In this document: positions 1-64,000 of the stretch, piece by piece | How positions within the stretch are numbered: the first letter of the stretch is position 1 | Layout: every line of letters begins with the position of its first letter | NCBI GenBank assembly: GCA_963805085.1 | Contig: CAWDTA010000001.1 | Span: 64,001 to 128,000, forward strand | Source: an uncultured Veillonellaceae bacterium | GTDB lineage: Bacteria; Bacillota; Negativicutes; JARBTT01 | Reading direction: 5' to 3' | Length of the DNA stretch: 64,000 nt | Position numbers and translations under genes: made by a program | Notes under the pieces: model-generated | What the model saw: only the letters and a program-made list of their open reading frames with translations | Database searches by the model: none | Told to the model about the DNA's origin: nothing

Positions 1-1
1 T

Positions 2-559
2 GTGATTTCAGCTTTTGCCGCAGGCGCAACTTTATCAGAAGTAACCAGTGCACTGCGCAAAGATGAAACGAAAGAAAAAATCAAAACGGTCGTTGAAAAA
101 CATCGTTTTACAGAACAATTTGAAGAGCTTCGCCATAAAGCGAAAGTGTATGAAGCTGAGCATGGAGTAAAATTAAAAATATTTTTGACGAATATGGGGC
201 CAATTCCGCAACACAAACCTCGTGCTGAGTTTAGCACAGGTTTCTTTGAAGTGGGTGGTTTTGAAGTGTTAAAAAATGATGGGTTCATGACCATGGATGA
301 AGCCGCAGAAGCCGCGCTTCAATCTGGAGCGTTAGTGGCGATTATTTGTTCTACAGATGACACTTATCCAGAGCTTGTACCACCACTGGCAAAAAAAATA
401 AAAACAGATAAACCAGAAATGATCGTTATGGTAGCTGGGGCGCCTGCACCGGAACATGAAGCTATTTATCGTGAAGCTGGGGTAGAAGAATTTATTCATG
501 TACGTGCAAACTGCTTGCATATCTTAACTTGGTTACAACAACAAGGAGGGATAAAATAA
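2..559 (+). CDS. mutA: Methylmalonyl-CoA mutase small (beta) subunit, C-terminal part (truncated by window edge)
   Basis: Degenerate B12-binding domain (ICSTDDTYP, no DxHxxG); stop overlaps the mutB start (TAATG). Confidence 0.9.
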
Positions 560-2748
560 TGTACTTAAAACCAGATTTCACAAAAATAGAGCTAAAGGAA
601 AAAGCAGAGCAAGAGAGTTTTGAGCAGTGGAAAGTAAGTCTTGAAGCAGCTACAGGTAAAAGTTTTACTGAGCTATACCAAAGAACAATGGAACAAATTG
701 ATTTGAAACCGCTTTATACTAAAGCAGATTTAGACGGTATGAAGCATCTACATTACATGGCAGGTATCCCACCGTTCTTACGTGGACCATATCCAAGTAT
801 GTATGTAACTCGTCCTTGGACAGTACGTCAATACGCCGGATTTTCCACGGCAGAAGAAAGTAATGCTTTCTATCGCCGCAACTTAGCAGCAGGGCAAAAA
901 GGACTTTCTATAGCCTTTGACCTTGCAACGCATCGCGGCTATGATTCTGATCATCCGCGGGTTGTCGGTGACGTAGGTAAAGCAGGCGTTGCCGTTGACT
1001 CTATTTTAGATATGGAAATTTTATTTTCTGGTATTCCTCTTGATAAAATGTCCGTATCCATGACAATGAATGGAGCAGTGCTACCTGTTCTGGCGTTTTA
1101 CATTGTAGCTGCAGAAGAGCAGGGAGTAAAACAGGAAGTATTGGCAGGTACGATTCAAAATGACATTTTAAAAGAGTTTATGGTGCGTAATACCTATATT
1201 TATCCACCAGCAGCTTCAATGAGAATCATTGGCGACATTTTCGCTTATACTTCTAAGTTTATGCCTAAATTTAACAGTATCAGTATATCGGGTTATCATA
1301 TGCAAGAAGCTGGTGCAACTGCTGATATTGAACTAGGTTATACGCTAGCGGATGGGCTCGAGTATATCAGAACAGGGGTTAATTCGGGCTTAAGTGTAGA
1401 TGCCTTTGCCCCAAGATTATCCTTCTTTTGGGCAATGGGGAAAAATTATTTTATGGAAGTTGCTAAAATGCGGGCAGGTCGCTTGTTATGGTCAAAGATT
1501 ATTAAACAGTTTAATCCGCAAAAGACAAAATCTATGGCACTGCGTACGCATTCGCAAACTTCAGGATGGAGTCTTACAGAACAAGATCCATTCAATAATA
1601 TTGTTAGAACTTGTATTGAAGCGATGGCAGCAGCGCTTGGTCATACGCAATCTTTGCATACCAATGCACTAGATGAAGCAATTGCGTTGCCAACGGACTT
1701 TTCGGCACGGATTGCTCGGAACACACAGCTTTATTTACAAGACGAAACAAAAATTTGTAAAGTAGTTGATCCGTGGGGCGGTTCTTATTATGTTGAAGCT
1801 TTAACACAAGAGTTAGTGAAGAGTGCTTGGGCGCATATTCAAGAAGTTGAAAGACTTGGCGGTATGGCAAAAGCGATTGAAACAGGCTTGCCTAAAATGA
1901 GAATTGAAGAAGCAGCAGCGCGTCGTCAGGCACATATTGATTCAGCTGATGAGATGATTGTTGGTGTCAATAAATATCGTTTAGATAAAGAAGATCCGCT
2001 TGATATTTTAGCTGTTGATAATGTAGCTGTTCGTCAAGCACAGATTCGGCGGCTAGAAAAACTTCGCGCAAATCGTGACAATGACCGTGTAGAATCTTGT
2101 TTGGAAGCGATTACGAATTCTGTTGAAACTGGTGAAGGAAATTTACTTGATTTGGCAGTAAAGGCAGCTAGAGCTAGAGCCAGCTTAGGCGAAATATCCG
2201 ATGCAGTTGAAAAGGTCGCTGGACGTCATAAAGCGGTAATTCGTTCGATTTCAGGCGTATATAGCAGTGAATTTGCTGATGAAGGTGAAATAGCTCGTGT
2301 TCGGAAACTTACGGATGAGTTTGAAGAACATGAAGGTCGTCGGCCAAGAATTATGATTGCTAAAATGGGACAAGATGGTCATGACAGAGGAGCTAAAGTT
2401 ATTGCTACGGCCTTTGCGGATTTAGGTTTTGATGTTGATATCGGGCCACTTTTTCAAACACCAGAAGAAACGGCGCAAGATGCGGTAGATAATGATGTAC
2501 ATGTAGTTGGAATGAGTTCACTTGCGGCAGGGCATAAAACATTATTGCCACAATTGATAGAAGAATTAGCCAAACGTGGTCGCGAGGATATTATGGTTGT
2601 TATTGGCGGCGTAATACCAGCGCAAGATTATGAGTTTTTGAGAGAACATGGTGCTTCAGCTATTTTTGGTCCTGGTACAATCATTCCTATTGCAGCGGGA
2701 AAAGTTTTAGAAGAATTAAAAAATCGGCTGAGCTGGGAAAATGGCTGA
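559..2748 (+). CDS. mutB: Methylmalonyl-CoA mutase large (catalytic) subunit
   Basis: [19 protein letters not shown]12 motif; RBS AGGAGG precedes ATG 559 (track start 529 is too early). Confidence 0.97.
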
Positions 2749-3880
2749 TCATACGTATAAGCCAGACTGGACACCAGAAGACGCGGGTGCAGAATTTGCA
2801 TGCCGCGTCATGCATGGTGTTGATGAGTGTCACGATGGGATGAAGACGTTTGCTACAACGAAAGTTAGACAGGCTGCAACGGTAGTAAAACGAAATAAAC
2901 TTACCGTCGAAGACTATGTCGCAGGTGTTTTAAACAGTGATCGTATGATTTTATCTAGGGCAATTACTTTAATTGAAAGTAATTCGCTTATGCATATGGA
3001 ATTAGCGCAGCAAGTGTTACAAAAATTACTCCCATATACAGGAAAATCGATTCGTGTCGGTATTACTGGCGTGCCTGGTGCAGGTAAAAGTACTTTTATT
3101 GAAGCGTTAGGTTGTGACTTATGTCAGGAAGGTCATAAAGTTGCAGTACTGGCAGTTGATCCTAGCAGTAGTATTACCAAAGGTAGTATTTTGGGTGATA
3201 AGACTAGAATGGAAAACCTCTCTAGAGAAAAAAATGCTTTCATCAGACCGTCACCATCTAGTGGAACTTTGGGGGGGGTGACACGAAAGAGCAGAGAAAC
3301 ATTACTGCTTTGTGAAGCGGCTGGTTATGATGTGATTTTGGTAGAAACCGTCGGCGTTGGTCAAAGTGAAATTACCGTCCGCTCTATGGTTGATTTTTTC
3401 TTATTGGTGGTATTAACTGGAGCTGGTGATGAACTACAAGGCATGAAAAAGGGTGTCATGGAAATTGCCGATGCAATCTTGATTCATAAAGCGGATGGTG
3501 ATAATAAGCAAAAGGCAGAGATGGTTAAAGTTGACTACGAACGTATTCTTCATTATTTAAGGCCCGCAACGGAAGGATGGAAGACAAAAGCACATACTTG
3601 TTCCTCGTTAACAGGCAATGGCATTACAGAAATTTGGCAGACAATCGAAAAATTCAAAGAAATGGTCAGTAAAAGCGGTGTGTTTGATTCCAGACGTAAA
3701 GCGCAAACACTAGACTGGGTATATGCAATGGTTGAAGAACATCTACATACTGTGTTTTTTCAGAATGAAAAGGTAAAACAGAATAAAAATGCGATTGAAG
3801 CTGCTGTGGCAGAGGGGAAAGTTTCTGCAACGGTTGCGATGCAGGAATTGATTGCTGCCTTCGACAGCGATAAAAAGTGA
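2741..3880 (+). CDS. meaB: MCM-associated GTPase MeaB/ArgK
   Basis: [31 protein letters not shown]; adjacent to mutAB. Confidence 0.95.
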
Positions 3881-3903
3881 TTGCCTTTACGGCAATCACT
3901 TTT
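3873..3903 (+). terminator. Intrinsic terminator after meaB
   Basis: aaaagtgattgcc-tttac-ggcaatcactttt perfect stem. Confidence 0.7.
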
Positions 3904-3993
3904 GGAGTTTTTAATATCATGAATCTTTAAGAAAATGATTTAGTGAAAAATTGAAATAAACAGCAATAATTTTTATGAAAGTATGGTAAATCT

Positions 3994-4938
3994 ATGAGGA
4001 ATAGCATTTTTGTTTTGATGTTTATGTTGCTTATCATGCTGCTTAGTGGTTGTAGTGAGTCTAATGCAGTAAAAGCATCAACACAATTACATGAGATTAC
4101 GGATACTGTAGGAACTGTTATCAAAGTACCCATAAAACCACAGCGTATTGTATCGCTAAATTTGGGCACAGATGAAATCTTAATCGATTTAGTTAAGCCA
4201 GAAAGAATTGTTGCATTATCATATTTGGTAGAAGATGAAGGGATCTCTTCTATTGTTGATAAAGCGAAAAAAGTAAATAAGAAATTAACAGACAAGGGCA
4301 ATGTCGAAGCAATCATTGCTTTAAATCCAGATATAGTATTAATGTCAGATGCTGTTTCGGCAGACGTTGGTAACACACTACGTGAAATGGGGATTAACGT
4401 TTATATTTCTAAAACACCAGCAACGATAGAAGAGACAAAAGCACGGGTGTTAGATGTTGCAAAAGTTGTTGATGAAGTAGAAAAAGGGCAAGCTCTGGTT
4501 GCTGATATGGAAAGTGCATTGGCTGAGGTCAATAAAAAATTAGCAAGTATCAGTAATGATAAGAAAAGAACAATTATTGCCTTTTCTTTTTCCGGTGCAT
4601 TTGGTCGAAAAACTGCATTGTTCAATGATATGTGTGTACAGGCCAAAGTAGTCAATGGCGCAGGCGAAGCAGGGCTTGAAAAAGGCGAAATATTATCAAA
4701 AGAGCAAATCGTTAAAATCAATCCAGATATATTTTTATTGCCTACTTGGAATACGAAAAAACAAAGTGCTGATAGTTATCGTGAAGAAATCCGCTCCGAT
4801 CCTGCCTATCAAAATGTAAAGGCGATTAAAAATAATCAGTTAATCTATGTATCAGATCGTTATCGTTATTGTGTATCCCAGTATGTAACGGATAGTGTGC
4901 AGCAGATTGCCAAGGCTGTATATCCAGAGTATTTTTAA
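3994..4938 (+). CDS. ABC substrate-binding lipoprotein, BtuF/FecB family
   Basis: Lipobox LSGC, PQRIVSL..GTDEIL, EAIIALNPD, KAIKNNQ. Confidence 0.85.
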   Translation: MRNSIFVLMFMLLIMLLSGCSESNAVKASTQLHEITDTVGTVIKVPIKPQRIVSLNLGTDEILIDLVKPERIVALSYLVEDEGISSIVDKAKKVNKKLTDKGNVEAIIALNPDIVLMSDAVSADVGNTLREMGINVYISKTPATIEETKARVLDVAKVVDEVEKGQALVADMESALAEVNKKLASISNDKKRTIIAFSFSGAFGRKTALFNDMCVQAKVVNGAGEAGLEKGEILSKEQIVKINPDIFLLPTWNTKKQSADSYREEIRSDPAYQNVKAIKNNQLIYVSDRYRYCVSQYVTDSVQQIAKAVYPEYF

Positions 4939-4990
4939 ATAATTTTAAATTGATAAAAGTAAAACTTATATTTTGAGGAGGCTTTTATTT

Positions 4991-6949
4991 GTGTGTAAAA
5001 TGAGTAATAAAAAAGTTCTATTAAGTGCAATGATTTGTAGTGCGTTGGTGTTGAGTACATCCTATATAGCACAGGCAAATGCAAGTCAAGAAGACGATAC
5101 AGCGTTTGATACAGTCGTAGTTACAGCAAACCGTATACCAACAAAGCTATCAGAAACCGCTGCGAATGTAACTGTGATTATGGCAGAAGAGATTGCAAAT
5201 CATCATTATAGTGATGTAGCAGAAGTATTACGGCATGTGAATGGGGTAGTGGTAACAGAAGCAGCAATGACGAGACAAGATATTGTAAGAATTGACGGCG
5301 ATGATCGTGTGATTATTATGATAGATGGTCGACGGATGAATATGGATAAAGGTGCTGCAACAGGTAGAGCGGGTATTGATTTAAAAACAATAGCAAGTAT
5401 GACCAATGTTGAAAGAATCGAAATTGTAAAAGGTGCAGGTTCTGTATTATATGGTTCTGATGCTGTTGGTGGTGTAATCAATATCATCACCAAAAAAGGC
5501 AAGGGTAAAGCTTCATCTACGCTTGATGTAAGTGCTGGATCATGGGGCACAAGTAAAGTTGATTTGACTACACAAGGCAGTGAAAATGACTGGAGTTGGT
5601 TTGTTACTGCTGGATCGCAAAATCAGGATTATATGAAGTATAAGAATTACAAAAATAATTCGACAGAAAAAATGGATAATAGTGATTATACAAAGGAAAA
5701 TGCAACCTTTCGTTTGGATAAAAAAATTGATGAGAAAAGTTCTTTAACCTTTAACTATGAACATATGATAGATGAATCAGGACAATGGTATCAAGCTCTA
5801 GGATATACAGGTTACTATGGAGTATCTAACCACTATTTAAATGATCGTATGACAAAATTGGCAAACAATTGGGCATTATCTTACAATTATAAAGAGGATA
5901 GAAACTTGCCGAGTCATATTCGGTATTATAATAATTATACGACACAAGGCTTTAACGATGTAGATGGTGGTAGTGGTTATGCGCATTATACGAATAAAAT
6001 GCAAGGCGTTGACTGGCAAGAAGCTTGGCAAGTAGATGAAAAAAATAAAATTGTGGCTGGTACGGAATGGCGAGAAACCGAAGTTGACAATGATGCTATA
6101 CATGGAGGTAACTATGTAAATAAGAAGCTCGGAAATAAAGCCGTTTTTATTGAAGATACAATACAAATTGATGATAAATTATCGTTTGTTCCAGGCGTTC
6201 GTCATGATGAGCATAGTATGTTTGGTGGTAAAACTACGTCTAAAGCGGCCTTGAATTATAAAGTAAATGATTCTTCCAATATCTATATATCATGGGGACA
6301 AATTTTTAATGCGCCGAATGCCGATGATTTGTATTGGAATGATCCAGCTTATTTTATGTATGGAAATCCAAATTTAAGACCTGAAACTGGGGATAAAACT
6401 ACCATTGGCTTTAATACAAAATTAAATGAAAAAACATCCTTGAACATGAGCATATTTAAAAGTGAAATAAAAGATGCAATTGGTTGGATCTATGATTCCA
6501 GCACGTATATTACGATGCCGCAAAATGCGAATCAGCAAACGAAAAAAGGATTTGACCTCTCGGTTAATCATAAGGTGAACGATAATTGGAGTATAGATAC
6601 TGGGTACTCTTATATCAAAACAGAAACGAAAGTAGAAAAAGATTCGTATAAATGGGATGAAAATAATAGTAGGCCAAATGGTTATCGTCTTGGTATTAAT
6701 TATAATGATGAAAAGTGGAGTAATAGCCTAATGGGAAGCGCTGGTACAGGTCGCAGTAATAGATATTACACGTCAAATTACTGGATTTGGGATGCGAATA
6801 TAAACTATAAAATGAATAGTATGATGACAGCATATTTCAAAGTTAACAACATTACGAACAAGGCTTATGAATTGACTGGATATACTAATGTTGGTGCGTA
6901 TCCAATGCCAGGACGCAGCTTCCAACTTGGCGTTAAATATACGTTCTAA
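4991..6949 (+). CDS. TonB-dependent outer-membrane receptor (BtuB-like)
   Basis: TonB box DTVVVTAN, plug VERIEIVKG..SVLYGSDAVGGVINIITK, C-terminal GVKYTF; GTG start after GAGGAGG. Confidence 0.9.
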   Translation: MCKMSNKKVLLSAMICSALVLSTSYIAQANASQEDDTAFDTVVVTANRIPTKLSETAANVTVIMAEEIANHHYSDVAEVLRHVNGVVVTEAAMTRQDIVRIDGDDRVIIMIDGRRMNMDKGAATGRAGIDLKTIASMTNVERIEIVKGAGSVLYGSDAVGGVINIITKKGKGKASSTLDVSAGSWGTSKVDLTTQGSENDWSWFVTAGSQNQDYMKYKNYKNNSTEKMDNSDYTKENATFRLDKKIDEKSSLTFNYEHMIDESGQWYQALGYTGYYGVSNHYLNDRMTKLANNWALSYNYKEDRNLPSHIRYYNNYTTQGFNDVDGGSGYAHYTNKMQGVDWQEAWQVDEKNKIVAGTEWRETEVDNDAIHGGNYVNKKLGNKAVFIEDTIQIDDKLSFVPGVRHDEHSMFGGKTTSKAALNYKVNDSSNIYISWGQIFNAPNADDLYWNDPAYFMYGNPNLRPETGDKTTIGFNTKLNEKTSLNMSIFKSEIKDAIGWIYDSSTYITMPQNANQQTKKGFDLSVNHKVNDNWSIDTGYSYIKTETKVEKDSYKWDENNSRPNGYRLGINYNDEKWSNSLMGSAGTGRSNRYYTSNYWIWDANINYKMNSMMTAYFKVNNITNKAYELTGYTNVGAYPMPGRSFQLGVKYTF

Positions 6950-7044
6950 CTTTTAGACAAGGGGATTATTATGCTTGGGGTGACTATTATCTATCCTAGG
7001 CATGGGGATATAGAGAAGTTTTTAATTGAAAGAGGATTTGTTTT

Positions 7045-8082
7045 ATGTTAAAAAAGCTAAATAATCGCACCATCTTTCTTATTTTAGTTGTTTTGTTGTT
7101 TTGTATAGTTTTTGTTTCGTTATCGTATGGGCAAATTCATATTCCAGTGCAGACTGTATTGGCAATTGTGGCTGAACAATTACATATACCGGGACTAGAA
7201 AATATCAGTGTTACCCAAGAACAAATAGCGGTTATTTGGCATATTCGTATGTCGCGCACGTTAGTGGGAATTTTAGTTGGAGCAGCATTGGCTGTAACTG
7301 GTGCTGTTATGCAAGGGGTGTTTGGTAATCCTCTAGCCGATCCTGGAATTATCGGCGTGTCAAGTGGTGCGGCATTAGGAGCAGTTCTCGCGATTGCTAC
7401 CGGATTATCGACAGTAAGTATGTTTTATATGCCGCTTTTTGCTTTAGTGGGCGCATTACTAACCGTAGCATTTACTGTTTTTTTAGCAATGCATGATAAT
7501 AAAATTTCAGTGATGACTTTGTTATTGGCAGGCGTTGCGGTAAGTATTTTTTTAGGTGCACTTACCTCTGGTATTTTGACTTTCATTAGTGAATACAAAT
7601 TGCGTGAATTCCTATTTTGGACGGTGGGGGGGCTAGATTATCGCCGCTGGGAGCATGTATTACTTGGATTTATACCAATTCTGGCAGGTGTAAGTATTTT
7701 ATGTGCAATGGCTCGCCAATTAAACATCTTAGTTTTAGGGGAAGAAGAAGCACGTGCTGTAGGTATGTCAGTAGCAAAACTTCGTTTAATTCTTCTATTT
7801 GTTGCAACTTTAACAACAGCGACAGCAGTGTGTATCAGTGGCAGTATTGGTTTTGTTGGTCTTGTTGTACCACATATTATGCGACTTATTTTAGGCCCAG
7901 AACATCGCAGCTTGCTGCCTGCTTGTGCATTAGCAGGTGGCATTTTCTTAGTAGGTTGTGATACAGTGGGAAGATTTATTATTCCACCAGCAGAGGTGCG
8001 GGTTGGTATCATGACGGCTTTAATTGGTGCGCCGTATTTCTTATATTTATTACGTCGCGCGCAAAAAGGAGGTTTGTTTTAG
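7045..8082 (+). CDS. FecCD/BtuC-family ABC permease
   Basis: GNPLADPGIIGVSSGA, LGEEEARAVG, GSIGFVGLVVPH. Confidence 0.92.
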   Translation: MLKKLNNRTIFLILVVLLFCIVFVSLSYGQIHIPVQTVLAIVAEQLHIPGLENISVTQEQIAVIWHIRMSRTLVGILVGAALAVTGAVMQGVFGNPLADPGIIGVSSGAALGAVLAIATGLSTVSMFYMPLFALVGALLTVAFTVFLAMHDNKISVMTLLLAGVAVSIFLGALTSGILTFISEYKLREFLFWTVGGLDYRRWEHVLLGFIPILAGVSILCAMARQLNILVLGEEEARAVGMSVAKLRLILLFVATLTTATAVCISGSIGFVGLVVPHIMRLILGPEHRSLLPACALAGGIFLVGCDTVGRFIIPPAEVRVGIMTALIGAPYFLYLLRRAQKGGLF

Positions 8083-9336
8083 ATGGGCAAGCACTCCGTG
8101 TTGATTGCAGAAAACGTATCGGTTACTATTGGCAAACGGAAGATTTTACATGAATTGAACTTGAAAGCCGAAAAAGGCGAATTTATCGGTATCATTGGAC
8201 CGAATGGCGCAGGGAAAAGCACCTTGCTAAAAGCTTTGCGGGGGTTAACTAAAAATACAATTGGTTCTGTAAAAATATTTGGTCGAGAAATAGCACAGTT
8301 TAGTGATAAAGAAATCGCCCGTAACATTGCCTATATGCAACAAGAGGTCAATTTAGGTTTTGGTTTTTCTTCTCTAGACGTTGTCTTAGCTGGGCGGTAT
8401 CCATATTTGTCTTGGTGGCAAAATGAACATAAGGCAGATTATGAAATTGCTCGGAAATACATGAAGTTTACAGGGGTAGAAGCTTTAGAAGAAAAGAAAG
8501 TGAATCAATTATCCGGTGGAGAGCGGCAAAGAGTGTTGCTAGCCAAAGTACTTGCGCAAGAAACACCATTACTTTATCTTGATGAACCGACAGCTAGTCT
8601 TGATTTGGCATATCAAGAAGAAATTTTTCGCTATTGCCAAAGTCTTTGTAATGAAGGGAAAACAGTGCTTATTATTGTCCATGATATTAGACTTGCTGCA
8701 AAGTTTTGTTCGCGACTCGTATTGATTGCAAATGGTACTATAATAGACGATGGTAAACCGGGAAAAGTAATTACGGCGGAGAATTTGAAAAATGCATTTG
8801 GTTTAAATGCTGCTGTGTATACAAATCAAGTCTCAGGTAAGTTAGACATCTATACTTTTTCGAAACCAGAATGTTTGCTCCAAAACAAAAAAATTCATAT
8901 GATCGGTGGCAATGGTACGAGTGGTGCGATCATTCGTAAGTTATATGAACAAAAGTGCCAATTAAGTATTGGTGTATTAGAACAAGGTGATATTGATACA
9001 GTGATTGCTAAGGCTTTTCAAGTTGAAAGTATTACTACACAGAATTTTAATCAAATGAGCGAAATGATAAAACTTGAGAATAAGCAAAAAATAGAAACGG
9101 CAGATTTTGTAGTGTTAACGAATTGTAATTATACTGAGCAAAATTACTTTAATTTAAAAATGGCTTCTTTAGCAAAAAGGCTCATTGTAATCGAAGATAC
9201 ACCAATCGAAGAACGTGATTTTACAAAAGGCAAAGCAACGGTACTTTATAAAAATTTATTACAAAAAAATAGTGTTACAGTACATAAAAGTGACACTGTG
9301 ATTGAAGAAATAAGATTAGAATTTGCAGTGAAATAG
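8083..9336 (+). CDS. FepC/BtuD-family ABC ATPase with ~150-aa C-terminal extension
   Basis: GPNGAGKST, LSGGERQ, LDEPT. Confidence 0.9.
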   Translation: MGKHSVLIAENVSVTIGKRKILHELNLKAEKGEFIGIIGPNGAGKSTLLKALRGLTKNTIGSVKIFGREIAQFSDKEIARNIAYMQQEVNLGFGFSSLDVVLAGRYPYLSWWQNEHKADYEIARKYMKFTGVEALEEKKVNQLSGGERQRVLLAKVLAQETPLLYLDEPTASLDLAYQEEIFRYCQSLCNEGKTVLIIVHDIRLAAKFCSRLVLIANGTIIDDGKPGKVITAENLKNAFGLNAAVYTNQVSGKLDIYTFSKPECLLQNKKIHMIGGNGTSGAIIRKLYEQKCQLSIGVLEQGDIDTVIAKAFQVESITTQNFNQMSEMIKLENKQKIETADFVVLTNCNYTEQNYFNLKMASLAKRLIVIEDTPIEERDFTKGKATVLYKNLLQKNSVTVHKSDTVIEEIRLEFAVK

Positions 9337-9391
9337 AAATTTTTGCTTTAAGTTATTTTGGTTATACAATGAAAGAATAGGGGGATGTTTT

Positions 9392-10018
9392 GTGGACTCA
9401 ATAGAAGAAGGTTTTCATCTGTTTAGGGCGGGCGGCCCGATCATGTATTTCATTTTATTATGTTCATTTATTGTTTTAAGCATTGGAATTGAACGTTATC
9501 TATATTATAAAAATATTAAAGCAGATAATGAAAAGTTTATGGCTGAACTTAAACCTATGATTGAAGACAGCAAATGGGAAAGCGCGAGTGAGTTGTGCCG
9601 GGAAAATGGCGGCATTGTAGCTGGGGTTGCCAGTCGAGGCATAAGCTGTTTTACCCAAAAAGTAGTGAATATAGAAAGTGTGTTAGAAGGCGAAGCGTCG
9701 TTAGCAGTAGCAAAATTGAAGGCAAATCTCAATCATTTAGATACGATTGTCACGATTGCGCCGCTACTAGGATTGTTAGGCACGGTTATTGGGATGATTG
9801 GTTCGTTTAGTGTGATGAATGTTAAAAATGGACAACCACTGGCCATTACCGGTGGTGTAGGGGAAGCACTGGTAGCGACTGCATCTGGTTTATGTGTCGC
9901 CGTATTATCTATGCTGTTTTATAGTTATTTTAATCATCGGTTAGATCATGTGATCACAGAGATTGAAGAAGTATGCATATTGCTCGTTAGGCAGATCAAA
10001 CAGGAGAAGGCATCATGA
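9392..10018 (+). CDS. exbB: MotA/TolQ/ExbB proton channel
   Basis: APLLGLLGTVIGMI, GVGEALVATA. Confidence 0.92.
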   Translation: MDSIEEGFHLFRAGGPIMYFILLCSFIVLSIGIERYLYYKNIKADNEKFMAELKPMIEDSKWESASELCRENGGIVAGVASRGISCFTQKVVNIESVLEGEASLAVAKLKANLNHLDTIVTIAPLLGLLGTVIGMIGSFSVMNVKNGQPLAITGGVGEALVATASGLCVAVLSMLFYSYFNHRLDHVITEIEEVCILLVRQIKQEKAS

Positions 10019-10425
10019 AACTTCGTAATTTAAGGACGAATCGGAGTCCTAAATTAATGATTATTCCGATGATTGACATTATCTTTTTTCTGTTGGTGTT
10101 TTTTATGATGAGTACGCTCTATATGATCGAGCAACATACTATTCCCATTCACTTGCCTTATGCGACTACACAAAAGATACAAACAGAAAGCAGTATTTCC
10201 ATTACTGTATTGCCAAGTGGAAAAATCCTATTTGAAAATGAAGAAGTAGCTTTAGCCACATTTGGACAGCGGGCAAAAATCGAATTGAGTAAAAATAAAG
10301 ACATTGCCTTTGTGCTAAGAGCAGATCAACAAACAGAATATGGCAAAGTAGTAGCCACATTAGATGAATTAAAATTAGCCGGTGTTAGTAAGATCGCCAT
10401 TGCCACAGAGCGAAAGGATCGATAG
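10015..10425 (+). CDS. exbD: Biopolymer transporter ExbD
   Basis: IPMIDIIFFLLVFFM, LRAD...YG. Confidence 0.92.
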   Translation: MKLRNLRTNRSPKLMIIPMIDIIFFLLVFFMMSTLYMIEQHTIPIHLPYATTQKIQTESSISITVLPSGKILFENEEVALATFGQRAKIELSKNKDIAFVLRADQQTEYGKVVATLDELKLAGVSKIAIATERKDR

Positions 10426-10428
10426 ACA

Positions 10429-11136
10429 ATGCTTGAAAGATTACGCTGGCAAAAAGCGACTTGTATTTCATTCTTAGCGCATGGTGTTTTTTTGCTTTTC
10501 ATTTTTTATATGACGAATTTTGTTTTTGCAGATCAAAAAAGTGAAGAGTATACAGAGGTTGTTTTGGTTAAAGATGAACAAGAATTAGAACATCCAGTAG
10601 TGAAGTCTGAACTAGAACAGCAAATGAGTGATACTTCAATGATAGGGCAGCAAAAGCAACAAGAGCAAAGTAAAGTGATAGAACCTTCATTGCAAACTGC
10701 AGATGGCACAGCGAAGGTAGCGGCGGCAATTGGTGGGGATATTGCTATACAAGCAGTAGGAACTGGTAATGGAAAGGGTTCGGCAAGCAGAGATAACGGT
10801 AGTGGGAATAATAGCGAGGGAAAGGCGGGCAATGGCACCGCCTCAGCGGTAGATCAAAGTAGCCCAGCTAAACGTATAACAGCGACAAAACCAAACTACC
10901 CTGAACGCGATAGACGGCAAAATAGAGAAGGGACAGTAACACTTGGCTTTACTGTTTTAGCTGATGGCGAAGTTAGCAATGTTGAAATTTTAAGCTCTGA
11001 TTGTAGTGAGGCTATGAATCAAGCGGCTATTCATTGTGTAGAAGAGTGGCAATATACACCAGCGCGAGATTCTACTGGACAGGCTATAGCGTATTATAAA
11101 AAAGCAAAAGTAACGTTCGATCTTGAAAATCAATAA
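10429..11136 (+). CDS. tonB: Energy transducer TonB
   Basis: N-terminal TM with SxxxH, Gly/Ser-rich linker, PNYP...EGTV TonB_C domain. Confidence 0.88.
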   Translation: MLERLRWQKATCISFLAHGVFLLFIFYMTNFVFADQKSEEYTEVVLVKDEQELEHPVVKSELEQQMSDTSMIGQQKQQEQSKVIEPSLQTADGTAKVAAAIGGDIAIQAVGTGNGKGSASRDNGSGNNSEGKAGNGTASAVDQSSPAKRITATKPNYPERDRRQNREGTVTLGFTVLADGEVSNVEILSSDCSEAMNQAAIHCVEEWQYTPARDSTGQAIAYYKKAKVTFDLENQ

Positions 11137-11147
11137 ATTAGATTAGG

Positions 11148-12113
11148 ATGTCGATAATGTTAGAACTTGTAAATTTGTCGAATTACTGTATGGATACAGA
11201 ACAACTCATTGATAATAAAAAAGAAAACCTAGAAAAATTTTTAAAAGATAATCAACTAGATGGCATTGAAATGATGTTTTGCCAGCCGTGGGACAAGTCA
11301 TTACATGAGGAAAAATTCATCCAAGGAGTACACTTAAATTTTTGTCCGAGTTGGTTAGAGTTTTGGCGTGGTGATTTAAAAAGCGTTGAAGAACAATTGG
11401 GCAGCCGAGAAGCTATTGTTCAATGTTATGGCGGCTTAACCAGAAAAGACTGGTTAGAGAGCTACCGAGAAAACATTGTAAATGCAAGACAGACAAATGC
11501 CAAATATTTTGTATTCCACGTCAGTCATGCGCGTACGAATGAAGTTTTTGATTGGGAATTTCGCGCGAGTAGTGAAGAGGTCATTGATGCTACGATTCAA
11601 CTGGTAAATGAATTAGCTCCAGAGATACCGGAAGATATGATGTTGTTGTTCGAAAATCTCTGGTGGCCTGGCTTAACCTTATTAGATAAACGATTAGCTA
11701 AAAAATTAATCAATAATGTCAATCATAACAATGTTGGGATTATGCTTGATACAGGTCATCTGATGAATACGAATCAACAGTTAAAGAACCAAGAAGAAGC
11801 TGTTGATTATGTGATAAATATAGTAGAAAATTTAGGAAAATATCGTAAGTATATTAAGGGTGTGCATCTACATTATTCATTATCAGGTGAATATGTTTTA
11901 AATAGTATAAAAAAAGCTAGTTGCAAAAAAACAACAAGTGGTGAGATTATGGAACATATCCTTAAAATTGACGAACATTTGCCGTTTACAACACCAAAAG
12001 TTAAACGTATTATTGAATATATTCAACCAGAAATTTTAGTACATGAATTTATGCAAAGTACACGGGAAGATTGGCAAAACAAACTTAACATGCAAAAGCA
12101 AGCATTGAAGTGA
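11148..12113 (+). CDS. Xylose-isomerase-like/AP-endonuclease-2 TIM-barrel metalloprotein
   Basis: VFHVSH, FENLWWPG, LDTGH, VHLH, DEH, VHE metal-ligand pattern. Confidence 0.75.
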   Translation: MSIMLELVNLSNYCMDTEQLIDNKKENLEKFLKDNQLDGIEMMFCQPWDKSLHEEKFIQGVHLNFCPSWLEFWRGDLKSVEEQLGSREAIVQCYGGLTRKDWLESYRENIVNARQTNAKYFVFHVSHARTNEVFDWEFRASSEEVIDATIQLVNELAPEIPEDMMLLFENLWWPGLTLLDKRLAKKLINNVNHNNVGIMLDTGHLMNTNQQLKNQEEAVDYVINIVENLGKYRKYIKGVHLHYSLSGEYVLNSIKKASCKKTTSGEIMEHILKIDEHLPFTTPKVKRIIEYIQPEILVHEFMQSTREDWQNKLNMQKQALK

Positions 12114-12122
12114 GGCTAAGAC

Positions 12123-13055
12123 ATGGTAAAACGTAGTATTCTATGGATTCTTATAGTATTAGTGAGTGGACTACTTAGTGGCTGTAACATGGATACGCCC
12201 AGAGAAAAAACAACAGCTGCTTATGAAGTCGTTGATAGTCAAGGTACAGTAATAAAGCTGGACAAAAAGCCACAACATATCGTTTCGCTTACCTTATGTA
12301 GTGATGAGATTTTGTTATCATTAATAGATAAAAATCGTCTTGCATCTTGCACATCGCGAGCTACAGATCGTGGTATCTCTAATGTAGCTGAGCAAGCACA
12401 GGATGTACCAAAGTTAAGTAGTAAAAGTATTGAAGCCATTATTGCATTGCAGCCAGATCTCGTGATTGCCGCAGATTGGCTGCCTGTAGAATTAATTGAA
12501 AGCTTAAGAGAAGTGGGACTGAACGTATATGCTTATAAGACACCAAGTACAATCACTGAGGTAGAATCTTTAGTTGAAGAATTTAGTAAAGTCGTAGGTG
12601 AGACAGAAAAAGGGATAGCTATTGTCAAAGAAATGGATGAAGTACTAACGAAAGTACAAGATGACGTAAAGCAAATTCTTCAAGACAAACGCAAAGTTGT
12701 TATGGCACTGTCCTTTATGGGGTGTTATGGTGGTAAAGGCAGTATACTGGATGACATTGATAAAAACGCTGGGGTTATCAACGGTGCGGTTCTTGCGGGG
12801 TTAGGAAAAAATGATACGCTAGCTAAAGAACAAATGGTTGCCATCAATCCTGATGTTATTATGGTGCCAACTTGGGATTATGAAGGTAAAGACACAGAGA
12901 AGTTTAAACAAGATATATTGAACGATCCAGCACTATCTACGATCAAAGCCGTTAAAAATAAACGACTTATTCAAGTCGCTGATAAATATACATATTGTAC
13001 GTCACAATATGTCGTATATGGCGTAAGAGATTTAGCGAAAGCAGTGTATAAGTAA
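12123..13055 (+). CDS. Second BtuF-family substrate-binding lipoprotein
   Basis: Lipobox LSGC; paralogue of 3994..4938 (shared NGA..AGL, INPD...PTW, Y.YC.SQY). Confidence 0.85.
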   Translation: MVKRSILWILIVLVSGLLSGCNMDTPREKTTAAYEVVDSQGTVIKLDKKPQHIVSLTLCSDEILLSLIDKNRLASCTSRATDRGISNVAEQAQDVPKLSSKSIEAIIALQPDLVIAADWLPVELIESLREVGLNVYAYKTPSTITEVESLVEEFSKVVGETEKGIAIVKEMDEVLTKVQDDVKQILQDKRKVVMALSFMGCYGGKGSILDDIDKNAGVINGAVLAGLGKNDTLAKEQMVAINPDVIMVPTWDYEGKDTEKFKQDILNDPALSTIKAVKNKRLIQVADKYTYCTSQYVVYGVRDLAKAVYK

Positions 13056-13064
13056 TAAAGTATT

Positions 13065-13197
13065 CTCAAAAGATGCTGAATGTATCTAGGTTATGTGCAA
13101 ACTAATTTAAACAGTTATAAAATAAATTAGAAATACGCCATCATTTTGTTCAAAGTTTTATAAACAAAATGATGGCGTATTGACTTTAAAAGGATAT
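13065..13197. repeat. 133-bp palindromic intergenic repeat, copy 1
   Basis: Colinear with 18314..18446; internal perfect 19-bp IR 13132-13150/13163-13181. Confidence 0.85.
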
Positions 13198-13240
13198 GAT
13201 TGAATTACTATTCAATACGTATTTCTGTATTTGAAAGTTT

Positions 13241-13320
13241 CGGCTAACGCCTAAAATCTAGTGGTCATGATTTCAGCTTGGCAGGAGTTTTGTCTCCTAA
13301 TGATAAACGATACATCCGTC
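13241..13320 (-). mobile_element. Possible IS3/IS481-type transposase C-terminal remnant
   Basis: Minus strand reads RMYRLSLGDKTPAKLKS*, like the integrase-end RxHxSLGxxTP motif, followed by an IR-like 27-mer. Confidence 0.4.
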
Positions 13321-13343
13321 TGGACTACAATTGCATAAGGAAA

Positions 13344-13381
13344 ATATTTACAATAGTTTTACATAAAACTATTGTAAATAT
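13344..13381. promoter_or_regulatory. Perfect 18-bp inverted repeat, likely MarR operator
   Basis: atatttacaatagtttta-ca-taaaactattgtaaatat ends at the base before the MarR-like ATG. Confidence 0.65.
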
Positions 13382-13625
13382 ATGAATGAAAAGTATATTA
13401 TAAGTTTAATCGATGGAATACATAACCAAACTAGTAAATTTATTGAAAATGAGTTGAAGAAACACAAGATCGGAGGAATAGCAACTTCGCATGGTGATAT
13501 TTTATTTCAGTTTTACAAAAACGAATTTCTTACAATGCGACAGTTAGCAAAATTGATAAACAGCGATAATTCTACTGTGACAGTGTTGGTTGATAAGGTG
13601 GTAAAGTATGGATATATTAGCAAGA
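13382..13625 (+). pseudogene. Truncated MarR-family regulator, in frame with the downstream permease
   Basis: TSHGDILFQF...LTMRQLAKLINSDNSTVTVLVDKVVKYGYI helix-turn-helix; wing and C-terminal helices missing. Confidence 0.7.
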
Positions 13626-13684
13626 CGCTGGATGTTCAGCTGCTAGAGTATACAATTTATCGGTTACACAGAAAGGAGAGTATT

Positions 13685-14344
13685 TTGGGTGGCACTATTT
13701 TGATAAAAATTGTAGATTATTTTTCTAATAATATGGATGCTTATCTAATTTCTATACAAGAGCATATAGGGATTAGCTTATTGGCATTAATGGCTGCCAT
13801 TATAATTGGAATTCCTTGCGGATACGCTTGCGTAAAGCATAAGAAATACGAGAAGTGGATTATATCTATTTTTCAGGTATTGCGAATTATTCCAAGTTTG
13901 GCGGTTTTAATACTACTAATTCCGATTATGGGGACAGGGATCAAGCCAGCAATGACAGCATTAGTTTTGTTAGCAGTTCCACCAATTCTTATGAACACAA
14001 TTGTGGGATTAGAAGAAGTACCTGATTTTATGATAGAAACAGCTTATGGAGTTGGAATGACAGATCGACAAGTATTATGGAAAGTCAAGTTCCCTTTGGC
14101 TACGTCCTTAATTCTAGCCGGAATCAAGACAGCTATGATTGAAATTATTGCCAGTGCGACACTGGCGGCCAAAATAGGGGCAGGAGGACTGGGTGGCATA
14201 ATTTTTACTGGTTTAGGCTTAGATCGAATTGATTTGCTTTTGGTTGGAGGTATTTCGGTTGCAGTGCTAGCGATTGTAGCCGGATTATTGCTTGAACTGA
14301 TAGATAGAGTGTTGCTGAAATATAAATACATAAGAAAGTGGTAA
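13685..14344 (+). CDS. Osmoprotectant (betaine/choline/carnitine) ABC permease
   Basis: IPSLA, ETAYGVGMT EAA loop, GAGGLG; own RBS AAAGGAG at 13672 before TTG. Confidence 0.88.
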   Translation: MGGTILIKIVDYFSNNMDAYLISIQEHIGISLLALMAAIIIGIPCGYACVKHKKYEKWIISIFQVLRIIPSLAVLILLIPIMGTGIKPAMTALVLLAVPPILMNTIVGLEEVPDFMIETAYGVGMTDRQVLWKVKFPLATSLILAGIKTAMIEIIASATLAAKIGAGGLGGIIFTGLGLDRIDLLLVGGISVAVLAIVAGLLLELIDRVLLKYKYIRKW

Positions 14345-14351
14345 TGGAAAA

Positions 14352-15245
14352 ATGAAAAAAAGAATGAAACTGTTGATAACAGCATTTATTGTTATGGTGC
14401 TGGCACTATCTATGACAGCATGTGGCAGTAATAGTAAGAACACAACGATTCGTGTTGGAACAAAAGATTTTACTGAAAATTTAGTTGTTGGAGAATTGTA
14501 TGCATTAGCCTTAGAAGGCGCTGGATATAAGGTAGAAAGAGTTCCAAATATCGCAGGTTCCGTAATTCATACGTCTCTTGTAAGCAATAAAATTGATTTG
14601 TATCCTGAATATACTGGTACTGGACTATTAGCAGTTCTCAAGATGAAGCCCCTTACAAACTCAAATGAAGTTTACCAGACTGTAAAAGATGGCTACGAAA
14701 ACCAATTTCAAATTACGTGGTTACAATACTCAAAAGCCAATGATGGGCAAGGTCTTGTTATTCGTACAGAGGTAGCAAAAAAACTTGGGATTACTACGAT
14801 TTCAGATTTACAGAAGCATGTAAGTGAGCTTAGGTTTGCATCACAAGGTGAGTTTGACCAAAGAGATGACGGAATTCCAGCATTAAAAAAAGTATATGGA
14901 GATTTTAATTGGAAATCATCAAAGGTATATGATAATGGGTTAAAATATGAGGTGCTGAAAAATAATGAAGCAGATGTTGCACCATCGTATACAACGGAGG
15001 GACAATTAGTCAATACAAATGAATTTACCTTGCTGGAAGATGATAAACATGTATGGCCGCCTTATAATTTGGCTCCAGTTATTCGTGATAATGTGTTAGC
15101 GGCTCATCCTGATATTGCTGACGTTATAAATAAAGTAAGTGCTACCTTAGATACAAAAACTCTTACAGCACTAAATGCAAAAGTTGATGTTGATAAAAAA
15201 GAATATGAAAAAGTAACAAAAGAGTATTACGACTCAATTAAATAG
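14352..15245 (+). CDS. Osmoprotectant ABC substrate-binding lipoprotein (OpuCC/OsmF-like)
   Basis: Lipobox MTAC, KDFTE, IDLYPEYTGT, LEDDKH.WPPY. Confidence 0.92.
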   Translation: MKKRMKLLITAFIVMVLALSMTACGSNSKNTTIRVGTKDFTENLVVGELYALALEGAGYKVERVPNIAGSVIHTSLVSNKIDLYPEYTGTGLLAVLKMKPLTNSNEVYQTVKDGYENQFQITWLQYSKANDGQGLVIRTEVAKKLGITTISDLQKHVSELRFASQGEFDQRDDGIPALKKVYGDFNWKSSKVYDNGLKYEVLKNNEADVAPSYTTEGQLVNTNEFTLLEDDKHVWPPYNLAPVIRDNVLAAHPDIADVINKVSATLDTKTLTALNAKVDVDKKEYEKVTKEYYDSIK

Positions 15246-15265
15246 TTGAATGCGAGGAGGATACT

Positions 15266-16036
15266 ATGTCTCATAAGGCGATAGAATTTAGTAATGTATC
15301 TAAAAATTTTGATAATACCGGGTATAATGCTGTGGATCATGTGAGCCTTGCCATTGAAGAAGGGGAGTTTATTACGATACTAGGCTCTTCAGGGGGTGGA
15401 AAAACTACCTTGCTCAAAATGATTAATCGTTTATATGAGCCCACTGAAGGGACAATTATGTTATTTGATGAAGACATTAGAGCGGTGGATGCGGTTAAGT
15501 TAAGAAGACGTATAGGCTATGTAATTCAGCAGGTGGGGCTATTCCCTCATATGAAAATAGCCGAGAATATTGCGATTGTACCAAACCTTTTAAAATGGAG
15601 TAAAGAGAAAATTGATGCGAGAGTTGATGCATTGTTAACTCTCGTAGGACTTGAACCGCAAAAATTTAAGGAACGGTATCCGTCACAACTATCCGGTGGA
15701 CAGCAACAAAGAATTGGACTTGCTAGAGCATTAGCAATTGATCCTAAGATTATGTTGCTCGATGAGCCTTTTGGAGCAATTGATGCAATCAATCGGATGA
15801 AATTACAAGAGGAGTTACTCTGTATTCATGGTGGACTAAAAAAGACCTTTTTATTTGTCACACATGATATCAATGAAGCATTTAAACTGGGAACCAGAGT
15901 GATTATTATGAACGAGGGTAGAATATGTCAATTTGATACCCCGAGAAATATCGCGAAAAATCCGGTAGATGATTTCGTAACTTCTCTAATAACCTCTTCG
16001 CGAGAGCAGGGACGTTTCTGGGGGGAATTTGCTTGA
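15266..16036 (+). CDS. Osmoprotectant ABC ATPase (no CBS domains)
   Basis: GSSGGGKTT, LRRRIGYVIQQ, LSGGQQQR, DEPFGAID. Confidence 0.92.
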   Translation: MSHKAIEFSNVSKNFDNTGYNAVDHVSLAIEEGEFITILGSSGGGKTTLLKMINRLYEPTEGTIMLFDEDIRAVDAVKLRRRIGYVIQQVGLFPHMKIAENIAIVPNLLKWSKEKIDARVDALLTLVGLEPQKFKERYPSQLSGGQQQRIGLARALAIDPKIMLLDEPFGAIDAINRMKLQEELLCIHGGLKKTFLFVTHDINEAFKLGTRVIIMNEGRICQFDTPRNIAKNPVDDFVTSLITSSREQGRFWGEFA

Positions 16037-16641
16037 TAGTATATGCGATGAACTATTCAGATAAATTAGGTAAGGCGCTATTTGAGCATCTAGAAATCGT
16101 AGTAATTACACTGATAATTTCCCTTCTATTGGCATCCGTATTAACGATATTTGCTATACGTTCAGAAAAACTATCAAAAGTACTAATACATATGTTTGCG
16201 GTTATTTATTCCATACCCAGCTTAGCGCTTTTTGCCATGTTGATTCCGGTGACTGGCCTGGGGAAAGTCACCGCCATAACGGTTTTGGTTGTTTACAATC
16301 AATATTTATTGCTGCAGAGTTTTATTGCGGGGTTAAATGAAGTAGATCCTGCTATCATTGAAGCAGCTACTGGTATCGGTATGAGTACTATGCAGATACT
16401 TTTTAAAGTAAGGCTGCCGTTGTCTAAGAGAGCACTCTTTGCTGGGGTACGCCTTGCAGTGGTTTCTACCATTGGCATTGCAACGATTGCTGCATTCATC
16501 AATGCAGGAGGTCTCGGCAATATTTTATTTGATGGACTTCGCACGATGAATGTTTACAAAATACTTTGGGGAAGTACGTTAGCAGCGGGGCTGGCAATAG
16601 GTGTCAATGCTCTATTAAGTAAAATTGAACAAATGCTATAA
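16033..16641 (+). CDS. Osmoprotectant ABC permease 2
   Basis: IPSLALF, EAATGIGM, INAGGLG. Confidence 0.9.
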   Translation: MIVYAMNYSDKLGKALFEHLEIVVITLIISLLLASVLTIFAIRSEKLSKVLIHMFAVIYSIPSLALFAMLIPVTGLGKVTAITVLVVYNQYLLLQSFIAGLNEVDPAIIEAATGIGMSTMQILFKVRLPLSKRALFAGVRLAVVSTIGIATIAAFINAGGLGNILFDGLRTMNVYKILWGSTLAAGLAIGVNALLSKIEQML

Positions 16642-16795
16642 GAATATAAAGCTGTTGAACTAGCTAGGAAAGGGCCGATTGAAGAGCTTCAATGACTATT
16701 TTATTAAAGAAGTATAAAGGGAAAAGCTTCAAGTTCAATGCTGAGTAGTATTGTACTTGAAATTAATATTGAACGGTGACAATACAAAAGCACAC

Positions 16796-16915
16796 TGAAC
16801 TGAACTATTAAAAACGGACAGTGACAAATAACCCCCTTCGTAGTTTTATTCTCCTACGAAGGGGGGGATTTTGTCATTACCTTAGGCGATATTCAAAAAT
16901 GAGAGGCTTTTCTTA
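16796..16915 (-). mobile_element. IS3/IS150-type right-end remnant (terminal IR, hairpin, transposase tail)
   Basis: tgaactgaactattaaaaacggaca resembles IS150-group IRs; hairpin 16822-16876; minus strand encodes ...FEYRLR* like the SPxEYR OrfB tail. Confidence 0.55.
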
Positions 16916-16955
16916 GTTAGAGAGGTTTCACAAAATACAGTAGGTCGATGAGCAC

Positions 16956-17435
16956 TCATTTTAGAATAAGGCGGGTTTGTTTACTTCTGTCCACTTTTGT
17001 AGGGTAGATATAACCAATCAAATGAAATTGATTGACAAGTGTGTCAAAATCAATAGAAGATTTTACAAAAGTACCATCTTTATTGGGTATTTCATAAACG
17101 ATATGGTCTGCAGTAACTTCACAGACTATGCCGACTGATACTTCCTGATTGACATTTTTCCATAAAATAATTGCTCCTGCCTGAGCGTCTCTAGGAGCTG
17201 TCTTTTCTATCCATTCAAATTGAGCAGCATTAGAAAACCAGTCCTCAGCATCGCCATTCCAATTCATTCCCGGGACAGGCGCTGTTTTATCAAATTCTTG
17301 TGCAATATAGCCAAGAGTTTGGCTTGGAAGATGCTTGTACCATGGGCTGGCGTCAGGATTACAGTCGCAAGCTAATACGGTGACAGGTATCAATAATGTT
17401 AAAAATAGTAAATAATAAAAACTGATCTTTTTCAA
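16956..17435 (-). CDS. Secreted CHAP-like protein lacking catalytic Cys/His
   Basis: Signal peptide, W.GDA.DW...A, AGAIILW; TTG start with GGAGGTG RBS. Confidence 0.7.
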   Translation of the reverse strand: MKKISFYYLLFLTLLIPVTVLACDCNPDASPWYKHLPSQTLGYIAQEFDKTAPVPGMNWNGDAEDWFSNAAQFEWIEKTAPRDAQAGAIILWKNVNQEVSVGIVCEVTADHIVYEIPNKDGTFVKSSIDFDTLVNQFHLIGYIYPTKVDRSKQTRLILK

Positions 17436-17487
17436 AAATTCGTCACCTCCATTTAGTCAATAATTTTAATCATCGAGAATCGGTGTA

Positions 17488-18084
17488 TTATAATAAAGAG
17501 TCGATTAGCTGGGAGAAACCATCCAATGAAGCATCATTCGTCAGATGAATTCCATTGATGAAAAAAGCTGGAGTGTTGTGAAACCCTAGATTATTTTCTT
17601 CATCAATATTGTTTTTGATGTTTTGTTCGATTGTGGGATCGGCCAGATCACGATTCAATTGATCCTTCTCTGCTTGCGATAAATTGAGTTTGTCCACTAA
17701 ATACTGCAGTCCGCTATTGCCATTTTTAAAAACTGGTTGTTCAGCCATGGCGAAATCATAGAATTTCCAGGCTTTCTCTTCATTTTGCCTAGAAAGAGCT
17801 TCAAAAACTTGTGCAGCAGACATCGCAAATGGGTGAGTGGCATGAGGATAGTGCTTTAATTTTAACTGGACTTTGCCATCATATTTATCTAATACTTGAT
17901 CGACCAGTTTTTTTGCTTGGGCACAATCGGGACATTGAAAATCGACGTATTCGACAATTGTAATAGGTGCCAATGGGGTGCCACGAGTGGCCTGTGCCGA
18001 TACGGTGGACAAATTCGTACCATAATAAGTCATGATCATGAAGATCAGCATGACTTTTGCAATTTTGTAGACAAATTTTCGCAT
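17488..18084 (-). CDS. DsbA/BdbD-like thioredoxin-fold protein
   Basis: EYVDFQCPDC, TPAFFING; start MRKF after AAGGAG. Confidence 0.88.
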   Translation of the reverse strand: MRKFVYKIAKVMLIFMIMTYYGTNLSTVSAQATRGTPLAPITIVEYVDFQCPDCAQAKKLVDQVLDKYDGKVQLKLKHYPHATHPFAMSAAQVFEALSRQNEEKAWKFYDFAMAEQPVFKNGNSGLQYLVDKLNLSQAEKDQLNRDLADPTIEQNIKNNIDEENNLGFHNTPAFFINGIHLTNDASLDGFSQLIDSLL

Positions 18085-18313
18085 TGTTTTTCTCCTTACT
18101 GTATTGAAAATCAAATAGTGTTTATTTGCTGTTAAAGCTAGTATAATACTGACGTTTTGCCGGTACATGTTCCTCGATTGGTTTCAGTATGTAAAGCTAG
18201 TAACATTATAAAAGGAGTCATACTCATTTAAAAGAGCATTCCTCTCGTAAAATTTGTAATTAGTAATATTCTTATTTACTAATTATACTTAATTTGTACT
18301 AAAAAGCAAATTC

Positions 18314-18446
18314 CTCAAAATATGCTTGATTTACCTAGGTTATGTCCAAACTATTATAAACAGCTATAAAATAAATTAGAAATACGCCATCAATTTGTTT
18401 AAAGCTTTATAAACAAAATGATGGTGTATTGACCTTAAAAGGATAT
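18314..18446. repeat. 133-bp palindromic intergenic repeat, copy 2
   Basis: Direct, ungapped copy of 13065..13197 with scattered substitutions. Confidence 0.85.
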
Positions 18447-18643
18447 AATTCATGTAGTTTTTGCTCAAACTTTTTTACAATGTTACATGCAAAAACGATG
18501 CCAGTCATTGTAATATCATATACTCCTATGCATAGTGTTTTTAATTAATCTTCCTGGAACAGGGTTCATTTCAATGTTGGTGTCTTTTTGCGTTTATAGA
18601 TAACTTGCGTGAACGGTTTATTTTCATATAATTCAATTACTAA

Positions 18644-19279
18644 TTAGCTTGGCAACTGGTGGAATGCCAATACTATTAAAAAGATACCTGATAATGCAGT
18701 AGTATATTTACCTAATTGCTCAGAGGCATATTTTTGTCCCCAATAGTACCCCATGCCGATTGTAAGGAAACTGATAATAGCTACAAAAGTCGCTATTAGT
18801 AAAGGGGGAAGACCAGTGGTACCAGCATCGAAGCCACCAGCTATTGCGTTGATTGAGAGGGCAACTCCAAGCAAGAAAGCTTCCCAAGGGCAGATGTCTT
18901 TGGAATCATCAATATCAACTTTTTCAGGATTGTTTAGTATTTCGGCAGGTCCGATATAGAGTCGTGTACCAAACAGTTGTAAATCCATTATGGATTGTTT
19001 CATTTTTATAGCGGCTATAACAGGCTGAACAAAAACCCATAGTCCAACGGAGAAAAGCAAAGTAGCACCGATAATACTAGCAATATTGGAGGATAAGTAT
19101 AGGCTTATGGTTTTACCAATTTGCGCGGATAGCCATGTAGTAATGAAAGAGATTACGGCTATGATCGTATTTGCCGTATGAGAAATTTTAATTTTTTGCA
19201 TTCCATATGCGATACCGACACCTAGATTATCAAGGTTTGCAGCAATCGCAATAAAAATCGCTAAAGCAATAATTTGCAT
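18644..19279 (-). CDS. ytaF: Sporulation membrane protein YtaF (MntP family), copy 1
   Basis: NLDNLGVGIAYG..KI, PEKVDIDDS..I..WEA.LLG.ALSINA; start after GGGAGG, 211 aa. Confidence 0.85.
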   Translation of the reverse strand: MQIIALAIFIAIAANLDNLGVGIAYGMQKIKISHTANTIIAVISFITTWLSAQIGKTISLYLSSNIASIIGATLLFSVGLWVFVQPVIAAIKMKQSIMDLQLFGTRLYIGPAEILNNPEKVDIDDSKDICPWEAFLLGVALSINAIAGGFDAGTTGLPPLLIATFVAIISFLTIGMGYYWGQKYASEQLGKYTTALSGIFLIVLAFHQLPS

Positions 19280-19312
19280 CAATATTTTATCCTCCCTTTT
19301 AATTTTACAAAC

Positions 19313-19339
19313 TATAGTATGGTTTTTTAGAAGTAAGGT
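19313..19339 (-). promoter_or_regulatory. Sigma-K/E-like promoter of ytaF copy 1
   Basis: AC-N16-CATACTATA. Confidence 0.5.
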
Positions 19340-19508
19340 TACGCAAATTTTGACCAAAGTTTATATTGTAGTTTCTTCCAACCAATATAAATTGAAAAAA
19401 TATATAATTTAAAGTTAACATAAAATTAACATGTACTTAACTTTTCTTTTAAAATACTGGTGTATACTAAAAACAAGGAAAAAATAATGTACAGGAGATA
19501 GAAATGAT

Positions 19509-20282
19509 ATGGCGATTTTAGCAGAACCATTTATTCGCCCATTTTTACAGAGTACCGAAATTGTTGAGACGAAAACTGTATCTAAACAAATTCATGAATT
19601 TGTGAATGATAATCAAGAAGCTGTTCAAGAAGAGTTGCTTGCTGCTCAAATAGAAACTTGCAAAATGAAAGTCAGTCGACTTGTAGAAAAACATATCAGT
19701 GGTTGTAATCTCAATTCTCAAGTATATACTGCACTTTTACTTTCCGAAAAATGCGATTACAATGGCTTAATCAATTCGATGATTACGAATATCAATATAG
19801 ATGGTTTATCAAAGGCAGTAAACAAATTGGTGTTTATGGAAATGGAAAATTATTTTGATGTTTCTATTTCAATGCAGGAACAATTTGTGATTTCTACACA
19901 GAAACTTCTTCCGCCTGTATACGTCAGTCAAGTGTTACAGGAATATGTAAATACCTTACGGGTTACCAAAGTTATGGGGCGAGCAGTAAATAAAGTTTGT
20001 CACAAAGGTCTGGCGAAAATGAATCTGCCAGAGGTTGCAAAAAAATTGACCGATAAAATTGAGCTTGGCTCAGTCTTGATGGGCATTTTTGACTGTCATC
20101 CAGAAAAGCAGAAGAAAAAATCGTATCAACAGATGAACTCGTGCATTAGTGGAATAATTAAAAATTTTAAATTTCAAATAAAAATCCAGCTTGATGAAGA
20201 GATCGTGCAAAGGTTTTATCAGCTTTATGATGAACTAGAAGAAGAAATGGATGAGACGTTAGAAACAAGATTATATGTATAA
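19509..20282 (+). CDS. Hypothetical helical protein (257 aa)
   Basis: Long ORF, RBS AGGAG, terminator downstream; no family recognised. Confidence 0.75.
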   Translation: MAILAEPFIRPFLQSTEIVETKTVSKQIHEFVNDNQEAVQEELLAAQIETCKMKVSRLVEKHISGCNLNSQVYTALLLSEKCDYNGLINSMITNINIDGLSKAVNKLVFMEMENYFDVSISMQEQFVISTQKLLPPVYVSQVLQEYVNTLRVTKVMGRAVNKVCHKGLAKMNLPEVAKKLTDKIELGSVLMGIFDCHPEKQKKKSYQQMNSCISGIIKNFKFQIKIQLDEEIVQRFYQLYDELEEEMDETLETRLYV

Positions 20283-20287
20283 GGTTA

Positions 20288-20323
20288 AAAAGCGGTGTGA
20301 TTATGTCATATCGTTTTTTTTTT
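20288..20323 (+). terminator. Intrinsic terminator
   Basis: aaagcggtgtga/tcatatcgttt stem plus T run. Confidence 0.65.
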
Positions 20324-20347
20324 GCGCAAAATTTGATGGAGTAGTCT

Positions 20348-20376
20348 GCATAAGATGACTGATTTTGGGAAAATTA
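20348..20376 (+). promoter_or_regulatory. Sigma-F/G-like promoter of the ATPase cluster
   Basis: GCATA-N14-GGGAAAATTA versus GYATA-N15-GGnnAnAHTR. Confidence 0.4.
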
Positions 20377-20425
20377 TTTTTATTCAACGTTAATGTGAAT
20401 ATACGACTAGAAAGGAAAGGTTACC

Positions 20426-21088
20426 ATGCCAAATATTGAATCAAAGGCAGGACAAAAAGAAGAACAGCAAAACTCATCAAGAAACCAGAATGAACAGGAA
20501 AACTTTTCAAGAAATCAGAATGAAGAGCGTAGCCGCGGTCAGTGTATGAGGGAACGAATCTCAAAAACGGTCAATCGAGAATCAGCTGAAGGATTAGACC
20601 AAATTTTTGAGGCTAAGTTGGCCGCTGTTCATACTTATGAAAACAAATTAACATCGGTAACTGATCCGTATGCTCGAAAAGTCCTTCAGGATATGATCAA
20701 TCAAGAACGCAGAGAATTAATGAATCTTACGGAGCTTGCCGATATTGTTGATCAAAGCCCAGATATGGGGCGATTTACCCGTACGCGTCGCCAAATGGGA
20801 CATCAGCTTAAAATGAAAACAGGACATGATACGACGTTTTGGCTTGGAGCAGCTGCATTGACGGTACTCTTGATGCCTGGTTTGAGAGAACAACTTCGGC
20901 CCCTGACAGTTAAGACTACGCAGGGGATCATGAGCTTATCTGAACAGATACAGGGCTTGTTTAGCGGTGTCCGCGAAGATTTAGAGGATATAGTCAGTCA
21001 AGCCCAATTTGAGAAATTCAAGGACTCAATTGATGGTGCAATTGAAGAAACAATACCAGATCCAAATGGTGGGCCAATACATGAATAA
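20426..21088 (+). CDS. Ferritin/rubrerythrin-like helical hairpin fused to a DUF5132-like membrane segment
   Basis: E..AAV..Y.....TDP.AR.VLQ.M..QE; FWLGAAALTVLLMP..R..LRP..VK...G......REDLEDIVSQA. Confidence 0.6.
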   Translation: MPNIESKAGQKEEQQNSSRNQNEQENFSRNQNEERSRGQCMRERISKTVNRESAEGLDQIFEAKLAAVHTYENKLTSVTDPYARKVLQDMINQERRELMNLTELADIVDQSPDMGRFTRTRRQMGHQLKMKTGHDTTFWLGAAALTVLLMPGLREQLRPLTVKTTQGIMSLSEQIQGLFSGVREDLEDIVSQAQFEKFKDSIDGAIEETIPDPNGGPIHE

Positions 21089-21101
21089 AGGAGAAAAAAG
21101 T

Positions 21102-21335
21102 ATGGAAGATATAAGAATCTTGCAGGAAAAGGTTTCGACGATCAAGCAGGAATTAAGAAATGCTGTAGACTTAAGCCTTGAAATACGAGCACAGTCATCC
21201 GAGTCAAAAGAAGAGGTGATTAAAATTTGGGAAATTTTATTGAAAGATTTATTTGGCTATATTAAGCAGCGTAGTAAGGAGGCAAAAGACAATTTGCTTT
21301 CTGGTGTTTCATGGGCACGCTTAAAGTTATTTTAA
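21102..21335 (+). CDS. Hypothetical 77-aa helical protein
   Basis: RBS AAAGGAG before ATG 21102; lies between the ferritin-like gene and the ATPase. Confidence 0.7.
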   Translation: MEDIRILQEKVSTIKQELRNAVDLSLEIRAQSSESKEEVIKIWEILLKDLFGYIKQRSKEAKDNLLSGVSWARLKLF

Positions 21336-21424
21336 ATAAACAGCAAGGAAGAGTCTCCTTGCTATGCTCTTTTTAGTTACCGTCTAAAGTTGAATTAACG
21401 GTTTTGGTAAAAGGGGGATAAAGG

Positions 21425-24400
21425 TTGGAAACAGTGGATGCTACAGGAAAATATAGACTCATACCAGGTCGTTTGCGAATTGAAGTGGATGGTTTGCGCA
21501 GAAATTCTATATTGGCAAAGCGACTAAAAGATCAGCTTAGTCGCGTAAAAGGAATCAGTGAAGTTAGAGCCAATCCACTCACTGGGCGCATTTTGATACT
21601 TTTTGATTATAAAGTTATCGATTTTCCTCAGATAAAGAATGAAATAAATACAGTGGTAAATCAGTATAAAAAAGTTAAACAATTTTACGCTGAAAAAGTG
21701 CTTGTAAATCAAATTGCGGCAACCATTGCTGCCGTTCCAGCTGCGCAGGAAAATTCCAATTCGGGTTTGTATGCGCTTGCCACAGGCGGTGTATTAGCGG
21801 CTATTATTGCAAAACGAATGGTAGTTGGCAAATCACCGCTAGCATCATCACAGCACATTTTTAATTTAACGGCGCTAACAACGATTGTTTCTGGGTATCC
21901 TTTATTTCGCAGTGGCTTACAGGGATTGATACGAGATAAGCGCATCAATCATGATCTGATTATATTTATGGCCTCATTAGTATTGCTAGCGATGAGGGAA
22001 AGCTTTGTCGGTTTGTCCATCTTATGGGTTGTGCATTTAACCAATCTTTTTCAATTTATGGCACAGTCTAAATCCCGTGCCCGAATCCATACAATCATGC
22101 AGCAAAAACAGCATGATTTGTTTAAGCTAGAAAATGACCGTAGGCAGGAAATAAAGGCATATGATATCAAAGAGGGTGATATCCTTGTTCTTCATTCTGG
22201 AGAACGAGTACCTGTTGAAGGCAAAGTCATTGCAGGAAAGGCAGGAATAAATTGTGCTGCTGTAACTGGTGATAGCTTACCTTATTTGGCTTCAGAAGGA
22301 GATATCATAAGTGCTGGTTCGCTAATAGAAACAGGTTCACTACAGATCAGGGTGTTAGATGTAAGCATGACTCCTTTTGTACCACAGGCATATGATGCTA
22401 GTAAGTATGAAGAAAATTGGCATAGTAGTGATCGTTATGTGAATAAAATCATGTGGTGGAGTTTGACGGCAGCAGGGCTCATATTCTTCTTTACTCGGGA
22501 TGTCTCTCGAAGTATTGCTGTACTGCTAGCTGGGTCGCCAGCAGCTATTTCCTTAGCGAGAAATTCAGCGGTGGGGGCAGCTATCGCGCAAGCGACTAGG
22601 CAAAATATCTATGTAAAAGAACCGCGGGCTTTAGAAGCTGCCGGAGAAATAGATACAGTAATTTTAGATAAAACAGGGACCTTGACTGAAGCAGTGCCAC
22701 ATATTGTGGATATCATTGCCTGTGATATGATGAGTGAAAATGATGTTTTGACATTGGCGGCAGCAGCTGGGCAGAAGGAATATCATCCATATAGCAGGGT
22801 ATTGGTGATGGAGACGCAACGAAGAGGTATTAAATTGCCGGAGGCAGTCAGCCAGACGTCTCATGGTATGGGAGTATGCGCAAAAATTGCCGATAAAGAT
22901 GTTGTCGTAGGTAATCGGGCGCTTATGCTACGCGAGCAAATTCAGCTAAGCAGAGTGAGGGCTCAAGCGGCTAGAATGGAGCTCAATGGTAATACCGTCA
23001 CTTATGTCGCTGTAAATAAAAGACTTTGTGGACTAATTGCCGTAAAGGATAAAGTGAAAGAAGCCAGTTTTGAAAGCGTGGCTGCCTTACGATGTATAGG
23101 AATTGAAAATATTGCTTTATTATCAGGAGATTCATCTCCCGCTGCTGATCGTGTTGCAGCAACCCTTGATATTCCATGTAAATATGGGGGGCTGTTGCCA
23201 AATCAAAAAGCAAAAATGATACAAGAGCTAAAAGAGCAGAAATATAAAGTGATTATGGTTGGCGATGGGATTAATGATTCACAAGCATTGGCGATTAGTG
23301 ATGTTGGCATTGCCATGGGAAAAATAGGCGTAAGCCCTACCATCAGTCAGGCTGATATTGTGATAGGGGATGACGATCCACGTAAAATAGCCATGACAGT
23401 AGTTTTAGGCAAACAGCTTAATGAAGTCGTCAAACAGAACACTGCTTTGGCAGCTGGGTTAAATATTATTGGAATTGCTTTAGCCGCAGCACGACTTATT
23501 TCACCTTTGACAGCAGGATTACTGGTTAATATAAGCACACTTGGAGTGGTCTTAAATTCAGGGCGCCTCTTTAAGTCTAAAAAATCTAAAAAAGATATTG
23601 TGGCTTCAAGTAGGTTGGATTTACAGTGCTTTGCCGCACGACAAATTACACCTGAGACTACCAGCCAAAGCGATATAAAAGCGAATTTAGAGACAAAAAA
23701 ATGGCACGGAATGAGCCAAGAAGCGGTTTGTGAAGCATTGGATACTTCGGAAAAATTCGGGATCAGCGAGCAGGAAGCTGGCAGGCGGCGTTTAATCTAT
23801 GGTCACAACAAGTTAACTGCGCGGGAAAAACCTTCTTTTTGGCGACAATTACTAGATCAATTCAAAGATTTTATGGTACAGGTTTTAATGGGGGCTGCAA
23901 CCTTAAGTTTCGTGCTAGGAAAACGAAGGGATGCTATGCTGACCATAGGTATTGTTACCGCTAATGCTTTTCTTGGGGTTGCTCAAGAACGAAAGGCGGG
24001 AAAATCTTTAGAAGTTTTACAGGAATTGGCTGCACCGCAGGCTAGAGTCATTCGTGCAGGACGGACAACAAAAATCAATGCTGCAGCCTTGGTTCCTGGT
24101 GATGTGATTGTATTGGAAGCTGGTGACCGAGTGCCTGCTGATGCTAGATTATTAACAGGCGTTCATTTTGAAGTTGAGGAAGCTTCCTTAACAGGGGAGA
24201 CTATGCCTGTTAAAAAACAGTGGTTAAAAAGTGATGAAATTGAAGTTTCACTAGGAGATCGGAAAAATATGGCATTTATGGGAACAACAGTCACCAAAGG
24301 GCGGGCTATGGCAGTGGTAGTTGCTACGGGAATGACCACTGAAATGGGCAAGATTGCATCCTTGATTGCTCAGCACAAGGAAGAAGCAACGCCACTGCAA

Positions 24401-26449
24401 CGGCGTCTTGAAGAATTAGGGAAATACCTAGTGTATGGTTGTTTAGGCGTTTCTGGACTCGTATTTTGTGTAGGAATGCTGCGTGGTGAGCAATTGATTA
24501 ATATGCTGCAGACAGCGGCTAGTTTGGCTGTAGCAGCGATACCGGAGGGGCTGTCTGCTATTGTTCTTATTGCCTTGGCAATGGGAGTCCAAAGAATGAG
24601 TAAACGTAATATTATTGTTAGCAAACTTTCTTCTATTGAGACACTAGGTTCGGCTACGGTTATTTGTTCGGATAAGACTGGGACACTTACACAAAATCAA
24701 ATGACTGTACGTGAAGTGTTTTCGCTAGGTGGACAATGGGGAGTTTCTGGAGAAGGGTACAATCCCAAAGGGCAGTTTAGTGAGAACAATCAGAATGTGG
24801 AGCCAGATAAGTTGCTAAAAAAGATTGCAAGCATTGCAGCTTTATGCAATAATGCAAAACTTATGAAAGCGCAGCAGAATGTTAATGGTAAAGTAGTGCC
24901 ACTAAAACCATGTAGGGAAGAAAAATGGACGATTGATGGCGATCCTACTGAGGGAGCTCTCCTCACATTAGCTGCTAAAGCTGGGCTTAATCTCGAACAG
25001 TTTACGCAAACGAATTGTCGTGAGATTGAATATCCATTTGAGTCGGAACGGTGCATGATGTCCGTTGTGTGTACCGATGAAAATCAAGAGTCTTCACTGT
25101 ATTCAAAGGGCGCTCCAGATAAAATTATCAGTCTTTGCACGCATTATACAGATGGGGAAAATATTTATCCGCTTGATGATGTATTGCGCCAAAAAGTTGA
25201 ACAGGCTAACGATGCTATGGCCTTAAAAGCGCTAAGAGTGCTGGCTTGTGCCTATCGTCCGATGGATGTTAGTGAGAATAAAGAAGATGAAAGTACAGTG
25301 GAAGGAAAATTAGTTTTTTGTGGACTGGTGGGAATGATTGATCCGCCTCGCCCGGAGGTTCCAACAGCTATTGAAAAGTGTCGGCGGGCTGGCGTGAAAG
25401 TGGTTATGATTACGGGAGATCATCCTAGTACGGCTAAGGCTATCGGTAAGGAATTGGGATTGATTGCTGATAACAGCGGAATCGTAACTGGTGGGCAAAT
25501 AGATAAAATGAGCGATGAAGAACTTATTCAGGCAGTAGAAGCCGTTCGTATATTTGCTAGGACATCACCTCAACAGAAACTGCGTATCGTAAAAGCATTT
25601 AAAAGCAGAGGTGAAGTGGTTGCAATGACTGGAGATGGCGTTAACGATGCGCCTGCCGTTAAGGCCGCAGATATTGGCATCGCTATGGGGGTAACTGGAA
25701 CAGATGTTACAAAACAAGCTGCCTGTATGACTTTAGCCGATGACAATTTCGCAACAATAGTGAGGGCGATGGAAGAGGGACGGTCAATCTATGCTAATAT
25801 ACGCAAAGCAATCCGTTATCTGCTCGCCACCAATATTGGCGAAGTCGTTTTAATGTTTTTGGCGGCAGTGATAGGGATGCCGTTGCCACTGATACCAATA
25901 CAACTCTTATGGATTAATCTTGTTGGGGATGGTCTTCCAGCAATTGCGCTAGTCAATGACCCTCCTCCGGCTGATGTAATGGAACAAGCTCCACAGTCAA
26001 GTAGTGATAGTGTTTTTGCGAATGGCCTAGGAAAGAAAGTTCTCAGCAGAGGCTTGATTATCGGTATGGGGAGTCTTTTCTTATATGCTTGGAAGCTGCG
26101 TGCTAGTGGTAGCATAATGCTTGCGCGTACTTTAACGCTGGCACAACTAGCGATCAGTCAGTTTATTCACATTTTTGACTGCCGCATAGAAAAAGGCATG
26201 GGTGGAATAAAACAATTTGCAAGTAATAAGTGGCTGATAGCAGCTGTTGCTCTATCGATGTCAATGGTTGCTATAGTTATTCAATATCCAGTATTACAGC
26301 CTGTGTTTGGTACTGTAGCTTTGACCGCTTGGGAGTGGCTAATGGCGCTCATTGTGGCGATGATAACCTCGGCAGTAGATTTTCTGGTCGTAAGAAAAAT
26401 TGAACAAAAAAATTTGATACAGCAACCAGTAAAGGTGTTAACTAATTAA
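21425..26449 (+). CDS. Tandem P-type ATPase: HMA_2 + P1B-like half fused to P2A (Ca/Mn-type) half
   Basis: PGRLRI...V.ANPLTGRILI; DKTGTLT at residues ~415 and ~1083; two GDGxND; IPEGL, TGET, NLVGDGLPA. Confidence 0.9.
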   Translation: METVDATGKYRLIPGRLRIEVDGLRRNSILAKRLKDQLSRVKGISEVRANPLTGRILILFDYKVIDFPQIKNEINTVVNQYKKVKQFYAEKVLVNQIAATIAAVPAAQENSNSGLYALATGGVLAAIIAKRMVVGKSPLASSQHIFNLTALTTIVSGYPLFRSGLQGLIRDKRINHDLIIFMASLVLLAMRESFVGLSILWVVHLTNLFQFMAQSKSRARIHTIMQQKQHDLFKLENDRRQEIKAYDIKEGDILVLHSGERVPVEGKVIAGKAGINCAAVTGDSLPYLASEGDIISAGSLIETGSLQIRVLDVSMTPFVPQAYDASKYEENWHSSDRYVNKIMWWSLTAAGLIFFFTRDVSRSIAVLLAGSPAAISLARNSAVGAAIAQATRQNIYVKEPRALEAAGEIDTVILDKTGTLTEAVPHIVDIIACDMMSENDVLTLAAAAGQKEYHPYSRVLVMETQRRGIKLPEAVSQTSHGMGVCAKIADKDVVVGNRALMLREQIQLSRVRAQAARMELNGNTVTYVAVNKRLCGLIAVKDKVKEASFESVAALRCIGIENIALLSGDSSPAADRVAATLDIPCKYGGLLPNQKAKMIQELKEQKYKVIMVGDGINDSQALAISDVGIAMGKIGVSPTISQADIVIGDDDPRKIAMTVVLGKQLNEVVKQNTALAAGLNIIGIALAAARLISPLTAGLLVNISTLGVVLNSGRLFKSKKSKKDIVASSRLDLQCFAARQITPETTSQSDIKANLETKKWHGMSQEAVCEALDTSEKFGISEQEAGRRRLIYGHNKLTAREKPSFWRQLLDQFKDFMVQVLMGAATLSFVLGKRRDAMLTIGIVTANAFLGVAQERKAGKSLEVLQELAAPQARVIRAGRTTKINAAALVPGDVIVLEAGDRVPADARLLTGVHFEVEEASLTGETMPVKKQWLKSDEIEVSLGDRKNMAFMGTTVTKGRAMAVVVATGMTTEMGKIASLIAQHKEEATPLQRRLEELGKYLVYGCLGVSGLVFCVGMLRGEQLINMLQTAASLAVAAIPEGLSAIVLIALAMGVQRMSKRNIIVSKLSSIETLGSATVICSDKTGTLTQNQMTVREVFSLGGQWGVSGEGYNPKGQFSENNQNVEPDKLLKKIASIAALCNNAKLMKAQQNVNGKVVPLKPCREEKWTIDGDPTEGALLTLAAKAGLNLEQFTQTNCREIEYPFESERCMMSVVCTDENQESSLYSKGAPDKIISLCTHYTDGENIYPLDDVLRQKVEQANDAMALKALRVLACAYRPMDVSENKEDESTVEGKLVFCGLVGMIDPPRPEVPTAIEKCRRAGVKVVMITGDHPSTAKAIGKELGLIADNSGIVTGGQIDKMSDEELIQAVEAVRIFARTSPQQKLRIVKAFKSRGEVVAMTGDGVNDAPAVKAADIGIAMGVTGTDVTKQAACMTLADDNFATIVRAMEEGRSIYANIRKAIRYLLATNIGEVVLMFLAAVIGMPLPLIPIQLLWINLVGDGLPAIALVNDPPPADVMEQAPQSSSDSVFANGLGKKVLSRGLIIGMGSLFLYAWKLRASGSIMLARTLTLAQLAISQFIHIFDCRIEKGMGGIKQFASNKWLIAAVALSMSMVAIVIQYPVLQPVFGTVALTAWEWLMALIVAMITSAVDFLVVRKIEQKNLIQQPVKVLTN

Positions 26450-26499
26450 AAAACATGAAGGTGAGCTAAAATTAATATTAGCTTTACCTTCATGTTTTT
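26448..26499 (+). terminator. Intrinsic terminator after ATPase
   Basis: aaaaacatgaaggtgagctaa/ttagctttaccttcatgttttt. Confidence 0.7.
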
Positions 26500-26538
26500 C
26501 ATTTCTTTGCAAATACTAATAGCGAGGAGGTGATTTTT

Positions 26539-26691
26539 ATGTATTGGTTACTTGCTCGTCCAGCAATTGGTTGGGGTGCTTTTCTATTGGTGCATGCAAT
26601 TGGGATCCCACTTGTTTATGGTATGGGAAAAAATTGCGGTATGAAAAGGACAAATCAGTTGGAAGGAGGTAAAGAAATAGCAGTAGATTAA
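26539..26691 (+). CDS. Unannotated 50-aa membrane protein
   Basis: Strong RBS GAGGAGGTGA; MYWLLARPAIGWGAFLLVHAIGIPLVYGMGKNCGMKRTNQLEGGKEIAVD*; hairpin follows. Confidence 0.75.
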   Translation: MYWLLARPAIGWGAFLLVHAIGIPLVYGMGKNCGMKRTNQLEGGKEIAVD

Positions 26692-26694
26692 GCA

Positions 26695-26730
26695 AATAGG
26701 GCTTCCACCTTAACTGGTGAAAGCCCTATT
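26695..26730. terminator. Hairpin between convergent genes
   Basis: aatagggctt...aagccctatt. Confidence 0.6.
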
Positions 26731-26737
26731 CGGATTG

Positions 26738-27310
26738 TTATTTGACTGGTTTTTTATGGGCGGCGCGGCGACGGGGCAAATCATCAGTTTCCAACTTATC
26801 ATCTATCAACTGGAGTGATGATTCTTCTAAATGGTCACTTGTTTGGGATTCGTCAACAGCATCGACATAGTTAGTAGCATCATTGCTATCATACGTTTCA
26901 ACAGCAAGACCAGCTTTAGCTTCATCCACAACATCCTTGAAGTTGTTACGCAATGATTTGGCTTTGTCTGATAAGGCTAAGGCACCAGCAGCGGTTGCTA
27001 CAGCTACACGACGACCTTGTTTTTTTGCCGTATGCTTTAAACAATCCATTGTTCCGGCTATTGCTTCCTGTGGCGTATTGTCAATATCTCTAGCTTCGGA
27101 AACGATGTCTGCAGTACTTTCTTTTATTTGGACTCCTAGTTCTTTTACACTATCTGCAAGTGCTAAGGCACCTCGGGTAGTTAAGACAGCTGCACTGCGG
27201 AGACCTCGTCTAACTGGTGGGAAAGCGACGGCGATTGCGGCTCCAGTTGCGATAAGAGCAACTGGTGAGCTACTTTCAATAACTCTTGAGCCTAAACGCA
27301 TAATATTCAT
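26738..27310 (-). CDS. DUF5132-like protein with internally duplicated motif and acidic tail
   Basis: TM (ALIATGAAIAVAFPP) then R.AAV....GALAL.D..K.L...K...DIV.EA twice. Confidence 0.7.
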   Translation of the reverse strand: MNIMRLGSRVIESSSPVALIATGAAIAVAFPPVRRGLRSAAVLTTRGALALADSVKELGVQIKESTADIVSEARDIDNTPQEAIAGTMDCLKHTAKKQGRRVAVATAAGALALSDKAKSLRNNFKDVVDEAKAGLAVETYDSNDATNYVDAVDESQTSDHLEESSLQLIDDKLETDDLPRRRAAHKKPVK

Positions 27311-27561
27311 ATTTCATCCCTCCTTTGCTCCTTTTTAGTAATTCCCAGTAAATATTATGGTTATGTACGCAAATTTAATGAAAATTATTTATAAAAAAAT
27401 GGATTTACTGGAACACATTAAGGAAACGACAATGAAGGAGTGCTATGAAGATTGACAACACCCCCATAATTAAGAAAATGAAATGATTTTATCAAGCAAT
27501 TAATTATTTGGAGGTAGTACTCATCAATTATGATGTTAGTGAAGTTAGAGTTAAAAAATAG

Positions 27562-28197
27562 CTACCCTAGTAGCTGATGGAGCCCGATTAGCATTAATAA
27601 CGTACCAGACACTAGAGTAGCGTATTTGCCTAGCTGCTCAGCGGCATATTTTTCACCAACATAATTACCTGTATAAATAGTGATAAGGCTGAATATACCT
27701 ATAAGAGCAGCCTCTAATAATGGGGATATGCCGATTGCTCCTGCATCAAATCCACCGGCTAAGGCATTTATGGAAAGCGCAGTGCCTAGGATAATTGCTT
27801 CCCAGTGTCCAATATTCTGTGAATTATCCATATCAGCTCTTTCTGGATAATTTAAAATTTCTGTAGGTCCAATATAGATTCTCCCCCCTAATAGCTGTAA
27901 ATCAATAATTGGCTGATTGGTCTTTATTGCGGTAATGATTGGTTGTGTAAAGATCCAGGCTCCTACCCCGAAGAGCAAGATAGCTCCGATAATACTAGTT
28001 ACTTCTGGACTCAAATATACGATGATTGCTTTACCAATTTCACCAGATAACCATGTGGCAACTAAAGATATTGCGGATATAATGAAATTAGAAATATGAG
28101 AAATTCTGATTTTTCGAATCCCATAGGCAATACCTACCCCGAGATTATCCAAATTGGCTGCTATAGCTATTAAGATACTGATGAAAAAACTATTCAT
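27562..28197 (-). CDS. ytaF: Sporulation membrane protein YtaF (MntP family), copy 2
   Basis: 211 aa, colinear paralogue of 18644..19279. Confidence 0.85.
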   Translation of the reverse strand: MNSFFISILIAIAANLDNLGVGIAYGIRKIRISHISNFIISAISLVATWLSGEIGKAIIVYLSPEVTSIIGAILLFGVGAWIFTQPIITAIKTNQPIIDLQLLGGRIYIGPTEILNYPERADMDNSQNIGHWEAIILGTALSINALAGGFDAGAIGISPLLEAALIGIFSLITIYTGNYVGEKYAAEQLGKYATLVSGTLLMLIGLHQLLG

Positions 28198-28221
28198 ACA
28201 TACAACTCCTTCCTAGTGTTA

Positions 28222-28249
28222 CATGATATGAATGGGTGTACAATTTTGT
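28222..28249 (-). promoter_or_regulatory. Sigma-K-like promoter of ytaF copy 2
   Basis: AC-N17-CATATCATG. Confidence 0.4.
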
Positions 28250-28289
28250 TCAAAATATGCTAAGATACGAATTTTCATTTTAAAACTCC

Positions 28290-28575
28290 ATAATAGGAGT
28301 CTTTGCATTCGTGTAATATATAGAATGCAAAAGGAAATAGCAATAAGGGTGATCGTATTGATTAACGCCGCAAGAATTCCTGCTCGGTGCAACCAATATG
28401 TTACTCATATAGTTGGTTTGTGACTCGCCAATTTGACAGTCCACCAACTTAATATTAAAGAAAAGTGGTCCCCAGCATCGCTGGTTAGTACCAAACTATT
28501 AGTCAGGTATCCGTCGATTAGTTTAACGGTAAATGTCAGCATAGTAACTAAAACTAATAATTTACTAGATCGCAT
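28290..28575 (-). pseudogene. Degraded CzcD/ZitB-type cation diffusion facilitator
   Basis: GYLTNSLVLTSDAG[HxxxD lost]..LSW..KPTI*VTYWLHRAGILAALINTITLI; stop and truncation. Confidence 0.75.
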
Positions 28576-28637
28576 ATATTTTTCTCCTATAGTGGAATTA
28601 TTGATAGCAATGGAATAGAATAAAGTAATCCAATTGA

Positions 28638-28652
28638 CGATAATGATTATCG
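28638..28652. promoter_or_regulatory. Fur-family box (7-1-7)
   Basis: cGATAATgATTATCg matches TGATAATnATTATCA core. Confidence 0.5.
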
Positions 28653-28679
28653 GTATCGTGATTTTTTTACAAGGTTGGA

Positions 28680-28707
28680 ACATCCTGCAGTAGATAGGCA
28701 TACAATA
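28680..28707 (+). promoter_or_regulatory. Sigma-K/E-like promoter upstream of the yybP-ykoY riboswitch
   Basis: AC-N17-CATACAATA about 35 nt before the aptamer. Confidence 0.5.
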
Positions 28708-28741
28708 CTGTGTAAAACCTTCATAAACCCTTCATAAACCC

Positions 28742-28843
28742 ATAAAGGGGAGTAGCTAACGGGTTTTTACCCGGAAGTAGAATCGACATACTGGCGAAAG
28801 CCCGGTTCTACTGGCAGAAAGACTGCTATAGCGAGACCTTTAT
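28742..28843 (+). ncRNA. yybP-ykoY (Mn2+-sensing) riboswitch aptamer
   Basis: ATAAAGGGGAGTAGC...AATCGACATAC...GCGAGACCTTTAT with P1 ataaagg/cctttat. Confidence 0.88.
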
Positions 28844-28887
28844 TTCTAAGCTTTATAGCTCGGAAATAAAGGTCTCTTTATATTTTC
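28833..28887 (+). terminator. Riboswitch expression-platform terminator overlapping P1
   Basis: gagacctttatttc/gaaataaaggtctc followed by tttatatttt; mutually exclusive with P1 (ON-switch layout). Confidence 0.8.
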
Positions 28888-28966
28888 CTATGAAATTCCG
28901 CAAGGTTTGTAGCTAGGTTGCCACCTACTATAAACCTTATGGAATACACATCATATATTTAGTTTA

Positions 28967-30244
28967 TTAAGATTGCCCGGTAAAAGTTAGGTACAATAAA
29001 ACAGCATTCAAAGCTATTATGATACTAACGATGCTCCAGCCTACAATATTTGTCAGGCGACTATTTTTAAAAGAGCCCATAATACTTTTTTTGTTTGTAA
29101 TAATCATCAGCGGGATAATCGTTGATGGTAGAGCAAAGCTTAAAATAACTTGGCTATAAACCAACGCTTCCATTGGGTTAATACCGGACATTAAAATTCC
29201 TAGAGCAGGTAGCATGGTCACGAGACGACGAATGCTGGCTCGGATATCAAAGCCTAAAAATCCTTTTAAGATGACTTCCCCAGCCATAGTGCCCACTGTT
29301 GAAGAAGATAGTCCAGAGGCCAAAAGTGCTATACCAAATGCTCCTGCTGCCATGTTTCCCATTAATGGTTGCAGCGTTAGATAAGCTTGCTCAATACCAT
29401 CTACATTTAACCCATTTCCATTGAAAGCGGCTGCGGAAACAATTACCATAGCGGCATTGACAACGAAGGCCATGTTCATTGCGATAAAAACTTCCATCTT
29501 AGCCATTTTGAGATGGTGTTTACAATCGCTTAGGCAGTCGGTACGTCGTGGTTGAACCAGTTCGGAATGTAAGTAAATAACATGTGGCATAACGGTTGCG
29601 CCCAGCATACCTACGGCTATTATTATACTGTCTTGGGATAGAATAGGAACAGCAGTATGATAGGCAACTTGACTCCAATCTGGAGTGGATTCAAACATTT
29701 CCCATACATAGGCAATACTGATTACGGCGACCATACCGGTGATGATTCGTTCAACGACTCGCTGACCATATTTTTGCAGATGGCATATTACATAGGTAAT
29801 CACACCTGTTAAGGCAGCCGACCACATTAAAGGAATTCCGAACAATAGATTAAATCCTAACACTCCCCCAAGAAATTCCGCAAGGTCTGTAGCCATAGCT
29901 GCCACTGTAGCTATAGACCAATATCCCCAATTAACCGGTCGGGAAAACATCTGTCCGCAATGCGCAGGTAAGTTCATCCCTGTGGCTATTCCAAGTTTTG
30001 CTGATAAAGTTTGCACAAAAATTGCCATAATATTACTCCACAGTATAACCCATAACAAATTATAAGCAAATTGAGAACCACCACTGATGTTAGTACCAAA
30101 ATTGCCGGGATCCATATATGCAACACTGACGACGAATGCGGGACCCATGTACTTCAATAGGCCTTTTGCTTTTTGCTTGATTTCTGCTCCGTCTATAGAT
30201 GGTAAGTCTATAGGAACACGAGACGCTAATTGTTGGTCTTTCAT
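28967..30244 (-). CDS. mntH: Nramp Mn2+/H+ symporter MntH
   Basis: AYMDPGN, GATVMPHVIYLHS, GTMAG. Confidence 0.95.
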   Translation of the reverse strand: MKDQQLASRVPIDLPSIDGAEIKQKAKGLLKYMGPAFVVSVAYMDPGNFGTNISGGSQFAYNLLWVILWSNIMAIFVQTLSAKLGIATGMNLPAHCGQMFSRPVNWGYWSIATVAAMATDLAEFLGGVLGFNLLFGIPLMWSAALTGVITYVICHLQKYGQRVVERIITGMVAVISIAYVWEMFESTPDWSQVAYHTAVPILSQDSIIIAVGMLGATVMPHVIYLHSELVQPRRTDCLSDCKHHLKMAKMEVFIAMNMAFVVNAAMVIVSAAAFNGNGLNVDGIEQAYLTLQPLMGNMAAGAFGIALLASGLSSSTVGTMAGEVILKGFLGFDIRASIRRLVTMLPALGILMSGINPMEALVYSQVILSFALPSTIIPLMIITNKKSIMGSFKNSRLTNIVGWSIVSIIIALNAVLLYLTFTGQS

Positions 30245-30321
30245 TTTTTCACTCCTCAGATGCTTTTGCTATCACCACATTTAAGTTGTAACACTGCAAA
30301 GAGTTTTGCAGTAGTACTATA

Positions 30322-30349
30322 TAGAATATGACTTCATAATAGGATTTGT
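30322..30349 (-). promoter_or_regulatory. Sigma-K-like promoter of mntH
   Basis: AC-N17-CATATTCTA. Confidence 0.45.
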
Positions 30350-30628
30350 GAAAGTTTGAAGTAGACAAGCATAGGTGAGAAGTATGGTTTTATTGGTGTC
30401 ATATATTTATTAATAAAAAAAGTTGTTATCTAGACAGCTTTTTATGTTGAGTTTCTATAGTATAGTTGTAAAAACTAATTACAGTATATGACTTAAAATT
30501 GTTAGTAATTTGATGAAAACGTGAAATTATATAAGATTAATAGCCATAAATAAGTATCAATTGATAATTTGATTGAAATACATTAAATTTGATCGAATTT
30601 AACATTTGAATTAATTTTAATGAATCTA

Positions 30629-30657
30629 TTGACAATAATTATTCAAGGTAGTATTCT
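30629..30657 (+). promoter_or_regulatory. Sigma-A promoter of the M-box leader
   Basis: TTGACA-N17-TATTCT. Confidence 0.7.
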
Positions 30658-30674
30658 AATAACGAACTAAATAA

Positions 30675-30843
30675 TTCTTCGTTAGGTGAGGCTCCTGCAT
30701 TGAACATAGGCCACTGCCCGGAAACGTCGAGAGACGCCAATGGGTAGAACAGGTATGACCGGATTAAGGTTTTACATAAGGTGGCTGAGTAACTGATTGT
30801 TAATTCTACGTCATGCAGTGTCAAAGCTCGTACGAGTGGGGAA
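30675..30843 (+). ncRNA. M-box (ykoK) Mg2+ riboswitch
   Basis: TTCGTTAGGTGAGGCTCCT...CTGCCCGGAAACGTCGAGAGACGCCAATGGGTAGAACAGG...AAAGCTCG.ACGAG; upstream of Mg transport genes. Confidence 0.93.
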
Positions 30844-30866
30844 GGTAATATAGTATTTGTATGCTT

Positions 30867-30903
30867 AGCAACGCCTTCCGAAATGTAGAGGCGTTGTTTT
30901 TTT
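30867..30903 (+). terminator. M-box expression-platform terminator
   Basis: agcaacgcct...aggcgttgtt plus T run. Confidence 0.8.
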
Positions 30904-30928
30904 GCGTGAAAAAGGAGGTGAGGCAACT

Positions 30929-31084
30929 TTGGATAGTGGTGAGGGTGGCCCTTGTTTATGTAGCTATCAAGAAGAAAATTTTAGGCAAGAAGATGATGCG
31001 GATGGGCCAAGGAACTTGAGAAGTTGCCTTGCTGAAGCCAGAAGCATTCAATTAGAGCTTGGTTTACTCGAGTGTATTATTTAA
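30929..31084 (+). CDS. Putative 51-aa acidic, Cys-containing small protein
   Basis: RBS AAAGGAGGTGA then TTG; first ORF after the M-box terminator. Confidence 0.55.
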   Translation: MDSGEGGPCLCSYQEENFRQEDDADGPRNLRSCLAEARSIQLELGLLECII

Positions 31085-31329
31085 TATGAAGATTGATTTT
31101 ATCGAATAATAATATAAAAATAACGAAATCTTAACATGAAGTTATCTAAAACTGATTATGATAAAGAATGATATTATCCTTTCGCTGTAAAACAAAGTTT
31201 ATTAAATGGCCAGATTTTCTGTAGTGAAGTTATACGAGGTAAGTTTTATGGATTCCGATACTGAAGATCGTTGTGGGCAATCATGCTTGTAAATCAGTAT
31301 GGGATCAGTCAAAAAAGGAGTAATCAATT

Positions 31330-32613
31330 ATGAATCAAGTTAAAGTGTTGGGAGAGTTTTACTTTAGCAAATTATTAGGTACACCTGTCTATGATAAAAG
31401 TGGCCGGAATATCGGCAAAATAAGAGATATGGCGGTGCGATGGGAAGGTACTTATCCAAAAATTGTGGGGATTAAACATATAAAGAAAACACATCAATTG
31501 ATTCCCATTGACCAGATTGCGTGTTGTAGTTATAAGGAAGTAAGACTAAAAGAAAATTTTGAAATAGAGAAAACTGCAATTCTTCATGAAAATGATATTT
31601 ACATTAGTAGATGGCTTTTAGATAAGCAAATTATTGATTTAAAAGGCTCTAAACTTGTGCGGGTAAATGATATTACATTGTCTTGGGTAGTGCAGGAAAA
31701 CCTTGAAAGTATGGTATTGGTTGCTGTTGATATTGGAATAAGAGGTCTTTTTCGTCGTCTAGGATTGGAGTTTTTAGTCAAGGGCTATCAAAATAACTTG
31801 TTGGGTTTACAATATATTAAACCATTAGAAAGCTGGAATTCCTTTCTTCAACTGAATCGCGAGAAGCAACAGGTTAGTGAATTGCATCCTGCGGATATTG
31901 CGGATTTACTAGAGGAAATGGATTACAAAACACGTGCTGGTTTTATTGAGAAGCTAGATGACCAACAAGCTGTGGATGCTTTGATTGAAATGGACTTGGA
32001 TTCACAAGTTGAAATTATTGAACAAATGGATGAACAGCGGGCATCTGATTTATTAGAAGAAATGCCACCAGATGAGGCGGCAGATATTCTAGTGGAAATG
32101 ACTGCAGAAAAATCAGAGGGATTACTCAACCTGATGGAAGTGGATGATGCCGAGGAAGTGCGCGAACTTATGCAGTATGAAGAAGGTACTGCCGGGGCAT
32201 TGATGACAACAGAATTTATTGCCTTTTCTGCAGATCTTACGCCTGAAGAGGTTATCAATCAGCTCAGAGAGCTGGCACCAGAAGCAGAAACTATTTATTA
32301 TTTATATGTGGTGGATCAGGAAGAACATTTGCAGGGGGTTCTGTCTTTACGTGAACTCATTGTGGCATCGCCAAAGGCAACATTGCGTCAATTGATGCAT
32401 ACGAAACTGAGAACAGTGCATCCGGAAGAAGATCATCAACGTGTTGCAGAGGTTATCAATAAATATGGATTGCTGGCCGTACCTGTAGTTGATGGGCAAG
32501 GGATTATTTTGGGGATTGTCACGGTTGATGATATTGTTGACATTTTAATACCGGAACGTGGCAAAATGGATACATATTCTTGGTTCGCCCTTAGTAAGTG
32601 GGGTGGTAGATGA
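31330..32613 (+). CDS. Soluble MgtE-like protein (PRC barrel + MgtE_N + CBS pair, no TM domain)
   Basis: LHPADIADLLEE, Y.EGTAGALMTTE, GIVTVDDI; ends after the CBS pair. Confidence 0.88.
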   Translation: MNQVKVLGEFYFSKLLGTPVYDKSGRNIGKIRDMAVRWEGTYPKIVGIKHIKKTHQLIPIDQIACCSYKEVRLKENFEIEKTAILHENDIYISRWLLDKQIIDLKGSKLVRVNDITLSWVVQENLESMVLVAVDIGIRGLFRRLGLEFLVKGYQNNLLGLQYIKPLESWNSFLQLNREKQQVSELHPADIADLLEEMDYKTRAGFIEKLDDQQAVDALIEMDLDSQVEIIEQMDEQRASDLLEEMPPDEAADILVEMTAEKSEGLLNLMEVDDAEEVRELMQYEEGTAGALMTTEFIAFSADLTPEEVINQLRELAPEAETIYYLYVVDQEEHLQGVLSLRELIVASPKATLRQLMHTKLRTVHPEEDHQRVAEVINKYGLLAVPVVDGQGIILGIVTVDDIVDILIPERGKMDTYSWFALSKWGGR

Positions 32614-33878
32614 TGAAAAATATGCGTGCTCGTTTAGGTTTATTCTTAGCAGTAATGGGACCAGGTGTTGTTACTGCCTTTGCTGATAATGATGCTGGTG
32701 GTATCGCTACCTATGCTGCTGCTGGTGCAACATATGGGTATGATCTATTATTTACCCTATTGATTAGCACGGTTTGTCTCGCCATTGCGCAAGAAATTTC
32801 TGCGCGGACAGGTGCTGTTACTGGGCGAGGTTTATCCGATTTGATTCGTGAGTCCTTTGGTGTCAAATGGACGTTTTTTGCCATGATTGTATTATTGATT
32901 GCCAATATTGGTACGACAGCATCAGAATTTTCTGGTATTGCTACTAGTTTTGAGATGTTTGGTATCCATAAGATTATCGCAGTACCAATCATGGCCTTTG
33001 TCGTTTGGTGGTCGGTTCTTAAGGGAAATTACTCTCGGATTGAAAAATTGTTTTTTGTGTTGTGTGCCACCTTTTTAAGTTATATTATATCGGGAGTTAT
33101 TATAAATCCGCCTTGGGAGGAAGTGCTATTGGCTTCGGTTACGCCGACCTTTCATAGCGACGCGGATTTTCTCATGATGGCTATTGGTCTTATTGGTACA
33201 ACGATCACGCCTTGGGGGCAGTTTTACGTACAGGCCGCAGTCGTTGATAAAGGCATAACAGCTAAAGACTATAAATATACCTTCTGGGATGTTATGCTTG
33301 GGGCTTTCTTTACTTGGTTAATTGCATTCTTCGTCGTTGTAGCTACGGCAGCTACTCTAAATGCCAATGATATTCAAATTGAAACTGTGAAAGATGCAGC
33401 GATGGCTCTGGAGCCTTTGGCGGGGAAATATGCTAGCATGTTGTTTTCCTTTGGATTGCTCGGAGCCTCTATGCTTGCGGCATTTATTTTGCCACTCAGT
33501 AGTGCTTATGCTGTTTGTGAAGCCTTTGGCTTTGAAAGCGGGGTTAGTAAAAAGCCAAAAGAAGCGCCCATATTTTTTGGAGTCTATACGGTGATTATTT
33601 TGCTCGGGGCAGCGATCGCTCTATGGCCTGGGATATCACTAACTGCAGTTATGTTGGCATCCCAGGTTGTAAATGGAGTGTTGTTACCACCGATTCTGAT
33701 TTTCATGGTACTGATTGCTAGCAATGAATCTATTATGGGTAAGTATAAAAATTCTAACTGGTATAATATTGTCGCATGGGCGTTTACTACCGTATTAATT
33801 GTTTTAACCTTAATGTTGTTGATTTCTACGGTAGCTCCTGAATTCATGAATAGCTTCATGAAATTAATTGGATTATAA
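32610..33878 (+). CDS. Nramp-related Mg2+ transporter (NRMT/NrmT type)
   Basis: ADNDAGGIATY, GTTITPW; under M-box control. Confidence 0.85.
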   Translation: MMKNMRARLGLFLAVMGPGVVTAFADNDAGGIATYAAAGATYGYDLLFTLLISTVCLAIAQEISARTGAVTGRGLSDLIRESFGVKWTFFAMIVLLIANIGTTASEFSGIATSFEMFGIHKIIAVPIMAFVVWWSVLKGNYSRIEKLFFVLCATFLSYIISGVIINPPWEEVLLASVTPTFHSDADFLMMAIGLIGTTITPWGQFYVQAAVVDKGITAKDYKYTFWDVMLGAFFTWLIAFFVVVATAATLNANDIQIETVKDAAMALEPLAGKYASMLFSFGLLGASMLAAFILPLSSAYAVCEAFGFESGVSKKPKEAPIFFGVYTVIILLGAAIALWPGISLTAVMLASQVVNGVLLPPILIFMVLIASNESIMGKYKNSNWYNIVAWAFTTVLIVLTLMLLISTVAPEFMNSFMKLIGL

Positions 33879-33910
33879 ATGATTGCTTTTTATATGAAAT
33901 TTGAATACTA

Positions 33911-33982
33911 AATTATAAAAAGAAAGTTTGAACAGAGCATGTTATATAACGAGCGCATCTGTTCAAACTTTCTTTTATAATT
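33911..33982. terminator. Long hairpin between convergent genes
   Basis: About 25-bp arms aattataaaa(a)gaaagtttgaacaga/tctgttcaaactttcttttataatt. Confidence 0.7.
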
Positions 33983-34025
33983 TTTCATCAATTTTTGAAA
34001 AATATGCTTGGTTTAAATCATGTAG

Positions 34026-34493
34026 TTACTGCTTTTCTGTTGCTAATACACGTAGTATTTCATCTATATCAGGCAATTGATCCATGGGATAAATTTTTGT
34101 CCAAAGTATTTTCCCCTCTTCATCCACAATGAAATTAGCACGCTCAGAAAAACCATCCTGTTCACGGAATATCCCATATTCCTTCGCTACTTTTCCATGA
34201 GGCCAAAAATCGGCAGGAAGACTCATGTTTTTAATCGATAAGCAGGATGCCCAAACCTTTTTGGAAGGACCGGAATCAACACTAAAACCCATAGGGGTAG
34301 TATTTAATTTTTCGAATGTGAACCAGTTCTCTTCAAGGGCTCTCATTTGGTCCGTACAAACTGGGGTCCAAGCGAGTGGATGCCATGACAGGAGTACCTT
34401 TTTTCCTCTGAAATCGGATAAACGTATATAGGAATCATTTTGATCTGGAATAGTAAAATTTGGAGCTTCATCGCCAATAGCAAATGATTTCAT
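34026..34493 (-). CDS. Peroxiredoxin (AhpE-like)
   Basis: PLAWTPVC, DFWPHG.VA..YG, SERA.F. Confidence 0.88.
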   Translation of the reverse strand: MKSFAIGDEAPNFTIPDQNDSYIRLSDFRGKKVLLSWHPLAWTPVCTDQMRALEENWFTFEKLNTTPMGFSVDSGPSKKVWASCLSIKNMSLPADFWPHGKVAKEYGIFREQDGFSERANFIVDEEGKILWTKIYPMDQLPDIDEILRVLATEKQ

Positions 34494-34554
34494 GATATAT
34501 CCCCCTTATTTTCACTTGAAAGTTTGCTCAACTAAGTAAATGAAAAGATAACAA

Positions 34555-34584
34555 TAGTATGATTACCATTTTTCTTATTTATAA
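34555..34584 (-). promoter_or_regulatory. Sigma-G-like promoter of prx
   Basis: TTATA-N18-CATACTA. Confidence 0.4.
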
Positions 34585-34755
34585 TAAAAATATATAGTCG
34601 GTTCTATATTTTATATTTTTAAGTTTGAAATAGTATTTTTATGAGGATAAGAATCCAATACTATTTTAAATTTATGAATTTTGATAAATGATAAAATTAT
34701 GATTCTTACTATTATAAATCGTTGGCTATCAGTTGATCATAATTGTGAGAACCTT

Positions 34756-34785
34756 GTATATCCTTTCATAAAATCTAGAATACTA
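34756..34785 (+). promoter_or_regulatory. Sigma-G-like promoter of the GltB-like gene
   Basis: GTATA-N18-AATACTA. Confidence 0.4.
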
Positions 34786-34803
34786 TTTCTGGGAGGTGTA
34801 TTT

Positions 34804-36213
34804 ATGTTAATGAATTGGCTATTGACGAAGTTAACGAATCCAGCAATGGATGATACTGTTAAAAAAATGTTTACGGAAGGCTATTCTGATAATCTTTTTC
34901 TTATGGTAACAGCCGCAGAAAAAATATCACCAAAAGCTATGTTTGAAACTGCAATGAGAGCTGAATCAGGAAAAGAGATAGCTCGTCCATTAGGAAGCCC
35001 AGTTGTATTATCGCCATGGGATAAAATCTTATTGAATCCCAAGCAATTATTTGAATTACCAACCGAAGATTATACAATGATTAATACCCAAACAATCATT
35101 GGTCCAAATGCGAAGAAACCTTTGGTTTTAGATATCCCGATTATGATTACAGGGATGTCTTATGGCGGCTCGCTTAGTTTACCTATGAAGATGGCATTAG
35201 CAAAAGGAGCCGCTATGGCAGGGACTTCTACCAACACGGGTGAGTCAGCCGTAACTAATGAAGAGCGCGATTCAGCGAAATTTTTAATTGGGCAATATCA
35301 TCGAGGTGGTCAATTAAGTGGTCCAGAACAATTAAGTCGTTTGGATGCGATTGAAATTCAACTTGGCCAAGGTGCTTGGGGAGGTGCGGTGGATGAGCCA
35401 ATGTTGGCAAGAGATATTGGCAATCATTTACGTGAGGCCTGGCATTTAGAAAAAGGCCAAGATGCTACGGTTTATTCTCGTATGCCAGGAAAGAGTACGA
35501 CGCAAGACTATATTAATATGGTCAATGCGATGAAAGAACAGTATGATGTACCTGTTGGTGTAAAAATTGCAGGAACGGATTATATAGAATATGAATTGGC
35601 TGTTATTGCTAAAACACAGGCAGATTATATCGTGATAGATGGGTCAGAAGGTGGGACGGCTTCTTCAAATCCAACGTTACAGGATAATGTTGGATTACCT
35701 ACGCTGCATACACTGGTAAGAACCGTTGCTTGGTTAACTGAAAATGGGCTAAGAGAAAAATTTAGTATTATTGTTGCGGGTGGTATGGCAACCCCTGGAC
35801 ATTTCTTAAAGGCGCTTGCGCTAGGTGCAGATGCAATTTACATTGGAACTGTTGCTCTTTTGGCGGCTATGCATACGCAAATTACGAAAGTGCTGCCACA
35901 AGCGCCGCCATCCCAACTGGCTCTGTATACAGGTAAAATGACAGATTTGTTAGATATTGATATGGCAGCAGAGCATTTAGCAAAGTATTTAAATTCATGC
36001 ACTTTAGAAATGAAACTTGCCATTCAAGCAGTTGGCAAAAGCTCTTCTAAGGAACTAAATAGTAGCGATTTGGTAACTGTAGATAAAGATCTAGCCGAGT
36101 TTATTGGAATTCGCTACGCAGCAAGTTCGCGTCAAAGTAAAGAAGAATCTGCACAAGGAAATGCAATGGGAAAAGAAAAAAAACATCATAAATCGTTTTT
36201 TCAACTGCAATAA
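34804..36213 (+). CDS. FMN-binding glutamate-synthase-family protein
   Basis: GMSYGGSLS, NTGE, EIQLGQGA, IDGSEGGT, KALALGAD; start after GGGAGGTG. Confidence 0.85.
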   Translation: MLMNWLLTKLTNPAMDDTVKKMFTEGYSDNLFLMVTAAEKISPKAMFETAMRAESGKEIARPLGSPVVLSPWDKILLNPKQLFELPTEDYTMINTQTIIGPNAKKPLVLDIPIMITGMSYGGSLSLPMKMALAKGAAMAGTSTNTGESAVTNEERDSAKFLIGQYHRGGQLSGPEQLSRLDAIEIQLGQGAWGGAVDEPMLARDIGNHLREAWHLEKGQDATVYSRMPGKSTTQDYINMVNAMKEQYDVPVGVKIAGTDYIEYELAVIAKTQADYIVIDGSEGGTASSNPTLQDNVGLPTLHTLVRTVAWLTENGLREKFSIIVAGGMATPGHFLKALALGADAIYIGTVALLAAMHTQITKVLPQAPPSQLALYTGKMTDLLDIDMAAEHLAKYLNSCTLEMKLAIQAVGKSSSKELNSSDLVTVDKDLAEFIGIRYAASSRQSKEESAQGNAMGKEKKHHKSFFQLQ

Positions 36214-36222
36214 AATACTATC

Positions 36223-36277
36223 GACCATAAATAAAACGGCGCATCTTGCATAGCCGTTTTATTTATGGTCTTTTTTT
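36223..36277 (+). terminator. Intrinsic terminator
   Basis: gaccataaataaaacggc/gccgttttatttatggtc plus T run. Confidence 0.75.
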
Positions 36278-36319
36278 GACCTTATTCCAATAAGTTGTTA
36301 CTAAGAGCTTATAACTAAG

Positions 36320-37378
36320 GTGGTGCAGGTAGTGGAGCGTGCAAAAATACAAGCGATAGGTACTGCGACCCCACGATATTCTATAGGACAACAGGAGGTG
36401 AAAGATTTTGCTTTTAGACTATTTGGACATTCATATAAGGATATAAACCGCTTACTTACTGTATTTGATAATAAACATATTCATAAGCGGTATTTAGCAA
36501 TGCCTATGGAATGGTATGAAGAGGAGCATTCATTTGCTGAAGCGAATCTGATTTATCAGCAAGTTGGATTAGAGTTAGCGGAGCAAGCAAGTCGAGCAGC
36601 TATGCAAACAGCTGGAATAGATCCACTAGATATTGGCATGATTATAGTGATTTCCTCAACAGGAATTGCTACACCTACCTTAGATTCTACTCTGATTCAA
36701 AGGCTAGGGTTGGCAGAACATACAAAACGCGTTCCTATCTGGGGATTGGGCTGTGCGGGTGGGGTAGCTGGGCTCGCACGAGCGGCGGAGCTGGCGAAAG
36801 CGGTAACAGGAAAAGCAGTATTGCTAGTAGCAGTAGAGTTATGTAGTTTGACGTTCCAACGCAATGATTTTTCAAAAGCAAACTTAATCGGTACAAGTCT
36901 TTTCGCAGATGGTGCAGCGGCTGTATTAATCTCAGAAGATGGAGATGGACCCGAAATAGTAAAGAGCTATAGTCACCTGTTTCCTAAATCAGCAGATGTT
37001 ATGGGATGGGATATCGTAGAAACTGGTCTGAAAGTGCGATTCTCAAAAAGCATTCCGCATATTATCATGAATTTATTGCCGGCGGTTATAGAAAATTGTT
37101 GTACAATTTGGAATATAGAACAAAGAAAAATAGAATACTATGTTGTACATCCAGGTGGTGAGAAGGTTATTCTGGCATATCAAAATAGTCTTGGCTTATC
37201 AGAGGATGTATTGCAATATGCGGTTCAGGCCCTGTATGAGTATGGGAATATGTCGAGTGTTTCTATTTTATTTGAGATGAAAGAATTTATTTCTCATTCG
37301 ATAAGGAAAGGAAAGTATGGAATCATGTTAGCATTGGGACCAGGGTTTAGTGCAGAACAGGTATTGTTTTTATGGTAA
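36320..37378 (+). CDS. bpsA: Type III polyketide synthase (alkylpyrone/alkylresorcinol, BpsA-like)
   Basis: Cys-His-Asn triad: GLGCAGG, HPGG, YGNMSS; LGPGF. Confidence 0.9.
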   Translation: MVQVVERAKIQAIGTATPRYSIGQQEVKDFAFRLFGHSYKDINRLLTVFDNKHIHKRYLAMPMEWYEEEHSFAEANLIYQQVGLELAEQASRAAMQTAGIDPLDIGMIIVISSTGIATPTLDSTLIQRLGLAEHTKRVPIWGLGCAGGVAGLARAAELAKAVTGKAVLLVAVELCSLTFQRNDFSKANLIGTSLFADGAAAVLISEDGDGPEIVKSYSHLFPKSADVMGWDIVETGLKVRFSKSIPHIIMNLLPAVIENCCTIWNIEQRKIEYYVVHPGGEKVILAYQNSLGLSEDVLQYAVQALYEYGNMSSVSILFEMKEFISHSIRKGKYGIMLALGPGFSAEQVLFLW

Positions 37379-37385
37379 TTGTAGG

Positions 37386-37904
37386 ATGATCGTTATTTTA
37401 CTAACGATCGTACTATGTCAACGGGTCATTGAGTTATATATTGCAAGGCGAAATCGCCGAATGGCTATGGCATTAGGGGCTAAGGAATACGGGGCCAATC
37501 ATTATTATCTATTTTTCGTGTTACATATAGGGTGGATCGCCGGTTGGGTAATAGAATCCTATGTGCATGGTTGGGTGCTAAGCAAGTATTGGTATATTTG
37601 GGCCATAGTACTGGTAAATGCACAAATTCTTCGTTATTGGTGCATCGCTAGTTTGGGCTATTGCTGGAATACAAGGATTTTAGTAATTCCAGGAGCGGAG
37701 CGGATCAGCGATGGCCCATATCAATTTTTGAAGCATCCTAATTATGTAGCAGTAGCACTAGAAATGATCAGTGTTCCTTTACTGTGTAATGCGTTTATCA
37801 CAGCTTTTGTCGCTAGTATCTGTAATGCATTTTTGCTATTAAAGATTCGCATTCCAGAAGAAGAAAGAGCAATCAATCAATTAAAAAATAAAGATATGAT
37901 ATGA
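37386..37904 (+). CDS. bpsB: Isoprenylcysteine carboxyl methyltransferase family (BpsB-like)
   Basis: QR..EL..ARRN, LG..WNTRI, GPY..LKHPNY, RI.EEE. Confidence 0.85.
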   Translation: MIVILLTIVLCQRVIELYIARRNRRMAMALGAKEYGANHYYLFFVLHIGWIAGWVIESYVHGWVLSKYWYIWAIVLVNAQILRYWCIASLGYCWNTRILVIPGAERISDGPYQFLKHPNYVAVALEMISVPLLCNAFITAFVASICNAFLLLKIRIPEEERAINQLKNKDMI

Positions 37905-38135
37905 TGAAGTTAATCACATCTTATAAATATATTGATTTTTGCTTAAAACACGGGGTGATTATAACACTTTATTTGGACAAGCTTTCAATTAAAGCGTTTA
38001 CTATAGATTTTAGCGTGGATCAGCTTGTCTATAGTTTGACCTCAATAATTCTAAATTAGATAGAAGTTGCGTGAATACTATAATGAATAAAAGTCGCCTT
38101 TTAGGCGGCTTTTGTTCGTTATAACTGCAAACGAT

Positions 38136-38558
38136 TTATTCTGCACAAAGTAAAAGTAGACCACTGGTGATGAGGGCGGCACCGATTATTTGAATGAGAC
38201 TCACTGGCTCCTGATAAAAAAAATGACTAAAGATAATAGTGACTAATGGTGCGCAAGATAAAATAAGTGATACTTCACCAATATTGCCTTTCTGGAGTGC
38301 ATAGAAATAAGCCAAGTCACCTAAAAAGGCTGCTAAGGAGGCTTCGATACTAATCGCAATCCAAAAAGATAAAGGTAATTTTGTTATATGATCATTGTAA
38401 TTGCTATATGTCAACCATACAATTGCTAATAATGCAGCAATGAGTGTACGAATAGCAAAGGCAAGCATAGGACTTACATTTGCCAAAGCTGTTTTGCCAA
38501 ATAAAGGGGCAATGCCAAGACAGAGAACGCCTAACATAGCATATAAAAAAACCATCAT
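38136..38558 (-). CDS. Single-domain EamA/DMT transporter
   Basis: Hydrophobic, YFYALQKG, APLVT, QEPVS. Confidence 0.8.
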   Translation of the reverse strand: MMVFLYAMLGVLCLGIAPLFGKTALANVSPMLAFAIRTLIAALLAIVWLTYSNYNDHITKLPLSFWIAISIEASLAAFLGDLAYFYALQKGNIGEVSLILSCAPLVTIIFSHFFYQEPVSLIQIIGAALITSGLLLLCAE

Positions 38559-38701
38559 ATTCCTCCATTAGCTAGAACATATTAAAAAGTATATGAAGAA
38601 TAACAATGAAATAGAAATAAAGCTTCTATTATTCCGGTTAATGGAGATAATATTATGGAATTGAAACGACCCCCTTCATTAAAACAATTGGAGATGATGC
38701 T

Positions 38702-39286
38702 ATGAATTCTTTTCAGAAAAAAAGTTTTGTTTTATTACTAATAATCATTTTTGTCCAAGGTTTTAGTCTGATGGGAATCGTCAGTAGAGGGAACCGTGAT
38801 TTTATTGGTAACATTCTCGGAACGACATTGTTTTGGCTTGCATATACAGTTTGTGAGTATATTTATAAACTGAGGATCAACTATTATATTCGTCTAGCTG
38901 TCGTAATTTCTATTATTGGCGATGGGCTCTTGGGCTTTTATTTCAACCTTTATGTTCTATCACCGCTTTTTGATAGAATACAACATATATTTTCAGCATA
39001 TGCGCTGGCTTTATTTTTTTATTCAATAGTTATGTGCTTTATGGAAGGCGCTATTAAAATAAAATGGATGATCTTTATTTTTGTAACCGCTATCGGTATG
39101 GCGGCTGGGAGTTTTTACGAAATAATGGAGTTTGCAGTGGATGCGATTATGAAACCACAAATACTGAACCAGCCAAGTCTTCAAGATACCGATTTAGATT
39201 TGCTGAGTAATACGGTTGGCTCAGTAATTGCTGGTTTCCATTCTACGTACATTCGTGTAAGTGGTCAGGGGAATTCCCCTCGATGA
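38702..39286 (+). CDS. Membrane protein (DUF2238/YjdF-like)
   Basis: FDRIQH, YEIMEF..D, DT..DL..N..G motifs. Confidence 0.65.
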   Translation: MNSFQKKSFVLLLIIIFVQGFSLMGIVSRGNRDFIGNILGTTLFWLAYTVCEYIYKLRINYYIRLAVVISIIGDGLLGFYFNLYVLSPLFDRIQHIFSAYALALFFYSIVMCFMEGAIKIKWMIFIFVTAIGMAAGSFYEIMEFAVDAIMKPQILNQPSLQDTDLDLLSNTVGSVIAGFHSTYIRVSGQGNSPR

Positions 39287-39557
39287 AAGCTAGGAATTCA
39301 TAGGGCGCTTGCTAATGGTTAGAAGATCTATTGTAGTAGATGTGTTTTTGTGTAGATATTTTTATATATACAAAATAACGACAAAAAATGATAGATGTAA
39401 ACGATGCCTAACACGATATTGCACCATAAAAATACTTTTGTATTTATTAAAAAAAATCTGGACTAAATTGTTGACAAGCCTTATAAAAAAGTAGTATTAT
39501 ACAAAACAATATCAAATGAGCTGTAAGATTAAATTTTAAGTAAAGAAGGGGTATAAA

Positions 39558-41060
39558 TTGGCATATTATTTCAGTGAACCATCACATACTTTTGGAGAAT
39601 ACTTATTAGTTCCCGGATATTCTTCTGTAGATTGTATTCCAAGTAAGGTAAGTCTAAAAACTTCACTTGTAAAATATAAAAAAGGTGAACAACCTGCAAT
39701 TACAATGAATATTCCGATGACTTCGGCGATCATGCAGGCGGTATCTGATGATAAAATGGCGATTGCCCTCGCAAAAGAAGGCGGCGTTTCTTTTATTTAT
39801 GGTTCTCAATCCATCGAAAGTGAAGCGGATATGGTCGCTAGAGTTAAAAATTATAAGTCAGGATTTGTTGGTAGTGACTCTAACATAAAACCAACAACAA
39901 CTTTGGCGGAGATTCTTGCGTTAAAAGAAAAAACTGGTCATTCTACGATGGCGGTTACTGATGATGGCACGCCTACTGGTAAATTGGTTGGTATTGTTAC
40001 GAGTCGCGATTATCGTGTAAGCAGAATGACTAAAGATACAAAAGTGGAAGAGTTTATGACCCCTTTTAGTAAATTGATTCATGCGGATTCAGATACTTCT
40101 TTAAAAGAAGCAAATGATTTAATATGGGAACATAAGTTGAATATGTTGCCATTAATTGATAAAGATCAACGTCTAACCTATATGGTATTTAGAAAAGATT
40201 ATTCTGATAACAAAGAAAATGAACATGAATTAATTGATGCTAAGAAGCGTTATATTGTTGGTGCTGGTATCAATACGCGTGATTATGCTGAACGCGTTCC
40301 TGCTTTAATTAAAGCGGGCGCAGATGTTCTCTGTATTGATTCATCAGAAGGCTTCTCAGAATGGCAAAAAATTACGTTGGAATATATTCATAAAAACTTT
40401 GGCGAGGAAGTAAGAGTTGGTGCTGGTAACGTAGTAGATAAAGAAGGTTTCCGTTTCTTGGCAGACGCTGGGGCTGACTTTATCAAAGTTGGTATTGGTG
40501 GCGGTTCTATCTGTATTACACGTGAACAAAAAGGTATAGGCCGTGGTCAGGCAACTGCTCTTATCGACGTTGTTGCAGCGCGCGATGAATATTTTAAAGA
40601 AACTGGTGTTTATATTCCAGTTTGTTCTGATGGTGGTATTGTGCATGACTATCATGTTACATTAGCCCTTGCAATTGGTGCGGATTTCATGATGCTTGGC
40701 AGATATTTCTCTCGTTTCGATGAAAGTCCTACAAATAGAGTTAAAATTAATGGTAATTACTTAAAAGAATATTGGGGTGAAGGCTCTAATCGTGCTAGAA
40801 ACTGGCAACGTTATGACATGGGCGGCGATAACAAATTATCCTTCGAAGAAGGTGTAGATTCGTATGTTCCATATGCCGGTAGCTTAAAAGATAATGTTGG
40901 TATCACATTAAGTAAAGTTCGCTCTACAATGTGCAACTGTGGGTCTCTTAGTATTCCGGAATTTAAAGAAAAAGCGAAAATTACCTTGGTGTCTTCAACG
41001 AGTATCGTTGAAGGTGGTTCCCATGATGTTATCCTTAAAGATAAATTCTCCCGTGATTAA
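39558..41060 (+). CDS. guaB: IMP dehydrogenase
   Basis: [16 protein letters not shown] pair, DGG; TTGACA-N18-TATTAT promoter at 39471-39500. Confidence 0.95.
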
Positions 41061-41214
41061 TTAGGAGTCATGAAACAAAAGGCATCCACCGCTTGGTAGA
41101 TGTCTTTTGTTATGTTATTTTGAATTCTTAAAATAATATGGTAAAATGAGACCAAACTATATAAGTGTAAATACAGTCAACTTAATATAAATTTGGTTTA
41201 TAGGAGGAGATCGC

Positions 41215-42393
41215 GTGAGAGCAAATATACATAAAATGGTGTACCTAGTTCTTGCCTTGACTTTCATGAGTTTATTATTTCTAGGATGTGGTGCAAAAGA
41301 AAATAGTAGCAATACGAATGAAATCTTACTTGGTGGTGATTATGAATTAACTGGTGGCTTAGCTGCGGTTGGAAAACAAACGGTGAATGGGATCAATTTA
41401 GCGATTAAGCAGACAAATGACAATGGTGGTGTCTTAGGTAAGAAAATTAAATTTATTGTTGCTGATAACAAATCAGAGCCTTCAGAAGCAGCAAATGCGA
41501 TAACGAAGCTGATTAATACGGATAAAGTAAAACTGGTATTTGGTTCGGTAGCAAGTTCCAATGTTTTGGCGTCAGTACAGATCGCTGAAGATGCTAAAGT
41601 TCCACTGATTACGGCAACTGCGACCAATCCAACAGTTACGGTAGACAATGGCGAGGTGAGAAAATATATTTTTAGAACGTGCTTTATTGATCCATTCCAA
41701 GGGGATATTATGGCCAATTTTGCCATTAATACTTTGCAGGCGAAAACAGCGGCCGTTTATGTGGATAGCAGTTCAGATTATTCAAAAGGTCTTGCCACCA
41801 TTTTTGAACAAAACTTCACGAAGCATGGTGGTAAAGTATTACTAAAAGAAGCGTTCTTACAAAAAGATCAAGATTTTAAAGCAACGCTTACAAAAATAAA
41901 AGCGATGAATCCCGATGTTATTTTTATTCCTGCCTATTATGAAGAAGTAGGTAAAATCTTAAAACAAGCAAGTGATTTAGGTGTGAAAGCAAAAATATTG
42001 GGTACAGACGGTTGGGATGACCCCAAATTAATTGAGATTGCTGGAATCAGTGCGGTAGAGGGAACTTATTTTAGTAACCATTATTCGCCTCAAGATACGG
42101 ATCCGCATGTCGTAAAATTTGTCGAAAGTTATCGTGCGGAATATAACCAAGAGCCAAGTGCATTAGCTGTACTTGGTTATGATGCGGCACTGGTTGTGAT
42201 TGATGCAATCAAACGTGCTGGTAGCGATGATCCCGAGAAAATTCGGCAGGCTTTAGAAGAGACAAAAGATATGCAAATAACCACGGGCTTGCTTAGTATC
42301 GATCAAAATCATAATTCCATCAAATCTGTCGTTGTTGTTGAATTGAAAGATGGGCAGCAGGTTTTTAAAGAAAAAATTGTACCAACTAAATAA
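41215..42393 (+). CDS. Branched-chain amino acid ABC substrate-binding lipoprotein (orphan)
   Basis: Lipobox FLGC, NGGVLGKKI, FRTCFID.FQG, GTDGWD. Confidence 0.88.
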   Translation: MRANIHKMVYLVLALTFMSLLFLGCGAKENSSNTNEILLGGDYELTGGLAAVGKQTVNGINLAIKQTNDNGGVLGKKIKFIVADNKSEPSEAANAITKLINTDKVKLVFGSVASSNVLASVQIAEDAKVPLITATATNPTVTVDNGEVRKYIFRTCFIDPFQGDIMANFAINTLQAKTAAVYVDSSSDYSKGLATIFEQNFTKHGGKVLLKEAFLQKDQDFKATLTKIKAMNPDVIFIPAYYEEVGKILKQASDLGVKAKILGTDGWDDPKLIEIAGISAVEGTYFSNHYSPQDTDPHVVKFVESYRAEYNQEPSALAVLGYDAALVVIDAIKRAGSDDPEKIRQALEETKDMQITTGLLSIDQNHNSIKSVVVVELKDGQQVFKEKIVPTK

Positions 42394-42406
42394 AAAAAGA
42401 TTTAGC

Positions 42407-42477
42407 TTGCATACACAATAAAAAATTGACCGTTTGCAATGAAAGTGTAAACGGTCAATTTTTTATTGTGTATGCAA
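42407..42477. terminator. Perfect 29-bp inverted repeat, bidirectional terminator
   Basis: ttgcatacacaataaaaaattgaccgttt/aaacggtcaattttttattgtgtatgcaa. Confidence 0.75.
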
Positions 42478-42652
42478 TTATTATTGATGGTGATTTCACT
42501 GTGAAATTTGGAAGGCGTTTTTCTTTAAAGGCACTTAGTCCTTCTTGGTGGTCAGCAGTTTGCATACAGAGGGGTTGCAATACTGCTTCATGGTTGAGTG
42601 TAATTGTTGCAATTTCATTTTCTACAGAATATAAGACAGCTCGATTTTCCAT
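42455..42652 (-). pseudogene. Enoyl-CoA hydratase remnant with internal deletion
   Basis: N-terminal VLYSVENEIATITLN joined directly to C-terminal EA.LQ..C.QT.DH.EG.SAF.EKR.PNF. Confidence 0.8.
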
Positions 42653-42807
42653 ACTATAAAATGCCTCCTATTTAATATCAATTGAGACTTAAGTCTATTT
42701 TACTATTTTACCTATTTGCGACATTTTCCGGCAAAAATTTTATTTTCATCTATTTTTCAGAGTTGTTAGGTATACTGCAACTATAAACTACTGAAAGCAT
42801 AAGGTGA

Positions 42808-44358
42808 ATGAAAATGAAACAAAAACAATGGATGAATATATTAATTATTGTCGGCGTAACAACATTCATTATGCTGTTTCAATTAGGGAATATACCATTA
42901 CTCGATCCTGATGAACCAGTCTATGCACAGACGGCAATTGAAATGCTGGCAAATAATGATTTTATTTCACCAAGAATTTATGGGGATTTTTGGTATGATA
43001 AGCCGCCAATGTATTATTGGCTGGTTGCGGGAATGATTAAACTTTTGGGGCAAGGAGAATTGGCTGCACGATTACCATCAGCGATTTTCGCAATTATAAC
43101 CGTATTGGTCATTTATTTTATTGGTAAATCAAGCATTAGCAGAAGAGCGGCTTTGTTTGGCGCATTGATTCTTGCAACTAGTTTTGAATTTTTTTACTTA
43201 GGAAAAGCAGCAGTAACAGATGTGACTTTGACTTGTTTTTTTAGTGTAGCTTTGTTAGCGTATCTAAAAAATAAGTATTCGTTGATGTATTTATTTATGG
43301 GGTTGGCTGTAATGACAAAGGGCCCGATTGGTCTCGTATTGCCAGGAATGATTATAGGAATACATTTGTTGTTGACGGGGCAAATTCGCAAGCTATTGCA
43401 AATGAAGTTAGGAAGAGGTCTGGCAATTGTTCTTGTGATTTTTGCACCTTGGTATGCAAAAATGTATCAATTGCATGGCATGGATTTTATCAATACTTTT
43501 TTAGGCTTTCATAATATCACGCGTTTTTTACAACCAGAACATGCTTCGGGTAGTAACTGGTATTATTATATTCCTGTCTTAATCCTCGGTTTTTTTCCTT
43601 GGTCGATGTTTCTGGGACAAGCGATTAAAGTCGGTATTCAAAATCGATCAAGCGAAGAAGGAAATATCTTATTACTTTTACTTAGCTGGTTGATGACTGT
43701 CTTTATATTCTTTAGTATTTCCCAAACAAAATTGATTTCTTATATATTACCGATGTATCCAGCTATTGCATTGCTTGTGGGGTGGTATATTGATCGCTTA
43801 TTAACGTTGAATTTAAATAAAAGCTTCGCGCGGGCAACAACTGTTTTTATTAGCATGAGCATTGTGCTCGTGATGGCTTTGGCAATAATGTCTTATCTTA
43901 AAATTGGTGAAGTGATTGCAGGAATTTGGTATTTGGGTATTGTGTTAGGAATCATGTCAGTAAGTGTCATATTAGCAAATTACCAAAAGAAAAATAGCTA
44001 TTCGATTGGAATCTTAATTGCCGGTATGATGATGTTTGTTGTGGTTTTGATGAATAATATCTTTCCTGCTGCCGCTGAATTTGTATCAGTGAAAACAATT
44101 GCCACCGATTTTAATCGTGTATATCAAGATAAAAATATTCCCGTTTATGTTGAAAAATTCTATCGTCCAGGTTTTTGTTACTATACAGGAATCGCTGGTA
44201 AGGAATTGAATGCCAACGTGGTTGACCTTATGAAAAGAAACGGAAGTGCATATTTGTTTATTCGTCAGGATAAATATTTGAGTTTATCAGAAAGAGAAAA
44301 AGCAAAATTACAGGTTGTGAGCAAACAAGCGGATATGATTTTAGTTTTTAAAGTGTGA
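42808..44358 (+). CDS. ArnT/PMT-family (GT39/GT83) glycosyltransferase
   Basis: DPDEPVYA..A.EM, DKPP..YW, ARLPSA, TKGPIG, KL..YILP. Confidence 0.88.
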   Translation: MKMKQKQWMNILIIVGVTTFIMLFQLGNIPLLDPDEPVYAQTAIEMLANNDFISPRIYGDFWYDKPPMYYWLVAGMIKLLGQGELAARLPSAIFAIITVLVIYFIGKSSISRRAALFGALILATSFEFFYLGKAAVTDVTLTCFFSVALLAYLKNKYSLMYLFMGLAVMTKGPIGLVLPGMIIGIHLLLTGQIRKLLQMKLGRGLAIVLVIFAPWYAKMYQLHGMDFINTFLGFHNITRFLQPEHASGSNWYYYIPVLILGFFPWSMFLGQAIKVGIQNRSSEEGNILLLLLSWLMTVFIFFSISQTKLISYILPMYPAIALLVGWYIDRLLTLNLNKSFARATTVFISMSIVLVMALAIMSYLKIGEVIAGIWYLGIVLGIMSVSVILANYQKKNSYSIGILIAGMMMFVVVLMNNIFPAAAEFVSVKTIATDFNRVYQDKNIPVYVEKFYRPGFCYYTGIAGKELNANVVDLMKRNGSAYLFIRQDKYLSLSEREKAKLQVVSKQADMILVFKV

Positions 44359-44377
44359 AATAAAAGAGGGTGCAACT

Positions 44378-45049
44378 ATGCGTGTCTTATTAGCAGAAGA
44401 TGATAAACGGTTAGGAAATCTTATTAAATATATGTTGGAGCAAAAGCAAGTATCGGTGGAATGGGTTGTTAGTGGCGATATGGCTTACGAATATGCAATG
44501 TATGATGAATATGATGTTCTAATCCTAGATTGGATGATGCCAATTGAAAGTGGTATTAGTACTTGTAAGCGATTACGTGAAAATGGCTATCAAAAAGCAA
44601 TTATTATGTTAACAGCACGTGATGATGTGGTAGATCGGGTAAATGGTCTCGATAGCGGTGCAGATGATTACTTGGTGAAGCCGTTTGAATTTAATGAATT
44701 ATTTGCCAGACTTAGAGCCTTGGGAAGACGTTGTAGTAATAAGTTGCAGCAAGATACACTTATCGTGGGAGATTTAATCTTAAATCGCAATAATAAAATG
44801 ATTGAAAAAGCTGGAGTAGAGGTGCAATTATCTCCACGGGAGTTCCAAATATTAGATCTCTTTGTGCAAAATCGTGGCAATGTAGTATCTCGAGATATAC
44901 TTTTAGATCGTGTTTGGGGAATGGAAACGGAAGTTAGTTCAAATAATATTGATGCGTACATCAAATTTTTACGTAAAAAAATTGAGGCTTGTGATAGTCA
45001 AATTATCATTCAAACTATTCGGGGGATTGGATATAAGTTGGAGGAATAG
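44378..45049 (+). CDS. OmpR-family response regulator
   Basis: AEDD, ILDWMMP, GADDYLVKPF, TIRGIGY. Confidence 0.95.
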   Translation: MRVLLAEDDKRLGNLIKYMLEQKQVSVEWVVSGDMAYEYAMYDEYDVLILDWMMPIESGISTCKRLRENGYQKAIIMLTARDDVVDRVNGLDSGADDYLVKPFEFNELFARLRALGRRCSNKLQQDTLIVGDLILNRNNKMIEKAGVEVQLSPREFQILDLFVQNRGNVVSRDILLDRVWGMETEVSSNNIDAYIKFLRKKIEACDSQIIIQTIRGIGYKLEE

Positions 45050-45052
45050 TAG

Positions 45053-46318
45053 ATGTTTCAAAAAATACGGCGACGCTTAACTTGTGTTTATGCTTCTATC
45101 ATGGCAGTTTTTTTTATACTGCTGGTTTTGGGTGCGCATAAAAGTATGCTTTGGTCGATTACCTCAGAGCAAGAGCGCGAGGTACTATTGTTCTTAGATG
45201 AAGAGGTTCATGAACATTTACTTTTGTTTCAACATAAAGAAGTACTTGAAACAGAAGATGATTATAAAGATGGTACAGGCAGAATGTATTATTATGCTTA
45301 TGATAAGGAGGCCAAATTACTAGATGCAGCCAGAGCACACGAAGATATAGAAAATATAATTATTGATAAAATTGAAAATTGGGATGTCAAAGACGGCGAA
45401 GTTGTTTCATTGAAAAATCATGAATATAAATTAATGATGGCGGCAATGCCGATTGTAATTAATGGAGATAAAGCTGGGATGATTTATGTCGGACGTGATG
45501 TTACCGCGATCTATCGGGGGCAACAAAAATCAACGATTGTATTAGCAATTCTTTCAGCAGTTGCTTTGATGTTAGCTACCATTGCAGGGCATATTATGGC
45601 AGGTCGGACCATTGTGCCAATAAAGATCGCCTATGAGAAACAGCGTCAATTTACTGCCGATGCTTCTCATGAGTTGCGTACTCCACTTAGTGTTGTGATG
45701 TCTTCTGTCGATGTGCTGCAAAATGACCCTAGTCAAACGTCGCCTTTTATCAAACAAGTGATTGAAGATATGAAGGATGAAACAAAGCGGATGGCGAAAC
45801 TGGTTGCTGATTTATTAGCTATTGCTAGAAATGACAATTATGGTATCGCCATCATCAAACAAAAGTTTGATGTAATTGAAGTAATCGAACAAGTGATTCG
45901 TAAAATGAAGCCTTTGGCGCAGGCTAAGAATATTAAGCTGTACTTTGCCAAGCAACCAAGATTAGAATTTCATGCAGATATAGAACGAATCAAACAGTTA
46001 CTTCTTATTTTAGTGGATAATGCAATTAAATACACGCCGGAGAATGGCCTCGTTACAATAAAAATAGGACATAGCCAAGAAGGGAAAAAGTTAAAGTTGA
46101 TGATAACTGATACAGGGATGGGGATACCGAGAGAAGATCAAACACATATATTTGATCGATTTTATCGTGTAGATAAAGCGCGTTCTAGGGAATCCGGCGG
46201 TGCTGGACTCGGCCTTGCCATTGCAAAGGGGATTGTGGATGTGCATGGTGGGGAAATAAGGGTTGAGAGTAATGTTGGTAGTGGTTCAACCTTTATCGTG
46301 GTGCTGCCGAAATGTTGA
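45053..46318 (+). CDS. Sensor histidine kinase
   Basis: ASHELRTPL, DNAIKY, DTGMGI, GAGLGL; two TM segments. Confidence 0.95.
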   Translation: MFQKIRRRLTCVYASIMAVFFILLVLGAHKSMLWSITSEQEREVLLFLDEEVHEHLLLFQHKEVLETEDDYKDGTGRMYYYAYDKEAKLLDAARAHEDIENIIIDKIENWDVKDGEVVSLKNHEYKLMMAAMPIVINGDKAGMIYVGRDVTAIYRGQQKSTIVLAILSAVALMLATIAGHIMAGRTIVPIKIAYEKQRQFTADASHELRTPLSVVMSSVDVLQNDPSQTSPFIKQVIEDMKDETKRMAKLVADLLAIARNDNYGIAIIKQKFDVIEVIEQVIRKMKPLAQAKNIKLYFAKQPRLEFHADIERIKQLLLILVDNAIKYTPENGLVTIKIGHSQEGKKLKLMITDTGMGIPREDQTHIFDRFYRVDKARSRESGGAGLGLAIAKGIVDVHGGEIRVESNVGSGSTFIVVLPKC

Positions 46319-47913
46319 AATATAAAAATGAATTGATGATATTCATTGGAAGTATGTTGCTCTATACGTTGTTTAATTGGCAAATACCGATCACAGATCC
46401 CGTAGAATCTAATTATGCACTTACAGCAAAAGAAATGCTGTTAAGTGGTGATCTATTAAGTATGCGGATATATGGACAATACTGGTATGATAAACCAGCG
46501 ATGATTTATTGGCTGATTATTGCATGTTATAAATTATTTGGCATCAATGCATTTGCAGCGCGATTGCCGATGGTAGTAGCAAGTGCGTGTAGTTTGAGCT
46601 TTTTATATTGGTTTGTATATAAGTTATATCAAAATACCCGGATTGCTTGGATGAGTGTAGTTGTTTTAGCTACTTCATTTGAATTTTGGGTGATTGGTAA
46701 AATGATCATTACGGATTCGATACTGTTTTTGTTTGATGGTATGGCACTCGGGTTTTGGTTTTTAGCATTTAAAACCGAAAGACAAAAATATTATTATGCT
46801 AGTTATAGCATGGCGGCCTTGGCTGTGCTCACCAAAGGACCAGTGGGCATTGTACTGCCAGCGATGATTGTAGCCGTATATCTGATCATCAGTAAGAAAT
46901 ATTATTTGTTTAAAAAAGCATGTAATTTATCGGCAATCACTATGTTTCTTGTGATTGCATTGCCATGGTATATCTATATGTATATCGTCCATGGCAATGA
47001 TTTTGTTGATGGGTTTTTAGGTCTTCATAATATTACACGGGCTATGGTCTCAGAGCACCCTAAGGATAATGTTATTTATTATTACTTGGTCGTACTTCCC
47101 TTGTGTTTGCTACCGTGGTCGGGAATTTTTATTCGTAGTATTTATCAAACCTTCAAAGAGCGACATTTGGATGATAAACAGCTGTATTTATTTTGTTGGA
47201 TTGGCGTGACTATCGTTTTTTACACATTCATGGCAACCAAATATTTGACTTATATCTTTATCGTCTTACTACCAGCAGCAATTCTTATTGCCTTGCAGTT
47301 AGAAACAATGTTGCGGCAGGGGAGAAACAAAAGTTGGCTGTGGTTGACAATTCCTGTAATATTGTTGATCATCAGCCTAGCAGCTACCATGATGATAATA
47401 ATGGATATGGCAGTGAATGTTAGTAGTTTGATTATATTTTTTACCTTTTTACTATGCTTGTTTGCTATTCTTTATCTACAACTAAAGGGTAAAAACTTCA
47501 TTGTTTTCGGGGCAAGTGTAATTAGTATGATTCTTATTATGGTGGCCAGCGGTGGCATTTTACCATATTATGCAAACAAACGTAGTTCAGAAGATATCAT
47601 CAAATATTTGCCACAAAATGGTGAAATTATGGCGTCTTATGGTGACTATCAAACTTCAGTAGTATTTTACCATGGTGATGTGTTATTAAAATTAGAAGAA
47701 GATAGATCTACTGGAAACAACGTTTGGGTGAATAAGTATGACATGCCAAAACAAAAAATTTCCGACTTTGCAGGAATGACTAAGGATCGTAGTGATGTTT
47801 ATGTTATAGTTTATTTCGAGGATTGTGATAATTTCGAAAGGACTAGTATCGGCAAGGATTATAGCGAAATTGCCCGAGGAAGCCGTGATGTGGTCTATAA
47901 GAAGAATGAGTAA
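46312..47913 (+). CDS. Second ArnT/PMT-family glycosyltransferase
   Basis: DPVESNYA.TAKEM, WYDKP, TKGPVG. Confidence 0.88.
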   Translation: MLKYKNELMIFIGSMLLYTLFNWQIPITDPVESNYALTAKEMLLSGDLLSMRIYGQYWYDKPAMIYWLIIACYKLFGINAFAARLPMVVASACSLSFLYWFVYKLYQNTRIAWMSVVVLATSFEFWVIGKMIITDSILFLFDGMALGFWFLAFKTERQKYYYASYSMAALAVLTKGPVGIVLPAMIVAVYLIISKKYYLFKKACNLSAITMFLVIALPWYIYMYIVHGNDFVDGFLGLHNITRAMVSEHPKDNVIYYYLVVLPLCLLPWSGIFIRSIYQTFKERHLDDKQLYLFCWIGVTIVFYTFMATKYLTYIFIVLLPAAILIALQLETMLRQGRNKSWLWLTIPVILLIISLAATMMIIMDMAVNVSSLIIFFTFLLCLFAILYLQLKGKNFIVFGASVISMILIMVASGGILPYYANKRSSEDIIKYLPQNGEIMASYGDYQTSVVFYHGDVLLKLEEDRSTGNNVWVNKYDMPKQKISDFAGMTKDRSDVYVIVYFEDCDNFERTSIGKDYSEIARGSRDVVYKKNE

Positions 47914-48203
47914 AATTAAGGACTGAATTCTGTATTATATAGGGTTCAGTCCTTTTCCTTTTGTCTTTGATTCTAGTGATTCCACGAAATGGATTTTGTG
48001 TATAAATTTAATATAATATTAACAAAAAAATGCAAATGGTAGGGACTTTAGGGAAGGAATTTCGTTAATTATGTCAAATTCACATATAAAGTGTAATTAT
48101 AAATTTTTTTTATGAAAGCATATATAACCATATTTGGTTTTATTTAAAAATGATGATTGTTCTTTAAAAATAATATGACTTTAATTGAATTTTTGGGGGT
48201 AAG

Positions 48204-48578
48204 ATGATGAAAAAAATGAAAAGAGTATTAATTGTAGATGATGCGGCCTTTGTGAGATTGACAATCAGAACTATGCTTGAAAAAAATGGGTACGAAGTAG
48301 TCGGAGAAGCAAATGATGGTAATGTTGCCGTGAGTAAGTATATGGAACTTAGGCCGGATTTTATGACATTAGATATTACCATGCCCAACATGGATGGAAT
48401 AGAGACACTAAAAGCAATACGAAATCTTGATAAAAATGCAGTTGTTATCATGGTCTCGGCCCTGGGACAAGAACGGTATATTAAAGATGCAGTTATAAAT
48501 GGAGCCAAATATTTTCTAGTGAAGCCTTTTAAAGAAGAAAATGTAATTGAAACGATTCAGAAAATAGTAGGTGCATAA
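48204..48578 (+). CDS. cheY: Chemotaxis response regulator
   Basis: VDDAAF, LDITMP, VKPF. Confidence 0.9.
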   Translation: MMKKMKRVLIVDDAAFVRLTIRTMLEKNGYEVVGEANDGNVAVSKYMELRPDFMTLDITMPNMDGIETLKAIRNLDKNAVVIMVSALGQERYIKDAVINGAKYFLVKPFKEENVIETIQKIVGA

Positions 48579-48602
48579 ATCCAAGAAAGGATTGATTTTT
48601 GT

Positions 48603-50645
48603 ATGGAACCAATGTTAGAGATGTTCATTTTTGAGACAAATCAAAACTTAGAACAATTAGAACAGATCACCATGAATAGCGAAAAAAGTGGAACCTTTAG
48701 TAGCGAAGAAATTAATGATATTTTTCGTATCATGCATACGATAAAAGGTTCATCCGCGATGATGCTGGTTAATGAAGTAGCAGCATTAGCGCATTCCATT
48801 GAGGATATTTTCTTTTATATGCGTGAAAATAAACCAGAAAATGTTGAATGTTCTACCCTCACGGATATTATTCTAGATTCGGCTGATTTTATTAAGGAAG
48901 AAATCAGCAAACTAGAAGTAGGAAAGCCAGCGGATGCGAGTGCTAGCTTACTAAGTGAGTCTACGAAGGCATTTTTAACAGAATTAAAAAAGAGCAATGG
49001 TGATATAGTTCAAGAAAAAACTCCTAAAAAGCCAGCTAAAAATCAACAATATTATATTGCATCGGAAAAAGCTTCAGATGAAGCAGAAGAGTTAAATGTC
49101 TTTTATGCAGTGATTAAATATAAAGAAAATTGCGAAATGGAAAATATTAGAGCATACACGGTGATGAATTCTATGCAAGATGTTGTAAAAGAAATTTACT
49201 GTTTACCTGATAATATTTTAGAAGATGATGATACTGCTTTTGAAATCCGTAGAAATGGCTTTAATATTTGGTTTACAACGACAAAAAGTTATGAAGAGAT
49301 CCACAACTTATTAGAAAAAACTATTTTTTTGCAGGAATTAGCGGTCAAGCAACTAGCTAGTGTCGAGGAATGTGAGTTTTGGCCAGTAAAAAAGGCAGTG
49401 GTTAAAGAAGTTGTTTTAGATGATGTACCAATCAAACCAATTTTAGTAGCTAAAAAATCGGAAGGTCACGATGTACACCAAACCATGATTAGTGTAAATG
49501 TAGTCAAACTCGATGTGCTCATGGATTTGGTTGGTGAACTGGTTATTGCTGAGGCAATGGTTACGCAAAATCCTGAACTTGCCGGGCTAGAATTGAAAAG
49601 CTTTCATAAAGCTTCACGGCAATTGAAAAAGATTAGTAGTGAATTACAAGATGGAGTTATGTCAATTCGCATGGTTCCACTTTCCGGTACTTTTCAAAAA
49701 ATGAATCGCATTGTGCGTGATATGTCAAAAAAACTAAATAAGCAAGTTGAACTAGTTCTTGTTGGTGAAGAAACTGAAGTAGATAAAAATGTGATTGAAC
49801 ATATTTCAGATCCTTTGATGCATTTGATTAGAAATTCGCTTGACCATGGGATCGAAATTCCCGAGGAACGGGTGAAAAATGGTAAAAACTCAATTGGTAA
49901 AATAACGTTAGAAGCAAAAAATGCTGGTAATGAAGTCGTTATTAATATTGTAGATGATGGTCAAGGATTAAATCGCGATAAAATATTAAAACGTGCAAGG
50001 GAAAATAATCTTATTTATAAAAGTGAAGCAGAATTAACGGATAAGGAAATTTACTCTTTTATTTTTTCACCGGGTTTTTCAACAAAAGAAGAAGTAACTG
50101 AATTTTCTGGCAGGGGCGTTGGTATGGACGTTGTTATGAAAAATATCAATGCCGTTGGTGGGACAATTTTAGTAAATAGTGAGCCGGGTAAGGGCAGTAT
50201 TATTACGCTTAAAATACCACTGACATTAGCGATTATTGCAGGAATGACTGTTAAGGTTGGTAATGCTAGCTATACGATTCCAATCGTATCAATTCGTGAA
50301 TCTTTTAGGCCCATTGAGCAAAATATCATACATGATCCAGATGGCAGTGAAATGATCATGGTTCGTGGGCAATGTTATCCAATTGTTCGGTTACATAAGA
50401 TTTATAATATTAGCACTGAAGTGACTGATTTTACAAAAGGAATCATCATTATGGTTGAAACAGAAAAAATGACGATTGGGATATTTGCCGACCAATTAAT
50501 CGGGCAACAACAAATTGTTGTAAAGCCGGTACCAATTTACATTAAAAATGTTTCAAGCATAGCTGGAATTACAGGCTGTACGCTCCTCGGTGATGGTAAT
50601 ATTAGTTTAATTTTAGACGCTGTTGGATTAATGAGTAAAATATAA
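48603..50645 (+). CDS. cheA: Chemotaxis histidine kinase
   Basis: MHTIKGSS Hpt, RNSLDHGIE, SGRGVGMDVV, CheW domain. Confidence 0.96.
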   Translation: MEPMLEMFIFETNQNLEQLEQITMNSEKSGTFSSEEINDIFRIMHTIKGSSAMMLVNEVAALAHSIEDIFFYMRENKPENVECSTLTDIILDSADFIKEEISKLEVGKPADASASLLSESTKAFLTELKKSNGDIVQEKTPKKPAKNQQYYIASEKASDEAEELNVFYAVIKYKENCEMENIRAYTVMNSMQDVVKEIYCLPDNILEDDDTAFEIRRNGFNIWFTTTKSYEEIHNLLEKTIFLQELAVKQLASVEECEFWPVKKAVVKEVVLDDVPIKPILVAKKSEGHDVHQTMISVNVVKLDVLMDLVGELVIAEAMVTQNPELAGLELKSFHKASRQLKKISSELQDGVMSIRMVPLSGTFQKMNRIVRDMSKKLNKQVELVLVGEETEVDKNVIEHISDPLMHLIRNSLDHGIEIPEERVKNGKNSIGKITLEAKNAGNEVVINIVDDGQGLNRDKILKRARENNLIYKSEAELTDKEIYSFIFSPGFSTKEEVTEFSGRGVGMDVVMKNINAVGGTILVNSEPGKGSIITLKIPLTLAIIAGMTVKVGNASYTIPIVSIRESFRPIEQNIIHDPDGSEMIMVRGQCYPIVRLHKIYNISTEVTDFTKGIIIMVETEKMTIGIFADQLIGQQQIVVKPVPIYIKNVSSIAGITGCTLLGDGNISLILDAVGLMSKI

Positions 50646-50671
50646 TATGTAGGTAATTGGAGTGGTAAGTT

Positions 50672-51157
50672 ATGGCTAAAGATATCAATGACTTCTACGA
50701 AGAAGATACACAAAAAGGAAAGTTTTTAACATTTGGTATTGGTAGAGAAGTATACGGTCTTGAAATTAGTGTTGTAACTGAAATTATCAGTATCCAAAAG
50801 ATTACAGAGATTCCTGAAGTTCCTGAGTATATTAAGGGAATTATAAATTTACGAGGGAAAATTATTCCGGTGATGGATGTGAGATTGCGTTTTAAGAAAG
50901 CGTTTAGAGAGTATACTGAACGCACTTGTATCATCGTAGTACAAGTGCACGAGCTAGCAATTGGCTTTATTGTCGACGATGTATCTGAAGTGATTTTTAT
51001 GAGTGACCAACAGATTGTTTCTAAGCCAGAAATTAAGTCGGCCCAAAACCAGTACATTAAAAATATTGGTAAAGTTGGTGCTGAAATAAAGTTAATCCTT
51101 GACTGTGAAAAAATGATTAGCGCTGATGATGAAACAATATTAATAAATTTAGAATAA
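50672..51157 (+). CDS. cheW: CheW adaptor 1
   Basis: KGIINLRGKIIPVMD. Confidence 0.93.
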   Translation: MAKDINDFYEEDTQKGKFLTFGIGREVYGLEISVVTEIISIQKITEIPEVPEYIKGIINLRGKIIPVMDVRLRFKKAFREYTERTCIIVVQVHELAIGFIVDDVSEVIFMSDQQIVSKPEIKSAQNQYIKNIGKVGAEIKLILDCEKMISADDETILINLE

Positions 51158-51243
51158 GAGTCATTTAAAATTCCACGTATTGCGCTCAGCAGTGCGGATT
51201 TTAATAAATATTCGTCTTAATCACGATAAAAGATAAGGAAGGG

Positions 51244-51732
51244 ATGAGTGCTGTGGCAGAAGGGGTAAATGAGCTTGAATTGGAAGAAGATACGCAGAAA
51301 GATAAATTTCTCACCTTTGAAATTGAAAAAGAAATCTATGGGATTGAGATTCAGCTAGTAACAGAGATTATAGGGATTCAACCAATTACCGAAGTGCCTG
51401 AAGTACCCAATTATGTAAAAGGGATCATTAATTTGCGGGGGAAAATTATCCCTGTGATGGATGTGAGATTGCGCTTTAAAAAAGAGTTCCGTGAATATAA
51501 CGATAGAACCTGCGTGGTTGTCATTGAAAATGAAAATATTGTTCTTGGTTTAATTGTTGATAGTGTAGCTGAAGTTTTAGTTATACCAGGGGAAAATATT
51601 GTGCCACCACCAGATATAAAGTCTTCAAAGAATAAATATATCAAAGGGATCGGAAAAGTTGGCGAAACGGTTAAACTCCTTATTGATTGCGATAAAATTT
51701 TTCATGAGCAAACGGCGGAAGGAATTCAATAA
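51244..51732 (+). CDS. cheW: CheW adaptor 2
   Basis: Close paralogue of the upstream cheW. Confidence 0.93.
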   Translation: MSAVAEGVNELELEEDTQKDKFLTFEIEKEIYGIEIQLVTEIIGIQPITEVPEVPNYVKGIINLRGKIIPVMDVRLRFKKEFREYNDRTCVVVIENENIVLGLIVDSVAEVLVIPGENIVPPPDIKSSKNKYIKGIGKVGETVKLLIDCDKIFHEQTAEGIQ

Positions 51733-51755
51733 ATTAAGAGTTGGAGGAATAGAAA

Positions 51756-53453
51756 ATGAATTGGTTAGCGAACATAAATGTGGGTAAAAAATTAATTGGT
51801 GCATTTGTTGGGATTGCTTTAATTGCTGCTTTAATTAGTGTGGTAGGTATTTATAATATGTATCAATTAGATAGCAAGTACAGTAGTGTTTATGAAAAAA
51901 CTGGCTTAGCGACAGGCAATATTGGGCAAATTGGTATGTATTTTAATGAATCACGTACTATTTATCGGGCAATTCTTATGGATAAAGATGAAAATGCAAG
52001 AGCAAAAAGTATCGCTAGATTAAAAGAACTTGATGTAGAGATAAGCAATACTTTAAATAAATTAGCAGAGAAACTTCAAACAGAACAAGGAAAACAAGAA
52101 TTTGTTGAGTTGAAAAAATCCATTGAACAATATAAAATTGGCCGTGACCGTAGTATTCAAATCGCCTTAGCACACAGAGAGGAAGAAGCTTTAGCTACAT
52201 TTATTCAAACTGGAGGAAGTCAATTAGCCGCAGATACTAATGATAAAGTGCAAGCAATGTCTAAGTTGGCGGAAGCTACTGGCATAAAAGCGTCGGCTGA
52301 TCTTTCTGAGCAAGCTCGTACGACAATGTATATCATGGCTATGGTAAGTATCGTTATTGTTATACTAGCAGTGATTTTAGGGATATATATTGCACGTTAT
52401 ATAAGTAAATCCATTGAAACTTTAATCATTGCGGCAAATAAAATTGCCAAGGGTGAGCTCAATGTTGAAATTGCAGTGAATAGCACCGATGAGTTCGGAG
52501 AATTATCGCAGGCTTTTCGGGAAATGACAGCAAATGTAAATGAAGCGATGACTAATATTAATTCTGCATCAGAACAAGTGGCAGCGGGGGCAAAGAATGT
52601 ATCTGATGCAAGTATATCGTTATCCCAAGGAGCAACAGAGCAAGCAAGCTCGGTAGAAGAATTGCTATCCTCACTAGAGCAAATTGCAGCGCAAACAAAA
52701 TTGAATGCGGGAAATGCTGATAAAGCAAATCAACTTACCAATACAGCACAAGATAATGCTGCCCATGGGAATGAAGATATGAAGCAAATGCTACATGCGA
52801 TGACTGCTATCAATGATTCTTCAGCAAATATTTCTAAAATTATTAAAGTTATTGACGAAATTGCCTTCCAAACAAATATTTTAGCATTAAATGCAGCGGT
52901 TGAAGCGGCTCGTGCTGGTCAACATGGCAAAGGCTTTGCAGTAGTAGCCGAAGAAGTTCGCAATTTAGCAGCGCGTTCTGCAAAAGCGGCGAAAGAAACG
53001 ACCGATATGATCGAAGGATCTATCCAAAAAGTAAATGATGGTACAAAAATTGCGAATAAAACAGCAGAAGCTTTAAATACAATCGTCAAGACAGTAACTG
53101 AAGTGGCAACTTTAGTAGAAGGTATTGCAACAGCCTCTAATGAGCAAGATATGGCACTTACACAAATCAATCAAGGGGTGGTGCAAGTATCTCAGGTTGT
53201 ACAGGCTAACTCAGCGACTTCAGAAGAAAGTGCAGCAGCTAGTGAAGAGCTGAGTGCCCAAGCAGAGCTATTAAAAGAAACAGTATCACAATTTAAATTA
53301 CAAGCTACAAATAGGATGAGTAATTTCCATAATGATAATTTTAACTCACAAAATTACGAAATGAAACGTTATGAACAAAAACAAGTAGCTAAAACCCTGC
53401 AAAGTAATCAACCTAAAATTGCATTAAGCGATGAGGAATTTGGCAAGTATTGA
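51756..53453 (+). CDS. Methyl-accepting chemotaxis protein (4HB + HAMP)
   Basis: [29 protein letters not shown]; C-terminal EFGKY. Confidence 0.95.
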
Positions 53454-53481
53454 GTTGAATATGTGATGGGATCTGTTGTAG

Positions 53482-54303
53482 GTGGATAAAATGATTTTAA
53501 TGACCAACCAAGAATTTGATATGCTAGCAGCATACATTAAACGAAAGTTTGGTGTGCATCTTGGACTAGAGAAAAAAACTTTAGTCCAAGGCAGACTACA
53601 TAAAATTATTGCGAGCATGAATTATACAAGTGTTAAGGAATATTATGAGTATTTAATCAACGAGCGCACAGGAAATGCTGATGTTGAGTTAGTGAATGCG
53701 ATTACTACCAATCATACCTTTTTTATGCGGGAGTCTAGTCATTTTGAATATTTTTCAGATCAGGTATTACCATACTTGTATAAAGAAGTTCAAGATCGTA
53801 ATCTTCGAACCTGGTGTGCCGCCTGTTCTACTGGCGAAGAATCCTATACATTAGCAATGCTGATCAATGATTTCTTTTCCATCAGGAGTCAAGGTTGGGA
53901 TACAAAATTGCTAGCAACTGATATCTCTGTCAATGCTTTAGATGTGGCTAGACAAGGAGTTTATTCAGCAGAATCGTTGGCTAGTATACCTAAAAAATGG
54001 CGAAATATATACTTTAAAAAACAAAATGAAAATGATTACCAAGTAATACCGATGCTAAAAAATGAAGTAATTTATCGTCAGTTTAATTTAATGAATGGAC
54101 AGTTTCCATTCAAGAAGAAGTTTCATACTATTTTTTGTCGAAATGTGATGATTTATTTTGACATCCCAACTAGGCAGGATTTGGTGAGAAAATTCTACGA
54201 CTATTTAGAACCTAACGGATATTTATTTATTGGTCATTCTGAAGTGTTAGATCGTAGCAATGCATTTAAGTGCATTATGCCGGCTGTCTATAGAAAGGAA
54301 TAG
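53482..54303 (+). CDS. cheR: Chemotaxis methyltransferase
   Basis: TTNHTFFMRE, CSTGEESY, FCRNVMIYF, GHSE. Confidence 0.95.
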   Translation: MDKMILMTNQEFDMLAAYIKRKFGVHLGLEKKTLVQGRLHKIIASMNYTSVKEYYEYLINERTGNADVELVNAITTNHTFFMRESSHFEYFSDQVLPYLYKEVQDRNLRTWCAACSTGEESYTLAMLINDFFSIRSQGWDTKLLATDISVNALDVARQGVYSAESLASIPKKWRNIYFKKQNENDYQVIPMLKNEVIYRQFNLMNGQFPFKKKFHTIFCRNVMIYFDIPTRQDLVRKFYDYLEPNGYLFIGHSEVLDRSNAFKCIMPAVYRKE

Positions 54304-54305
54304 CA

Positions 54306-55328
54306 ATGAAAAAAATTAGAGTTTTAGTTGTAGATGACTCCCTGGTAATTCGTGAAACGTTAGCACGAGGCTTATCGACCGATCCTATGATCGAAGTTGT
54401 GGCAACGGCAGTTGACCCCTTTGATGCTCGCGATAAAATTCTTGAATATAAGCCAGATGTAATGACGTTGGATATTGAGATGCCGAGAATGAATGGTATA
54501 GAATTTTTACGGAAACTGATGCCGCAATATCCATTGCCAACGATTGTTATCAGTGCTGTGAATGAGCATGTTTTTGAAGCGATCAATTTAGGAGCAATTG
54601 ACTTTGTCAGAAAGCCAGATGGACATTTATTTGTAGCCAATAAAGATTTTTTTGCGGATCTTATATTTAAGGTCAAAATTGCTTCAAATGCTAAGATTCA
54701 AAAGGTTGACGGCAAAGGGCATGCTCATACAGAACAAGTAACTTCACAAAATATTTCTAGTAAAATTATCGCGATTGGGGCATCTACTGGTGGAACTGTT
54801 GCTTTAACAAATGTGTTAACTGCTTTAGAGCCACCTTTACCTGGGATTGTCATCGTGCAGCATATCCCACCAGTTTTTTCCGAAATGTTTGCTAGGCGAC
54901 TTGATTCTATTAGTACCTTTGAGGTCAAAGAAGCTGCTGATGGAGACAGTATTACTCCTGGAAAAGTGTTGATTGCAGCAGGTAATCAACACATGAGAGT
55001 GAAAAAAATTGGTACACAAATAAAAGTTGAGTGTTTTGCAGGTGAAAAAGTAAATGGACATTGCCCGTCTGTTGATGTATTATTCAATTCCGTAGTAAGC
55101 TTTGGGGTAAATGCAGTGGGCGTAATTATGACGGGGATGGGCTATGATGGAGCAAAAGGTCTCTTAAACATGCGAAAAGCAGGGGCGAAAACAATTGGGC
55201 AAGATGAAAAATCGTCTGTTGTTTATGGTATGCCTAAGGTTGCGTACAACATTGGAGCTGTAGAATATCAGGTGTCATTAGAGCAAATACCTGATAAGAT
55301 TTGTTCACTGATAAGCAATTTAAAGTAG
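54306..55328 (+). CDS. cheB: Chemotaxis methylesterase
   Basis: GASTGG, VQHIP, PSVDVLF, TGMG.DG. Confidence 0.95.
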   Translation: MKKIRVLVVDDSLVIRETLARGLSTDPMIEVVATAVDPFDARDKILEYKPDVMTLDIEMPRMNGIEFLRKLMPQYPLPTIVISAVNEHVFEAINLGAIDFVRKPDGHLFVANKDFFADLIFKVKIASNAKIQKVDGKGHAHTEQVTSQNISSKIIAIGASTGGTVALTNVLTALEPPLPGIVIVQHIPPVFSEMFARRLDSISTFEVKEAADGDSITPGKVLIAAGNQHMRVKKIGTQIKVECFAGEKVNGHCPSVDVLFNSVVSFGVNAVGVIMTGMGYDGAKGLLNMRKAGAKTIGQDEKSSVVYGMPKVAYNIGAVEYQVSLEQIPDKICSLISNLK

Positions 55329-55336
55329 GTGACGAT

Positions 55337-58300
55337 ATGTTAGATAGGTTCCAAGAAGATAAAAAAATACTGATTGCTGATGTACTGGATTGTATTGGCG
55401 ATGGTGTCATTATGACGGATAGGCAAAGTAATATCCTTTATATTAATGATATGGCAACCAAAATTATTGGGGTAATAGAAAGTGAAGCTATTTATCAAGA
55501 GTTTTCCAGCATATGCTCAATTTATAATTTTGATACTGGTCGTGTTTTAGAAAACCCAGTGAAACGAGCAATTCTTAGTGGTGGGGTCATTGGATTAGAA
55601 AAAAATTCGGGTATTACGCGAAGTGATGGTAAAAAGATTTATTTATCAGCAACTTGTTCACCGATTCGCGATAGTAAAAAAAATATTGCCGGTGGTGTGG
55701 TAGTACTTAGAGATATCACGAAAATTCGTGATTTAGATGAACGTGTAAAAGATGAAAGCAACAGTTTGAAAACGATATTTAATGCTTCGCCTGTTGGCAT
55801 GGTTATTTTAGATGAGTTTGGTGCGATTGCTAATATTAATGATTCAGCCCTTAAAATTATGAATATTACTTTTAGCAATGCGATGAATAAACAATTTGGT
55901 GATGCATTTTTTTGTGACGGTAGTCAAGAAACAGAGTGTGGTTGTGGTGAAGGAAAAAAATGTAAAACATGCCCTTTTCAAGAAGCACTCAGAAAAGCTC
56001 TAGATGACAATCAAACCATTGGACAAATTGATGTGCAAGTTTGCTTTAAGCATCATGGAATTGAAGGTTACATTTGGCTAAGAATTAGTATTGCGCCTAC
56101 CAAAATAGGCGGTAAGAAAAATGTTGTCATTACCATGATTGATGTTACAGATAGTAAAGAAAAAGAGTTAGAAATGAAGAAATCGCGAGATTTTCATTTG
56201 CAGATTCTCAATAGTTTTCCAGGGCTTGTTTGGTGGGCTAAGGATAAAACTACGGTCTATGTAAATGAGCGTTATGAACAATTTACAGGAATGAAGAAAG
56301 AGCAGATGTATGGTGATAAGTGGACAGAGCTGATTCATCCTGAAGATCGGGACGACTACTTTTCTGGTTTTATCAATAATAACAATTATGATGCTGAAAT
56401 TCGTCTAAAACATAGAAATGGTAAATATAGATGGGTTTGGTGCATTAACCGGATTTTTTACGATATCAATGGGAAAGCAGATGGCAGCATCGGTATTGGT
56501 TTTGATGTCACCGATAAGAAAGAAATTGAAACAGCGATTGTGCATAGTCGGTCTCAATATCATTCTTTGTTTATGAATATGCATAGTGGTTTTACGTATA
56601 ATCAAATTATTGTTGATGAAAATAATCAGCCTATAGACTTTTTGTATTTAGAGTGTAATGATGATTATAAAAAAATTATGGGATTGCCTAATAAATCTCT
56701 AGTAGGAATAAAATTTTCAGAAGTTTTTCCAGACAGATTGAAAAGAAATTGTGGTTTAATTGAAAGATATGGGCAAGTTGCATTGGCGGGGGTTGGAAGG
56801 TTTAGTGAAGAGCTTTATTTTCCAAGCACCAACTGTTGGATAGCTTTATCGGTGTATAGTTTCGAAAAAGGTCATTTTGCGTCACTATGTACAGATATTA
56901 CTGAACGAAAGAGAACCGAAAAACAATTAAGACGGGCTAAAAAAGCGGCGGAGGAAGCAAATAAAGCAAAGAGCCAATTCTTGGCTAATATGAGTCATGA
57001 AATTAGAACACCAATTAACGGAATGGTTGGCATGATCGATTTGACGTTATTAACAGAGTTGACAGCGGAGCAACGGGGTAATCTGATTGTAGCGAAAAAT
57101 TGTGCGAACTTGTTGTTGGTGATTATAAATGACATTTTAGATTTTTCTAAGATGGAAGCTGGCAAACTTTATTTAGAAAATATTGGATTTGACCTAAGAG
57201 ATTCGATTGATGATATTGTGAAAACACATTCTGTGGAAGCAACGAATAAGGGGCTAGATTTTTCTTATACTTTATCTGCAAATATGCCACGATATATTTT
57301 GGGAGATCCAACGAGAATAAAACAAATTCTACATAATCTAGTTAGCAATGCGATTAAATTTACACATTTTGGCGGATTGTCATTACGTGTTAAGAAAACC
57401 AAAGATGAGAATGGTAAGGATTCTTTGGTTTTTGTTGTTGAAGATACGGGGATTGGTATTGATAAAGCAGGGATGCAAAAATTATTTAAAGTATTTAGTC
57501 AAGTGGATGGTTCGATTACTAGAAAATTTGGTGGAACGGGGCTTGGCTTGATGATCACCAAACAATTGGTTGAAATGATGGCTGGTCATATTTGGGTAGA
57601 AAGTATTAAAAATAAAGGGAGTAAATTTAGTTTTTCCATTCCATTTCAAGAAGTAGAAAAACCAGAGGTAACGGAATTTGCGCAAGGCAATGAAACCATA
57701 GTAACGAATAAGGCGAAATATATTTTACTCGTAGAAGATGATGCATTAAACCAGATTGTAGTCAGCAAGATGTTATTTAAAATGGGGTATGAAGTAGAAG
57801 TTGCAAGTAATGGAGTAGAAGCCATTACGTTATCGGAAAAAAACAAGTATGATTGTATCTTGATGGATATTCAAATGCCGGAACTTGGTGGTATCGAGGC
57901 TACGCAAAAAATTCGCGAGCGTGAAGCTAGCAGTGGACAAAATACTCCGATTATAGCGCTAACAGCGCATGCCCTCAAGGGCGACAGAGAAAAGTTTCTA
58001 TCTTATGGTATGGATGAGTATATAGCAAAACCAGTTGGCATGGAAGAACTAGATCACAAAATTAAATTGGTTTCTAGTAATGCCCTAGAATTGGTAACGG
58101 ATTGTAGTGATATTGCTGATATTTTAGAGTATTGTTATGAGGGGGAAAAAGCTGCCATAGGTGACGATACTAGCGAGGTTAGTGGAAAAGATGTAACACA
58201 AATGATGGATGCCCTAGAACAGAGCATTGATCAAGGAAATTTTGACGTGATTGAGCAACAAGCCGATCTTTTGAAAGAAACGTTCAAGGAAGTTTGTAGG

Positions 58301-58447
58301 GAAGATGACAAAGACTTGGCTTTTAAGATCCAGTTATCGGCGAGACGTGGTTCTATGGATGAAATTGCCAAAAATATGAGCTGTTTAAAATACTCTGTAA
58401 AAGATATTGTAAGAGATAATTTATTGCTCAAAGATAAACAAATTTAA
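55337..58447 (+). CDS. Cytoplasmic multi-PAS hybrid histidine kinase (HisKA-HATPase-REC, degenerate Hpt)
   Basis: Four PAS-like segments, MSHEIRTP, FGGTGLGL, MDIQMP. Confidence 0.9.
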   Translation: MLDRFQEDKKILIADVLDCIGDGVIMTDRQSNILYINDMATKIIGVIESEAIYQEFSSICSIYNFDTGRVLENPVKRAILSGGVIGLEKNSGITRSDGKKIYLSATCSPIRDSKKNIAGGVVVLRDITKIRDLDERVKDESNSLKTIFNASPVGMVILDEFGAIANINDSALKIMNITFSNAMNKQFGDAFFCDGSQETECGCGEGKKCKTCPFQEALRKALDDNQTIGQIDVQVCFKHHGIEGYIWLRISIAPTKIGGKKNVVITMIDVTDSKEKELEMKKSRDFHLQILNSFPGLVWWAKDKTTVYVNERYEQFTGMKKEQMYGDKWTELIHPEDRDDYFSGFINNNNYDAEIRLKHRNGKYRWVWCINRIFYDINGKADGSIGIGFDVTDKKEIETAIVHSRSQYHSLFMNMHSGFTYNQIIVDENNQPIDFLYLECNDDYKKIMGLPNKSLVGIKFSEVFPDRLKRNCGLIERYGQVALAGVGRFSEELYFPSTNCWIALSVYSFEKGHFASLCTDITERKRTEKQLRRAKKAAEEANKAKSQFLANMSHEIRTPINGMVGMIDLTLLTELTAEQRGNLIVAKNCANLLLVIINDILDFSKMEAGKLYLENIGFDLRDSIDDIVKTHSVEATNKGLDFSYTLSANMPRYILGDPTRIKQILHNLVSNAIKFTHFGGLSLRVKKTKDENGKDSLVFVVEDTGIGIDKAGMQKLFKVFSQVDGSITRKFGGTGLGLMITKQLVEMMAGHIWVESIKNKGSKFSFSIPFQEVEKPEVTEFAQGNETIVTNKAKYILLVEDDALNQIVVSKMLFKMGYEVEVASNGVEAITLSEKNKYDCILMDIQMPELGGIEATQKIREREASSGQNTPIIALTAHALKGDREKFLSYGMDEYIAKPVGMEELDHKIKLVSSNALELVTDCSDIADILEYCYEGEKAAIGDDTSEVSGKDVTQMMDALEQSIDQGNFDVIEQQADLLKETFKEVCREDDKDLAFKIQLSARRGSMDEIAKNMSCLKYSVKDIVRDNLLLKDKQI

Positions 58448-58517
58448 ACAGGGGTGTTCTAATGTTTCGTTTAACCAATCAAGCGTTTAAGTTTAATAAA
58501 TGAGGAGAGTGGCTTCG

Positions 58518-58913
58518 ATGAGAATATTAATTGCTGAAGACGATTTAATTAGTCGCAAATTTATTTCGAAGATTTTATCACAGTATGGCGAATGTGATGT
58601 TACGGTTGATGGTCAGGAAGCTTTGGATGCATATTTGCTAGCAGTCAAAGAGAAGAAGCCCTATGAGTTAATTTGTTTAGATATTATGATGCCGAAAATA
58701 GACGGAGTCAGAGTGTTAAAAGCGATCAGAGCTCTCGAAAAACAACAAGAAAATTCTACAACTAATCATGCAAAGATTATTATGCTTACTGCATTGGTGG
58801 ATAAAGAGTATGTAACAAAATCATTTGAAATAGGCTGTGAAGCTTATGCAACAAAGCCAATTGACACAGAGAAATTAGTTGAAGTATTGCAAAAATTAGG
58901 TCTGATAAAATGA
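58518..58913 (+). CDS. Single-domain response regulator
   Basis: IAEDD, CLDIMMP, TKP. Confidence 0.9.
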   Translation: MRILIAEDDLISRKFISKILSQYGECDVTVDGQEALDAYLLAVKEKKPYELICLDIMMPKIDGVRVLKAIRALEKQQENSTTNHAKIIMLTALVDKEYVTKSFEIGCEAYATKPIDTEKLVEVLQKLGLIK

Positions 58914-59104
58914 ATGAAAAATCAGCTAGCCTCTGCATGAGAGGTTAGCTGATTTTTTTGTCGAAAAGAAAAAGATATTGAATTTTAAAGTGGTAAAGGG
59001 TAAACTATGACTAATGCCATTTTCATTATTTCAACATATTTTCATAATGATACGTTAAAATAGACCTATCATTCAAGAACAATTATAGTAGAAGGAGCTT
59101 ATCA

Positions 59105-59695
59105 ATGGAAAGTTTAATAGAGTTATTGCTAGAATGGGGTCTATTAGGGTTAATTATTGCCGCATTCACGGAATCTTTTTGTTCGCCAATTTTACCAGAT
59201 GTGGTATTGTTACCATTGGCGTTAGCAAATCCCAATATGGCAATCTATTATGGTAGTGTAGCGACCGTTGTCTCGGTGTTAGGTGGTTTTATCGGTTATG
59301 CAATTGGACATAAATGGGGGATGCCAGTTGTCCATAAAGTAATGCCAGATAAGTATGCACATAAAATTCAGGAGTTTGCTGATAGTAAAAATGTTTCCTG
59401 GACGATTTTTCTAGCGGCAATGTCACCAATTCCTTATAAATTTGTGAGTATCTCCGCTGGTGCCTTTAATGTAAAATGGCCAGTATTTGTAATTGCTTCA
59501 CTATTAGGTAGAGCAAAACGATTTTTTCTCGAAGCCGTTGTTATCTATTATTTTGGGGAGCCTGCAGTACGTTATTTTCAAAATAATACGAAGGAGGTAA
59601 TGGCAATTTCTATTGCGCTTGTTCTTGCTTTAGGAGTGTGCGTGTACTTATATAAGCGCTATAAAAGAAGTAAAGTGCAACTTGATAGGATATAA
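59105..59695 (+). CDS. YqaA/DedA (VTT) family membrane protein
   Basis: ESFCSPILPD, SVLGG..GY, SPIPYK, GRA.RF. Confidence 0.88.
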   Translation: MESLIELLLEWGLLGLIIAAFTESFCSPILPDVVLLPLALANPNMAIYYGSVATVVSVLGGFIGYAIGHKWGMPVVHKVMPDKYAHKIQEFADSKNVSWTIFLAAMSPIPYKFVSISAGAFNVKWPVFVIASLLGRAKRFFLEAVVIYYFGEPAVRYFQNNTKEVMAISIALVLALGVCVYLYKRYKRSKVQLDRI

Positions 59696-59872
59696 ATTGA
59701 ATAATGCGTTGTTCCACAATGAATTATTGGATTGATGGAAAAGAACCTACATGTGATGCAGTCAGTGGGAATCATATGATAGGTTCTTTTTGTTTTAATT
59801 TCATTCATACAAAAGTTGTATTTTATTGTATAATGAATAGATAAAATACAGCGCAAGTCTAGGGAGAATTAT

Positions 59873-60664
59873 ATGAAGAAAATAATATTTTTAGATGTTG
59901 ATGGGACTTTAATCGATGGCAGCAATGGAATGCGAGCGATGAGTCCAAGAACAAAAACGGCAATCAAAAAGGTACAAGAAGCAGGGCATTATGTGTTTAT
60001 TGCTTCGGGCAGACCCTATGCTTTTATTGATAAAGAATTGCTTTCATTTGGGTTTGATGGCTTTGTTTTTATGAATGGCGCAGCTGTCATGGTAGATAAT
60101 AAATTTATATATAAAAAAGCTTTGGATAAAAGTTTTATCATTCGTGCTATCGCGTTATTTGAAAAAAACAATATAGAGTACGTGCTACAAGGGGAAAAAG
60201 AAGTATATTTAAAACAAGAATATAAAAAATTACATCGTGATTTTGATGAGTATGGTATTTCTAAAAAATATTTTATTAGTGAGTATAATGTAGTAGATAT
60301 TGATATTTATAAAATGGAAATGATGTGTGAGGACGCTAAGGGACAAGAAATTTGTAAATCGTTAAGAAAAGATAATATGGAATATTTACAAGACCCTGCT
60401 AGGGGAATGAAATTTGAAATATATTCGAAAACAGAAAGTAAAGCGACGGGAATTTTAAAAGTCTTGCAACATTTAAAGATTCCTATTGAGAATAGTTATG
60501 CTTTTGGTGATGGAAAAAATGATATTGAAATGCTTACTACAGTAGGGTGTGGAATTGCGATGGGGAATGCGAGTGAGGTGGTCAAGCAATATGCAAATTA
60601 TGTGGTAGCTACGGTTCATCAAGATGGGGTAGCCGAAGGCTTGGTGAGATATGTTTTAGTATAG
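59873..60664 (+). CDS. Cof-type HAD hydrolase
   Basis: DVDGTL, ASGR, FGDGKND, AMGNA. Confidence 0.92.
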   Translation: MKKIIFLDVDGTLIDGSNGMRAMSPRTKTAIKKVQEAGHYVFIASGRPYAFIDKELLSFGFDGFVFMNGAAVMVDNKFIYKKALDKSFIIRAIALFEKNNIEYVLQGEKEVYLKQEYKKLHRDFDEYGISKKYFISEYNVVDIDIYKMEMMCEDAKGQEICKSLRKDNMEYLQDPARGMKFEIYSKTESKATGILKVLQHLKIPIENSYAFGDGKNDIEMLTTVGCGIAMGNASEVVKQYANYVVATVHQDGVAEGLVRYVLV

Positions 60665-60839
60665 CTTTTAAAAAGAGAATGCTATTTTTCTGAAAAAAGA
60701 ATAGATTCTCTCTTCTTTTTAAATAATGTTTGACTTTTTGACCTTTTGCTGTATAATAAAAATCAAAGAAAATTAGTAATAATTTCTTGTTGCTAGTGGA
60801 ATAATAAAAAAGTCTAAATGTGGGTAGGGAGGATTTCGT

Positions 60840-63416
60840 ATGGGACAAGAAAAATATACACAAAGGGTCATGGCGGTATTGCAAGATACACAGCAAATGG
60901 CGGCACTTTATTATCATCAAGAGATTACAAGTTGCCATCTTTTACTTGCCTTAACCAAGGAAAGTGAAGGACTATTATATACTATTTTTAGTGAGTGCAA
61001 TGTCGATGTCAATATGTTAAAGGCTAGACTAGAGCAATTGCTAAAAAAACAACCAAGTGTACGTGGAGAAAATTTAGGCATTCGTATGAATAATGCGATG
61101 TTTCGTGTGCTTGCTTTAGCGGAAAAAACAGCAACGGACATGAAGGATGACTATATTAGTACAGAGCATTTATTGCTTGCGGTAGTCGACGATGGCGATA
61201 GCGATGTCGTCGATGTATGTAAAGAATTTGGCTTAAATAAAAGTAAAATAAAATCAACGATTAAAACACATCGCAGGGAAAATGTAACAAGTGATAATCC
61301 CGAAGAAGGCTATAAAGCTTTAGAAAAATATGGTCGTGATTTAACTGAGCAAGCAAAAAAAGGCAAACTGGATCCAGTTATTGGTCGTGATGATGAAATT
61401 AGACGATCCATTGAGATTTTATCAAGACGAACAAAAAATAATCCGGTGTTAATTGGGGAGCCTGGTGTTGGTAAGACTGCAATTGTTGAAGGTTTAGCAA
61501 GAAGAATCGTTGCCGGTGACGTTCCAGAGTCTTTAAAAAATAAAACGCTATATTCGTTAGATTTGGGTTCGATGGTCGCTGGTTCTAAGTTCAGAGGTGA
61601 ATTTGAAGAACGTTTGAAATCAGTTCTGAACGAAATAGCAAAATCCGAAGGTAAGATATTACTTTTTATTGATGAGCTGCATACTGTTGTTGGTGCTGGG
61701 GCGGCGGAAGGTGCTATGGATGCTGGTAATATTTTAAAGCCGATGCTAGCGCGTGGCGAACTTCGTTGCATCGGAGCGACGACGTTAAATGAGTATCGCA
61801 AATACATTGAAAAAGATACAGCATTAGAGCGACGTTTCCAGCCAGTATTTGTTGGACAGCCAACCGTAGAAGATACGATTTCTATTTTACGCGGATTGAA
61901 GGAGCGTTATGAAGTGCATCACGGGGTAAGAATTCGTGATACGGCCTTGGTATCGGCAGCTATATTATCGGATCGCTATATTTCGGATCGGTTTTTGCCA
62001 GATAAGGCAATTGATTTAGTGGATGAAGCCGCAGCAAAACTTCGTACTGAAATAGAATCTATGCCAAGTCAACTGGATGATGTACTTAGAAGAATTATGC
62101 AGCTTGAAATTGAAGAGCAAGCGTTAAAGAAAGAAAGCGATGCTCCTTCGAAAGAAAAGCTGGCTAGTATCATAACAGAAAAAGAGGGGCTTCAAGCGGA
62201 AGCTGACAGTTTAAAAGCAAAATGGGAAGGTGAAAAACAGGCTATTTTGCGCGTGCGGGCCATCAAAAAAGAACTAGATGCAGTGAAAAGCGAAATGGAA
62301 ACAGCAGAGCGCGCTTATGATCTGAATCGTTTATCAGAATTGAAATATGGTAAATTGCCGGAGCTAGAGAAACAATTACAAACAGAGGAGCAAGAGCTAG
62401 GGCAAAATAAAAAGGATAACCAACTGCTCAAAGAAGAAGTTGGTGAGGAAGATATCGCCAAAGTAGTTAGTCGTTGGACAGGCATACCGGTCACAAAAAT
62501 GCTGACTGGTGAACGTGAAAAATTGGTTCATTTACAAGATATTTTACACGAGCGTGTCGTTGGTCAAGAGGAAGCGGTTCGCGTAGTGAGTGAAGCAATT
62601 ATTAGGGCAAGAGCAGGGATCAAAGATCCTAATCGCCCAATTGGTTCTTTTATATTTCTCGGGCCAACTGGCGTAGGTAAAACAGAGCTTGCTAAAGCAT
62701 TGGCGGAATGTTTGTTTGATGATGAGAGAAATATTATTCGCTTAGATATGAGTGAGTATATGGAAAAACATTCTGTAGCACGTTTGATCGGTGCACCTCC
62801 AGGCTATGTTGGTTATGATGAAGGCGGACAATTAACCGAAGCTGTACGTCGTCGTCCTTACAGTGTCATCTTGCTTGATGAAATTGAAAAAGCACATACG
62901 GATGTATTTAATGTTCTACTGCAAATATTGGATGATGGACATTTAACTGACAGTAAAGGTAGAACCGTAAATTTCAAAAATACAGTGATCATTATGACCT
63001 CTAATTTAGGTTCGCATGAAATATTACAAAAAGATTTTACTGAAGCTGAAAAAGCTGTACTTGATATATTAAAAGATTATTTCAGACCAGAATTCTTAAA
63101 CCGTCTGGACGATATTATTGTCTTCAAAGGATTGGCAAAAGAACAGGTCAAAGCAATCGCTGGCATCTTATTGACTTCATTGAGCAAACGGCTAGAACGC
63201 CAAGTTAAAATTAATTTAAAATGGGATGATGAAGTTTTAAGTTTACTTGCCGAGCAAGGGTATGATGCTGCTTATGGGGCAAGACCACTTAGAAGATTGC
63301 TAAGTCGTGTAGTAGAAACGGAACTTAGTAAAAAAATTATCAAAGGTGAAGTTGCCGAAGGTGATAGTGTTATATTATCAGTTGTTGATGATGCATTTGC
63401 CTTTCGTGTAGACTAG
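60840..63416 (+). CDS. clpB: ATP-dependent chaperone ClpB
   Basis: Two AAA modules ([16 protein letters not shown]) and coiled-coil M domain (LKYG). Confidence 0.97.
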
Positions 63417-63423
63417 CACAGTA

Positions 63424-63465
63424 AAAAGGAGCACGATTTCAAAATGAAATCGTGCTCCTTTTATT
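63424..63465. terminator. Bidirectional terminator
   Basis: aaaaggagcacgatttca/tgaaatcgtgctcctttt. Confidence 0.8.
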
Positions 63466-63476
63466 ATCCTTATAGA

Positions 63477-64000
63477 TTATGCTAGTAGACCACAAGCATA
63501 GCCGACAATACCAACTGCGAATAACCCGAAAATGATTAGTAGAGGATTCACGTTTTTCTTTAATAGATACATGCAAGCAAACGTTAATAATAAAGGTACA
63601 AGCCCAGGAATCAAGCTATCTAATACACTTTGAATCGTAGTCACAACTTCTTTTCCGTTCGCTGCTGTATATTTAGAAAGCACCATTGGCATATTAACAC
63701 TCGTCCATTTGGAAACCAATGCGCCCATAACTACAAGACCAAGTACGGCAGAACCTTCGGTAAGATATCTAAGTTTATTACCACCCATATCTGATACAAG
63801 TTGGGTGCCTTTTTCGTAACCATAGAAAACACCATACCAGTTTGTTGCCAGACGAATAATATTGAAACAAACGAAGAAAATTAATGGGCCAAGAATACTA
63901 CCGTTCAATGCAAAACCAGCGCCAAGTGCTGCGAGTACAGGACGTAATGTACCCCAGAATATAGGGTCACCAACACCGGCAAGAGGGCCCATAAGACCGA
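63477..64000 (-). CDS. manZ: PTS mannose-family EIID, C-terminal part (runs off window)
   Basis: MGPLAGVGDPIFWGTLRP. Confidence 0.92.
   Translation of the reverse strand, partial: GLMGPLAGVGDPIFWGTLRPVLAALGAGFALNGSILGPLIFFVCFNIIRLATNWYGVFYGYEKGTQLVSDMGGNKLRYLTEGSAVLGLVVMGALVSKWTSVNMPMVLSKYTAANGKEVVTTIQSVLDSLIPGLVPLLLTFACMYLLKKNVNPLLIIFGLFAVGIVGYACGLLA

Follow-up and report, generated by a model that had tools for sequence, protein, structure and literature searches.

The gene cluster described here is probably a cation-pump platform of the forespore, similar in design to fez and PacL systems, and not a ferrosome. It is found in the window, i.e. the whole 64,000-nt stretch of DNA that was analysed, and is built around protein C, which fuses an intact LMCA1/PMR1-type P2A Ca2+(/Mn2+) export pump behind a decaying P1B body of the heavy-metal-pump type; around C are small membrane proteins resembling those of ferrosomes or PacL. 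The promoters of the cluster, which look specific to the forespore, suggest that the developing spore has a device for handling metals that has not been described before. Taken as a whole, the cluster is tentatively read, with slightly less than even confidence, as a membrane module which is conserved in spore-forming Negativicutes, is wired to sporulation and carries a P2A pump on a P1B/CoBaHMA body. The predicted forespore-type promoters, conserved before A-B-C-D and before E, and the putative Pho box of U257 are new findings.

Layout, conservation and control elements of the cluster

All five ORFs which the preliminary description had linked, A to E, exist in the window, with partners that are syntenic over 21 loci, and a sixth gene upstream of A, U257, belongs to the cluster as well. 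The position from which the cluster had originally been drawn, 20348, is non-coding: a conserved promoter-like element begins there.

18644..19357, minus strand: ytaF paralogue 1 (TIGR02840, 166.3 bits, cut-off 149.6)
19415..19441, plus strand: Pho-box-like triple direct repeat TTAACA-N5-TTAACA-N5-TTAAC, 94 nt 5′ of the U257 start codon
19463..19468, plus strand: -10-like hexamer TATACT (TATAAT or TATACT in five aligned loci, alignment A8)
19509..20282, plus strand: U257, 257 aa
20290..20323, plus strand: intrinsic-terminator-like stem-loop and T-run after U257, conserved in five aligned loci (alignment A9)
20348..20376, plus strand: forespore-type (sigmaF/sigmaG-like) promoter GCATA-N14-GGGAAAATTA, 49 nt 5′ of the A start
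20426..21088, plus strand: A, 220 aa
21102..21335, plus strand: B, 77 aa (the mechanical ORF start is 21009)
21342..21363, plus strand: stem-loop in the B-C gap, T-rich in its tail, attenuator- or terminator-like
21425..26449, plus strand: C, 1674 aa, frame uninterrupted in the window
21425..23590, plus strand: P1B-derived body of C, residues 1-722
21458..21658, plus strand: HMA_2/CoBaHMA head of C, residues 12-78 (PF19991, 45 bits, cut-off 30)
23699..26449, plus strand: P2A half of C, residues 759-1674
26530..26691, plus strand: D, 53 aa from GTG, or about 50 aa from the conserved Met
26738..27310, minus strand: E, 190 aa
27336..27366, minus strand: forespore-type promoter ACATA-N15-GGGAATTACTA before E
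27562..28197, minus strand: ytaF paralogue 2 (TIGR02840, 158.9 bits, cut-off 149.6)

Strong, near-full-length matches to C (E-value <=2e-143) occur in 22 of 401 Negativicutes genomes, and 21 of the 22 lie in an open frame of 1670-1812 aa that no stop codon interrupts. The cluster recurs in Sporomusales; the sole other same-genus genome in the sample (G001, 84% complete) yielded no strong C match. The synteny check proposed in the preliminary description, run over Negativicutes, showed the neighbours of C to be conserved, with U257 present in 19 of the 21 loci, A and B in 16 each, D in 15 and E in 20. Since the C-type fusion is represented by 67 protein clusters in public data (NCBI, JGI, ENA, Logan) and synteny of its neighbours extends to 15-20 of 21 loci, the arrangement is not due to chance.

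A forespore-type regular expression matched 8 of the 16 regions upstream of A orthologues (9 with a looser expression) and 15 of the 18 upstream of E orthologues (background expectation, 0.016 per 150 nt), and by eye a GYATA-N14/15-(GG)nnAnAnTA element is discernible in all 16 A-upstream regions. Similar elements are located 5′ of gpr in three relatives, and 5′ of yyaC (TIGR02841, 210 bits, cut-off 84.9) and fin in this genome. A-B-(stem-loop)-C-D and E each appear to follow a conserved forespore-type promoter element, which lends backing to the sporulation link suggested earlier. A stem-loop comparable to that between B and C was seen 3′ of the B stop codon in 13 of the 14 loci folded. The Pho-box-like repeat has one match in the window and none in 100 shuffles. 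A looser pattern has eight matches in the 4.2-Mb genome, one of them 99 nt 5′ of a PstS-family gene (TIGR02136, 218.9 bits, cut-off 206.6) and another 97 nt 5′ of a Tat-signal purple-acid-phosphatase-like gene; the putative Pho box of U257 is common to pstS and a secreted phosphatase gene. The repeat precedes U257 orthologues in 7 of 18 loci, and is also present in L054 and L068. Both the sigmaF/sigmaG-type and the PhoP-box labels follow consensus sequences which we take to be those of Bacillus subtilis; the comparators from this genome and its relatives are few, namely gpr, yyaC and fin for the promoter, and pstS and the phosphatase gene for the Pho repeat.

As had been noted from the outset, the cluster is surrounded by Mn/Mg genes and ytaF paralogues: the two ytaF copies score above cut-off, and mntH, an MgtE-domain gene, an NRAMP-like gene and an M-box riboswitch are also nearby. 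A ytaF gene adjoins the cluster in 7 of 20 related loci; the family is sporulation-specific and, in one paper, is tied to Ca-DPA accumulation (PMC9332280). All five tested related genomes carrying the cluster have spoIVA, and every family in which the cluster was found has this gene in its tested members. A search of the present genome, which is 83% complete, did not find spoIVA, spoIIR or a true spo0A; gpr, yyaC, fin and ytaF are present.

Protein C and its two unequal halves

Three parts make up protein C: at the front an HMA_2/CoBaHMA head free of Cys, then a P1B body, and finally a P2A pump of the LMCA1/PMR1 type. The head carries an R-rich PGRLRI motif and no Cys in the first 100 residues, and its PF19991 match clears the cut-off, bearing out the original view that C starts with a Cys-free HMA_2 domain. 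In the P1B body, which matches TIGR01525 over residues 177-715, we found TGDS instead of TGES, GSPAA in TM4, DKTGT (D415), YHPY, GDGIND, and VNIST in TM6. The P2A half matches the PMR1-type family TIGR01522 over residues 759-1652 with 777.9 bits, slightly below the cut-off of 798.3, and contains TGET, IPEGL, DKTGT (D1083), GDGVND, NIGEV in M5 and NLVGDG in M6; its closest solved structures are the Listeria LMCA1 Ca2+-ATPase (6zhf, E-value 1.4e-176) and human SPCA1 (8iwp, E-value 4e-170). Among ORFs of at least 500 aa, the fused C is the only P2-type pump found in the genome.

Comparison of the 67 fused proteins shows that DKTGT, [IV]PEGL, T/SGE and GDGxND are retained in every P2A half, whereas in the P1B half DKTGT is found in 44, GDGxND in 47, the canonical TGE in two and any xGE in nine, with D, N, S, G, K or A at the TGE position. 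The TGE dephosphorylation loop has been lost from the P1B body across the family, and the most divergent members, of the Desulfotomaculum type, have no P1B catalytic motif left, yet keep the fusion and the R-rich CoBaHMA head. The head is kept throughout: its PG(R/Y)xR-type motif is seen in 61 proteins (PGRxR in 60), and the other six lack the N-terminus. As the P1B catalytic motifs decay and those of P2A never do, the term “double P-type ATPase” is an overstatement: a P1B body is indeed fused to a P2A pump, but it is not a second, equal working pump. In the window itself, DKTGT, HP and GDGIND are still there in the P1B body, whose TGD may permit slow turnover, so that this body could still pump.

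Partner proteins

Protein A consists of a variable N-terminus, an EncFtn-like two-helix hairpin (residues ~51-109), and hydrophobic and amphipathic helices of the DUF5132/PacL/FezA-like kind (residues ~137-205). The window copy has no Pfam match at E-value <=0.1 and only sub-threshold NCBIfam matches to EncB_fam (8.2e-5) and an encapsulin-associated ferritin family (1.2e-3); of its 16 orthologues, eight match DUF5132 (best E-value 3.9e-4), seven the ferritin-like DUF2383 and two EncFtn-like. The structure model is confident for residues 51-109 only, with EncC, EncFtn and EncB as the top Foldseek rows (E-values 0.1-0.4), and the ferritin ligands are partly kept, the helix-1 Glu being replaced by R, S or H and ExxH by ExxE/Q. 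The proposed ferritin-like/DUF5132-like fusion stands as a hairpin on a membrane anchor with DUF5132 matches in half of the orthologues; the window copy itself stays below threshold.

Protein E contains two repeats (residues ~16-75 and ~118-150, visible in alignment A1) followed by an acidic C-terminal tail. The doubling claimed for it was found, but the family it matches is DUF1490 (PacL) and not DUF5132 (window copy, E-value 0.015; 15 of 23 family members, best E-value 8.9e-8); it has no His-rich C-terminal metal-binding motif of the PacL1 kind. All examined Pfam and NCBIfam matches of A and E are weak, those of the window being below curated cut-offs and those of other family members being judged by E-values alone; in the suggested profile check, HMA_2 scored above cut-off and the domain names of A and E received weak support. 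In hhalign comparisons with Candidatus Brocadia small proteins, which bear GxxxG and adjoin a P1B-6 ATPase (DYSCS/HNATT), the A family scored 92.9% (E-value 3.6e-7) and the E family 78% (E-value 1.7e-5). What A and E have in common is a helical domain with a membrane anchor, akin to PacL (DUF1490), DUF5132 and these Brocadia P1B-6-cluster proteins.

Protein B is soluble, with a strongly conserved C-terminus GYIKQRSKExKDNLLSGISWTRLKLF and a mean column identity of 59% (alignment A5); it matched no Pfam or NCBIfam family, and the Atlas returned just hypothetical Bacillota clusters. Protein D, described earlier as a Gly-rich membrane protein of about 50 aa, does have one membrane helix and is Gly-rich, but lacks a strict GxxxG motif. 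Its W, P, WG, H, P, VY and GK are invariant and a Cys is near-invariant (alignment A4), and at one locus (L043) it is retained though the P2A half is absent. U257 is soluble and all-helical, with 154 representatives at E-value <=1e-3 among 1.84 billion proteins; a scan of 56 members gave no Pfam family that recurred consistently. Its model (pLDDT 91.4, pTM 0.81) gave dynamin-superfamily stalks as best structural rows (MxB, Z 10.0; IniA, 9.3; Drp1, 8.7), Z-scores that helical bundles can attain simply by being arranged alike. In relatives, five shorter U257 paralogues adjoin a CtpC-like ATPase.

Function, alternative readings and known systems

In the proposed platform, the P2A half would do the pumping, and the P1B half with its CoBaHMA head would act as scaffold or regulator, or as a module that cycles slowly at most; it would build the platform jointly with A, D and E in the membrane of the forespore, which later is the inner membrane of the spore. 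Ca2+ or Mn2+ would leave the cytoplasm of the forespore or spore for the extracytoplasmic side; such export could set free cation levels during development, or remove Ca2+ when the spore germinates and grows out. Tethered to the membrane, the ferritin-like domains of A may bind metal at the platform, and the stem-loop after B may hold scaffold proteins in excess over the pump. P2A export from the forespore cytoplasm would oppose net Ca2+ accumulation in the spore core.

The fez-derived organelle of the preliminary description, in which pump and small membrane proteins would build a membrane-bounded store, possibly within the forespore, whose lumen would be filled with Mn2+, Ca2+ or Fe as mineral or granule, appears unlikely. 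No computed result indicates a lumen, store or mineral; P1B-6-defining motifs are absent, the body falls outside the D[YF]SCA clade with its catalytic motifs decaying, no FezB-type ATPase was found among ORFs of at least 500 aa in this genome, the ferritin ligands of A are non-canonical, and the adjoining genes are for Mn/Mg rather than iron. Its appeal comes from the R-rich HMA_2 head, which the Grant & Komeili preprint reports for FezB and FezC, from the Brocadia alignments, the ferritin-like protein A and the membrane-remodelling dynamin stalks that top the U257 rows, with the same leads from the Atlas, and from Microcystis intracellular carbonate formers, where CoBaHMA and DUF5132 proteins and a Ca2+ transporter gene surround the calcyanin gene, according to the preprint 10.1101/2024.07.07.602159. 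A similarly small chance is given to a vegetative PacL-type “effluxosome” of the plasma membrane, guarding growing cells from excess Ca2+, Mn2+ or Zn2+ and induced by a shortage of phosphate, which is the chief buffer of cations inside the cell. The putative Pho box would fit it, but a conserved terminator parts U257 and this box from A-B-C-D, and A-B-C-D and E bear forespore-type elements instead of the Pho repeat; the PacL-like matches of E and the CtpC-like CPC/HNAST paralogues, which in 5 of 20 related loci are no more than 10 kb away from the fused gene and have a U257-like partner of their own, are to be set against the missing His-rich motif and the finding of the cluster only in families that have spoIVA in their tested members.

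We also doubt, to much the same degree, that C is a true double pump, each half hydrolysing ATP and moving a different cation across one membrane in the same direction, e.g. Mn2+ or Fe2+ via the [C/S]Px body and Ca2+ via the P2A half. The P1B body retains DKTGT, HP and GDGxND in 19 of 21 loci, comprising the window and its Sporomusaceae relatives, and TGE to TGD is a conservative change; however, the TGE position is unconstrained, DKTGT is absent from 23 of the 67 proteins, and the Desulfotomaculum-type members do without all P1B catalytic motifs. TM4 Cys-Pro is found in 40 of 67 and TM6 N-x-S-T in most, but the TM4 Cys is gone in the window's clade. An assembly or sequencing artefact joining two adjacent pump genes has a negligible probability: three Sporomusa loci (L068, L070, L075) do have the gene as two ORFs of ~480-545 and ~1040 aa, but the window frame is unbroken, and the artefact is refuted by the 67 fused clusters and the intact long frames in 21 further genomes.

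The forespore platform which we favour resembles known systems in its parts. An R-rich HMA_2 head on a P1B body is of the fez/PacL type of design, as first described, whereas the supposed FezB-like unit does not hold: the body has [C/S]Px and xNxST, and FezB has D[Y/F]SCA and HNxxT, the P1B-6-defining signature according to the Grant & Komeili preprint. In the tree, the fused bodies form a clade (support 0.997), and both the D[YF]SCA clade (0.999) and that of the CPC/HNAST paralogues (0.975) lie outside it. FezB identity was rejected on these motifs and this topology, which place the P1B body in a lineage of its own. In A, the ferritin-like part sits on a membrane anchor at the C-terminus, comparable to the DUF2202-GxxxG protein that the Grant & Komeili preprint describes for fez clusters. 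PacL1, according to the Boudehen et al. preprint, stabilises and clusters the P1B6-like pump CtpC, a precedent that speaks for the effluxosome reading.

Gene cluster and its distribution

All five linked open reading frames of the preliminary description, here called A to E, were found in the window, together with a sixth member, U257, upstream of A. The interval had been started at position 20348, which is a real conserved site but a non-coding one, being the first base of a promoter-like element.

Features of the cluster and its surroundings in the window
19415-19441, Pho-box-like triple repeat TTAACA-N5-TTAACA-N5-TTAAC, 94 nt 5′ of U257
19509-20282, U257, 257-aa gene 5′ of A
20290-20323, conserved terminator 3′ of U257
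20348-20376, forespore-type element GCATA-N14-GGGAAAATTA, 49 nt 5′ of A
20426-21088, + strand, A, ORF of 220 aa
21102-21335, + strand, B, ORF of 77 aa
21425-26449, + strand, C, ORF of 1674 aa
26530-26691, + strand, D, ORF of 53 aa
26738-27310, − strand, E, ORF of 190 aa
27336-27366, − strand, forespore-type element ACATA-N15-GGGAATTACTA, 5′ of E
30671-30847, + strand, M-box (Mg2+) riboswitch, 153.6 bits

Synteny, which the preliminary description had proposed as a check, is conserved: among 21 loci (the window and 20 loci fetched from relatives), members are kept in 15-20, with U257 present in 19, A in 16, B in 16, D in 15 and E in 20. A ytaF gene adjoins the cluster in 7 of the 20 related loci. 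Scanning species genomes for the A family yielded 29 loci, 24 of them in Sporomusales (including Pelosinus and Anaerospora) and five in Candidatus Brocadia.

A whole-protein search with C, in which a Cys-free HMA_2 head and a P1B body precede a P2A pump half, returned 67 protein clusters of 1486-1777 aa carrying both halves. Their hosts include Pelorhabdus (79% identity), Propionispora, Sporomusa, Lucifera, Methylomusa and Dendrosporobacter, while more distant fused proteins (34-40%) come from Desulfotomaculum, Desulfofundulus, Desulfosporosinus and Desulfitobacteriaceae. Near-full-length matches to the P1B body (E≤2e-143) were found in 22 of 401 Negativicutes genomes from nine families, counting the genome of the window, and in 21 of the 22 the match is held in a stop-free open frame of 1670-1812 aa. 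The 67 fused clusters and these open frames rule out an assembly artefact joining two pump genes. Genome G140 has an unfused 760-aa form in a locus without the P2A half, and the sole other sampled genome of the window's genus (84% complete) gave no strong match. We found no paper describing a P1B-P2A fusion in the open-access literature, and a P-type ATPase review (PMC10654040) gave no match to fused or tandem pumps in its open-access text.

Gene C is divided or partial at three Sporomusa spp. loci (L068 10970-15522, L070 11038-15776 and L075 11023-14148), which contain either two overlapping ORFs (~480-545 and ~1040 aa) or the 1040-aa part alone; these are either natural split or truncated forms, or else frameshifts.

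The pump halves and their partner proteins

As described from the sequence, C begins with an HMA_2 domain (PF19991, residues 12-78, 45 bits against a cut-off of 30) free of cysteine, with none in residues 1-100, and the basic RxR strand of the head is present as PGRLRI. A PG(R/Y)xR-type motif occurs in 61 of the 67 fused proteins (PGRxR in 60), the other six lacking the N-terminus. From the common R-rich signature we infer that HMA_2 and CoBaHMA are one domain.

The adjoining P1B body (TIGR01525, residues 177-715) had been called a FezB-like unit, an assignment that was not borne out. The definition of P1B-6 (FezB) pumps rests on a TM4 motif, D[Y/F]SCA, and a TM6 motif, HNxxT, and their R-rich N-terminus is not P1B-6-specific, according to the available portion of Grant and Komeili (bioRxiv 10.1101/2020.01.10.902569). 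Both motifs are absent from the copy of C in the window, where TM4 reads AGSPAA (SPA, without Cys) and TM6 reads VNIST. We built a FastTree phylogeny of 56 sequences with midpoint rooting, in which entries P0121-P0240 were sampled as one protein of at least 600 aa per distinct TM4 heptad, the others being dropped. The fused bodies form one clade (support 0.997), with four unfused forms nested within it, separate from the D[YF]SCA clade (0.999) and from a clade of CPC paralogues (0.975). True D[YF]SCA proteins, such as those of [Ruminococcus] lactaris, are 26% identical. Membership of the C body in P1B-6 is rejected on the TM4 and TM6 motifs together with the tree.

The motifs expected of a competent P1B pump (TGE, DKTGT, HP, GDGxND and CPx in TM4) are not all found in the N-terminal half of C. 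The window retains DKTGT (D415), YHPY and GDGIND, with TGDS, lacking the Glu, in place of TGES. Across the 67 fused proteins, the P1B half has DKTGT in 44, GDGxND in 47, a canonical TGE in two and any xGE in nine; TM4 is GCPxA in 40, GSPxA in 8 and ANP[SR]P in 11, and TM6 is [QLAV]N[ILVF]ST, with N and S/T retained and no His in any of the 67. Desulfotomaculum-type members have no catalytic motif in this half at all. From this decay across the family we conclude that ATP-driven transport is probably not the conserved role of the N-terminal half of C. In P-type pumps it is the Glu of TGE that drives dephosphorylation; in the lineage of the window, phosphorylation of the P1B body may still be possible.

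The C-terminal half had been correctly recognized as a P2A Ca/Mn-type pump. It matches TIGR01522 (PMR1-type) over residues 759-1652, along with Cation_ATPase_N and Cation_ATPase_C, its 777.9 bits lying slightly under the equivalog cut-off of 798.3. DKTGT, [IV]PEGL, T/SGE and GDGxND are each present in all 67 fused proteins, and every motif tested is present in the window, including M5 NIGEV (NxxE) and M6 NLVGDG (NxxxD), the two motifs that vary in a minority of the 67. The nearest solved structures are LMCA1 of Listeria (6zhf, E 1.4e-176) and human SPCA1 (8iwp, E 4e-170). By these sequence criteria the P2A half is predicted to be an LMCA1/PMR1-type P2A Ca2+-ATPase transporting Ca2+ or Mn2+. 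Among ORFs of at least 500 aa in the genome of the window (83% complete), C is the sole P2-type pump; KdpB and a CopA-like pump make up the other P-type pumps, with no D[YF]SC-type pump among them.

A and E share a membrane-anchored domain made of a hydrophobic helix, a Pro/Arg turn and an amphipathic helix, which is C-terminal in A and N-terminal in E, and present twice in the latter. The doubling of the motif in E had been seen correctly; its weak matches are to DUF1490 and not to DUF5132. Among 23 members of the E family scanned against Pfam (E≤1), 15 matched DUF1490 (PacL; best E 8.9e-8), eight YtxH and one DUF6110, and no member had DUF5132 (PF17195) among the families listed; E of the window matches DUF1490 at E 0.015 and 15.8 bits, below the cut-off of 28.4. 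PacL1 is a scaffold of the CtpC pump, and DUF6110, a companion of P1B-6 pumps, is named as a relative of DUF1490 in the available portion of Boudehen et al. (bioRxiv 10.1101/2021.10.01.462712).

For A, described as a fusion of ferritin-like and DUF5132-like parts, both likenesses were recovered weakly at the family level (of 16 members, eight matched DUF5132 with a best E of 3.9e-4, seven the ferritin-like DUF2383 and two an EncFtn-like family), but PF17195 found no match at E≤0.1 in the copy of A, or of E, in the window. All family matches of A and E are weak, and both copies in the window score below curated cut-offs. Sub-threshold NCBIfam matches of A were to EncB_fam (E 8.2e-5) and an encapsulin-associated ferritin (E 1.2e-3). 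Its structural model is confident solely for a two-helix hairpin at residues 51-109 (pLDDT 79-97), for which the top Foldseek matches, weak at E 0.1-0.4, were EncC, EncFtn and EncB, the last with a TMt of 0.82 and an rmsd of 1.9 Å over 63 columns. The best profile alignment to a PDB entry has R/S/H in place of the helix-1 Glu and E94-x-x-E/Q97 in place of ExxH; with these non-canonical ligand positions, the hairpin is modelled as a ferritin-like fold with an unusual site. The C-terminus of E is acidic and variable, with no conserved His cluster or DLHDHDH-type motif, and no strict conserved GxxxG was found in A, D or E.

When compared by hhalign with small proteins from Brocadia, the A family scored 92.9% (E 3.6e-7) and the E family 78% (E 1.7e-5). 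Candidatus Brocadia pituitae, an anammox bacterium, has a fez-like cluster of its own (L078 8312-17008), in which two small PacL/FezA-like proteins (112 and 133 aa) with GALGVLAAIGIG lie beside two stand-alone HMA_2 proteins. The next gene codes for a 700-aa P1B-6-type pump with PQRMRI, VDYSCS, TGEP and HNATT, and is followed by ApbE/FMN_bind, thioredoxin and encapsulin shell genes.

D is a peptide with a single helix, in which W, P, WG, H, P, VY and GK are invariant; its predicted complex with the P1B body scored 0.00 (mark 0.32) in a run without controls, which is evidence neither way. B is strongly conserved at its C-terminus, and matched no Pfam or NCBIfam family and no named family in an Atlas search.

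The U257 family is small (154 representatives among 1.84 billion proteins), has no GTPase domain, and matched no Pfam family across the 56 members scanned. The model of U257 is confident (pLDDT 91.4), and its best structural matches are stalks of the dynamin superfamily, led by MxB (Z 10.0, rmsd 4.6 Å, 166 aligned), with further matches to IniA, Drp1, dynamin, BDLP, OPA1, LeoA and Mgm1. Dynamin-family stalks make up 10 of the 15 top VIA matches at Z 6.6-10.0, a range common to helical bundles. Foldseek returned nothing at E≤0.001, and Atlas leads (GTPase, mitofusin and DLP_helical, at 0.85-0.91) were of low recognition.

In five of the 20 related loci, an unfused pump paralogue of 745-763 aa, with an R-rich head, TGEP, CPC and HNAST, lies ~10 kb or less from the fused gene. 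These paralogues are of the CtpC-like, ‘P1B6-like’ type.

CtpC-like pumps in related loci
L037, 2013-4304, − strand
L039, 1547-3796, − strand
L041, 5207-7444, + strand
L043, 2930-5206, − strand
L046, 15674-17902, + strand

Each has its own shorter U257-like neighbour (208-232 aa), which makes the U257 family look like a general partner of P1B pumps with an HMA_2 head.

Promoter-like elements and sporulation context

The triple repeat 94 nt upstream of U257 fits the B. subtilis PhoP box; it is the one match in the window, and shuffling gave none in 100 trials. The repeat is also found 5′ of the U257 orthologue in 7 of 18 loci, and in L054 and L068. A looser pattern has eight matches in the genome, one of them 99 nt 5′ of a PstS-family gene (TIGR02136, above cut-off) and another 97 nt 5′ of a gene for a Tat-signal, purple-acid-phosphatase-like protein, i.e. 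a secreted phosphatase. If a Pho regulon gene is marked by at least three TT(A/T/C)ACA repeats, spaced at 11 bp across the −35 region and in common with pst genes, as in the B. subtilis consensus, U257 is a predicted member of this regulon.

The remaining copies of the pattern include one without a downstream ORF and three Pho-box-like triple repeats (C3:76907 on the − strand, C4:442680-442691 on the − strand and C4:350879 on the + strand of the genome), which lie ~100-130 nt 5′ of genes for a 386-aa familyless Tat-signal protein, a 1073-aa CheA-like histidine kinase (two overlapping matches) and an MCP-like ORF, respectively, making these genes candidate Pho regulon members. In the window, a two-repeat Pho-like element, TTAACTCTAACTTCAC, is located at 27539-27554 (− strand), directly after ytaF2 and ~240 nt 5′ of E; it is weak and could have arisen by chance.

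The elements 5′ of A and E fit the sigmaF consensus, GYATA-N15-GGnnAnAHTR. Upstream regions of A orthologues carry a similar element in 8 of 16 cases by a strict regex, in 9 of 16 by a looser one and in all 16 by eye. Those of E orthologues match in 15 of 18, against 0.016 matches expected per 150 nt, a background computed from the loci themselves. In three relatives the element is also found 5′ of gpr, where it was read by eye, the first regex having missed it owing to spacer register. In the genome of the window it precedes yyaC (TIGR02841, 210 bits against a cut-off of 84.9) and fin (E 2e-16, below the fin cut-off), which are among the 16 of 43 regex matches that have a ribosome-binding site and an ORF. 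The spoIIR gene of relatives directly follows a sigma-factor gene and was unusable as a promoter control. Defining a forespore promoter as GYATA-N14/15-GGnnAnAnT(A/G) in common with known forespore genes, we predict A and E to be members of the sigmaF/sigmaG regulon. In 13 of 14 loci, B is followed by a stem-loop whose tail is T-rich, which suggests that A and B are produced in excess over the pump.

The neighbourhood is rich in Mn/Mg genes and ytaF paralogues, as had been noted: there are two ytaF genes, mntH, an MgtE-domain gene, an NRAMP-like gene and an M-box. Association with iron homeostasis, a mark of fez clusters along with iron-phosphate granules, was absent among the immediate neighbours, again in agreement with the preliminary description. 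The M-box was the sole Rfam match; no family was found within the cluster, hence no yybP-ykoY Mn riboswitch. It stands 5′ of a gene pair at 31330-33878 (+ strand) coding for the MgtE-domain protein and the divergent NRAMP-like protein, an unusual pairing under Mg2+ control. Elsewhere in the window, at 3994-13055 (+ strand), genes for a TonB-dependent receptor, a BtuCD-like ABC transporter, two binding proteins and ExbB/ExbD/TonB form an outer-membrane uptake system of the corrinoid/heme/siderophore type, as expected for a diderm Firmicute.

All five related genomes tested have spoIVA. The genome of the window contains gpr, yyaC, fin and two ytaF genes; spoIVA, spoIIR and a true spo0A were not found in this 83% complete assembly, and the gaps reflect either ~1 Mb of unassembled sequence or loss of sporulation with the cluster kept. 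In C. perfringens, ytaF is sporulation-specific, and it is called part of the Ca-DPA accumulation route in the discussion of the same paper, as far as its available text goes (PMC9332280).

A proposed pump platform and its relation to known systems

In design the cluster is fez/PacL-like, but neither the defining motifs nor the tree bear out the suggested membership in the ferrosome family. The reading with the best support is a forespore-expressed pump platform, in which the P2A half would export Ca2+ or Mn2+, the CoBaHMA-headed P1B body and the PacL/FezA-like proteins would organise the platform, and the tethered ferritin-like hairpins of A would bind metal there. The spore might benefit through a lower level of free cation in the forespore, supply of the intermembrane space, or clearance of Ca2+ at outgrowth; export direction alone does not account for Ca2+ accumulation in the core.

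A bolder possibility is that all members together build a membrane-bounded Ca/Mn store in the forespore (a ‘spore ferrosome’), maybe holding the metal as phosphate. The membrane would then be marked and shaped by the CoBaHMA-headed pseudo-pump together with the PacL/FezA-like proteins and remodelled by the dynamin-stalk-like U257, with the P2A half filling the lumen and the hairpins nucleating or guarding metal. Consistent with such a store are the likeness of U257 to dynamin stalks, the Pho box, and the joint occurrence of CoBaHMA, DUF5132 and a Ca2+ transporter in cyanobacterial carbonate formers, as described in the accessible part of the calcyanin work (bioRxiv 10.1101/2024.07.07.602159). 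We regard it as improbable; if true, it would be the third CoBaHMA-associated biomineral compartment, beside ferrosomes and cyanobacterial carbonate inclusions, and the first such organelle tied to sporulation.

Protein C would represent a natural case of one P-type pump retained as a non-catalytic scaffold for another. The full decay series is visible, from the near-intact form in this window to the fully dead Desulfotomaculum type, so that the roles of the CoBaHMA head and the P1B-6-like body become testable separately from transport. To our knowledge, control of Ca2+ and Mn2+ across forespore membranes is largely an open question, and a ytaF-flanked Ca2+ pump platform with predicted forespore expression would offer a handle on spore cation control in diderm spore-formers.

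Comparison with known systems shows that the cluster shares with fez an R-rich head on a P1B pump and small hydrophobic helical partners, the former as characterized in the available text on FezB (bioRxiv 10.1101/2020.01.10.902569), and that the anchor domain aligns by profile with small proteins of the Brocadia DYSCS/HNATT cluster. Unlike FezB, the C body has G[C/S]PxA in TM4, as opposed to D[Y/F]SCA, and xNxST without His in TM6; it belongs to a separate clade, is joined to a P2A pump, and its catalytic motifs are decaying. In A, the ferritin-like part is EncFtn/DUF2383-like, as opposed to DUF2202 in fez; the promoters of the cluster look forespore-type, and its context is not one of iron genes.

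With PacL1-CtpC of Mycobacterium tuberculosis, the cluster has in common an anchored helical partner beside an HMA_2-headed ‘P1B6-like’ pump, DUF1490 matches, albeit weak, in 15 of 23 E-family members, and the idea of a scaffolded pump platform, or ‘effluxosome’, insofar as the accessible text describes it (bioRxiv 10.1101/2021.10.01.462712). E, however, differs from PacL1: it carries two repeats, its tail is acidic, and a DLHDHDH-type metal motif is lacking. In A the anchor domain is joined to a ferritin-like hairpin. While CtpC is a working CPC/HN pump, the P1B body of C decays, and the true CtpC-like paralogue is separate in some relatives.

The C-terminal half matches LMCA1 (6zhf) and SPCA/PMR1 over its full length, with all catalytic and ion-site motifs in the window; LMCA1, YloB, SPCA and PMR1, in contrast, have no N-terminal P1B body or CoBaHMA head. 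YloB of Bacillus subtilis is a bacterial P2A Ca2+-ATPase with a link to sporulation. As in EncFtn Rru_A0973 and M. xanthus EncB/EncC, A has a confident two-helix hairpin, with sub-threshold scores, but it is tethered to a membrane anchor with no encapsulin gene nearby, and its ligand positions are R/S/H and ExxE/Q, as opposed to E and ExxH in EncFtn.

Finally, the neighbourhood of calcyanin (ccyA), found in cyanobacteria forming intracellular amorphous CaCO3, likewise combines CoBaHMA, DUF5132-type TM-plus-long-helix proteins and a Ca2+ transporter, in the available portion of its description (bioRxiv 10.1101/2024.07.07.602159). It differs in phylum and regulation, the DUF5132 matches here are weak and confined to the A family, and a P-type pump takes the place of the Ca2+/H+ exchanger, with no calcyanin/GlyZip protein. 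The cluster thereby connects ferrosomes, mycobacterial PacL effluxosomes and the calcyanin neighbourhood, studied apart until now, through a common toolkit of CoBaHMA head, TM-plus-long-helix partner and cation transporter, here with a Ca2+ pump.

Follow-up and report, generated by a model that had tools for sequence, protein, structure and literature searches.

Why a pump should bear a second pump at its N-terminus is a question raised by a gene in a stretch of 64,000 nucleotides from an uncultured Veillonellaceae bacterium (hereafter, the window). The architecture of its product is already known: it is that of FUPA24 (TC 3.A.3.24) and of the mycobacterial proteins CtpH (Rv0425c) and CtpI (Rv0107c), which are uncharacterised. 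FUPA24 is described as an N-terminal type I ATPase fused to a C-terminal type II ATPase (PMC3573892), and the passage on CtpH and CtpI in a 2023 review of P-type ATPases sets them apart as outliers that have yet to be characterised and 'might constitute a unique family' (PMC10654040).

A single reading frame encodes two P-type ATPase cores

The gene is a single ORF without an internal stop, and AAGGGGGA precedes its TTG start codon. In the encoded protein, an HMA_2 domain is followed by a P1B-like ATPase (N-half), a linker of about 45 aa and a complete PMR1/LMCA1-like P2A ATPase (C-half).

21425..26449, + strand: tandem P-type ATPase gene, 1674 aa
21458..21658, + strand: HMA_2 domain, residues 12-78 (Pfam PF19991, 45 bits; cut-off, 30)
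21953..23569, + strand: N-half, P1B-like ATPase core, residues 177-715 (from NCBIfam, motif positions and CopA alignment)
23570..23701, + strand: linker, residues 716-759, motif LDLQCFAA (D conserved in 60, L in 66, Q in 65 and F in 65 of 93 homologues)
23702..26446, + strand: C-half, complete P2A ATPase, residues 760-1674 (from Pfam, NCBIfam and LMCA1 alignment)

The motif DKTGT occurs at residues 415 and 1083, with the phosphorylation Asp codons at 22667-22669 and 24671-24673, respectively, and the hinge motifs are GDGIND at 613 and GDGVND at 1403. Besides HMA_2, Pfam assigned E1-E2_ATPase and Hydrolase stretches (two of each) and the domains Cation_ATPase_N (760-828) and Cation_ATPase_C (1486-1654). 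NCBIfam placed TIGR01525 (a P1B model) at 177-715 and TIGR01522 (PMR1-type) at 759-1652. A preliminary description of this DNA had proposed one uninterrupted frame with a P1B and a P2A core joined by a linker of about 45 aa, phosphorylation motifs near residues 415 and 1083 and two GDGxND hinges. The ORF and both domain libraries agree with this layout, and the motifs lie at these residues.

The same single frame was found in 22 of 300 other Negativicutes genomes, and full-length matches to the tandem protein, 1600-1780 aa long and of independent origin, are numerous in the database. Moreover, contigs of 10,026 and 3,683 nt from two independent soil metagenome runs cover positions 22802-24400 unbroken at about 95% identity. 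Both bridge the junction (23550-23700) without an indel; apart from a +1/-1 pair at 22857/22863, a long way off, they contain none. Given the other genomes and the two bridging contigs, the fusion is not an assembly artefact. The explanation that a mis-assembly or sequencing error joined two adjacent genes into one long ORF is refuted by the genomes, the full-length database proteins and the contigs, and the conserved motif in the linker also speaks against it. We found no support for it, and noted only the TTG start and a database cluster representative that starts three residues later; its probability is practically nil.

The C-half has the features of a complete P2A pump

Motif counts were taken over 93 long homologues of the tandem protein. 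The catalytic motifs of the C-half (TGET at 923, DKTGT at 1083, TGDH at 1330 and GDGVND at 1403) are conserved in 92-93 of these homologues, and TGE, IPEGL, DKTGT and GDGxND are each present in all 93. The IPEGL, TNIGE and NLVGDG motifs noted previously were located at 1039-1043, 1469 and 1498, and together with Cation_ATPase_N and Cation_ATPase_C they give the M4, M5 and M6 ligands and the ten-helix layout of a P2A pump. As judged from its motifs, the C-half is a canonical, always-conserved pump. No second C-half match was found in the host's own genome.

Among solved structures, those of Listeria LMCA1 (E = 1.4e-176) and human SPCA1 (E = 2.6e-170) are nearest to the C-half, which aligns with both over its full length and has all catalytic motifs, but differs from them in being fused to a second ATPase. 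Compared with LMCA1, it keeps the M5 Glu (TNIGE; Ala in LMCA1) and has Gln (Q1579) opposite the M8 Arg, a position that we take to be that of SERCA E908. Since the ligands E1041, N1470, E1473, N1498 and D1502 are present, with Gly at SERCA T799 and Gln at E908, the C-half would export Ca2+, and possibly Mn2+, via one site. The identity of the substrate is not assured, because the score of TIGR01522, the PMR1-type equivalog and the best model, lies just under its cut-off (777.9 vs. 798.3 bits).

The N-half keeps its phosphorylation and nucleotide-binding residues

The best TIGR01525 stretch runs from residue 177 to residue 715 and takes in positions 2-560 of the 560 in the profile; the score of 607.6 bits (cut-off, 346.25) is a whole-protein sum of four stretches and includes the C-half. 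The N-half keeps the residues for phosphorylation and nucleotide binding, namely D415-T419, H454-P455, G496, S567-G-D569, P592..K595 and G613-D618, which bears out the HP, GxG, SGD and PxxK elements read previously. By sequence, it has every residue needed for ATP binding and aspartyl-phosphate formation.

Alignment to A. fulgidus CopA revealed three substitutions in the N-half: TGDS (281-284) for TGE(P), SPA within GSPAA (370-374) for CPC, and N.ST within LVNIST (700-705) for M..SS. These are the changes that had been described as TGDS for TGES, GSPAA for a Cys-containing transmembrane motif and VNIST for HNxST. The N-half of the window thus has neither the TGES dephosphorylation motif in its A domain nor a Cys-containing CPx/xPC motif in TM4. 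The glutamate of TGES normally hydrolyses the aspartyl-phosphate.

The preliminary description had treated conservation of the N-half aspartate as a test of its reading. DKT was kept in 59 of the 93 homologues and missing in 34. Among the 59, the residues that had not been used in defining this group were almost always present (TGD Asp in 58, K595 in 59, GDGxND in 57-59, and HP in 53 and 57). In the other 34, TGD, K595 and GDGxND are lost together, and the TGES segment is deleted in 24. The TGES positions of the DKT-positive homologues vary (T in 16, G in 48, S in 6, and E in 16, D in 26 or another residue in 17 at the Glu position), so that an acidic residue stands at the Glu position in 42 of 59. 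In TM4, the first position is Cys in 47, Ser in 8 and Ala in 4, Pro is present in all 59, and the third position is Cys in one; the resulting motif is CP[AVM] in 47 and CPC in one. The TM6 'H' position is occupied by L (30), Q (18), A (7), V (2), T (1) or H (1), and TM5 QN and TM6 N.ST are nearly invariant. The earlier claim that the metal ligands of the N-half look lost therefore holds for the clade of the query (SPA, VN) and does not extend to other homologues, since the 47 with the first TM4 Cys carry CPA or CPV.

Chan et al. reportedly concluded, in 2010, that only the C-half of such fusions retains function. FUPA24 proteins are likewise fusions of a P1B-like (type I) ATPase to the N-terminus of a P2 (type II) ATPase, of 1500-1700 aa and thus roughly double the usual length, as is the window protein. 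However, functional motifs confined to the C-terminal half, a mark of FUPA24, were not found here, the N-half of the window keeping DKTGT, TGD, K595 and GDGxND. Homology to CtpH and CtpI was judged via P0286 (JGI 'cation-transporting ATPase I', 1608 aa, Pfam HMA_2), a protein named by JGI, in place of the M. tuberculosis proteins. BLASTP alignments to P0286 were collinear over both halves (residues 599-1651, 31% identity, E = 1e-111; residues 3 to about 420, 23% identity, E = 2e-17). The N-half motifs of P0286 are gone, GDGIND being replaced by SDHAEA, whereas the window protein keeps those named above and HP. This finding is in line with the earlier remark that CtpH and CtpI are of similar length, with a more degenerate N-half, as are the relevant passages of PMC13460109, which call the N-terminal part of both proteins degenerate, and of PMC3573892.

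The N-half falls within a separate clade, made up of P1B-like ATPases that have HMA_2 and PGRxR and lack the CPC and HN transmembrane ligands. The nearest relatives of this clade are CtpC-like (CPC and HN) and ferrosome FezB-like (DYSC and HN) pumps, and the N-half's 150 best relatives include FezB-like sequences. A preprint describes an R-rich motif for FezB and CtpC relatives and gives the FezB motifs as D[Y/F]SCA in TM4 and HNxxT in TM6 (bioRxiv 10.1101/2020.01.10.902569); neither of these P1B-6/FezB motifs is present in the N-half, which has GSPAA and VNIST. Among 40 representatives of the clade, 26 are stand-alone proteins, some of them possibly gene-call fragments.

HMA_2, the linker and the P2A pump persist when the N-half decays

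The HMA_2 domain carries the R-rich motif IPGRLRIE at 13-20, which includes RxR, and has no CxxC. The residues of PGRxR were found in 86 (P), 86 (G), 85 (R) and 86 (R) of the 93 homologues, seven of which are N-truncated, that is, in 85-86 of the 86 that have an N-terminus; the motif is invariant even where the N-half is degenerate. In a tree of the C-half, degenerate forms and forms with HMA_2 only branch from within intact ones at no fewer than seven places. Several short forms consist of HMA_2, the DLQxFA linker and the P2A ATPase only, and the LDLQCFAA motif was also found in HMA_2-only forms. In addition, one locus is split, with two separate pump genes in the cluster that each have their own HMA_2, and one genome (L037) has an N-half-only gene in an equivalent cluster without a C-half.

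This natural series of intact, degenerate, HMA_2-only, split and N-half-only forms indicates, at the level of sequence, that HMA_2, the linker and the P2A pump are the indispensable parts. Catalysis by the N-half is dispensable in many lineages, since 34 of 93 homologues lack DKT and the short forms keep only the three parts named. The N-half is more than an appendage of the C-half, given the stand-alone representatives of its clade and the N-half-only and split loci. Its median identity to the query is 42%, compared with 63% for the C-half, indicating that the N-half evolves faster.

The pump is encoded in a conserved cluster with PacL-like proteins

The tandem gene is accompanied by four conserved partner genes. 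They were counted over 20 loci, among them Pelotomaculum loci, which belong to a different class and have a degenerate N-half.

19509..20282, + strand: unk257, 257-aa all-helical protein, first gene of the cluster (homologues in 17 of 20 loci)
20426..21088, + strand: unk220, 220 aa, putative EncFtn-like hairpin and PacL-like module (17 of 20)
21102..21335, + strand: unk80, 77-aa (about 80) helical protein (17 of 20)
21342-21373: hairpin and T-run, 3' of unk80
26738..27310, - strand: unk190, 190-aa PacL-like protein (18 of 20)

The cluster was absent at one of the 20 loci (L024), and unk220 and unk80 were absent at two (L022 and L028).

In unk190, G23xxxA lies within a hydrophobic N-terminal segment; the protein further has the module PPVRRGLR...DIVSEAR, which is conserved, and an acidic tail. 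G23 is invariant in 'ATGAAIAVAF', and the neighbouring P-type ATPase, hydrophobic helix and acidic helical part match the context and layout of PacL proteins; the hydrophobic segment, from P16 to P31, is short for a transmembrane helix, and no His-rich C-terminal metal motif was found. Against Pfam DUF1490, the window protein scored 15.8 bits (E = 0.015), under the gathering cut-off of 28.4, and 11 of 17 family members matched (E up to 0.1, best 8.9e-8).

The unk220 protein consists of a disordered N-terminus, a putative EncFtn-like, ferritin-like helical hairpin at about 51-109 and a PacL-like module at about 140-195. Comparison of the unk220 and unk190 families by hhalign (probability 97.3, E = 1.7e-11) indicated a common PacL-like module. 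The cluster encodes two PacL-like (DUF1490-like) proteins, one of which, unk220, is fused to the putative ferritin-like hairpin. The hairpin was modelled with pLDDT >90, and its top Foldseek matches, EncC, EncB and EncFtn, are weak (E 0.1-0.3); the match to EncB_fam (E = 8.2e-5, 22.6 bits) lies under the curated cut-off of 90. Within the family, 8 of 14 members match DUF5132 and 5 of 14 match DUF2383. The di-iron ligands (Glu ... ExxH) were not found in unk220, the His of ExxH being Leu, and in the profile alignment to bacterioferritin 9viw_A, 'DEnhH' corresponds to 'DERreL' in the family.

No Pfam or NCBIfam family matched unk257 or unk80. For the AF2 model of unk257 (pLDDT 86.8, pTM 0.74), the best structural matches were stalks of the dynamin family (for the MxB stalk, Z was 9.4 and the rmsd 4.8 over 167 aa) and BAR/ClyA-like bundles, a predicted likeness that falls short of what would be decisive between helical bundles. 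The ATG of unk80 at 21102 is preceded by the ribosome-binding site AAAGGAG, and the family alignment has a mean column identity of 64%.

PacL proteins bind the N-terminal MBDs of the pumps CtpC, CtpG and CtpV, which they also cluster (PMC13043812, PMC13460109). The window system shares with these Mycobacterium 'effluxosomes' (PacL1-3, DUF1490) a small-xxx-small hydrophobic segment, an acidic helical region, an ATPase neighbour and an ATPase N-terminal domain of the R-rich/HMA_2 group, but its pump is a tandem P1B-like/P2A fusion and not a single metal exporter. DUF1490 is reported, in the passages of PMC13043812 and PMC9374683 that deal with it, only from Actinobacteria (98 species), and DUF6110 PacL-like proteins accompany P1B-6 pumps in Firmicutes (PMC9374683). 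The two supplementary data files of the latter contain no entry for Sporomusa, Pelosinus, Propionispora, Pelotomaculum or Desulfotomaculum.

Likewise, an R-rich P1B ATPase, small hydrophobic GxxxG/GxxxA proteins and a putative ferritin-like protein bearing a hydrophobic C-terminal motif are shared with ferrosome fez clusters (FezB P1B-6, FezA/FezC, FezH). In contrast, the hairpin of the window lacks ExxH, and genes for Mn/Mg transporters, not iron genes, lie next to the cluster.

A candidate regulatory repeat lies upstream of the cluster

The cluster is flanked by a repeat and by transporter genes.

18644..19357, - strand: YtaF-type (MntP-family) membrane protein, divergent from the cluster (TIGR02840, 166.3 vs. 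149.6; Pfam Mntp)
19415..19441, + strand: direct repeat in three copies, TTAACA-N5-TTAACA-N5-TTAACT, some 70 nt upstream of unk257, the first gene
27562..28197, - strand: second YtaF-type (MntP-family) membrane protein (TIGR02840, 158.9 bits vs. 149.6)
28967..30244, - strand: MntH-type NRAMP Mn2+ importer (NF001923, 521.6 bits vs. 430)

Within the 64 kb of the window, the pattern TTHAC-N6-TTHAC-N6-TTHAC is matched only by this repeat, against an expectation of 0.02; a match turned up in 2 of 100 shuffles. The homologous first genes of L015-L018, L020 and L027 have a conserved copy of the repeat upstream, and its exact pattern occurs at only 6 of the 15 Negativicutes loci that possess this gene. 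Read against what we take to be the PhoP-box consensus, it is a candidate site for an OmpR/PhoB-family (PhoP-like) regulator. In Pelotomaculum, pst/phoU neighbour the cluster, and the Pho-box-like repeat together with these neighbours suggests, as a lead only, phosphate-responsive expression. The divergent YtaF-type gene adjoins the cluster in 6 of 16 Negativicutes loci. The MntH neighbour is not conserved with the cluster, a partial NRAMP match being present in 1 of 16 loci (L015).

Discussion

It is somewhat probable that the C-half is a working Ca2+/Mn2+ exporter and that the N-half, binding ATP, serves a platform of PacL-type scaffolds as a docking or regulatory module. The N-half would not cycle as an ordinary metal pump; it would bind ATP and act in membrane docking or in regulation, possibly gated by phosphorylation, and HMA_2 and the membrane part of the N-half would tie the Ca2+/Mn2+ pump to the PacL-like scaffold proteins encoded in the cluster. 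This role is read entirely from conservation patterns. Slow turnover of the N-half may be conceivable, since 42 of 59 homologues have D or E at the TGES position. The preliminary description had likewise proposed a nucleotide-binding regulatory or targeting module for an active C-half. The active C-half is supported, being canonical in 93 of 93 homologues, and the targeting idea gains substance from the conserved partner genes, which had been missed; the N-half as a mere appendage does not stand.

An active transporter of an unknown substrate also fits the N-half, because DKTGT, TGD, K595 and GDGxND are strictly kept in the 59 homologues and stand-alone N-half-like genes exist, one of them inside a cluster without a C-half. 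Both halves would then transport, the N-half moving a different substrate, a second species, across the same membrane patch. This substrate could be a harder cation (Mn2+, Fe2+ or Zn2+, via Cys/Ser, Asn, Ser and Thr) or a non-metal, for example for a ferrosome-like store. The acidic residue at the TGES position, the TM4 Cys-Pro and the nearly invariant TM5 QN and TM6 N.ST agree with such a pump, and the nearest relatives of the N-half, the CtpC and FezB types, are real pumps. However, the canonical TGE is missing in most homologues, and in 17 of 59 the Glu position is not acidic; of the residues that define CtpC/FezB sites, the second Cys and the TM6 His each survive in 1 of 59, and the first TM4 Cys is Ser in the clade of the query. 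Furthermore, the partner genes stayed in place through repeated losses of N-half catalysis, and the N-half evolves faster. Two transporting halves are therefore unlikely, in our view.

The N-half could also be the decaying remnant of an old fusion that acts as nothing more than an extra membrane anchor, its motifs being retained through phylogenetic inertia. Degenerate or deleted N-halves are indeed common (34 of 93 and the short forms), and the N-terminal part of CtpH/CtpI is treated as degenerate in the passages cited above (PMC13460109). Yet catalytic residues spread over 200 positions are 97-100% conserved in the 59 homologues and are lost together in the others. Since this conservation persists at a median N-half identity of 42%, it points to selection and not inertia. 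PGRxR stays invariant even in degenerate forms and N-half-type genes persist alone, and we consider a relic highly unlikely.

The cluster as a whole might specify a phosphate-regulated platform in the membrane, or a Ca/Mn (phosphate) store bounded by lipid, of a kind not described before in anaerobic spore-forming Firmicutes, built from HMA_2 as an address tag, a membrane-shaping helical protein and a repurposed N-half clade, a speculation to which we give a low probability. Such a platform may be a cousin of ferrosomes and effluxosomes. In it, HMA_2 would recruit pumps to PacL-like scaffolds, and the helical protein, with its predicted dynamin-stalk/BAR-like fold, would shape the membrane. 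The ligand-less, phosphorylatable N-half clade may be an ATP-driven organiser or a non-metal transporter rather than a metal pump.

The locus in the window provides a version of FUPA24 with a catalytically equipped N-half from a non-pathogenic anaerobe, and the role of the second ATPase is now directly testable. The intact, degenerate, HMA_2-only, split and N-half-only forms in close relatives constitute a natural series from which the dispensability of the protein can be assessed part by part. Moreover, the conserved partner genes carry the idea of a PacL scaffold outside Actinobacteria and to pumps other than single metal exporters. If the phosphate link is true, Ca/Mn pumping would be tied to the Pho response.

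Architecture of the fused ATPase

The gene at 21425–26449 (+) was found to be a single ORF of 1674 codons, with a TTG start lying 6 bases 3′ of AAGGGGGA. All motifs named in the preliminary description were located in this frame.

Domains and motifs of the 1674-aa fused protein (residue numbers)
12–78: HMA_2 (Pfam)
177–715: TIGR01525, P1B model (NCBIfam)
281, 370 and 700: TGDS, GSPAA and LVNIST (N-half)
415 and 1083: DKTGT
613 and 1403: GDGIND and GDGVND
759–1652: TIGR01522, PMR1-type model (NCBIfam)
760–828 and 1486–1654: Cation_ATPase_N and Cation_ATPase_C (Pfam)
1039, 1469 and 1498: IPEGL, TNIGE and NLVGDG (C-half)
Two stretches each: E1-E2_ATPase and Hydrolase (Pfam)

Residue-by-residue alignment of the N-half with A. 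fulgidus CopA showed that TGE is replaced by TGD, CPC by SPA and M..SS by N.ST. Over its whole length, the C-half aligned with Listeria LMCA1 (E 1.4e-176), and human SPCA1 likewise gave a full-span match (E 2.6e-170).

Occurrence of the fusion in other genomes

An assembly artefact was ruled out by homologous single frames in other genomes and by metagenome contigs bridging the junction. Dozens of relatives matching over the full length (1600–1780 aa) were obtained in a word-indexed protein search; their sources were Pelorhabdus (79% identity), Propionispora, Sporomusa, Lucifera, Methylomusa and Dendrosporobacter, with Pelotomaculum and Desulfotomaculum at 37–40% identity. Of 300 other genomes in a sample of the class, 22 have the fusion as a single long frame. 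In addition, soil metagenome contigs from two runs (10,026 and 3,683 nt) span 22802–24400 unbroken, each bridging the junction in one piece; they differ from the window by 76 substitutions, and the only indels are a compensating +1/−1 pair at 22857/22863.

The sole match in a genome of the same genus (84% complete) was a 909-aa P2A ATPase. No second match to the C-half was found in the organism's own genome, where the other P-type ATPase matches were frames of 855 aa (P1B) and 682 aa and the pieces of a broken P1B frame. Three adjoining P1B ATPase fragments separated by TAG and TAA stops, at G000:C2:2127394–2128846 (+) of this genome, look like a broken heavy-metal pump gene.

Conservation of the two halves

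Residue counts over an alignment of the 93 listed homologues with a length of 1340 aa or more showed a canonical C-half throughout (TGE 92–93, IPEGL 93, DKTGT 93, TGDH 92–93 and GDGxND 93 of 93). The N-half occurs in two states: DKT at 415–417 is retained in 59 of the 93 homologues and absent from the other 34. Residues outside the group definition are kept in the DKT-positive group, namely the TGD Asp (58/59), K595 and G496 (59/59 each), GDGxND (57–59/59) and HP (53/59 and 57/59). The remaining 34 lose the N-half catalytic residues jointly (for example, GDG Asp in 4/34), and the TGES segment is deleted in 24 of them.

The A-domain motif of the 59 DKT-positive proteins is not TGES (T16, G48, E16/D26/other 17, S6). 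Their TM4 reads C47/S8/A4, P59 and A/V/M, with Cys at the third position in 1/59, and the TM4 Ser of the window protein is common only to its closest relatives. The TM6 position, which is His in CtpC and FezB, is occupied by L30, Q18, A7, V2, T1 and H1, followed by N58, S52 and T54. Median identity to the query was 42% for the N-half vs. 63% for the C-half, indicating that the N-half is less conserved.

The arginine motif PGRxR of HMA_2 is present in 85–86 of the 86 homologues possessing the N-terminus, and the linker motif is kept in long forms (D60, L66, Q65 and F65 of 93). Short forms of ~1040 aa, such as that of Sporomusa malonica, consist of HMA_2, linker and P2A without the P1B core, and retain the DLQxFA linker motif.

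Phylogeny of the two halves

In a C-half tree of 120 sequences (FastTree, midpoint root), degenerate N-half and short forms are nested among intact ones at at least seven places. The 920-aa stand-alone pumps form one clade in this midpoint-rooted tree; therefore, the fusion may have arisen only once.

Residues 1–745 were used as query in an exhaustive HMMER search, which gave 55,647 matches at E ≤0.001, and motifs were tabulated over the best 150 of these after alignment. The best 150 include fused proteins, stand-alone degenerate forms and stand-alone N-half-like proteins such as P0122 (749 aa, 45% identity), which has LLPGRLRIT, SGEP, GCPV and LN.ST. They also include a CtpC-like group (R-rich motif, TGES, CPC and HN), a FezB-like group (DYSC and HN) and a group in which TGR[SA] replaces TGES. 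In a tree of 140 of the best 150 (at least 600 aa), a single clade with support 1.0 unites 14/14 fused representatives with 26 stand-alone proteins that lack CPC, and it adjoins CPC+HN proteins. Therefore, the N-half is no isolated wreck but belongs to a separate clade, poor in ligands, within the HMA_2/R-rich P1B group.

Another clade, made up of R-rich P1B-like ATPases that stand alone, carries TGR[SA] for TGES, (S/A)CPCAT in TM4 and HxxH(T/S) in TM6 (P0139, P0154, P0158, P0170, P0177, P0188, P0192, P0197, P0205, P0209, P0243, P0244, P0249, P0255 and P0262). Its members carry Arg where the catalytic Glu of TGES is expected; thus, loss of this Glu extends beyond fused N-halves. The clade is possibly the 'FezH' type of the ferrosome preprint (bioRxiv 10.1101/2020.01.10.902569).

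In some Sporomusaceae loci, the fused or N-half-like gene has a stand-alone CtpC-like paralogue at a distance of a few kb: L019 1913–4204 (−), L023 5007–7244 (+), L026 15574–17802 (+) and L037 3430–5706 (−). These paralogues (742–763 aa) have HMA_2 with RIR, ACPCA and HNAST, often with an additional 70-aa PacL-like gene nearby.

Conserved partner genes

Neighbourhoods of the fused gene (±7 kb) were compared in 16 Negativicutes genomes, in which the window's neighbours recur. Profile HMMs were applied to 20 loci: the same 16, two from Pelotomaculum and two in which the gene is split.

Partner genes in the window and their recurrence (profile HMMs built from members of most of the same 20 loci)
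19509–20282 (+): unk257, 17/20 loci
20426–21088 (+): unk220, 17/20 loci
21102–21335 (+): unk80, 17/20 loci
26738–27310 (−): PacL-like protein (190 aa), 18/20 loci

At one Negativicutes locus, L024, the profile HMMs detected none of the partner genes. The two Pelotomaculum loci came from a single-protein scan with P0084, which returned no other loci. They belong to another class and have a degenerate N-half, yet carry an unk220 homologue (E 1e-25 and 3e-29) and unk80, and one of them (L035) has a PacL-like gene (E 6e-12). Neither contributed sequences to the unk220, PacL-like and unk257 profiles, and the unk80 homologue of the other (L034) is inside the unk80 alignment A7. The 190-aa protein alone matched DUF1490 (PacL) weakly (E 0.015), and 11 of 17 members of its family matched this model (best E 8.9e-8).

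The split locus L036 runs from unk257 through a stand-alone pump of the N-half type (681 aa; it carries an HMA_2 of its own, GCPI, DKTGT and GDGIND) and the PacL-like gene to unk220, unk80 and an HMA_2–P2A pump of 1041 aa. In L037, unk220 and unk80 are followed by a 740-aa N-half-like pump and then by the PacL-like gene, and the C-half is missing at that place. Therefore, the system is modular.

Two YtaF-type MntP-family proteins and MntH are also encoded near the cluster in the window, and YtaF-type genes adjoin it in 6 of the 16 loci. Just beyond the cluster, 16956–18168 (−) holds a lipoprotein-type gene of DsbA/thioredoxin-like character and encodes a small protein whose CHAP-like match is weak; no conservation of these genes with the cluster was found.

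Structure and family of the small partner proteins

Sequence comparison suggested that unk220 is a ferritin-like hairpin joined to a module homologous to the PacL-like protein. The hairpin was modelled with pLDDT >90 (residues 60–100). The protein matched EncB_fam at E 8e-5, under the curated cut-off; 5 of 14 family members matched DUF2383, and the best Foldseek matches were EncC, EncB and EncFtn (E 0.1–0.3). The module aligned with the PacL-like family with an hhalign probability of 97.3 (E 1.7e-11), and DUF5132 was matched by 8 of 14 unk220 family members. A ferroxidase role for unk220 is unsupported because ExxH is not conserved; its histidine is replaced by Leu, which makes a ferroxidase centre unlikely.

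The model of unk257 is a confident elongated helical bundle (pLDDT 86.8) with no GTPase domain. Its best structural neighbours were the stalks of dynamin, Mx, OPA1 and BDLP, and BAR domains, with VIA-align Z values to dynamin stalks of at most 9.4, below the level meaningful for helical bundles. Foldseek gave no match at E ≤0.001, and the ESM Atlas gave weak GTPase, mitofusin and DLP_helical leads (scores 0.85–0.91, low recognition). A dynamin-stalk-like fold is thus a lead from modelling. unk80 matched unnamed Bacillota clusters only.

Candidate regulatory elements

The following elements lie in or near the cluster.

19415–19441: triple direct repeat TTAACA-N5-TTAACA-N5-TTAACT
21342–21373 (+): hairpin AGCAAGGAAGAGTCTCCTTGCT followed by a T-run, between unk80 and the pump gene
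30671–30847 (+): M-box (Mg2+) riboswitch, 153.6 bits
31330–32613 (+): PRC-barrel/MgtE_N/CBS protein
32610–33878 (+): divergent NRAMP-family transporter

The repeat is the sole such site in the window (expected 0.02) and resembles the Bacillus PhoP box. The pattern also occurs 5′ of the first cluster gene in six compared loci (L015–L018, L020 and L027) and 5′ of the fused gene in L024. Moreover, genes for pstS, pstC, pstA, pstB and phoU, all above curated cut-offs, surround the cluster in the two Pelotomaculum loci: at 15204–18031 in L034 (Pelotomaculum terephthalicicum JT), and as two sets at 1604–5927 and 17883–24400 in L035, where an OmpR/PhoB-family regulator (6810–7529) lies just upstream of the pump. 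This setting is a phosphate lead separate from the repeat. The hairpin is possibly a terminator or attenuator uncoupling pump expression from the upstream genes.

A metal riboswitch for the cluster was rejected: the sole Rfam match in the window is the M-box upstream of the neighbouring MgtE_N/CBS–NRAMP pair, and Rfam gave no Mn riboswitch in the window. The transporter of this pair scored 148.5 bits against the MntH model (cut-off 430), and the pair has the appearance of an NRAMP-related transporter under Mg2+ control whose cytoplasmic sensor is a separate protein.

Relation to known systems

The tandem P1B-like/P2 ATPase is a known, uncharacterised kind. Chan et al. (2010) reportedly described FUPA24 as the union of a type I and a type II ATPase, of which only the type II part remains functional. 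In keeping with the preliminary description, CtpH and CtpI are given as FUPA24 members of double the usual length with motifs confined to the C-terminal part (PMC3573892), and their AlphaFold models point to an N-terminal P-type ATPase that is degenerate (PMC13460109); both are called uncharacterised (PMC10654040). P0286, named 'cation-transporting ATPase I' by JGI, has Pfam HMA_2 and is collinear with the window protein across both halves; its own N-half motifs are decayed, whereas the window N-half keeps DKTGT and GDGIND.

PacL (DUF1490) proteins are reported from Actinobacteria only, and Firmicutes DUF6110 'PacL-like' proteins adjoin P1B-6 pumps (PMC9374683, PMC13043812 and PMC13460109). 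The searched supplementary text of PMC9374683 has no Sporomusa, Pelosinus, Propionispora, Pelotomaculum or Desulfotomaculum entry. The literature found on tandem or fused P-type ATPase clusters was confined to CtpH/CtpI, PacL and ferrosome papers, none of which describes the present cluster; the supplementary tables of the ferrosome preprint, outside this scope, may bear on novelty. Within it, three features appear undescribed: the variant that retains its N-half motifs, the naturally occurring series from intact through degenerate and reduced to split forms, and the conserved PacL-like/ferritin-like partner cluster outside Actinobacteria.

Proposed roles of the two halves

The roles of the halves were considered from the observed architecture, conservation pattern, partner genes and modular variants. 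A dual pump, in which the N-half is also a working transporter, would be consistent with the acidic residue kept at the TGES position in 42 of the 59 DKT-positive homologues and with the persistence of stand-alone N-half-type genes. No metal-pump-like cycling would be expected of an N-half that lacks the Glu of TGES as well as the ligands in CPC and HN, and we regard a dual pump as unlikely.

The proposal of a regulatory or targeting N-half beside an active C-half pump stands in part: the C-half is canonical throughout, and N-half catalysis is lost in about a third of the homologues (34/93). The C-half would be a one-site Ca2+(/Mn2+) exporter, and the N-half would bind ATP and may be phosphorylated at D415. 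The lasting role of the N-half, common to degenerate and HMA_2-only forms, may be docking of the pump to PacL-like scaffolds.

What the first reader, a model, noticed from the sequence alone, without database searches (positions are those of the whole stretch)
28680..30349. Mn2+ riboswitch pointing antisense into mntH: candidate riboswitch-controlled antisense repression of Mn import
Seen: an intact yybP-ykoY aptamer with its terminator on the + strand and no RBS or real ORF downstream. About 80 nt later the transcript would enter the 3' end of mntH, which is on the - strand. Both units have a similar AC-N17-CATAnnnTA promoter motif. Known: yybP-ykoY is a Mn2+ ON switch normally placed before exporters (mntP, terC, P-type ATPases), and a riboswitch-driven antisense RNA is precedented by the S-box at the C. 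acetobutylicum ubiG operon. Inference: high Mn2+ allows read-through, producing antisense RNA or convergent interference that silences the importer, which inverts an ON switch into OFF control. The intervening hairpin (about 28895-28945) has no U tract on the + strand. Alternative: an orphan riboswitch left after its gene was deleted.
Basis: partly seen in the sequence, partly recalled or inferred. Interest (0 to 1): 0.85.

Follow-up and report, generated by a model that had tools for sequence, protein, structure and literature searches.

The report
Manganese riboswitch aimed backwards into mntH
A manganese-sensing RNA switch sits tail-to-tail with the manganese importer gene mntH in this and many related spore-forming bacteria, and most likely shuts the importer down by antisense transcription when manganese is plentiful.

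Summary
A yybP-ykoY aptamer (28744-28841, +) with an overlapping terminator (28833-28886) points into the 3' end of mntH (28967-30244, -). It scores 39.9 bits against Rfam RF00080, below the curated 45, with E 1.9e-9.

A model built from 11 copies splits the class sample cleanly (151 genomes). Sixteen loci in 14 genomes from 8 families score 146-174 bits, and every other Mn riboswitch scores 72 bits or less. All 16 face mntH on the opposite strand: 14 full-length and 2 remnants. Flanking genes are not conserved.

As a control, 16 of 16 generic Mn riboswitches precede a same-strand gene, mostly UPF0016-like. In the one family whose orthologous mntH lacks the riboswitch (4 of 4 loci), the same slot holds an mntR gene and mntH carries a perfect operator palindrome.

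The orphan and long-leader rivals are rejected, and Mn-ON antisense repression of mntH is the best reading. It is inferred, not shown, because no RNA data were available.

The idea is already in print as a single-species computational prediction (Carboxydocella, PMC9943018). This is therefore a new member of a known kind, but unusually well supported.

The parts
28680..28707 (+). Promoter-like element of the riboswitch unit (AC-N17-CATACAATA)
   Evidence: Pattern match. A CATAnnnTA box at the same distance from the aptamer is present in 13 of 17 related loci. The sigma factor is not determined.
28744..28841 (+). yybP-ykoY (Mn2+) aptamer, from the P1 5' strand to the P1 3' strand
   Evidence: RF00080 at 39.9 bits, E 1.9e-9. 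Custom model R1 gives 167.6 bits. 30 pairs, 99.4% paired, 6 pairs with compensatory changes.
28833..28886 (+). Expression platform: intrinsic terminator whose 5' arm overlaps the P1 3' strand (ON switch), plus a T-rich tail
   Evidence: 15-bp stem paired in 11 of 11 copies; inverted repeat I1; fold.
28895..28945 (-). Hairpin between the two units, most likely mntH's own terminator read on the - strand
   Evidence: Folds. A hairpin at this position is kept in relatives with different sequences, and U-rich runs follow it on the mntH strand. On the + strand no U tract follows, except in one locus.
28967..30244 (-). mntH, NRAMP-type Mn2+ uptake transporter (425 aa), the proposed target
   Evidence: PF01566, E 2.5e-117; NF001923, 521.6 bits against a cut-off of 430.
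30322..30349 (-). mntH promoter-like element (AC-N17-CATATTCTA)
   Evidence: AC-N17-CATAnnnTA is present at the same place in 15 of 15 related mntH upstream regions. A CATAnnnTA box is also present in 4 of 4 f6 loci.
28887..28913 (+). 27-nt direct repeat of an internal mntH segment (29867-29893, 89% identical), forming one arm of the spacer hairpin
   Evidence: Family D2. It recurs in low-GC relatives but not in the GC-rich family f27. Its role is unknown.

Best explanation
This is a Mn2+-ON yybP-ykoY riboswitch that has no coding gene of its own. Its regulated output is transcription into the convergent mntH gene. At low Mn2+ the P1 helix is not stabilised, the terminator (28833-28886) forms, and a short RNA of roughly 170 nt ends about 80 nt before mntH, so the importer is made. 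At high Mn2+ the aptamer holds the P1 3' strand, the terminator cannot form, and RNA polymerase runs through the mntH terminator hairpin, which has no U tract in this direction, and into mntH antisense. That lowers MntH production by polymerase collision, by RNA duplex formation and degradation, or by both. Shown here: the aptamer, the ON-type platform, the convergent layout, its conservation as a unit, and its alternation with MntR. Inferred: the read-through, the Mn response and the repression.
For: (1) The aptamer and the mutually exclusive terminator are conserved with covariation. The genome's copy ahead of a UPF0016 gene has the same platform design, read, so this copy is also an ON switch. 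(2) Model R1 separates a distinct subclass: 16 loci in 14 of 151 class genomes (8 families) score 146-174 bits, and everything else scores 72 bits or less. All 16 of 16 face mntH or an mntH remnant on the opposite strand, with the mntH end about 190-270 nt after the aptamer start. (3) All 5 of the 5 closest MntH loci in named records, including Sporomusa rhizae, have the same layout. Three of them duplicate sampled loci (identical MntH), so there are 18 distinct loci. (4) Neighbours on both sides differ from locus to locus, and the genes beyond mntH are mostly on the mntH strand, so only the riboswitch plus mntH travels together. (5) Control: 16 of 16 generic Mn riboswitches sampled in the same class are followed by a same-strand gene, mostly UPF0016-like by their N-terminal sequences. 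(6) Of 19 full-length loci in the MntH clade (70% identity or more), 14 have the riboswitch. Four, all in family f6, have none (best 10.3 bits with filters off). Those four instead have a convergent 140-aa DtxR/MntR-family gene and a perfect GTTAGCC-NN-GGCTAAC palindrome upstream of mntH. The palindrome is found in 4 of 4 f6 loci and in 0 of 21 riboswitch rows at 2 mismatches or fewer. The fifth locus without a riboswitch hit is cut by a contig end. (7) The direction of control makes physiological sense: an ON switch opposite an importer.
Against: There is no expression evidence of any kind, and no RNA run could be listed. The aptamer is below Rfam's curated cut-off here (39.9 against 45). All 17 related copies tested are also below it: 15 score 28.7-43.2 bits and 2 are not listed at E 0.001 or better. 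Whether read-through survives the spacer hairpin and how far it extends is unknown. This genome also has an MntR homologue elsewhere, so the riboswitch need not be the only Mn control. The same-genus genome G001 (84% complete) showed neither the subclass riboswitch nor this mntH. The related loci are kin and possibly spread by transfer, so the counts are not independent events. In the published survey, antisense placement of yybP-ykoY was not enriched overall (5 of 1,907, p = 1.00; PMC9943018, passage read).
Confidence: 0.65

Rival explanations
1. Orphan riboswitch: a relic left behind when its exporter gene was deleted, with no present function.
For: A decayed CDF gene lies just upstream (28405-28575, -; PF01545 only 19.3 bits), and IS-type ORFs occur near other copies, so the region does rearrange.
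Against: The aptamer and terminator are intact and covary in 11 copies. The same layout is kept in 18 distinct loci across 8 families while the flanks change. A relic would not be kept as a unit with mntH.
Confidence: 0.03
2. Long leader: the riboswitch controls a same-strand gene beyond mntH, here the M-box operon at 30671 onward. The antisense passage through mntH would be incidental.
For: In the window the next + strand unit after mntH is the M-box operon. In the decayed G034:C3 locus a ytaF-like (MntP-family) gene follows on the riboswitch strand after a 103-aa mntH remnant.
Against: Of the 14 full-length loci, the first gene beyond mntH is on the mntH strand in most and belongs to unrelated families. 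The M-box unit has its own leader and promoter-like site. A leader of about 1.8 kb through a convergent gene would be unusual.
Confidence: 0.07
3. Stand-alone regulatory RNA: the riboswitch-controlled transcript acts in trans, for example through the 27-nt segment that copies an internal mntH stretch, or on other targets. It would not act by cis antisense interference.
For: 28887-28913 is 89% identical to 29867-29893 inside mntH, and similar copies occur in several low-GC relatives. A short read-through RNA could therefore pair with the mntH coding region.
Against: The GC-rich family f27 keeps the convergent layout but lacks this similarity. Strict adjacency to mntH in 16 of 16 loci is what cis action predicts; trans action does not require it.
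Confidence: 0.12
4. Some other coupling: mntH read-through silences the riboswitch RNA instead, or the antisense RNA stabilises or processes the mntH 3' end (a positive effect).
For: In this genome the U tract after the mntH terminator hairpin is weak on the - strand (read), so mntH transcripts may run into the riboswitch unit.
Against: Raising the importer at high Mn2+ would be maladaptive. In family f6, the MntR gene and its operator, a repressor arrangement as recalled from B. subtilis, occupy the equivalent place.
Confidence: 0.08

Closest known systems
Predicted antisense-acting yybP-ykoY riboswitch at the Mn2+ transporter gene cthm-CFE_2050 of Carboxydocella thermautotrophica 019 (Serrano-Gutierrez & Merino 2023, PMC9943018; outline and passages read)
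   Same: The same riboswitch class sits at the 3' end of a Mn2+ transporter gene on the opposite strand, with the same proposed purpose of preventing Mn2+ overload. It is also purely computational.
   Different: A different class of Bacillota. It is a single locus, with no conservation, covariation or alternation with MntR reported in the passages I read. I could not test whether it belongs to the subclass defined here. Their S3 Table, which lists the other four cases, could not be opened.
S-box (SAM) riboswitch antisense to ubiG-mccB-mccA in Clostridium acetobutylicum, and the B12 riboswitch-controlled AspocR in Listeria monocytogenes (as described in the introduction of PMC9943018; original papers recalled, not read)
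   Same: A riboswitch with a terminator platform sits at the 3' end of the target and controls antisense transcription into it.
   Different: Those are OFF switches, where the ligand stops the antisense RNA and so permits the gene. This one is an ON switch, where the ligand starts the antisense RNA and so represses the gene. Those two were verified experimentally; this one was not.
Canonical yybP-ykoY ON switches ahead of Mn2+ exporter genes (Dambach 2015 and Price 2015, recalled). Examples seen here: the copy ahead of a UPF0016 gene in this genome (L002) and 16 generic copies in the class
   Same: The same aptamer architecture and the same overlap of the P1 3' strand with the terminator.
   Different: Generic copies are followed by a same-strand gene in 16 of 16 cases. 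This subclass never is, and it forms a separate score group.
MntR (DtxR-family) repression of mntH (B. subtilis paradigm, recalled); seen here as the mntR-plus-operator arrangement in family f6
   Same: The same target gene clade, the same promoter type and the same expected outcome, less importer at high Mn2+. It occupies the same convergent slot next to mntH.
   Different: It is a protein sensor acting at an operator near the promoter, not an RNA sensor acting from the 3' end.

Membership tests
yybP-ykoY / Mn2+ riboswitch (Rfam RF00080) | Score at or above Rfam's curated gathering cut-off (45 bits) | tested here: inconclusive
   39.9 bits, below the cut-off, but E 1.9e-9 locally and 3.9e-9 genome-wide. 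The conventional copy ahead of UPF0016 in this genome is also below it (33.9 bits). None of 17 related loci reaches it. Only 2 of the 9 control genomes with a hit exceed it. The cut-off is therefore strict for this model and is not a structural criterion.
yybP-ykoY / Mn2+ riboswitch (Rfam RF00080) | Conserved loop sequences (GGGGAGUAG in L1; a CAACAUAC-like stretch in the P3 internal loop) | tested here: met
   GGGGAGUAGC is identical to the consensus, and CGACAUACU stands against the consensus CAACAUACU (alignment). L1 is invariant in 11 of 11 copies.
yybP-ykoY / Mn2+ riboswitch (Rfam RF00080) | Four-helix junction architecture supported by covariation | tested here: met
   30 pairs in 6 helices, 99.4% paired, 6 pairs changed on both sides, 0 of 500 shuffles as good, and slid controls at 26-47% paired.
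yybP-ykoY / Mn2+ riboswitch (Rfam RF00080) | Selective Mn2+ binding | not testable with these tools
   Needs in-line probing, ITC or a structure.
yybP-ykoY / Mn2+ riboswitch (Rfam RF00080) | ON-type expression platform (terminator competing with P1) | tested here: met
   The terminator 5' arm 28833-28847 includes the P1 3' strand 28837-28841. The stem is paired in 11 of 11 copies.
Antisense-acting riboswitch | Riboswitch at the 3' end of a gene, on the opposite strand, pointing into it | tested here: met
   16 of 16 subclass loci.
Antisense-acting riboswitch | No same-strand gene that it could regulate conventionally | tested here: met
   No RBS-preceded ORF before mntH. There is no conserved same-strand gene beyond mntH.
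Antisense-acting riboswitch | Ligand-dependent antisense transcript observed, and target mRNA changed by it | not testable with these tools
   No RNA run was listed.
MntH (NRAMP Mn2+ uptake transporter) | Match to the curated family model above its cut-off | tested here: met
   NF001923, 521.6 bits against a cut-off of 430; PF01566, 392.4 bits. Transport itself was not tested.

The most novel reading that the evidence does not exclude
A dedicated subclass of the Mn2+ riboswitch has evolved whose only output is antisense silencing of mntH. It moves with mntH as a two-part cassette among spore-forming Negativicutes and is interchangeable in evolution with the protein sensor MntR at the same locus. 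Both it and mntH are driven by the same mother-cell-type (sigma-K/E-like) promoter, which would give the sporulating cell an RNA-only feedback loop on Mn2+ loading. This would be the first metal-sensing riboswitch, and the first ON-type one, shown to work by antisense transcription, and the first antisense riboswitch backed by clade-wide selection.
Probability: 0.35. Interest if true: 0.78.

Novelty: new member of a known kind. Interest (0 to 1): 0.62.

Why it matters
[quoted passage not shown] The several hundred computational candidates are single-locus calls that are hard to tell from chance placement. This case has the evidence those lack: a separable aptamer subclass, strict pairing with one target gene across 8 families while the flanks change, a clean control group, and replacement by MntR in a sister lineage. 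It shows how an ON switch can be turned into OFF control simply by orientation. It extends riboswitch control from Mn exporters to the Mn importer. It also offers a cultivable organism (Sporomusa rhizae) for a direct test. Finally, it shows that annotation at Rfam's gathering threshold misses this group.

Tried and rejected
Rfam at gathering threshold did not list the Mn riboswitch; the permissive local scan did.

The simple terminator scan flagged nothing in 28300-30700, not even the riboswitch terminator, so it was not used as evidence.

Other sub-threshold Rfam hits in 28550-29050 (Srn266, miRNA and snoRNA models) are far below their cut-offs and overlap the hairpins. I treated them as noise.

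The look-up of sequencing runs: no RNA holder was listed. This is no evidence either way.

The search of earlier findings was closed and was not tried again.

My first idea was that 28894-28935 is a relic of a second mntH copy. I revised this: the stretch is one arm of a hairpin kept at this position in relatives, and the similarity to internal mntH is absent in family f6... correction, in family f27.

Promoter motif: AC-N17-CATAnnnTA is not enriched in the window (4 matches against 3.1 expected). CAC-N16-CATAnnnTA gave 1 match against 0.56 expected, at an unrelated place. Only cross-genome positional conservation carries weight. Assigning the motif to sigma-K or sigma-E rests on my recall of the B. 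subtilis consensus. The riboswitch box also reads as a fair sigma-A -10 (TAnnnT).

Searching this genome for the MntR operator pattern gave only 2-mismatch hits. Eight share one identical sequence, which I recognise from memory as a 16S rRNA segment and did not check. No operator was identified in this genome.

SpoIVA as a sporulation marker was found in 53 of 151 genomes. It is present in 12 of the 14 riboswitch-cassette genomes and in all 5 f6 genomes that carry this mntH clade. It was NOT found in G000 (83% complete) or G044 (93% complete), so the link to sporulation is suggestive only.

Tree polarity: the f6 (MntR) genes sit inside the riboswitch-bearing clade, next to G044 (100/99), and outgroup loci have an adjacent MntR homologue. 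The root is a midpoint, no clade test was run, and the base of the clade is unresolved, so I claim no order of events.

Literature searches found no experimental study of a Mn riboswitch antisense to mntH and nothing on Negativicutes. The library excludes most subscription journals. The supplements of PMC9943018 (S3 Table) are closed and may list further cases.

Full report
WHAT IS THERE. The + strand of 28680-28966 carries a complete riboswitch unit. A local Rfam scan finds the Mn2+ (yybP-ykoY, RF00080) aptamer at 28735-28827 with 39.9 bits and E 1.9e-9. This is below the curated 45-bit cut-off, which is why the gathering-threshold scan of the window listed only the M-box at 30671-30847. The closing helix P1 pairs 28744-28748 with 28837-28841. 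A 15-bp stem (28833-28847 with 28862-28876) followed by a T-rich run to 28886 forms a terminator, and its 5' arm contains the P1 3' strand. This is the classical ON design: a closed aptamer excludes the terminator. The genome's copy ahead of a UPF0016 gene has the same design. No Shine-Dalgarno or credible ORF follows. After a second hairpin (28895-28945), the strand enters the 3' end of mntH (28967-30244, - strand, 425 aa; PF01566; NF001923 at 521.6 bits against a cut-off of 430).

THE RNA IS UNDER SELECTION. I aligned eleven copies, from the window and ten related loci. For the aptamer fold, 99.4% of 330 pair cells are paired. Six pairs change on both sides, 0 of 500 shuffles reach this, and slid controls give 26-47% pairing. 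The terminator stem is paired in all 165 cells, although only one pair changes on both sides.

THE LAYOUT IS CONSERVED AND SPECIFIC. A covariance model built from these copies (R1) was run over 151 genomes of the class, including this one. The scores are bimodal. Sixteen loci in 14 genomes from 8 families score 146-174 bits, and every other hit scores 72 bits or less. I fetched 10 kb around all sixteen and located mntH with tblastn. All 16 have mntH on the opposite strand, ending about 190-270 nt after the aptamer start. Fourteen are full length. Two are remnants: one keeps the N-terminal 127 residues, and one keeps the C-terminal 95 residues.

Independently, all five closest MntH loci from named records, among them Sporomusa rhizae at 78% identity, carry the same convergent riboswitch. 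Three of them duplicate sampled loci (identical MntH), so there are 18 distinct loci.

Genes on either side differ from locus to locus. The first gene beyond mntH is usually on the mntH strand and belongs to unrelated families. As a control, the 16 best generic Mn riboswitches of the same class are all followed by a same-strand gene starting within about 190 nt. Most of these are UPF0016-like, judged by eye from their N-terminal sequences. The riboswitch plus mntH pair therefore behaves as one inherited unit. This rejects both the orphan reading and the long-leader reading.

ALTERNATION WITH MntR. In the same sample, the MntH clade at 70% identity or more has 19 full-length loci. Fourteen carry the riboswitch and one is cut by a contig end. 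The other four, all in family f6, have no riboswitch even with filters off (best 10.3 bits). In those four, the convergent slot holds a 140-aa DtxR/MntR-family gene. It matches PF01325 and PF02742, and its best NCBIfam match is MntR NF003025 at 111.6 bits, below that model's 138-bit cut-off. In the same four loci a perfect GTTAGCC-NN-GGCTAAC palindrome lies between the promoter box and the mntH start. The palindrome occurs in 4 of 4 f6 loci and in 0 of 21 riboswitch rows at 2 mismatches or fewer. One riboswitch locus keeps a perfect half-site at 3 mismatches.

On a MntH tree, the f6 genes form one group inside the riboswitch-bearing clade. The nearest outgroup loci have an adjacent MntR homologue and no riboswitch. 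No polarity was tested. Every complete locus of this clade thus has one Mn sensor or the other beside mntH. This is the strongest indirect argument that the riboswitch does MntR's job here. This genome does have an MntR homologue elsewhere, so dual control is possible.

PROMOTERS. Its weight comes from position. The same box precedes mntH in 15 of 15 related loci with the AC at N17, and in the 4 f6 loci. A CATAnnnTA box precedes the aptamer in 13 of 17 loci, with a looser upstream element. From memory, this resembles the Bacillus mother-cell sigma-K/E consensus. The riboswitch box could also serve sigma-A.

The genome has YtaF (TIGR02840) and a sigK gene in two pieces about 2.7 kb apart. SpoIVA was found in 12 of the 14 cassette genomes, against 53 of 151 overall, but not in this genome, which is 83% complete. 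Sporulation-specific expression is therefore a hypothesis, not a result.

MECHANISM. Shown: the parts, their geometry and their conservation. Inferred: at high Mn2+, read-through passes the spacer hairpin. That hairpin looks like mntH's own terminator and lacks a U tract in the + direction in 5 of the 6 loci aligned. Transcription then runs antisense through mntH and lowers its expression by collision, by duplex formation, or by both. No RNA data could be obtained.

WHAT IS KNOWN. Serrano-Gutierrez and Merino (2023, PMC9943018) surveyed antisense-acting riboswitches. They describe one yybP-ykoY at the 3' end of a Mn2+ transporter gene in Carboxydocella thermautotrophica and give the same rationale. 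They count 5 antisense cases among 1,907 yybP-ykoY hits, which is not enriched (passages read; supplements closed). My searches found no experimental test and nothing on Negativicutes. All 17 related copies tested fall below Rfam's cut-off, so threshold-based surveys using this model would miss them.

VERDICT. It is a new and unusually well-supported member of a kind that has been predicted but is barely tested.

Noticed in passing
window 30671-33878 (+): An M-box (Mg2+) riboswitch at 153.6 bits is followed by a PRC/MgtE_N/CBS protein (31330-32613) and a second Nramp-family gene (32610-33878) that is only about 25% identical to MntH. This is probably an Mg2+-controlled Nramp-related transporter pair, which I recall has precedent in clostridia.
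   Followed up: partly
window 21425-26449 (+): A single 1674-aa frame contains two DKTGT-type phosphorylation motifs, seen by eye in the translation. It looks like two P-type ATPases fused in one ORF, next to the Mn/Mg cluster. It was not scanned against Pfam.
   Followed up: no
window 28219-28575 (-): Short frames resemble the N-terminus of a cation-diffusion-facilitator gene, broken over several frames (PF01545 at 19.3 bits, below its cut-off). In G021 an intact CDF gene sits in the same divergent position next to the riboswitch. This is probably a decayed exporter gene.
   Followed up: partly
window 27562-28197 (-): Sporulation membrane protein YtaF, of the MntP family (TIGR02840, 158.9 bits), lies upstream and divergent from the riboswitch. 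In the decayed G034:C3 locus a ytaF-like gene lies downstream of the riboswitch on the same strand, after an mntH remnant.
   Followed up: partly
window 28887-28913 and 29867-29893: A 27-nt direct repeat (89% identical): one arm of the spacer hairpin copies the mntH codons for ..ATDLAEF... In G002, mntH is cut exactly at this point and joined to the riboswitch unit, as a deletion between the two repeats would produce. The repeat is present in low-GC relatives and absent in family f27. Its function, if any, is unknown.
   Followed up: partly
G000:C5:700935-701369 and 704120-704380: The sigK match is split into an N-terminal and a C-terminal piece about 2.7 kb apart (234.8 and 107.5 bits). This suggests a small skin-like intervening element.
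   Followed up: no
L003 (G000:C2:814895-817972): The genome's third and weakest Mn riboswitch hit (20.5 bits) is separated from a TerC-like gene by a 163-aa ORF that looks, by eye, like an IS200/IS605 transposase.
   Followed up: no
G066, G102, G114 and G132 loci (L128, L130, L132, L127): In family f27 a UPF0016 gene with its own generic Mn riboswitch lies directly upstream of mntH on the same strand. mntH is therefore bracketed by two Mn riboswitches, one in sense ahead of the exporter and one in antisense at its tail. The antisense unit may also counter read-through from the exporter gene.
   Followed up: partly
window 30293-30312 (-), mntH leader: A perfect 8-nt inverted repeat (ACTGCAAA-N4-TTTGCAGT) lies just downstream of the mntH promoter box. 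Other loci have different inverted repeats at the same place. It may be a 5' stem-loop or an operator; this is unresolved.
   Followed up: no
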